From Sphaeroforma arctica JP610 (lineage: Eukaryota): 32,936 nucleotides of DNA. Each line of letters starts with the position of its first letter. Within the stretch, counting starts at the first letter, position 1. The position numbers and the translations under genes are program-made. The stretch spans positions 1-32,936 of the forward strand of contig NW_014039914.1 in the NCBI RefSeq assembly GCF_001186125.1, in the 5' to 3' direction. Under the pieces are notes generated by a model. It did no database searches and was not told the DNA's origin. It saw nothing but the letters and a program-made list of their open reading frames with translations. Shown here piece by piece: positions 1 through 32,936 of this stretch.

Positions 1-440
1 CCACGTACATTCCCGTACAATGACCTAGAGAAAACGTAAATACGTATGAGAAAGTGTGAGAGAACGCGTAAGTGAATGACAACCAAGCCCCGCCAAACCC
101 ACCCACGTGCATTCCTGTACAGCTGAAGAAAACGTAAAAACGTATGAGAAAGTGAGAGAGAAAGAGTAAGTGAATGTGAATCACGCCCCACCAAAGTCAC
201 TCATGCGCATTCCCGTACAGTGACCTGAAGAAGACGTAACAACATGAAAAAGTGAGAGAGAAAACGTAAGTGTATGTGATCCACGCCCCACCAAACCCAC
301 CCTTGTGCATTCCCGTACAGCGACCTGAGGAAAACGTAAAAAACGTCTGAGAAGGTGAGAGAGAAAACGTAGGTAATGTGCATCACGACACCTAACTAAC
401 CCATGCCCAACCAACTACCCGTGCGCATTCCCATACAGCA
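1..440. repeat. Intronic ~100-bp imperfect tandem repeat
   Basis: The unit core CATTCCYGTACA...GAAAACGTAA recurs near 8, 110, 208 and 308, with a partial copy at about 427. Confidence 0.85.
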
Positions 441-450
441 ACCTGTAGAG

Positions 451-451
<1 letters not shown>

Positions 452-497
<46 letters not shown>
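452..497. repeat. (TA)n microsatellite
   Basis: Direct reading. Confidence 0.95.
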
Positions 498-498
<1 letters not shown>

Positions 499-589
499 AT
501 GTAATAGCATAAACAACATCTCTTTATGCCCTGCCAGAACCACTCGCGCATGCTACCCCACAAACTGTAACAACACACTGTCTACCTAC

Positions 590-719
590 CAAACCCAGCC
601 GTGATGTGGATGGTGAGGATGTCCTTCTTGGAGCGGTCTGGCTCTGTGGGGCTGCTGTCGTACTGTCCCAAAGTGCGCTGTATCTCCAACGAACACCACG
701 TCGACGCAAACGCAGCTTT
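590..719 (-). CDS. Soluble adenylyl cyclase-like (class III, ADCY10/sAC type) exon; the gene continues beyond the window start
   Basis: Acceptor gtgcag| and donor |gtaggt. Encodes KAAFASTWCSLEIQRTLGQYD...DILTIHITAGFG, matching the sAC C1 pattern CALEIQ...LxIHIGxGxG. Joins the 1810-1965 exon in phase 0. Confidence 0.85.
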
Positions 720-939
720 CTGCACGTCGAGCGAGTGCAGTGTGTAGTAGAAGGTGAGTGTGTGTGGCAATGGATGATTCCAAGTGTGTAAGGTATTGGG
801 TGAGTGTGTGTGGTAATGGATGATTCCGAGTGTGTGTATTCAGACAACCGATAGCCTATGAGAATGAATGAGAGCTCAGTGAAGATCGTGAGAACACATC
901 TTATGTATTCCTGTACTTGTGCTGGTAAGTGGACAAGGT

Positions 940-1060
940 GTGTATTTGCATGTATGTGTGTGTACATGTATGTGCATGTCTTTGTATATGCGAATATGTA
1001 TAAATAAATGTGTGTGCGCGTGTGTGTGTGTGTGTGTATGCGTGTATATGTGTGTGTATT
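940..1060. repeat. (TG)n / TGTA low-complexity tract
   Basis: Direct reading. Confidence 0.85.
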
Positions 1061-1434
1061 GGATCGCACTTCTCGCTTGACGACAAACAGCTCGTCACAT
1101 AGCTTGGTTTGCCACACACTTACGCATTACCATCACCTGGAGCACCATTCACAACTACCCTGGTACTAGAAGTCCATACACCGATATGTGAGCGAATTGA
1201 TAAGCATGAGGTGATGCGGTCGTGTTTTCCGTGTAGATGCTGCGTTTAGCTCTGAATTACGCTTGCTAGAGCCATCTTATAGAGCTACCAACGGTCCGAT
1301 GAGAATACACATCCTGCCTGTACACTTTTATACAACAAATCTAGGATGGAAAATAAGGCCACACAACATACATGTAGATAACATAGGCATACCGAAACGT
1401 AGACAACATGAGCGTAGATTCATATTGTCCTTAT

Positions 1435-1802
1435 ACATGTAGACAACACGAGTGTACCTACATGTAGACAGTACTTAACACGAGTGTACCAACACGTAGA
1501 CAGTAGTTAACACGAGTGTACCTTCATGTAGACAGTAGTTAACACGAGTGTAACTGCACATAATCAGTAGTTAACACGAGTGTACCTACATGTAGACAGT
1601 AGATAACACAGGTGTACCTACATGTAGACAGTAGTTAACACGAGTGTACCTACATGTAGACAGTAGTTAACATGAGTGTACCTACATGTAGACAGTAGTT
1701 AACACGAGTGTACCTACATGTAGACATTAGTTAACACGAGTGTACCTACATGTAGACAGTAGTTAGCACGAGTGCACCTACACGTAGACAGTCGTTAACA
1801 CG
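1435..1802. repeat. 32-bp minisatellite (ACACGAGTGTACCTACATGTAGACAGTAGTTA)
   Basis: About 11 imperfect tandem units. Confidence 0.9.
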
Positions 1803-1809
1803 CGAGCAC

Positions 1810-1965
1810 CTTCATATTGTCCATATACGTGCTCTGGCTCTGAGGCCCTTCCTTCTCTTCCACCAGCCACAGCGCAATCAACGCATCTCCCGCAAACGCC
1901 ACGATGTCGCCACCGTACTGGTGTATGCACATAATCAACTGACCGAAGTACGTGTTGAGATGGTT
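1810..1965 (-). CDS. sAC-like adenylyl cyclase exon (GGD..FAGDA motif)
   Basis: Splice sites ttttag| and |gtgctc. The 52 codons read NHLNTYFGQLIMCIHQYGGDIVAFAGDALIALW...MK and include the second metal-binding Asp. Not in the supplied ORF track. Confidence 0.92.
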
Positions 1966-2264
1966 CTAAAACAGGAGTGCAGGATGATAATACAACCATG
2001 ACATAAGTACACAAACGCACGGGATGAAGTGGTCGATGTAGCTTCCCAACGACAAACAGATGTGGTGAAAATGTTTTATCAGCAGGTTAGGTGTAGGTAA
2101 CTCATGTACCAAGTTCAAAAGGGACTGAAAGACTAAATACACTCCGAATATGCAGAGAGAACCGCTGAGCTCATACACATTCCGTGACCATGGACAAGCA
2201 CCAGTTACACGGCCACTGCAGCACACTGATGGCCTATGGGGGACACTTACGAACCTACACTTGT

Positions 2265-2820
2265 ACATATTTATAGACTTACTATTGACCTAAACAGATA
2301 CATGTTTATACACCTACTATTGACTTAAACATATACAAGTTATACACTTACTATTCACCTAAACATATACATAGTTATAAGCTTGCTATTAACCTATTTA
2401 TATATATATATAGCTATACACCTACTATTTACCTAAACATATACATATTTATATACTTTCTATTGACCTGAACCTATACAAGTTATACACTTACTATTCA
2501 CCTAAACATATACATAGTTATAAGCTTACTATTAACCTATTTATTTAAATATACAGTTATACACTTGCCATTTACCTAAACATATACACGTTATACACTT
2601 ACTATTGACCTAAACGTATACATAGTTATACACTTACTATTAACCTAAACTTATACAAAGTTATACGCTTACTATTAACCTATTTATATATACATAGTTA
2701 TTTACTTTCTATCAACCTAAACTTATACATAGTTATACGCTTACTATTCAACTAAACATATCCATAGTTATTAGCCTAAACACACACATAGTTATACACT
2801 TACTATCAACCTAAACATAC
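2265..2820. repeat. AT-rich ~33-bp degenerate minisatellite
   Basis: Recurrent TTATACACTTACTATT.ACCTAAAC.TATACA units. Confidence 0.85.
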
Positions 2821-2970
2821 ACAGTCATGTATGTGCAAGCAGAGATGCAATGGACCGAGCCTACACATATCTATGAACTATCAAATACTCACAGCAGAGA
2901 AGCCGTCCTGAACAGCTTGCATTCAACATTCAGATATAACGCGCAACTAATCACTACAGACAATGTATAC

Positions 2971-3108
2971 GCGAGTGTGAGTGTGGGTGTGAATGTGAGT
3001 GCGAGTGTGGGTGTGGGTGTGGGTGTGAGTGTGAATGTGAGTGTGAGTGCGAGTGTGAGTGTGAGTGTGAGTGTGAGTGTGAGTGTGAGTGTGAGTGTGA
3101 GTGTGTGA
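2971..3108. repeat. (GTGAGT)n microsatellite
   Basis: Direct reading. Confidence 0.9.
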
Positions 3109-3149
3109 GTATGAGTGTAAGTTTATGGGGTGGGGTGTAGACGACACAC

Positions 3150-3192
3150 CTGCAATTCCTCGATTCCGTCGTTTTTGGCGGCAAGTCGTGAA
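3150..3192 (-). CDS. sAC-like adenylyl cyclase small exon (43 bp)
   Basis: Pyrimidine tract + cag| and |gtgtgt. Reads (S)[14 protein letters not shown]. Its phases fit both neighbours and give the expected 'SGFTKLS..L....G.E.L...LN.YF' pattern. Confidence 0.8.
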
Positions 3193-3329
3193 CTGGAGAG
3201 AAAGAAGGGCACGAGACAGTCAATCGAATTACTAAAACAAGATATTGACAGATGCAAAGCTAGGCCGAAACCCAATCAACGAGTGCAATACAATACCACA
3301 AGCGGATGGCAATAGCCTTAACCCTTTCT

Positions 3330-3446
3330 ATTAGAAAACCATGCAACCACAACTGATCTATCAAAAAACCATGCAACAACAACTGATCTATTAAAAAACC
3401 ATGCAACAACAACTGATCTATTAAAAAACCATGCAACAACAACTGA
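3330..3446. repeat. 30-bp tandem repeat
   Basis: About 4 copies of AAAACCATGCAACAACAACTGATCTATTAA. Confidence 0.85.
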
Positions 3447-3477
3447 TGCTGTCCCTGAGCAAGTGGTTCTACACGGC

Positions 3478-3710
3478 TTAGTTAAGAAGCCGAATTCACC
3501 CTCGAACATAACTAGCTACTTGGTCACAATAACTCTTAGTTAAGAAGTCAAATTCACCTTCGAACATAACTAGGTACTTGGTCACAATAACTCTTAGTTC
3601 ATAAGCCGGATTCACCTTCGAACATAACTAGGTACTTGGTCACAATAACTCTTAATTCAGAAGCCGAATTCACCTTCGAACATATCTAGTTACTTGGTCA
3701 CAATAACTCT
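3478..3710. repeat. ~58-bp tandem repeat
   Basis: 4 copies of ...AAGCCGAATTCACCTTCGAACATAACTAG.TACTTGGTCACAATAACTCT... Confidence 0.88.
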
Positions 3711-3822
3711 GCTGATCGTATCGCGTGCCCGACAATCGAGATCAGCATGTGTCACCATCACAGAAGACGATACTCGCAAGCACGAGATAGTATGCCATCA
3801 TGCACAAACGTACCACAATCCA

Positions 3823-4180
3823 CGACCTAGGTGGTTGTTAATCACGCTTTACTGCAGATGACAAGACACCCTCAGTGCATGAATGACAAGACAACCTAGA
3901 ATGACAAGACAACCTCAAGTGCATGAATGACAAGACACCCTCAGTGCATGAAGCCATGACCTAGGTGGTTGTTAAACACGCTTTACTGCAGATGACAAGA
4001 CAACCTCAGTGCATGAATGACAAGACACCCTCCGTGCATGAATGACAAGACACCCTCCGTGCATGAATGACAAGACACCCTCCGTGCATGAATGACAAGA
4101 CACCCTCAGTGCATGAAGCCATGACCTAGGCGGTTGTTAAACACGCTTTACTGCAGAAGACAAGACAACCACCGTGCATG
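3823..4180. repeat. Nested tandem repeat (GAATGACAAGACACCCTC.GTGCAT units within a larger unit)
   Basis: GACCTAGGYGGTTGTTAA.CACGCTTTACTGCAGA recurs at about 3823, 3958 and 4123, each followed by shorter repeat units. Confidence 0.85.
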
Positions 4181-4463
4181 GCACACGCGTATACACACTT
4201 GACATCACATAGGTGAACGCGCACACCTCCTGAGCTTAACGGGTGCTCTAGTGATAAGATGTGAATCTGTACCAACACATGCCCATACGCAGATAACTGT
4301 GGTAGGCGCAATGGCACCTGAACATAGTCGGACATGCAATGTACACAATCCGTACATACACTGCACACTTGCACACATGCACACATCAGCATTCGCAACC
4401 AATCAGAGTTCGGATGTCTAGCCTATCTACCCGCATACACATACACGGAGAGGTTGTCCGTAC

Positions 4464-4608
4464 CTGAGTTTGGTAAAACCAGAGACATCCACCACAGATA
4501 TGACTCCCAAGAACTTGTCTTCGGCAATGCTGTCTGGTCGTTTGGGCAGACGCTTCAACCTCCTGAGCAGATACCGTGGCACGTACGAGGACAACACCCT
4601 CAGCTTGC
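4464..4608 (-). CDS. sAC-like adenylyl cyclase exon (DVSGFT motif)
   Basis: Splice sites cttcag| and |gtacgg. Reads KLRVLSSYVPRYLL...FLGVISVVDVSGFTKL, the class III cyclase D(I/V)SGFT motif with the first metal-binding Asp. Confidence 0.92.
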
Positions 4609-4715
4609 CTGAAGATACACCACACGCAGCAAAGAAGCAATGCACATGGACAGCACTGTCAGTAAGAGTTGGGTGCAAAGATACATGGGATAGCAACACA
4701 ATAGTGATCGCTACA

Positions 4716-4865
4716 TAAGCTTGTACGTACAAGCTCAACAGCCACAGATAACAACCGGTAAACACATTCACGTACAAGCTCAACAGCCACAGACAACAAC
4801 CGGTAAACACATCCACGTACAAGCTCAACAACAACAACCTGCAAATACATTCACGTACAAGCTCG
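4716..4865. repeat. ~45-bp tandem repeat
   Basis: CGTACAAGCTCAACA recurs at about 4726, 4771 and 4816, with a partial copy at about 4854. Confidence 0.75.
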
Positions 4866-4913
4866 TATGTAGCATAGCAGATGCACCTGCACACACCAAG
4901 GCATCGTACATAC

Positions 4914-5011
4914 CAAAGGGGTCCTTTATGCCAAAGCTGATATCGAAATTAGCCGAGTGCTGAGTGCTATCTACGGTGTTCACATTCATATGGCCCGTGC
5001 CTTGTGAGATT
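4914..5011 (-). CDS. Probable N-terminal exon of the sAC-like gene
   Basis: Splice sites ctgcag| and |gtatgt. Reads [32 protein letters not shown](G), and its phase-1 end joins the GC start of the 4464-4608 exon. A possible tiny start exon ATGTCCAG|gt at 5605-5612 is speculative. Confidence 0.6.
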
Positions 5012-5096
5012 CTGCAGACCCACGGCATGAGAGAGTGAGTAAGACATTGAAGTGTTGGTACAGCATTTCAGGTGTGTGATTGAGACGTTGGAGCTT

Positions 5097-5430
5097 AGTA
5101 CGACAATAGAGTGTTGTACGACAATAGAGTGTTGTACGACAACAGAGTCTTGTACGACAATAGAGTGCTGTACTTGTACGACAATAGAGTGTTGTACTTG
5201 TACGACAATAGAGTATTGTACGACAATAGAGTGCTGTACGACAATAGAGTGTTGTACGACAATAGAGTGTTGTACGACAATAGAGCGTTGTACGACAATA
5301 GAGCGTTGTACGACAATAGAGTGTTGTACGACAATAGAGTGTTGTACGACAATAGAGTGTTGTACGACAATAGAGTGTTGTACTTGTACGACAATAGAAT
5401 GTTGTACGACAATAGTGTTGTACGACAATA
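5097..5430. repeat. 18-bp minisatellite (GTACGACAATAGAGTGTT)
   Basis: About 17 units; explains the repetitive ORFs seen in all frames here. Confidence 0.95.
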
Positions 5431-5787
5431 TAATGTTGGTATGACATCTATAGCAATTGGATGTGATGTGATGAGTGTGCACCAAATGCTACTGACGTTC
5501 GTCCATTTCGCATTGTCTGTGTGTGATTGAAGGCTGTGTGGTGCACAATACCTTTGCAACCATGCCATTCATTTATATACTTGAACCTGTAAGTAGTTTG
5601 GTACCTGGACATTAGATCGGCACCATGCAATATCGTATGACTTGTGCCATGTAGAGTAGTGTGCAACTCCGCGTGTAGGGCCTTGTTAAGCAATAGGTAC
5701 TCAGAGGTGTTGTCCAGAAATCAGGACCAGCACAGGCCAATTATTTTGCCCAGCCTCTAAATGAAATTCAAGTAGGCTTTCTCCTTT

Positions 5788-6125
5788 ACAAACTCATGTA
5801 CACGCATGTATGGGCAGTACAAACTCAGTATACGCATGTATAGGCAGTACAAACTGAGATATATGCATGTATGGGCAGTACAAACTCAAATATACGCATG
5901 TATGGGTTGTACAAACTCAGATATACGCATGTATGGTTAGTACAAACTCAGATATACGCATGTATGGGTAGTACAAACTCAGATATACGCATGTATGGGC
6001 AGTACAAACTTAGATGTACACATGTATGGGCAGTACAAACTCAGATATACGCATGTATGGGCAGTACAAACTCAGATGTACACATGTATGGGCAGTACAA
6101 ACTCAGATATACGCATGTGTGGGTA
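5788..6125. repeat. 31-bp minisatellite (GTACAAACTCAGATATACGCATGTATGGGCA)
   Basis: About 10-11 tandem units. Confidence 0.93.
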
Positions 6126-6249
6126 GTAGAGAGGAGAAAAACACGCATAGGAAAACTACAGCTTTGACAGGGTCATGTGACAAACAAGATATTCACACCG
6201 CAGAGATACAACGGACACATCAGTGGGCACTAAACACGCAACAGGCGAC

Positions 6250-6446
6250 TAGTACAACACGCGCACAGATACGAAACAGATGCACACAAGAGCCTCCAAA
6301 CGACATTCAAGTACTCTTTCTTTTTTAGCACAACACGTGCACAGATACCAAACAGATACACACAAGAGCCTCCAGACGACATTCAAGTACTCTTTCTTTT
6401 TTAGCACAACACGTGCACAGATACCAAACAGATGCACACAAGAACC
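6250..6446. repeat. ~76-bp tandem repeat running into an assembly gap
   Basis: CACAACACGTGCACAGATACCAAACAGAT-like units near 6253, 6329 and 6405. Confidence 0.8.
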
Positions 6447-6947
6447 NNNNNNNNNNNNNNNNNNNNNNNNNNNNNNNNNNNNNNNNNNNNNNNNNNNNNN
6501 NNNNNNNNNNNNNNNNNNNNNNNNNNNNNNNNNNNNNNNNNNNNNNNNNNNNNNNNNNNNNNNNNNNNNNNNNNNNNNNNNNNNNNNNNNNNNNNNNNNN
6601 NNNNNNNNNNNNNNNNNNNNNNNNNNNNNNNNNNNNNNNNNNNNNNNNNNNNNNNNNNNNNNNNNNNNNNNNNNNNNNNNNNNNNNNNNNNNNNNNNNNN
6701 NNNNNNNNNNNNNNNNNNNNNNNNNNNNNNNNNNNNNNNNNNNNNNNNNNNNNNNNNNNNNNNNNNNNNNNNNNNNNNNNNNNNNNNNNNNNNNNNNNNN
6801 NNNNNNNNNNNNNNNNNNNNNNNNNNNNNNNNNNNNNNNNNNNNNNNNNNNNNNNNNNNNNNNNNNNNNNNNNNNNNNNNNNNNNNNNNNNNNNNNNNNN
6901 NNNNNNNNNNNNNNNNNNNNNNNNNNNNNNNNNNNNNNNNNNNNNNN
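6447..6947. other. Assembly gap (N run), followed by a (TA)n tract to about 7030
   Basis: N characters. Confidence 0.99.
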
Positions 6948-6982
<35 letters not shown>

Positions 6983-7136
6983 TATTATATATATATATAT
7001 ATATATATATATCTATATATATATATATAAACATGAATATGTATATCTATTGTTGAAAATCTGTCTGTTCTTGAACTGAAAACTGCTGACGATAGTATAA
7101 TGTAATTGGAAAAACACGCTGAACTGTGCAGATCCC

Positions 7137-7850
7137 TCAATGGCATTCAGTCTTGTAAAACTCGCGAACTTGCAAACACAGCGATATGCGATTCATACAA
7201 ATGGCGCTAAGGCGGAACACGCTTACGAACCACATGTCGTGAACTACTAGAATGGACATTTCTGTGTATGTACTAGCGCAACTTTGGTTGTGACTCAAGT
7301 CACTTAACAACGCGTTCAGGCCCCCATACATATTCAAAAAGCGTGTGTCTCTCATTGGTTCCCTGCACAAATATACCAAACATACGAGGTTAGTCGACCG
7401 TCAGCATCTGCTTTTTTAAACAACTCGTCGACAAACATGCCCGAGCTCGTCATTTTCACCAAACCATCACTCCTCAGTGATGCGGCACTGTTCGTGCTAG
7501 CCGTATTTAAACCCTCGGACTGGCCCACATCTGTATCATAGCCACTACTATAGCCGGCAGGGCGTGGTGCGGAGCTGTTTGAATTACTTGGTTTACCTAT
7601 TGCCTCGTTCTTGATCATTTCCGGTCTATTTCTTAACCTGGCGTCTGTTGGAGTAACCACTGTATCTTCTGCACCGCAATTCGCTACTACTGTAGATACG
7701 GGCGTGCTTGATGCCTGTGTGTGCACTTTGTGTGGCGCATCGGCCAGGGGCGTGTCTTTAAAACTACCAACATTCTCCACGGCATTGATCTCGCTGGATT
7801 TTTTGAGTGGTGAGGTCATCGGAAACAACGGTGCTAAACGTGCACTTCTC
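7137..7850 (-). pseudogene. Unidentified intronless coding-like segment, probably frameshifted near 7360-7380
   Basis: A 158-aa Ser/Thr-rich ORF (7352-7828) overlaps an 80-aa ORF (7137-7379). No motif recognised. Confidence 0.25.
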
Positions 7851-9290
7851 AGTTATTATTCAGTTGAGATTGGCGTTGTATAACTTTATCTAGACCGGAC
7901 CGAGCAAACCGTGTAACACTTTAGTGTTAGAGCGAATGCATCACTATCCTCTGCTCATTCAGGGAGCGGGTATGCTGGTCTTCAAACATTCGTTAATCAC
8001 ATACAAGCGCGATGGCCTTGATCTATCACATCCGCAAGGAACAGCAATTATCAGCTCGTGTCTATGTATGTGGATGGGATGATACAACGGAGATGATAAA
8101 GGGTGTGTGCATGGAATGTACTATAAGGTGTGTATTCAACTAGCTTTGTAGATGGAGAGCTGAATAAATATGATAAAATGATTCTTGGGATTTTTTGCGA
8201 TGTTTGCGACTTTTCCATTTTCGGGACTTTTAGCGCCACAAAGAAATTGAGATCTGAGATATTATCAATCCCTAAATTTGAAAATTTAGAACGGGAATGT
8301 GCCTTCCAAAGCTCCAAAGCTTTCACCACATATTTAGAATTCTATTGAATTCTGGCTTTCCAAAATTCAAACACGGAGTTATTTATAGATTCAGCTGATA
8401 AGCGGCATCTCGATATAAATACAAATAAATACCACCTCATCAACACTTTTCGGTCGTGCAACCATTCTTGGCCAACTGATCAACCCCATCATGGTTTGAA
8501 TACAGCACCAACTACTATTGGCCACACACTCCGCTCACGCAACGTCACCAAACACAATTTCTATGTGCTGTAGTCAGTGTACTGGCAAACCATACGGTTT
8601 TGAAAGTAGAATATAAGGGGAACTTCTGGCCGGCAACATCTATTTCTGCAGATATCCGCACACACACAACATCATCTGAAGAAAATCAACAGAAACTGTG
8701 GAGTAGACACTACTTCTTGCAAACCCGGTACCATACTTTTGAGTTTACAGCTTAATATATACCACACGGTAACACCAGCATATAGAAGTACCCATGAAAA
8801 AAAAGCCGACGATGTTATGACTCCATTGGTTGTCGAACAAGTTGCTCGTAACCCATACTATTGTTAAAATGACAGTAATTGTACGACAACTTGTTTCAAA
8901 ATCAGCTATAAAAGTAGACCTCGACAACACTGGTGCGTCAGATAGATACACTTAAGTTCATTCTGTTAGCGCTATGTACAGTTTTGCTGATCGCAAGTTC
9001 AATATCTAGAAACCACAACAAAATCGATCGTGACTATGACAGGTGGCGTCAGTGTGGATGTCGTAGATGTAGTTCTTAACGTAATCAGTTTATTAATAGG
9101 GATAATATTATTTATTTCAAAAATGGCAATAAATTATTAAAAGGTCTTTATGATGTTTTAGTTTTATTTGGTTATCTGTTGTTTTGTTTTTTAAACAAGA
9201 AATTATAAATAACGCCTCTTATTCATTTATATATATGCCCGAAAAAAATCTTTTTTATGGGTCGACCACGAATAAAACGTCGCCTAGTAG

Positions 9291-10346
9291 GCACATCCAC
9301 TTACCCCTCTGACGCAACCCGCCTGGGCCCACGATAAACCATCACTGCGCTTCCCGTACAGTATCTATGCTCACCTGAAAACTGTACACAAAACCACGGG
9401 CGGGCGTACACCCGACCATGTAGCCCTCCGCCAACGCTGTGACGACATCAGGAAGAACTCAACAAAACGTTGGTCCAACAAAGAGATCGCGGCAATGGCC
9501 CGGCGCCAATACTACTACCAACTGGTTATGGGTAAACCGCCAACCTCAAACCGAGACACAGCCAGACACGACAGCTTCAATCGCTGCTTCGAGTCTACAC
9601 CAATCCGGCTCTGTGCTATGATTGTAACGAATACGTACATGTTCACATTGCTCGACTACCGCACCGACGGCTGTCTCTGCCCTGTCTGCCCCGGTAGCCA
9701 CAAGTTCACTACCAGCCACTTTACCTGCATCCAACAACTGATTCGGCGCATCCTGGTAGGCCCGAAACTGCCGCCCATTGGCCCTGACCTCCTTCAGCAA
9801 TTACAGGAGTGCCACGACTTCCACGGTATCTGGACCCTCCACGAACACCTTGGATCTTTTCTCCAGCATGTTGAAGAACCACCGTACCCTCACCCGTCCC
9901 TGACACATCAACAGATGTTCCCCATATCGGTTCAAACCAAATCATCGCGCTTGTTGGTTCCGACTATGATACTTCCGATCCAGGCCAGTCAACACATACT
10001 GAATTCATCCGTGGTCTGGTGCGGCATTGGCTTACCCCCATCCTCGCTTCTCGACCGGATTATGACGGATAACCTGGTTCTTCTCGGCATTTCGTACTCT
10101 GCACTAACCCATTCCGCGGCACTACACGGCGCAGACCCGATCCGTACCACAGAAGTAGATACTCTACTTAGTAGGTCAGCAAGCGAATATATGGAACATT
10201 CGATAGTAACAGTATTTTGTCAACAACGGCCCGAATCGACTCAGCACATATCTTCCATTGTCGACTCACTTGGCCCAAGCTTCAAACGGGAATTTACTGA
10301 CCACTTCTTCCCATCAATCTTTCCTGAACCACTACAGCGACTATGA
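9291..10346 (+). mobile_element. Probable 3' fragment of a non-LTR retrotransposon ORF with a C-terminal CCHC-type zinc finger
   Basis: A GC-rich island with an abrupt left edge near 9260 and a stop-free frame of about 350 codons. It contains CPVCPGSHKFTTSHFTC (C-x2-C-x9-H-x2-C), similar to LINE post-RT knuckles, and AATAAA follows at about 10398. No RT motif is present. Confidence 0.35.
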
Positions 10347-12399
10347 GAGCCATACCATATGTTCATACATTGTATCATACATACTTGCCATTTTTGAAAT
10401 AAACAATATTATCCTTAGTAGGCTATGTCTAAAAATCAAACAGCTTCGATAAGCACTAAAGGCTCTTTGTCAGAGGAACTGACTCTATTATATTTATGTT
10501 GCTAATAAATATAACGTATTGTTTGTTTTGAAAAATAGTTTTTGTTTGCGATTCTAAACTCAGTTTGGTATCCCAAGCCCTTAGACAGGTTTTCCGAACC
10601 TATATTTTCGTCATCAACATGGTAGAAAATTATTCATGTTTTATAGGACGTGGCAGAAGTTTGGTTAGCAAATCTGCCGGATAGTCGTTAGTAGGCACAT
10701 ATTTAAAACAAAGAAATACAATAATTAGAAATCAATCAATTAACGAACTACAACATTGGTTAATTGGGTCAGCCGATTGATATTCATCTACTGCAATCGA
10801 TTAGTCAGAGAATGTGAATCATCGGTGTTATGCACAGCTGCGATTGGACACTCCAGCCAACCATTGCGTCGTGATACTTGCTGTTGTCTAAAATTGTTCA
10901 AAAAAAATAATTCACGTGTATCTTTCTGGTAGGTGTGGTCCATTAAAAGGGAGAAAAAGGCGATAAACGTTTTTCCAACACTATTACCTATTCTATGTGG
11001 AATAAATTTAGCACTGACCGCGTAGCACTAGTCTTTGTCTGAAGTTATAAATATCGCAGTATACTTTTATTTACAAACATTCAGACCTCTGATTCTGTAC
11101 ATTCTCCTATATAGGCTATGGCGGAATACTTGTTTTGGGATTTTTGGATGGTGCGTATGATACAGATAACCATATCAATCGTCATAACGTTACGAACATC
11201 TTGGCGCACTGCAAAAATAAAAATAAACTCCACACTGACAGTTTCACCTTTGAGTCGTGAAACTTCTTATTATCTACAGTTGCTTATATTCTTACCTATT
11301 TTAAGTGTATCTGATACTGATAGGGATAATATTATTCATTTCAACTTGGATAAAGTTTTATATGTCTACATGTACATCAGGCTTCATATTCGTTGGGATA
11401 GTGATACCTTCTTTTAAAAAAAGGAAAAAATAAATAATGAACATCATCTCAACCCTTTTCTATTCAGCTGACAAAGATTGTATCGCTCGTAAAAAAAATG
11501 ACCGCGTCGCATTACTCTCTACCTAACAATGATCATATCGTATTTGACTTCAATCCACGAAAATTTGAACTTCTGATCGCTCCAATTTTACGTAGATGAC
11601 ATCAAGTGACATATCAGTGAGAAGTTCTTGGCGCACTGCTCCAATGGAAACTTCTGTCAATTTCGTGTCTTTAGAGCTTGCATCTGCCCAGGATGGCGAC
11701 TCGTTTTCAGAAGCGAGACCATTTTAGTCCTCAATTCAAACAATTTCATTCAAAGTCGATTTGGTGCAGTTGTGTCGCATCAAAATATTACCGACAACGG
11801 TCGCGCCGCATTAGACTCAATATACAATCGTCAAATACATCCTCAGGATTTGTTCTACAATCTATTCATATATGATATGTTTAGTTTGCTTCAATAATCC
11901 TTAAACTGTGTTCCTATATTATTTTATACTGTTTTATTATTTGAAATAATGATTGCAAATTTTTTGCTTTATTTTTTTTCTGTACAACACGGCTTAAAAC
12001 AAATTAGAGGGACATTTTCAAGGGGTTGACGTTGACTTGGAGGTCTTAAGTCCCTTGTTCACTTTGGGAGCGTTGCTGGTGCTACTAATCCAAGATGTGG
12101 AGGCAATTCTTTTCACTATAGATACACTGGAATTACTGTTTGTACCCTACGCGTTCGCCGGCGACGCAGAAATCGTTTTCATCGTCGCTTTCATCTGTGG
12201 ACTCCTTTCAATAACCCATTGTGTCTGCTTGGTCTGATATATGTAGAAAATACGAAGAGGCTCGATTGTCTCAATATATATAACTTCACCTATCAATAGC
12301 AAACCATAAATTTGCTGGGTTGTTTTCGGAAAATAAGTACTTATAAACTTCGTCATAATGGTAGTTGGATTCGCTTACTCATCGACTTAATAAATTTTG

Positions 12400-15075
12400 G
12401 TGTGCTGAATATGGTCACATGCTAGCTCTTCGTAGTCAGATACTATCCATAGTACACATTGTTTACAGTTCAAAGAGCAGTAAAGCATAGTTTCTTCAAA
12501 AAGACGGTCGTGGGTTCGTTTAAATCTACCCCTGAACAAAGCATAATTACCGAAATTTAGGATACGATAGGATGCTTTGGCACGCACGCTCGTACATATT
12601 GTGGTAGCTGATAAATTTTGAACCAAATCAAATGCACAGGATCATCAGTGCTATCTTTATTTACAGAACTTTCTTATGAATTTTGTTGCTTTGTCCATCG
12701 GTTAAGCAAACAGCTTTCCATTGCATTTGGGAATGTCGAGGCTCCTTTTTAGCAAACCTGGGACACACTTGGTGAATAGGCTGAAGATGTGTGTATTGAG
12801 AATACTGACCCGAGCTGGATTGTTCTTGGCTCGAATCGAAATAGAATATTGTATTGATGGGGAAATCATTGAGCATTACCGGCTCGACAACACGATTGTA
12901 GGTCGATTCGGATATAACATAACAAAATATGCACATACATATTGTACACATATGTTATTATGCAATTTTATTGGTAAAAACTTGATAAGGTATTGGTACA
13001 ATTCTGGAAAATAAGCGTGTGTATCTTTACAAAGCTGTGAATTATAGTTGAGGCCTCCCCTTAATTGTCGTTTGAATTTGTGCAGAAGAAATTCAGTAGC
13101 TCTACTGTGGTGCACATGTCTAAGCTGATTAACAGCTCTACGTTCAATATTGACTAATTCAGCATATGGGGCTGTCAGCCAACGTTTTGGATCATTGCGT
13201 AGCATACGTGAATTTAAGGTTTGAAAATGAGAGAAACTATCAGATATCATCTTGTTTTGTGGTTCGAATTGTTGCAGGAGATTAACATGTGCTGTATCGT
13301 GTGCTCTATGTTGAGTTGTGAACTGATAGACGGTGAATTGTTGTACTATATTCTTAGCTGCCACATCGCTCATGTGTGTGCAACATCTTAGCGTGGTCTG
13401 GTGAAGGGATTGTTGTTTACAGGGAGGAAGCTGTTTGAGATCTCCCATCAATACAACACTTATATTACCGAATAAGTCTGCATCATTTTAAAAAATCTCT
13501 TGCAGTCTTTTATTTACGTAGTACATTTATAATACACGTCCGAGCTTCTGCCGCAGTCTCAAACGAACATCGGTTTTAAGAGGATGGTATGTATCTTTGC
13601 GATTGGATAGAGAAATCAAACTAGTCAGAGTTTCACCGTCAGGAAGTAAAATGGATGCAACTCCTGTAAATGCGCTGAAGCGGATCACGTGCAAGTGTTT
13701 GAGTTTTTATTTCACAGTATTGACAGACCATGCCTTACCCACTCCAGCCCCTCCTTGAATCCATATAACTTGTTGCTGAGGAGTTCTATGTGGGTTATCT
13801 TCATGAGGGTGAAGCCAAGAGTATATGTCCTGCACATCTGAATATCTGATAAATTTAAGTAATTTAGTTGCCATTTGGCTTTGCTGATTATCAAGGCGTA
13901 TATCGGGTGTTATGAAGTCCTCATCTAAGTAGAACGCGTATAGGTATTGTAGATTCGCTTAGGTTCTTGTTCGTTAAAAGGTTTGGCGGTTGGCGCGACG
14001 ACATCATATTTCGCACTATATATACTAGTCTCAGGTAAATCTCTCAGGGCTAACTTACAGTCTTCCGCCATGTATTGATCAAAAGACTGTAGACCTGCTG
14101 TGGGATTTAAAAAAGGTTCAGTGGAGTTATCCAGAACACACTCGAACTTGTTTATATCCGTCAAAATACTCTATGAATTTGTTGTCCACCTCATCCGTTG
14201 AGTTGTAACTCCGTATTTGATTTGATCTTCTATATTGTGGATATTGTCAGTTACTGATGCACGTATGCTCCCCGTGTAGTTATGATCCAATACTTTATAT
14301 CATATTGGGGGTTCTCTCTGATTTTGACCATGGGATGACGCCCCGCTTCCGAAATTTATTCAAGAGATCACGATTGTGTGTAGTGACCCATGTGCCACGG
14401 CCTAACATGGAAATCCAATTTAACCTTGTTCTGGATGAAGAAGTGTTGTTGCGAGGATTTTGTACATCAGCTAAATAGTGATCTAATCCATCAACATCAA
14501 GGGTATAGGGTGGTACACCAGAATGTATATCCCAGGGCCAGCGCAGAGTTAACACGTACCTTGCAAATTATTGGCCTGGGATTTGTTGCCTCCAATTTCA
14601 AAGTATGCTCTAGGTATTGTTGGCGAAGGTGCCCCTGTTAACATTGGAACAGAGAATTCCGATCTATAATAAACACAATACTGGCCGTGAAGAGGGTGTG
14701 CACTTTGGAAGTGGAAGAAGCCGTTCATTTTCCTAGAACCAGAGATGTTGGAGAATGTTGCATCTTCCGTCAACGCAGCCTGTGCAATTCGATTTTTAGT
14801 AGTGATCGATTTGTGATGCTGCAATCTTTTTGGTCACATAAGTTGATTGATCTCTTCTTCGTCAATATCCATGCTATTCTCTGCATCATAGTTCATGGGT
14901 TCAGATATGGAATCCGTTTCTTCGTTTACTATTTGCTCAGACGTAACTGACCCGGTATGAACAATGCCGTCTAAATCATCTCTGTGATATAGCATTGAGT
15001 AGAATATAGTGCTGAGATTGGGATTGACGAGCATTTCAATATTACTGTTATCTTGCATGTGATTGCCATTCACAC
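12400..15075 (-). pseudogene. Helitron RepHel pseudogene: linker and Pif1-family helicase
   Basis: Walker A IQGGAGVGK at about 13735-13765; motif Ia FSAFTGVASILLPDGETL; FGNISVVLMGDLKQLPP at about 13425-13475; QFTTQHRAHD. Helitron linker motifs FQSAHPLH...VPMLTG and LTLRWPW are present. Many stops and frameshifts; Walker B appears deleted. Confidence 0.85.
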
Positions 15076-15594
15076 TGTTAGAGTGCAATGTAGTAGACTT
15101 TAAATTAAGTGCAAATGTAAGTATTTATTTATGACCTCTCCTTTGGTTTTATACCTAAGGTGTTTGTTCTAGTGTTCAGCCGCTTGAGCTGGCCAGGGTA
15201 AAAACTCATATGATCAGTATGAGAAACCTTATGCAGAACACTTTAACACTTCGATGCTTTTCTATTTCAACTTCTCTGCAACTAAATCTCACGCTGATCA
15301 CATGATGCCTTTCCGCATAGGTTGCGACTCACATAGAACCGCAGGTATTTTTAGAATGTTGCGGTTGACAGACTTAATCCACTCTCGGGAATCGGTTGAG
15401 AAACTTCATCTGCTCTCGGAAGTCGGTTAAGTAATAACTTAACTCTTGGGGAGTATTTTAAGCAACTTGATTAGCTCTCGGGAGTGAGCTAACTCTGATG
15501 ACTTAGCTCTCAGGAGTGAGCTACCTCTGATGACTTCCATAAGTCAAAGATGATTTCTTGCTGTAAAATCTGGCCTGAGACCTGTAGTCTCTCA
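15076..15594. mobile_element. Solo LTR, family 3, copy 1
   Basis: Termini TGTTAGAGTG...CTGTAGTCTCTCA; degenerate 5-bp TSD CACAC/TATAC; homologous to 16759-17160 and 19336-19791. Removing it rejoins the Helitron frame. Confidence 0.8.
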
Positions 15595-15783
15595 TATACC
15601 ATCGGATGGAGCATCAAATGCTTCATTTCCACTATCTACACATTCGTGTGTGTTCATGTGGCAGATGGAAGATTGTTCAGATTCAATGTGTGTGTTTTGA
15701 TTAGCTTGTAAGGTGTCACTACCTACTGTCTAAGCGGTGTCTAAGTTGGCATGTGTTTTCTGATATAACCATTTACTTACACG
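15595..15783 (-). pseudogene. Helitron RepHel fragment between LTR insertions
   Basis: In frame with 16539-16743 once the solo LTR is removed (…ISPWH|VSKWLYQKTHAN…). Confidence 0.65.
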
Positions 15784-16538
15784 TGTAAGTTTCGGTCTAT
15801 CAAGGCGATATTAACGCCTTAGAGTAAATAAACGCTTAGGTTAAGTCTAAGTATATCAAAAATTAACAGTAAATAAACGAAATGAGTCTTCCAGTAAAGT
15901 TAGGTATGCCTCGTGAAAACAGCAATACTCTGAGGGATTGTGAGGCTGAGACGTTGCCTATATATAATCCTCTCAGTACTGTTTTCGCCGAAGGTATTTT
16001 ATTTAGTGTTTCGTTGTCGCTCTATTAGAAGCTATGGTATGTTTCGTTGGGGCGAATCCGAGAGACTCATAAAATCCTATCTTTAGAAAAAAAGAAAAGA
16101 AAAGAAAAAGACTTGATGTCCATAGTTATTGCATTAACCAATAACTTGCCACTTATCAAGAATTACCGACTTAGCCTTCATCAGACTGGCACATCTGGTT
16201 GGCTGAACGGAGGATAAACTAAGCAACGCTAATAGTCCTTAGAAACCTATGTTCGGTTGAGCCATCTCGCTACCGAAGTATTCAGATATAAATAGCTTTG
16301 GAAGGTAAATATAGTTCTATTAATAGAACTAGACAAATTTTATATTTGGTTTTTACTGGGGCCTTTTAATGGCCTTGTCCAAATATCTGATATGTAAAAT
16401 GGAAAAGGTATTAATTAATAAAACCGTTAACAACCATTTAAGGAAAACTGAGTTTATGCACTTTTAAGGGTACGTTTTACGTACTATTAAGAGTACGTTT
16501 ATATTACAAGATTCTAATGTAGAGGCCCGGCTTTTACA
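15784..16538 (-). mobile_element. Solo LTR, family 1 (same family as the LTRs of element A)
   Basis: 755 bp with TGTAA...TTACA termini; 4-bp TSD CACG/CATG (one CpG transition); closely similar to 17818-18714 and 32039-32792. Confidence 0.9.
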
Positions 16539-16758
16539 CATGCCATGGAGATATATACGTGTACATTAAGGAAGTGCTGTAGAAGTCTGATCTTTTAATA
16601 GGAACTGAACTGCTTTTTGTATAGCTATGCAGTCCATAGTATTGATCTGATTTATTATTCTCTGTAGGAATTGTGTCAATTCGGCGTGTGCGCGGTCGTG
16701 TGTGTGTATTGTGTTGGATATTGTTGTGTATGATCAAATGCATTGCATATGATATTCA
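16539..16758 (-). pseudogene. Helitron RepHel fragment
   Basis: Its frame (…SDFYSTSLMYTYISPWH) continues across the solo LTR into the downstream RepHel piece. Confidence 0.6.
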
Positions 16759-17160
16759 TGTTAGAGTGTAAGATGGTAGTCTTTGAATAAAGCGTAATTG
16801 TGTATCTTTATTTACAACCTCACCTTTGGTTTTATACTCAAGGTGTTTGTGCTAGTGTTCAACCGCTTGGGTTGGCCAGGGTGAAAACCCATATGGTCAG
16901 TATGAGAAACCTTTTGCAGAACACTTTAACACTTAGATATTGTTCTATAGCATAATCTCTGCTACTCCAAATGTTGCTTGGCTTTCAGAGCAATTATCTA
17001 CTAGGTATCGGCTTTCGGAGCAATGCTCTCATAGGAGCAAATGTTAACATCATGTGGTTAATAATTTGATCCGCTTTTCGGAGTGACGCAACTCTTGTGA
17101 TTTTATTCAAGAAAAAGAGTTTCTTGCTATTGAAACTTGCTTGAGATCTGTAGTCTCTCA
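16759..17160. mobile_element. Solo LTR, family 3, copy 2
   Basis: Termini TGTTAGAGTG...CTGTAGTCTCTCA; degenerate TSD ATTCA/ATCTA. Confidence 0.78.
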
Positions 17161-17817
17161 ATCTAGAACATCCATGAGAGGGTCATCGGGTTTGCTTATG
17201 TATTTCGAGGTATGGTAGTAAGAATTGATGGCTTGTAAGGCAGATCCCATCAAATACCATGCCTGATTGTACTCAAGCGCAGACATAGCGGCAGAGTTAA
17301 AATCTGGTACATATGTGCCCAAGCTATACATCTATCATCACCACGCCTATGCATGTTTTTTTTATACAGTTAACGGTTGTTCTGTAATGTCCGTAGTCGT
17401 GGTTATGGGCTCTGTGCTGAGAGTATCGTCCTCCTGGTTGTAGGACAAATTTTAAAATTGTGTAATTGGTTGAGTTGTAGAGGATTTCGCCAAACGACAT
17501 CCGATTTTACCAGATTTGCTCTTGGCTCATGTTTATGTGTGTTTATGCACTTGCGTGAGAAATAAATCTTTATCAATATCTTCATAGAAATTTGCAGGGA
17601 AATCACAATCTAGAACCTCTCGTGGGTGTGTAGCTACTGATCGTGGTTCTCTGTCTACGTAAAGATTTAATTCGTGATTATTGCTTTGCATATATTGGTT
17701 GTGGACACTCTGCTTCGCTTTGATTCATTTTTGTATTGAATATCGGTATTCGTGTATGTATACTAGACCTGGATTGAGTGTCTAGTGGTTCGTGCTTCAA
17801 ATTGACGTTACGCACAC
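17161..17817 (-). pseudogene. Helitron Rep (HUH endonuclease) domain fragment
   Basis: QVHKHT*T*AKSKSGKIGCRL at about 17490-17555 matches QxHxHTxTCxK...CRF. YVPDFNSAAMSALEYNQ...INSYYHTSKYISK at about 17190-17315 matches the Rep motif 3 (YxxKYxxK) region. Confidence 0.8.
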
Positions 17818-18714
17818 TGTAAGTTTCGATCTATCAAGGCGATATTAACGCCTTAGAGTGATTAAACGCTTAGGTTAAGTCTAAGTATAGTTAAATTCGA
17901 AATAAATAAACGAAATGAGTCTTGTAGTAAAGTTAGGTATGCCTCGTGAAAACAGCAACACTCTGAGGGATTGTGAGGCTGAGACATTGCCTATATATAA
18001 TCCTCTCAGTACTGTTTTCGCCGAAGGTATTTTATTTAGTGTTTCGTTGTCGCTCTATTAGAAACTATGGTATGTTTCGTTGGGGCGAATCCGAGAGACT
18101 CATGAAATCCTATCTTTAGAAAAAAAGAAGAAAAAAGTACTCTTGATGTCCATAGTTTTTGCATTGACCAATAACTTGCCACTTAGAATTACCGACTTAG
18201 CCTTCATCAGACTGGCACATCTGGTTGGCTGAACGGCGGTTAAACTAGGTAACGCTCATAGCCCCTAGAAACCTATATTCGGTTGAGCGATGTCCATAGT
18301 TTTTGCATTGACCAATAACTTGCCACTTAGAATTACCGACTTAGCCTTCACCAGACTGGCACATCTGGTTGGCTGAACGGAAGTTAAACTAGGTAACGCT
18401 CATAGTCCCTAGAAACCTATATTCGGTTGAGCAATCTCGCTACCGAAGTATTCGGATATAAATAGATTTGGAAAGTAAATATAGTTCTATTAATAGAACT
18501 AGACCAAATCTTTATGTTTGGTATTTTACTGGGGCCTTTTAATGGCCTTGTCCAAATATCTGATATGTAAAATGGAAAAGGTATTCATTAATAAAACCGT
18601 TAAAAACAATTTAGGAAACTTATGTTCCTCGTACTATTAAGAGTACGTTTATAGTTTACGACTGCTTAAAAGTACGTTTATTACAGAGTCTAATGTGGAG
18701 GCCCGGCCATTACA
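17818..18714 (-). repeat. 3' LTR of element A (family 1) with an internal ~144-bp tandem duplication
   Basis: TGTAA...TTACA termini; 18145-18288 is repeated at 18289-18432. Confidence 0.92.
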
Positions 18715-18729
18715 CAGCCCCCACCCAGC
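18715..18729 (-). promoter_or_regulatory. Polypurine-tract-like primer site of element A
   Basis: The minus strand reads GCTGGGTGGGGGCTG immediately before the TGTAA of the 3' LTR. Confidence 0.65.
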
Positions 18730-18853
18730 TTTGAGACCTAGGAGAAGCAAGTTGCTCACTCAAGCTGATTATGGGTCAAAAAGCGAGAAAAGAAAAACGG
18801 GTCGAAAACATTAAGTAGCATAACGTATAGTTAATGTTTCTCAGGCGGAGAAG

Positions 18854-20880
18854 TTAAGCGTTCTCGGTTACCCTGTGAGTTTTGGGCTTAGGTCCAGTAG
18901 GTCCGTGGTGGTCGACTGGACGTTTCTTACGCTTCAGTGTCTTAAGCACATATGAAGGGTGAGCATTAAAGCTCGGGATAAAAACTGTAGGCGGGTAAGT
19001 TTAAACTTCCGTGCCTTCAGACGATGGAAACATGCTATCTTTTTCAGCTTGTGACTTATGCAGCCGTTTACGCCATTTTCGATTGAAGGCTTTTAAATAA
19101 TCTAGATTATCGAAGGCATCTGAAGTCAACTCAGCGATTGTGCCGTCTATAAAACGTGTACGATAGTATGTATAGCCTCCCTTATCCGTTCTTCATATAA
19201 TGTCTTTAAATTCAGAACGATCAAGAGGGGCATTAGAGTCATGTCTTCTTGCGAGAATAATCTCAGTAGTCGGAATCCGATTAGTGCCTATATTTAAAGC
19301 ACTGGAACCGTCGGGGTTATTAACCTCATAGGTTCTGAGAGACTACAGTAGTAGAAGTATTTATATATACGTTAATAACGTTTTACGTCGTCAGCCCGAG
19401 AGTAATTTGGGATTTGTTCTCAAATTAATAAAAGTATAGATGGGTCAGCCCAAGAGAACGTAAGAGTAATTTGAGACTTCTTCTCAGATTATTCTATTTA
19501 TAGGATACGGGCCATCGGCTAGCCGAGAGCCGAGGTCCGAGACTGAGTGTAGTAACAGAGAATATGATATATTTATTTCTAGAAAATATATCCGAGTGTT
19601 AAAGTGTTCTGCATAAGGTTTCTCATACTGATCATATGAGTTTTTACCCTGGCCAACCCAAGTGTTTGAACACTAGTACAAACACCATCAGTATATAACT
19701 GAGGGTGAGATCATAAATAAATTCATTCGAATGCACCATACTTTAGATACACTAGCACTTTACTATTAGTCGCCCACACCGCACGCTATCATGTTCCACT
19801 TTTAACGTCAGCTACAGAGAGTATATATGGTCCTATCCATTTAGATGTTAAAACAGTAGCATCAGAATTACGTTGACGGATGTTAACTCTGTCTCCAACC
19901 TGATACTCTGCTATCTTTTTGGTAGCATTCCATCTATTTTGCCTCTTTAATAAGGCAATATTGCGTGTTTCTCGCAAGCAAGGATATACAACGTTATAAA
20001 TACGTTGTACCTTCTCTAACCATGGTAACTCGTGGTGATTAGGCTCGTCCTTGTTAAAAGGTATTTGTAACTCACTATATCTACCACGAAAATAGTGAGC
20101 TGGTGTTGTACCTGTAACCGGATCAGCACACTAGTTCATCTGTGCTTGTACCCACTTAAGGTTGTATGGCCAATCATCTGCATCATCCGTTAATGCAGTA
20201 CGTAAGAAGAACATAAGTCTTCTATGGCGCGTTTCATTCGTGCCTTGTGTTTGCGGTTTATATAGTACACCCCTTTTATGGCACATGCCTGATACGAGTA
20301 CTAACGATTCCATTACGTCATCGCAGAACTCGCTACCGTTATCAGTGCACATTATACCTGGCCACCCGTGGTCAGCAAAGACTTGGCAACATAATTCTGC
20401 CACGGTCTGCGTATTCGTGTCCATTAAAGGATAGAGCAAGTTATACCGTGACGCCACATCAAAGAAGTGCATACGTAACGGTCGCCTGTGTGCTCGGACG
20501 TAGGCAGGTCGCCATGGAACATCTTCAGTCACACTCTTAAGCGGTGCGAACCCAGAGCGCTTAATCTGGTTGAGATCACAGTCTGTACATGACTGATATA
20601 CTCTGTCAACTAAAGTTGCCAGCTTAGGGTGCGCGATCCCATTTCGCTTAGCATCTTTAAGTGCGTCTACTACGTTCTGGTGCTTCAGCTTATGGTTTTG
20701 CGTCAGCCAAGCAAGAATGTTTTCATCATTCTGCTCCTCTAGAATAAAGGTAGGGTGTTGAGAATCCACTTGCGTGGTCTCTAAGTCTGTAGTGTTTCCA
20801 GACTCCTGCCCTTCTTTCGCATGAGTATCATAAGAGCGCTCGTGTGCATTTGATACACCTGACTTATTTAATAGTCGCAT
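18854..20880 (-). pseudogene. Element A integrase (HHCC, DDE core, GPY, chromodomain-like tail), interrupted by a solo LTR
   Basis: H-x3-H...C-x2-C (NHKLKH...CTDC); FDVASRY; GWPGIMCTDNGSEF; YKPQTQGTNE; KWIGPY...SGT|YEV rejoined across 19336-19791. The segment carrying the first DDE Asp appears deleted near 20510. Confidence 0.88.
19336..19791. mobile_element. Solo LTR, family 3, copy 3 (opposite orientation to copies 1 and 2), inserted in the integrase of A
   Basis: The minus strand reads TGATAGCGTG...CTGTAGTCTCTCA; 5-bp TSD GAACA/GAACC. Confidence 0.85.
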
Positions 20881-21149
20881 TCTATGCTTCGGGAATATTT
20901 TTCATTAATCCCTTTAAAAATAGGGGTTGAAAGCCTTCGGGCTTGGACTTTATGTTATTAAACAGAGTCCTAGCTAGAGACTGATGCTTCTTAACTGTAG
21001 TGTCATTAGTAGATTGTATTTCTTGTGCACAGACTTCAAGTGCTGTGTTGCCTTTGAACTGCTTAACGTTCAATTTAGTAGAGAGTGGAATCTCTGATTC
21101 TTTGACCTTGTTAAGGAAGGTCTCAGAAGGGGTCCATTTGGTTGTTCCA

Positions 21150-21560
21150 ATGGGACTTATACAACATATTATAGTATGTCTCCAGGGCGTCTTCTGGACG
21201 GCTCGGGTACCCTGATATAGGAAAGTATCTACTTCTCTATCTAAATATATTGGCTCGCATTGTATCATACTTATTACTGTATTGAGCCATGGATCTTTAC
21301 TCCGTAATGGGCAACACACCGTGATGGTAGCTTTGTGTATATGAACATAATTTAGTAATTGGGCAATTAACTGCCATGGTGGATTAGCCCACGCATTATG
21401 GTCGGAGACGTCTAGTTGAAAGGCATCTCCTAAAGGATGATTTTGAAGTCCTGTAATTCTTAAGTTGTGCATTATAATCTGCAGCAAACATGTCAACTGT
21501 ATGTGGCCCAAATATCTTTTGAGCCAGTTCGAACCACCTGGGGTTACATTTCCAATCAGT
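21150..21560 (-). pseudogene. Dam-like DNA amino-(N6-adenine)-methyltransferase domain within the pol of element A
   Basis: TDWKCNPRWF...FGPHTVDMFAADYNAQL (motif I region), GDAF, and NAWANPPWQLI (NPPW at 21374-21385), followed by ATITVCCP...PW. One extra A in an A-run near 21442 splits the frame. Confidence 0.88.
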
Positions 21561-21980
21561 GGCTAGTATTTCACGTACGGATTCATTAAAGTCCGGTACA
21601 AAGCGTGATAACATATCCGGTAAATGGTTATGTATCCCTGGTAGATGTTTGATATCAAAATAAAACTTTAATATTGTATCATGACATCGGCTCAGTAATA
21701 GAGAGTCTGGCTTCATTTCCTTCATATATTGAAGGGACTTCTGATCACACATCAGCATAAAAGCTGTTCCGTATAAGTAATCGCGGAAGTGTGTTAAAGC
21801 TGCTACTATGGCTAGTAGCTCTTGCTTCACAGTTGGATAATTCAACTGTGTTGCATTCATTGCTCGGCTAAAGAATTGTATATACCTAGGTTTATTATCT
21901 ATAACCTGGTATGGTACACCTCCGAGTGCTAAGTCTGATGCGTCCGTTGCTATTTCAAAAGGCACGCCATAGACTGGTCC
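21561..21980 (-). pseudogene. Element A RNase H (Ty3/Gypsy type)
   Basis: TDASDLALGG, FFSRAMNATQLNYPTVKQELLAIV, CDQKSL, HNHLPDMLSR. Confidence 0.92.
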
Positions 21981-22880
21981 TTATACAACAGGGGTTTGTT
22001 GGACTGCGTGCTTGAGCGCTTTAAATGCGTCATCACACTCTTTAGTCCACAAGTCTCCTAGTTTGCCTTTATGACATCTTAAGTGTCCAAAGGGTTTAAG
22101 ATAATCAGCCAAGTGTGGTACTCCATCTGAAAAGAAGTTTACAAACCCACACATGCTGTTCACATCTCTTCCTGTAGTTGGTGTTCGCCAATCTAACAGG
22201 TGTTCCACCTTACCGGGGTCGATTTTAATACCTTCTCCAGATATACGGTAGCCTAAGAGTTGTATTTCGCTTATGGCGAAGTGACATTTCTTCTCGTTAA
22301 TCTTGAAGTTTTGTTCGTTGAGTCTCTTAAGGACTCGCCTGCCTAATGTAACATGTTCGCCCTTAGTCTTAGAAAAGATGACTATGCCATCTATATAGAC
22401 TTGTACGTTAGGCATGTCTGCAAACATTTCCTCCATTACTTGTTGGAAGAATGCTAGTAAGGAGTGCAACCCGAAAGATGCACCTCTAAACCTGTATTGT
22501 TTACCTTTCCAGGTAAATCTAAAATACTTACGATGTGGTTCATAAATTTGCATTTGATGGTACTCCTGTGTCAGGTCTATTGATGTAAACACCGTAGCAC
22601 TTTCCATTCGTCTCAGTAACTCGTTTATACGAGGGAGATGGAAACTATGAGTCGGCAATAACTTATTTATTGGACTCATATCTAGACATACTCTGACTTT
22701 CTTAAATGTTCCGTCAGAGTTGTATTGATCAACTGCCAATAATGCTAAGTTAACTGGCGTTTGTTGGTAATTGATTTCGATTACCCCATCGGATCACCAT
22801 TTCTCAACTTGTTCTTTAACTACAGCTTCGTGTCTCCAAGAAACATAGCTTCTTAAAGGGCATTTGAGCTTAGTAAAGTC
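21981..22880 (-). pseudogene. Element A reverse transcriptase
   Basis: RVCLDMSPIN, LPRINELL, SIDLTQEYHQ, FGL, YIDG (22386-22397), KCHF...LLGY. Contains stops and a frameshift. Confidence 0.93.
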
Positions 22881-22883
22881 TAC

Positions 22884-23453
22884 CTAGGTTAAGTCAAGGC
22901 TGACATATCCGTCGTTAAAACAGAATTTTGCCCAATCTGTGATTTTTATCTTCTTATTTACTAGAATCAGATCCATGATTTTGTCCGCAAAGTCAGGTAT
23001 TAATGCCTTGACTGTGTCTGACGGGGGCTTATATGGTTTCAGACAGTTATCGTCTGATTGATCCTTTAATGGAACTATGTTATTTGGTAAACCAGATACG
23101 GTTATACCTAGAGTGAGTAAGGCACTCATTCCGACTATTAAGTCGTACTTCTGTGACATCTTAACTATCACAGCTTGGGTAGTGATATTTCTATCATCGG
23201 CCAGGGAGATTTTAACATCTGTGGCCATGGCATCACACTTAGAAGTTTTGTCATCTGCTAAGATTAGGTGAGTAGTTTGAGTTCGCCTTTCAATGTCTTT
23301 CATTAATGCAAAGCGGTCGGATATACATGAAATTCCTGAACCAGGATCAATCAATGCAAGGACTTTATTTCCATTGCAATATACAGTGATTATTACACGC
23401 TCGTTTAAAGAGTCGTTGCATTTCCTTTGTAACGATTGTACCTGGTAGTACTT
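22884..23453 (-). pseudogene. Element A aspartic protease region
   Basis: ALIDPGSGISCIS ... YDLIVGM. Confidence 0.85.
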
Positions 23454-24479
23454 TCACTCCAACTTAATGTCGGGCTTTTTGTCACAAGACTTGGCGTGAT
23501 AGCCATTGGTCTTCTCACACTTGTCACACTTAGTAAGAAAGTGTGTACAGGTGGGTGCATGTCTGCCATTCTAATAACCGTTAGGGGTCAGTTGGTACAT
23601 GTCATACCTACACTGTGCGTCGGCACATTTCTTAATTTCCTTAAATGGAGGTTCCTTGTCCTTCGTCTCCGCGCGTGCCTGTTTATTGAGCCGCGTTGAT
23701 TGAGTGGAGTCTCGACCACGTATCTTGTTAGGACGCGTCTAATGAGGTTTATCATCTGACGTCTGGCGTGAGAGGTATCCTTGATCAGGGAGCTCGCGCG
23801 GTTTATTTACCGCCTTTTACTCGGTGTGCGGGGAAAAGAGTGAATACAGTATCATAAAGCTGTTCCCACGTAAGTCGGGATAGAAAAAACTTTGTTTCTT
23901 GTCCCTTGTCTCGAGCCTCAGTAGCGTATTAACGTCGCAACTCGGTGTACAGACTTTCACGGTCGTTGTTCCCTGTGTTCTTACAGAAAACATGCATAAC
24001 CAGGAACTCGTACCATCGCTGCGCCTTGTCATTTGTTATATCTGGACGTTTAAGGTCAGCATCAAGTTTCAGAATTTAAGTCTGAATAGGAGTATTCTCA
24101 ACTGGTTTAGTTAAGATTGAACTCAGTCCTGGACTTCGCCTGTCCTTGCTTAATAAGGACGTAACCAACCAACACACAGCTAGCCAGTCACGACAAGTGT
24201 CTAGCTCATGCTGGTGTCGCTGCAGGATCAAGTAACTTGTTCCTGTAGGGTCAAACGACTGCATTAAAGCAGAAATCCATTGCTGGGGAGCGATATAATT
24301 CGTCTCCAGCATGACCTTAAACGCACTAAGCGTATGGGTTAGCGTGTCGAGGTCATGGTTGTTTATAAACTCGATCTGCTTGCTGTTGGCATCCCAGTTC
24401 GACTTAAGTCGACTGATCTGTCCCTTGTACTTCTGGTTATCCCGATGGTTTTGCCTACGTTGGGCCCGAAGTAGCTGAT
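23454..24479 (-). pseudogene. Element A gag, C-terminal part (capsid-like region and Cys/His knuckles)
   Basis: Helical ORF 24076-24479; CADAQC-x16-HAPTC and CDKCEKTNGYHAKSC; ends at TGA 23454-23456. Confidence 0.7.
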
Positions 24480-25441
24480 TGTAAAAATAGCGGGTTCCTA
24501 ATAGTAGTTGCACAGTTAACGTATATTATAAACGTATATAATATTAACGTTCATACTTATATTACTGAAATACGTTTAACGAATTGGGCATGAACAAGAA
24601 TTGAGATATTCAAGATTCTGAACATGTGACAGTACTCAGTAGAGTATGGGACTCTACTGTGGACAATTAGGTTCTTTTCCAAATATAGATTGGTTTTTTC
24701 ACTGAAATTAGAATTGTACTTAATATAGGAACGACACCGATCTGACACCTGAAAATGACACTTTGGGAATCTCTAATTAATAGGAGTACCANNNNNNNNN
24801 NNNNNNNNNNNNNNNNNNNNNNNNNNNNNNNNNNNNNNNNNNNNNNNNNNNNNNNNNNNNNNNNNNNNNNNNNNNNNNNNNNNNNNNNNNNNNNNNNNNN
24901 NNNNNNNNNNNNNNNNNNNNNNNNCAAGATAATCCACCGAGAAAAGGACAGGATCAGAGTTATTAGAATTTAGAACAACATGGTTTTGATTCCTCCTAGC
25001 CAGCCAACTAGATGTGCCCGTCTATGCCTTAAATGGGATGGGGAGCTAGGTACCAAGTGATGGGGTTTAGGTGCAGATGTATACTGCACCAGCTGGTGTT
25101 TTGATTTTATTTTTATTTTCTTAAGTTGGACTTAGAGGTATTTTATTGGATAGTTTGATTAGGTAATAGTTTCGAGGCGTGAAATGTAAATTATGCGTCC
25201 AATGAAATGAAATCTAGTCTTAGTAACTAAAACATAAATAAATCTAGACCGAAGTAGTGAGTGATTAGAGCGGAACATATAGACATTAGTCTCAGTCTAA
25301 AATCCCCTAATCTTTTGCTCATTACCAAGGGCTGAAGCTAAACTTATTTAACATTTTGCATTTTAACGTATTAACGTATTGTCTTATTAACGTAAACATC
25401 TTGGTATCGTATAGTCAGCCTAGAGGAGACCGACTTTTACA
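24480..25441 (+). repeat. 5' LTR of element B (family 2); includes assembly gap 24792-24924
   Basis: 7-bp terminal inverted repeat TGTAAAA...TTTTACA; the 3' end AGACCGA..TTACA resembles the family-1 LTR end; second copy at 30962-31521. Confidence 0.8.
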
Positions 25442-25472
25442 TAATTTTAAGTTTATATACGCTATCGATATT

Positions 25473-28242
25473 ATGACGAAAGGGAAAAAATAAGGCAGCG
25501 AATGTAGCTAGGGCTACAAACGTGAAAGGATTTACTGTAGGCGAAGAAAAGCAGAAAACACCCCCGGCACCATCAGTGGAAGCTGAAGCAACTGAGATCA
25601 CGCCGGTACAACCGGTACCAACTCTGACTAAACGGAAACGTAAGAAGTTGGTTGACTCGGGTGTAGGTGCATCCGGAGGTAATGTGACTACGAAGCCACA
25701 GAAGCCACCAGCGAAGAAGGCGAAATCTTGAAAGGGAAAAGCCGAGAAAACGCAATTCTCGGAAAATTCAACCTCAGAGGAAGTGCGACATGCACTGAAA
25801 TCAGATGTATTATCCCCACTAGTGGACACGCGCACAGCACGTAGACAAGATCCTACCTATCATATGATAGCAAGGGATAGGAGAGCCTTCCTGAAGAACT
25901 ACCAACCAATGGTACATGAAATGAGACCTACTAAGCAGCGGAAGAAAAAGCAAGCCGCAGCGAAGGATCAAAGTCATGGTGAATCAGGGTAGGATGACTC
26001 GGAGGATGAGCCAATGGCACAATCACTGTTGGATCAACCCCAAATCAACGTAACGGAAGAACAACTGCGTTTCGTAGTTATAGGTCCGGATGATGTGGAC
26101 CATACACTTCACCATCAGGACGACGAATCGGACACCAGGTTGGATTCACAATTCCTGCATTTACCCAAAACACCACGCCGACCGGCTTGGCGACAGAACT
26201 TTGATCTGGGCCATCCATACCAGACTCAGATTGATATCCAGGAGGAGGGTCAACGAGAGTTGATCCGTCAGAAGGCCAACCGGGCATGGGTGTTTCGAAA
26301 CACGTATGGAACGTACTTTCCAGATGCAATGAAGACCAAACCGGATGGTACAATCTCACCGAGGTATGTAATAAATGCAGCGGTAAGAAATTTTGGACTC
26401 GATTTGTTTAGAGATTCTAAATTCTACAATCGGCTAGTGACAATGAAAACTGACGAAGGTAAACAGAAACGCAAACTTTTCCGTCGATTTCAGAAGATAC
26501 TACCGAAGGTATTCGGAACGAGGAGAGATGGAAGTTTTGTACACTTAATTTGGTACGCAATTCGGGATCGTCTTGGAGACCTTCCCGACTTGATATCAAA
26601 CCATTTGGTACTCTATCAAGCCATGTTGGCGTTTAAGATGTTGTCAGACAATGGAGAGGCAAACAGAATCCGATCTTCCTCATCCGAAGCTCAACCTTCT
26701 CCTGGATTGGACGCAACAGCAATGTCGCGAATGGCAACTGAACAGGAGCCTAATCCAAATCCACCACCGGAAAGAAATCCACAGAGTGCCCCAGAGGTAT
26801 TTCCGAAGGACAAACCGACCGAAGAGCCTAAACCTGATCAGGTGGAAGCTAGAAAATCTTTGTCGTCATCGGGAGACAGTTCGCCCTCAGTGACTATTCC
26901 AACGACGACAAAAGATGCTGTCCCATCAAAAGCGTTCATTCACATTGAACAGGTCGACGGATCAAAGGATGAGGCAGACAACTATCTGCATGGTCAGATG
27001 CAGTTAGAAAAGAAGGGATCAGATCACTCTAGCAGTGATCTGAAAATTGCTGAATTCACTGTTCAAATGAACAAGGCTGAGGCAGCTTCACTCGAGGCGA
27101 TGGATCTAGGTAGGATTGATGCCGCTTCTCCAGACCAAGATTGATTCAAAACTAAGAGTGATTCAGACCGAGAAGGCTGTGGAAGGCAAGAAGTTTGTAA
27201 AGGACATAGGTAAACTACCAACGACATACAGATCTGATCGAAAGGACCGGAAGGCTCCAATCGATACTAGCAGTCTGGCGTTGTTATCTAGGTCTTTGAC
27301 AGAGTTTGGACAGATTATGCTTACAGCCAATCTACGGAAGAACCTATGGTTCGAAGCAGCGCAGCAGAGCTTTAAGCCGTCCTCTTACAAGTATAACAAG
27401 TTAGAGAAGGCGAAACAAGCGATCACTAAGCTGAAAACGTGGAAAGAGCAGAGTGAGATGATCATCCACTTATTTTTGACGGACCCTCGACCGGAATTGC
27501 TTGTATCGATCATGATACCACCGGAAGAAGGAACGCCAGTGTCCCACTACTTATTAGAGTTGGACACACACATGTCACGGGCCCAGACTCAGGAGATATC
27601 ACCTGATAAGCTAGGCATGTGTGTACTATGTGAACAGACAATTTTTTGGTCCAACCTACATAGGAGAGATCAAGAGATTCTGTACGCCGATATGCATCAA
27701 TCTTACCCGGACAAGGTACGAGAGATCTCCATTGAGGGACCTGCCTACGGTATAATTAAGCTAGCGGACTTAACCTGAGCATAATTTTACTCGAGAGCGG
27801 ATCAGACGTTTACCAAAAGACATAGTTCCGTGGTGAAAGTCACTAATGCTCAGAAGAAGGTCAGCGGAAATCTTACCGGAGGATCAGGCAATGGTCGAGA
27901 CTCTCAATCCACTAATGGAGGTCAAAAGGTACACAAAGGGGGTGACAAGGGTAGCAATAAGAACAAAAATATAAATGGTTCTGAAGGCAACAAGATCAAT
28001 GTCATCCCTAAGGGTAACCAGACCAACAGAAATGGACCGCCAAGCTCAGGTATAGGGAGGTCAAGAACTGTAGTGAGACGGATTGCAATTGGCGAATGAC
28101 CAAACATGAGCCGAATGCCAGATGGAATGGAAGGCCCGCAGAAAAGTGTAAGCACTTTATCGAGAAGTTTGCCGACTGTACTGGGACTGGAGGTTACCTC
28201 AAGCATACATGCAAGGTGAAACCAAAAGTTGAAGTTAAGTGA
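25473..28242 (+). pseudogene. Element B gag-like ORF (about 920 codons, broken)
   Basis: Starts ATG ACG AAA (MTKG(K)NKAA after a 1-nt frameshift). Chains ORFs 25522, 25783, 26014, 27116 and 27830, then degenerate knuckles at about 28070-28212, and ends at TGA 28240-28242. Confidence 0.7.
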
Positions 28243-29999
28243 CAAACATACCGGGTCCTGTCACTAAGACAAAAGGACGCACCTCAAGACGAGCGTGTAA
28301 TCCTAGATATACGAGTCATCGGACATGAAATAAAAGCGTTGCTGGATCCGGGCTCGCAAATTTCATGTATATTCTCTAGATTCTGTAAAATGACAGACGT
28401 AACTCGTAAGTCAGAGCCTAAAAACCCTAAAAGAAATGGCAATCGATCTTAGGTTTACATTGACAGACCAACGTTATATAGTTACTAAGGCAGTCATATG
28501 TAACACTTCACCAGACTATGATCTCATAGTAGGTATGAGTGATTTATTGTCATTCGGTATCACAATTACAGGCATACCTACTAACATTGAACCACAGGAG
28601 GATCAGTCGGACGACAACTTGTTGAAACCGGATAAACCTTCGAAGACTGTGAAGGAGATGCTCCCTCACTTCACAAAGAAACTCAAGGACTTGATTTTCT
28701 AGAACGACAAGATTCAGATCACTGACTGGGCTAAGTTCAAATTCAATAACGGATACGTTAGTCTAGACCTGACGAGAGTAGATTCTCGAAGCTGAAGTGT
28801 CCTACACGTAACTATGTTGCATGGCGTCATGAACAGGTCGTACGAGAACAGGTTAAAGCATGGTTAGATGACGGAGTGATCGCAGTCAACTACGAGCCGA
28901 CTCCCGTCAACCTAGCGCTTGTAGCCGTCGACCAATTCAACTCTGACGGGACGCTGAAGAAAGTTCGGGTGTGTTTGGATATGAGCCCAATTAACGCTTT
29001 GCTACCAACACACAATTTTCACTTACCTAGGATAAACGAACTACTCAGGTGCATGGAGGGAGCTAAGATATTCTCCACTATCGACCTGAAGCAGGGCTAC
29101 CACCAGATGAAGATCTACAAACCACACCAGAAGTATTTCACCTTTTGGACAATGTACAAGTATACATTGATGGCATTGTGGTATTCACTAAAACCAAAGA
29201 GGAGCACGAAAGGGTTATGCGAGAGGTTCTAGACAGACCTAACAAGCACGACTTTAAGGTCAACAGTAAGGAATGTCACTTCGGTGTTCACGAGATTCAG
29301 CTGTTGGGTTACCGAGTATCCGAGGATGGAATCATGATCAATCCCGGGAAGGTCGACCACTTGCTAGACTGGAGAACTCCTACCACGGATAAGGATGTCA
29401 ACAGCATGTGCGGATTCGTCAACTTTTTGTCTGACGGAGTACCACACCTGGCAAGTTATTTAAAACCCTTTGGACATTTGGGATGTCATAAAGGCAAACT
29501 AGGCGCACTGTGGACCAAAGACTGTGATGACGCATTTAAGCAGCTCAAAACAGTGGTTCAGCAGACACCAGTAGTCCAGCCACCAAATGATGGTATTCCA
29601 TTCATGGTAGCAACAGACGCGTCCGACATGGCACTCGGCGGCGTCTTGTATCAAACGATTGATGGTAAACCAAGATATGTACAGTTATTTAGCAGGGCTA
29701 TGAATTTGTCTCAGATCAATTACCCAACCGTGCAACAAGAGCTTTTGGCGATTGTTACTGCACTCACTCATTTTAAGGACTATCTATATGGCACGCACTT
29801 TAACGTGCTATGTGATCAGAAGTCATTGCAACACCTAAAGGACATGAAACCTAACTCACAGTTAGTCAGTCGATGGCATGACACGATCGCGAAGTTTTCT
29901 TTCGGCATAACACATATACCGGATATTCACAATCACTTACCCGACATGTTGTCTCGCTTCGTACCAGACTTTAACAAGATGATTAGGGAGTTACTAGCT
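28243..29999 (+). pseudogene. Element B protease, reverse transcriptase and RNase H
   Basis: ALLDPGSQISCI; YDLIVGM; RVCLDMSPIN; STIDLKQGYHQ; YIDG (29163-29174); TDASDMALGG; HNHLPDMLSR. Confidence 0.92.
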
Positions 30000-30350
30000 A
30001 CAGATTGGATGGCCAATCCTAGGTGGTTTAAGATCGCTGACAACAATCATAATGCGCAACTGCCGAGGTACCGGACACTGGAACATCCGGAAGGAGACGG
30101 GAGAATACCTGGGCAAATCCTCCATGGCTATTAATACCACAGTTCCTAATTATATACATATTCGAGATGCTACCATCACGTTGTGTTGTCCCCTAAGACA
30201 CTCAGATAAATGACTATCACAGTTGATCTCAATGATACAATGTGAGCCGATCTATGTGGATAGAGAGGTAGATACTTTTCTCTACCAGGGTACCCGTGCA
30301 GTCCAAAAGACGCCTTGGCGACATACTATTGTATGTTGAATAGGTCCAGT
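30000..30350 (+). pseudogene. Dam-like methyltransferase domain within the pol of element B (internally deleted)
   Basis: TDWMANPRWF, NAQLPRY, ENTWANPPWLLI (NPPW at 30116-30127), ATITLCCP, DREVDTFLYQGTRAVQKTPWRHTI. Confidence 0.85.
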
Positions 30351-30779
30351 TGGAACAACCAAGTGGGCACCATCCGAGACTTTCAAACAGAAGGTTGAGG
30401 AATCCAAGATTCCACTATTGAATCCTAAGTCTCTATCAGAGACTGGGACAACACAAGCACCTGCAGTATGTGTTACCGAGATACAGGCAAATTCAAAGGA
30501 ATCAAAGAGGAGCGCAACACTAGCGAAAGCCTTCTACAAAAAGATCCGGTCTGACAGGGAAACTGCATACCAAGCAGAATCTCGATTGCTTAAGCAATTG
30601 ATGAATGACTTTCCCGAGGTATATGATCATGTGACTCAACTAATGGATAGATCAAACATTAGTCGGATTCACGATGTAGAAGCTTTAGGCGAGATTGGAC
30701 AAGGCGAGTCTTCGAGTCCAGGTGATGACGCGGTGGAATCATCACCTCCTGATTTCAATGTAACAAGTAAATCACAGGA

Positions 30780-30961
30780 GGCGATTCTGAAGTGGTTGAG
30801 ACAAAATCATGCTCTTTAAGCACATGAATAAGGTTAGAACTGAGAAAGATTGCAAGAGGTACGGAATCGTACACCCGAACCTCAAGCAATATATATATCA
30901 GGTGTATCACGAATGGAACAACTGCAAAGTTAACCGGATCAAGCGCTACGGATACGCACCA
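30780..30961 (+). pseudogene. Element B integrase N-terminal zinc-binding fragment
   Basis: ILKWLRQNHAL..HMN...GIVHPNLK...WNNC...IKRYGYAP aligns with A's ILAWLTQNHKLKHQN...GIAHPKL...CTDC...IKRSGFAP. Confidence 0.75.
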
Positions 30962-31521
30962 AGCTGGTGCCGTATACATCTGCACCCAAACACCATCACT
31001 TGGTACCTAGCTCCCCATCCCATTTAAGGCATAGACGGGCACATCTGGTTGGCTGGCTAGGAGGAATCAAAACCAGGTTGTCCTAAATTCTAACAACTCT
31101 GATCCTGTCCTTTTCTCAGTAGATTATCTTGCTCTGCGATCATTATCGAATTATAACATAGGTTTGTACCAACAACCATTTCATGCCTGAGACCCTCTCT
31201 CACGGTACTCCCATTAATTAGAGATTCCCAAAGTGTCATTTTCAGGTGTCAGATTTTTATCATTCCTATATTATATCCAATTCTAATTTCAGTGGAAAAA
31301 AACCAATTTATATTTGGAAAAGCACCTAATTGTCCACAGTAGAGTTCCATTCTCTACTGAGTACTATCACATGTTCAGAATCTTGAATATCTCAATTCTT
31401 GTTCATGTCCAATACGTCAAACGTAATCTAGTATTTTATGTATACACGTTAATACGTTAAAACGGAAATAATATACGTTAACTGTGCAACTACTATTAGG
31501 AACCCGCTATATATTTTTACA
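30962..31521 (-). repeat. Inverted partial family-2 LTR
   Basis: Reverse complement of 24480-25094; begins TGTAAAAAT on the minus strand at 31521. Confidence 0.9.
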
Positions 31522-31910
31522 TCTTCTGGTTCCGGTGTAGGTACCTTCTGAGATTCGTCTTTGTCCCCTATAATTGGGGACTTTTCTTTCTCAGTTTCGT
31601 CAGAAGAATTGGTTGGGGCGTCTTGAGACGTGTCCCTTGTCTCACTTCTTGGCTTCGTAAATGCAAGCTTCAGAGTTGAGGCAATAGTTGGCCCTCGGGC
31701 TCTATCTGTAGGGGTAGTTTCCTTAATCGGAGTGGCTACCTTCTTATCGGAGGCATTGTCCTGACTATTATTGTCGGAGACAAGTGCTTCGGCTACGGTG
31801 CGTTTAAACGCATCGGCAGCGGTAGCTGTTGCAGCGCTAGTAGCGTCTTTTTCCATCTTTTTACGTTCGGCCTTGCGTTTCTTTGCAGGCTTATTGTCTT
31901 ACTTTGTCAT
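31522..31910 (-). pseudogene. Element A gag, N-terminal part
   Basis: ATG lies about 130 nt after the 5' LTR; MTK*DNKPAKKRKAERKKMEKD... parallels B's MTKGKNKAA start. Cut by the family-2 LTR. Confidence 0.65.
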
Positions 31911-32038
31911 AATTTTAACTTATGACTTTGGTCGTATTCTCTTAAGGAATGACTGTGCTTAAGAAACATTTTGTGGTAGTTATCTACCTTTACGTTTAAG
32001 TAGTGTAAGTATTTAATACCTTTGCTATCTTTAAAATG

Positions 32039-32792
32039 TGTAAATTTCGGGTTATCAAGGCAATATTAACGCCTTAGAGTAATTAAACGTTTAGGTTAAG
32101 TCTAAGTATAGTTAAGTTCGAAATAAATAAACGAAATGAGTCTTGTAGTAAAGTTAGGTATGCCTCGTGAAAACAGCAACACTCTGAGGGATTGTGAGGC
32201 TGAGACATTGCCTATATATAATCCTCTCAGTACTGTTTTCACCGAAGGGATTTTATTTAGTGTTTCGTTGTCGCTCTATTAGAAACTATGGTATGTTTCG
32301 TTGGGGCGAATCCGAGGGACTCATAAAATTATATCTTTAGAAAAAAGAAAAGTACTCTTGATGTCCATAGTTATTGCATTAACCAATAACTTGTCACCTA
32401 TCAAGAATTACCGACTTAGCCTTCATCAGACTGGCACATCTGGTTGGCTGAACGGCGGTTAAACTAGGTAACGCTAATAGTCCCTAAAAACCTATATTCG
32501 GTTGAGCAATCTCGCTACCGAAGTATTCATAAATAAATAGATTTAGAAAGTAAATATAGTTCTATTAATAGAACTAGACCAAATCTTTATGTTTGGTATT
32601 TTACTGGGGCCTTTTAATGGCCTTGCCCAAATATCTGATATGTAAAATGGAAAAGGTATTAATCAATAAAACCGTTAAAAACCATTTAGGAAACTTGAGT
32701 TCTTCGTACTATTAAGAGTACGATTATAGTTTACGTACTGCTTAAGAACACATTTATAACATAGAGTCGAATGTGGACGCCCTGCTATTACA
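32039..32792 (-). repeat. 5' LTR of element A (family 1)
   Basis: 754 bp, TGTAA...TTACA; shares diagnostic variants with 17818-18714; followed by TSD ACAC. Confidence 0.92.
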
Positions 32793-32936
32793 ACACGACG
32801 GTGTACGGATGTAGCATTGTTGTCCAGACCATGAACTATGTGGTTATGTGTATGTATTAAGCGTAGATGCATTTCTTATGTGCGTGTGCGCGCGAAATCA
32901 TCTGTGCATACCTTCATCTGATTAATATTATCCGTG
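32793..32936 (-). pseudogene. Continuation of the Helitron Rep region beyond element A
   Basis: Removing A and one TSD gives an open frame ...ATSVHRRV|RNVNLKHEP... leading toward the Rep motifs. Confidence 0.5.

What the first reader, a model, noticed from the sequence alone, without database searches (positions are those of the whole stretch)
21150..21560. Integrase-type Gypsy LTR retrotransposons with a Dam-like DNA methyltransferase inside pol
Seen: in element A, and again in element B (30000-30350), RNase H runs in frame into DW..NP.WF...GPHTVDMFA...NAQL...DAF...WANPPW.LI...AT...CP, then into the HHCC integrase region. A has true TG...CA LTRs, a PPT, a TSD and a DDE core. Across 24 codons (DREVDTFLYQGTRAVQKTPWRHTI) A and B differ at 10 synonymous sites and no replacement sites, which points to purifying selection on this region. 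Known: NPP(Y/F/W) is the catalytic motif IV of amino-methyltransferases, and a phage-Dam-like domain after RNase H is characteristic of DIRS-type elements, which use a tyrosine recombinase. I am not aware of it as a standard feature of integrase-encoding Ty3/Gypsy elements. Inference: a retrotransposon lineage that marks its own cDNA or new insertions with 6mA, for self-recognition, protection or mimicry of active chromatin. Both copies here are pseudogenised.
Basis: partly seen in the sequence, partly recalled or inferred. Interest (0 to 1): 0.9.

Follow-up and report, generated by a model that had tools for sequence, protein, structure and literature searches.

The report
Decayed Gypsy retrotransposon with methyltransferase domain
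Two broken copies of a retrovirus-like jumping gene carry a conserved adenine-methyltransferase-like domain between RNase H and integrase, which likely marks the element's own new DNA; the domain is real, but a 2026 preprint already described this kind of element.

Summary
Element A (17818-32792, minus strand) has TG…CA LTRs (94% identical), a PPT and a 4-bp TSD, and reads protease-RT-RNase H-methyltransferase-integrase. B is a truncated relative nested in A's gag.

Corrections: the domain is not in frame (one frameshift in A; deletions, frameshifts and stops in B). A lacks the first integrase catalytic motif. The 24-codon window is the best of 432, but the whole domain is as constrained as RT and RNase H (pN 0.18 vs 0.16-0.17).

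Two intact ~1,400-aa relatives show a genuine single-ORF fusion. The domain passes Pfam Dam and folds as an N6-adenine methyltransferase; the RT groups with integrase-bearing elements, apart from DIRS-like ones.

The architecture is in print as 'DAM-LTR' (bioRxiv, May 2026), with the same 6mA model and a negative E. coli assay; this scan also noted it on other DNA. Additions here: a degenerate C-terminal chromodomain that Pfam misses, and the RNA cap methyltransferase PCIF1 as best solved structural match, which keeps an RNA substrate open. Host not identified. Verdict: new member of a known kind; interest 0.27.

The parts
17814..17817 (.). Target-site duplication, left (ACAC)
17818..18714 (-). 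3' LTR of element A, TG...CA, with an internal 144-bp tandem duplication
18715..18732 (-). Polypurine tract next to the 3' LTR
18869..19333 (-). Integrase C-terminal region of A, with stops (44% identical to P0001 1225-1396)
19069..19216 (-). Degenerate chromodomain-like segment at the end of pol
   Evidence: profile 6.8 bits in A (weak), 17.7 in P0001, best of 600 shuffles 9.1; model of the P0001 segment matches chromodomains, Z 8.0, rmsd 2.3 over 58 residues
19331..19793 (.). About 461-bp insertion in A's integrase; part of it has two inverted relatives at 15123-15264 and 16807-16947
   Evidence: skipped by contigs in 4 of 4 runs
19792..20700 (-). Integrase of A: HHCC 20697-20578, rve hit 20469-20278, first catalytic motif missing, one stop
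21150..21560 (-). Dam-like N6-adenine methyltransferase domain of A; D-x-F-A at 21494-21483, NPPW at 21385-21374; one frameshift near 21445
   Evidence: relatives
21681..21962 (-). RNase H of A
   Evidence: RT_RNaseH E 3e-26
22242..22679 (-). Reverse transcriptase of A, Ty3-like; catalytic motif altered (YIDG)
   Evidence: RVT_1 E 7e-22; best PDB match Ty3 RT, E 4.5e-35
23118..23390 (-). Aspartic protease of A
   Evidence: PF13650, PF13975, PF08284
23450..24486 (-). Likely 3' part of gag of A, with a Cys/His knuckle, broken
   Evidence: position and six-frame reading; no Pfam hit
24487..31511 (.). About 7-kb nested insertion in A's gag, bounded by about 600-bp inverted repeats (24487-25098 and 30957-31511), carrying element B
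25477..30957 (+). Element B: truncated relative (gag-like ORFs, protease, RT, RNase H, Dam-like, start of integrase); about 69% nucleotide identity to A in RT-RNase H
30000..30340 (+). Dam-like domain of B; NPPW at 30116; D-x-F-A deleted; two frameshifts and two stops
31512..31920 (-). Likely 5' part of gag of A
   Evidence: open frame that ends at the insertion; inferred from position
32039..32792 (-). 5' LTR of element A, TG...CA
32793..32796 (.). Target-site duplication, right (ACAC)
15784..16538 (-). Solo LTR of the same family (92-93% identical); flanks CACG and CATG

Best explanation
These are dead copies of a multi-copy Ty3/Gypsy LTR retrotransposon (a 'DAM-LTR') whose pol carries a conserved phage-Dam-like methyltransferase domain between RNase H and integrase, which likely methylates adenines in the element's own cDNA so that new insertions would start in an active-looking state. 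Shown here: LTR/TSD/PPT anatomy, domain order, single-ORF fusion in intact relatives, Gypsy-side RT, predicted methyltransferase fold, retained NPP[WF] motif and purifying selection. Inferred from general Ty3/Gypsy biology: the domain is packaged with pol in the particle and meets the cDNA or RNA:DNA intermediate in cis. Inferred from the 2026 preprint's correlative data in other material: 6mA is written, then kept by host AMT1 after integration, which favours transcription. Inferred and weak: the degenerate chromodomain helps steer integration.
For: Intact relatives P0001 (1400 aa) and P0002 (1376 aa) are 69% identical to the queries over the domain and hold RT-RH-Dam-rve in one ORF. 19 of 152 proteins collected carry both the domain and an integrase. 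The isolated P0002 domain passes Pfam Dam (30.5 bits, cut-off 28.1) and 50 of 57 aligned homologues hit Dam. AlphaFold model pLDDT 94; top matches among viral models are phage DNA N6-adenine methyltransferases (E about 1e-8, TM about 0.7). NPP[WF] is kept in 16 of 19 integrase-bearing proteins, and none of the 40 listed variant rows (of 41) among related contigs falls in the NPPW codons. A vs B: pN 0.18 in the domain, 0.167 in RT, 0.159 in RH, 0.416 in the linker; pS 0.71. A's RT sits with 13 integrase-bearing RTs (SH-aLRT 100), apart from 51 DIRS-like RTs. The preprint reports more 6mA and expression on DAM-LTRs than other LTRs in two ichthyosporeans, and association with AMT1 in 9 of 13 species.
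Against: No activity is shown for any member: representative domains gave no 6mA increase in dam-minus E. coli. The domain is small (about 135 aa), and the preprint says it aligns to only part of prokaryotic Dam. Intact relative P0001 has CPPW, and 3 of 19 integrase-bearing proteins depart from NPP[WF]. Iyer et al. regarded DIRS methyltransferase domains as PCIF1-derived and likely inactive. The best solved structural match is an RNA enzyme, PCIF1/CAPAM. The host, its AMT1 status and its 6mA were not determined here. 6mA enrichment could follow from transcription rather than cause it.
Confidence: 0.5

Rival explanations
1. The domain is a non-catalytic or weakly catalytic nucleic-acid- or protein-binding module. 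It is kept for a structural or targeting role in pol (binding the transcript or cDNA, or mimicking PCIF1), and any 6mA on insertions is written by the host.
For: Negative E. coli assay. Iyer et al. call DIRS domains likely inactive. CPPW in the intact, otherwise conserved P0001; NIPF and HPPW in two others. Purifying selection fits either role.
Against: NPP[WF] is kept in 16 of 19 integrase-bearing and 46 of 51 DIRS-like proteins, and D-x-F-A in 16 of 19 and 48 of 51, across 30-45% identity. These counts come from a search with an NPPW query, so they lean towards intact motifs.
Confidence: 0.27
2. The domain is an RNA adenosine methyltransferase of the PCIF1/CAPAM kind. It marks the element's own genomic RNA (cap-adjacent or internal A) or the RNA strand of the hybrid, not DNA.
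For: PCIF1/CAPAM is the best solved match in two searches (E 3e-5; Z 10.1, rmsd 2.7 over 134 residues, against Z 7.4 for T4 Dam and 7.3 for E. coli Dam). Viral PCIF1-like models follow the phage Dam models (E about 1e-4). 3 of 57 homologues hit PF12237. Iyer et al. place the DIRS domain in the PCIF1 clade. It would explain the negative DNA assay. The preprint's main text never mentions PCIF1.
Against: By profile (50 of 57 Dam vs 3 of 57 PCIF1) and by predicted fold (ranks 1-13, where named, are phage methyltransferases, mostly annotated as DNA N6-adenine enzymes) the phage family is closer. No close relative turned up in the PDB by sequence, so PCIF1 may rank first only because the phage family is not represented. 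The domain is far smaller than PCIF1 (482-residue chain) and matches only its methyltransferase core.
Confidence: 0.15
3. The arrangement is an artefact: a DIRS fragment nested in a Gypsy element, a chimeric assembly, or a chance NPPW.
For: The region is a nest of insertions, B is bounded by inverted repeats as DIRS elements are, and both copies are broken. The window's own pieces do not pass the Dam cut-off.
Against: Same position in A and B, which differ by about 30% in DNA; single-ORF fusions in P0001, P0002 and other relatives; no tyrosine recombinase hit in the 48 N-free ORFs of 62 aa or more from 17800 on; protease and integrase present.
Confidence: 0.02

Closest known systems
DAM-LTR retrotransposons (Fernandez-Moreno et al., bioRxiv 10.64898/2026.05.21.726589, 22 May 2026; main text read in full, supplements not seen)
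   Same: Ty3/Gypsy RT, integrase, PF05869-type domain with NPP plus an aromatic residue, related to DIRS domains. The preprint's Chloro-Ochrophyta clade is described with DAM between RT and integrase. Same proposed 6mA self-marking model.
   Different: Which of the five lineages this family belongs to is untested. It has a degenerate chromodomain that Pfam misses, whereas the ichthyosporean lineage is described as lacking chromodomains. No cytosine methyltransferase hit in P0001 or P0002, so it is not an EpiLTR.
DIRS1-like tyrosine-recombinase retrotransposons (PMC3783388, passages read)
   Same: RT-RNase H-methyltransferase order in pol; homologous domain (most of the top 150 hits are RT-Dam or Dam-only proteins without integrase).
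   Different: DIRS lack protease and DDE integrase, encode a tyrosine recombinase and have inverted terminal repeats. A has direct LTRs, a TSD, a PPT, protease and integrase, and no recombinase hit.
Phage N6-adenine DNA methyltransferases of Pfam PF05869 / PHROG 111
   Same: Profile match and closest predicted fold; DW..., D-x-F-A and NPP[WFY] motifs.
   Different: These are phage genes at 13-23% identity in the structural alignments; here the domain is embedded in a polyprotein and no activity is shown. That they methylate GATC-type DNA sites is recalled, not tested.
PCIF1/CAPAM cap-specific adenosine methyltransferase
   Same: Best solved structural match (Z 10.1); same clade according to PMC4738411 (passages read).
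   Different: 13-15% identity; PCIF1 is a much larger cellular RNA enzyme, usually with a WW domain.
Chromoviruses (Ty3/Gypsy with a C-terminal chromodomain)
   Same: SH3-like region followed by a chromo-fold segment at the integrase C-terminus.
   Different: The segment is below Pfam detection in P0001 and P0002 and lacks the usual 'KW' and 'TWE' residues seen in relatives; histone binding is untested.

Membership tests
Ty3/Gypsy LTR retrotransposon | Direct LTRs with TG...CA ends, TSD and PPT | tested here: met
   17818-18714 and 32039-32792, 94.4% identical, ACAC TSD, PPT; element A only
Ty3/Gypsy LTR retrotransposon | pol order PR-RT-RH-IN | tested here: met
Ty3/Gypsy LTR retrotransposon | RT of Ty3/Gypsy type | tested here: met
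   Best PDB matches are Ty3 RT (E 4.5e-35; next family 3.5e-18); groups with integrase-bearing RTs. No named reference elements were in the tree.
Ty3/Gypsy LTR retrotransposon | HHCC plus DDE integrase | tested here: met
   Complete in P0001 and P0002; in A the first catalytic motif is missing; B stops in the zinc finger
Ty3/Gypsy LTR retrotransposon | tRNA primer-binding site after the 5' LTR | tested here: inconclusive
   No TGG-type site after A's 5' LTR; a TGGTATC lies upstream of B's first ORF; no host tRNAs to compare
DAM-LTR (2026 preprint) | PF05869 Dam domain in the pol of a non-DIRS LTR element | tested here: met
   P0002: E 7.4e-6 in the whole protein, 30.5 bits as isolated domain; P0001 E 7.6e-5; window pieces alone are below cut-off
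DAM-LTR (2026 preprint) | Catalytic-pocket NPP plus aromatic residue | tested here: met
   NPPW in A, B and P0002; CPPW in P0001
DAM-LTR (2026 preprint) | Domain homologous to DIRS-type domains while RT is Gypsy-type | tested here: met
   the LTR label needs two changes on the Dam tree; direction of transfer not inferred (no root)
DAM-LTR (2026 preprint) | Assignment to one of the five named lineages | not testable with these tools
   Hits carry no organism names, no genome is held, and the preprint's supplements were not seen
DAM-LTR (2026 preprint) | 6mA enrichment on insertions in an AMT1-encoding host | not testable with these tools
   No modification data or host genome available
DIRS1-like retrotransposon | No protease and no DDE integrase | tested here: not met
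   Both present
DIRS1-like retrotransposon | Tyrosine recombinase ORF | tested here: not met
   No Phage_integrase hit in the 48 N-free ORFs of 62 aa or more from 17800 on; a heavily decayed one could be missed
DIRS1-like retrotransposon | Inverted terminal repeats | tested here: not met
   A has direct LTRs. The inverted repeats around B cut its integrase mid-domain, so they are not its own termini
EpiLTR | DAM plus cytosine methyltransferase plus chromodomain | tested here: not met
   No cytosine methyltransferase hit in P0001 or P0002
Chromovirus | Chromodomain at the integrase C-terminus | tested here: inconclusive
   No Pfam Chromo hit; clade profile 17.7 bits for P0001, 9.2 for P0002, 6.8 for A, best shuffle 9.1; fold match Z 8.0; Foldseek found nothing at E <= 0.001
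Active N6-adenine methyltransferase | Methyl transfer to a defined substrate | not testable with these tools
   Fold and motifs only

The most novel reading that the evidence does not exclude
The 'Dam' of DAM-LTR and DIRS elements is not a DNA methylase but a miniature PCIF1/CAPAM-type RNA adenosine methyltransferase. It acts in cis on the element's own RNA or RNA:DNA intermediate inside the particle, and in this clade it is paired with a cryptic chromodomain. That would make retrotransposons writers of their own RNA marks and explain the failed E. coli DNA assay.
Probability: 0.15. Interest if true: 0.78.

Novelty: new member of a known kind. Interest (0 to 1): 0.27.

Why it matters
DAM-LTRs suggest that transposons can exploit 6mA, an active-chromatin mark in many unicellular eukaryotes, instead of only evading silencing. 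The class was described in May 2026, so this window is a further example. Its value is practical. It gives codon-level evidence that the domain is as constrained as RT and RNase H. It yields a natural pair of intact relatives with NPPW and CPPW for assays. It flags two points that the preprint's main text does not cover: structural kinship to the RNA enzyme PCIF1, and a cryptic chromodomain in elements that Pfam would call chromodomain-less. The open question is the substrate, not the architecture.

Tried and rejected
No whole genome is held, so genomic copy number, host genes (AMT1) and host lineage could not be examined. The protein atlas gave no result for P0002. Pfam and PHROGs on the window's own broken pieces gave no passing Dam hit. 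PHROGs also missed the domain in whole P0001 and P0002 but hit relatives P0005 and P0014. A profile of the domain found no related PDB sequence. The sequencing-run search listed no RNA holder, which says nothing on expression; contig depths are not copy numbers. Rfam found 0 matches in 14500-32936. Dinucleotide and GATC counts showed no consistent pattern pointing to a target motif (GATC observed/expected 0.76 in A pol, 1.82 in B pol). A primer-binding site for A was not identified. dS in RT and RNase H is saturated, so dN/dS could be computed only for the methyltransferase domain (about 0.09, near saturation). Look-ups of earlier findings by place and by sequence were empty. Rejected: DIRS membership, EpiLTR membership, nested-fragment artefact. 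Literature searches showed no clear description of Dam in integrase-type LTR elements earlier than the 2026 preprint. One sentence in PMC6338049 lumps DAM and DCM with both Gypsy and DIRS but cites DAM for DIRS only. The library lacks most subscription papers.

Full report
1. What is in the sequence. Six-frame reading and Pfam give, on the minus strand, protease (23390-23118), RT (RVT_1 E 7e-22), RNase H (E 3e-26), a weak Dam match in the same ORF as RNase H (E 0.18, below cut-off) and an integrase core (E 5e-4). Self-comparison shows three copies of one LTR. The pair 17818-18714 and 32039-32792 reads TG...CA on the minus strand, is 94.4% identical (704 of 746 positions), is flanked by ACAC on both sides, and has a polypurine tract next to the 3' copy; 15784-16538 is a solo LTR. 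Element A therefore spans about 15 kb, of which about 7 kb is an insertion in gag (24487-31511) bounded by about 600-bp inverted repeats and carrying element B. B is about 69% identical to A in DNA over RT-RNase H, has no paired LTRs here and stops in the integrase zinc finger.

2. Corrections to the observation. The domain is not a single frame. Against intact relatives, A has one frameshift near 21445; B has lost the D-x-F-A motif and most of the DAF segment and has two frameshifts and two stops. Related contigs lack A's frameshift in 4 of 4 runs and 3 of 4 runs (X1 was laid in both), so it is not a family feature. A also lacks the first catalytic motif of the integrase, carries an insertion of about 461 bp in the integrase that contigs of 4 of 4 runs skip, and has an altered RT motif. 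The 10 synonymous and 0 replacement differences are exact, but that window is the only one of 432 with no amino-acid difference.

3. The domain is real and selected. A search with the window's C-half found one intact 1400-aa polyprotein, P0001, among 19 candidates (69% identity). A search with P0001's domain added P0002 among 56 candidates. Both hold RT, RNase H, Dam and rve in one ORF, with complete YLDD, HHCC and DDE motifs. The isolated P0002 domain scores 30.5 bits against Pfam Dam (cut-off 28.1). A library-wide search gave 1657 homologues at E <= 0.001, of which the best 150 were listed. Of the 152 proteins then in hand, 19 also carry an integrase by my profile; I scanned 35 of the 152 against Pfam. 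Between A and B, pN is 0.18 in the domain (111 codons), 0.167 in RT, 0.159 in RNase H and 0.416 in the following linker (26 codons), while pS is 0.71 or more. Four-fold sites differ at 54-77% and second positions at 12-14% in all four conserved regions. Among variants in related contigs I scored 32 of the 40 listed rows, dropping five rare in run X1, two outside the domain and one at the break: 8 of 10 differences near-private to A are replacements, whereas 15 of 22 shared more variably are synonymous. This fits decay after insertion on top of earlier constraint. No listed row falls in the NPPW codons (40 of 41 rows shown).

4. Fold. The model of the P0002 domain has pLDDT 94. Against viral models, ranks 1-13 are, where named, phage methyltransferases, mostly annotated as DNA N6-adenine enzymes (E 1e-8 to 3e-6), followed by viral PCIF1-like proteins (E about 1e-4). 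Against solved structures the best match is the RNA cap methyltransferase PCIF1/CAPAM (E 3e-5; Z 10.1, rmsd 2.7, 134 residues), ahead of KsgA/Dim1 (about 8), M.TaqI (7.6), T4 Dam (7.4) and E. coli Dam (7.3). No close relative turned up in the PDB by sequence, so this ranking partly reflects what has been solved. The fold is that of an amino-methyltransferase; it does not settle the substrate.

5. Gypsy, not DIRS. A's RT matches Ty3 RT best (E 4.5e-35). I built a tree from 65 of the 152 proteins with a long RT match plus A; it has no named references, and P0028 and P0056 fell below my cut-off. A groups with 13 integrase-bearing RTs and one fragment (SH-aLRT 100), apart from 51 RT-Dam proteins with short tails that I label DIRS-like by architecture. 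In the Dam tree (77 rows; bootstrap not fully settled; unrooted) integrase-type elements fall in two places, and A's family lies in the larger group. This fits more than one exchange with DIRS-like elements but does not give the direction. No tyrosine recombinase hit was found in the 48 N-free ORFs of 62 aa or more from 17800 on. DIRS are defined by a recombinase, inverted termini and lack of protease and integrase (PMC3783388, passages).

6. A cryptic chromodomain. A profile from four Pfam-recognised chromodomains hit 7 of 10 clade tails above the inclusion threshold, but not P0001 or P0002. A second profile from the clade scored P0001 at 17.7 bits, P0002 at 9.2 and A at 6.8, with the best of 600 shuffles at 9.1, so only P0001 is clear by sequence. 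The model of P0001's tail (pLDDT 77) matches chromodomains over its last 60 residues (Z 8.0, 7.5, 7.1), though Foldseek found nothing at E <= 0.001. I read this as a degenerate chromodomain of unknown binding ability.

7. What is known. The first literature search returned Fernandez-Moreno et al., bioRxiv 10.64898/2026.05.21.726589. I read the whole main text; its supplements, which hold the sequences and trees needed for lineage assignment, were not seen. It names DAM-LTRs, claims the first report of DAM in non-DIRS LTR elements and defines five lineages. Iyer et al. (PMC4738411, passages) place the DIRS domain in the PCIF1 clade and consider it likely inactive; the preprint's main text does not mention PCIF1. 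My counts argue against general loss of the motif (NPP[WF] in 16 of 19 integrase-bearing and 46 of 51 DIRS-like proteins), with the caveat that the query carried NPPW. Background on AMT1 and 6mA is from passages of PMC12695648; passages of PMC11673190 and PMC6338049 added nothing earlier. The scan's own notes show the same kind of element on other genomes; I saw them after finding the preprint and checked only their citation.

8. Mechanism. Most likely (0.5): pol is processed in the particle, the domain acts in cis on the cDNA or hybrid, and the 6mA seed is kept by host AMT1 after integration, favouring transcription. Every step after the anatomy is inferred from general Ty3/Gypsy biology or from the preprint's correlations in other material. 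Rivals: a non-catalytic binding module (0.27), an RNA methyltransferase of the PCIF1 kind (0.15) and an artefact (0.02). The host, its AMT1 status and expression of the family remain undetermined.

9. Verdict. A real, selected domain in two dead copies of a DAM-LTR retrotransposon. New member of a known kind; interest 0.27. The boldest reading not excluded is an RNA substrate (probability 0.15, interest 0.78).

Noticed in passing
window 24487-25098 and 30957-31511: About 600-bp inverted repeats (88-94% identical) bound a 7-kb insertion in A's gag and cut B inside its integrase zinc finger. This looks like a foldback or composite element carrying a retrotransposon fragment, inserted at an A/T-rich near-palindrome.
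   Followed up: partly
window 31037-31054 vs 18215-18232: The inverted-repeat unit shares an 18-bp motif with A's LTRs (seen by eye); unexplained.
   Followed up: no
window 22397 (-) and 29163 (+): Both copies read YIDG at the RT catalytic motif although they are about 30% divergent; intact relatives read YLDD. Independent hits at the same codon, or a shared history.
   Followed up: partly
P0001 residues 690-700: An otherwise intact 1400-aa polyprotein has CPPW in place of NPPW, a natural candidate for an inactive or altered-specificity variant.
   Followed up: partly
window 19069-19216 (-); P0001 1263-1315: Degenerate chromodomain at the end of pol, clearer in 7 of 10 clade tails tested, missed by Pfam in P0001 and P0002.
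   Followed up: yes
P0028 and P0056: Polyproteins with protease (hit in P0056), an Exo_endo_phos domain and Dam placed before RT, then RNase H and an integrase zinc finger: a different DAM-LTR layout whose Dam groups near this clade.
   Followed up: no
window 12700-14600 (-): Decayed Pif1-like helicase fragment (E 0.002), probably a Helitron remnant.
   Followed up: no
window 9094-10420: Small element with 36-bp inverted ends around a 351-aa ORF (9291-10346) without a Pfam hit.
   Followed up: no
window 15053-15283, 16743-16966, 19580-19722: Three copies of a short dispersed repeat; one lies in the insertion that splits A's integrase.
   Followed up: partly
window 1-6450: Dense block of different minisatellites (18-100-bp units) followed by an assembly gap.
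   Followed up: no
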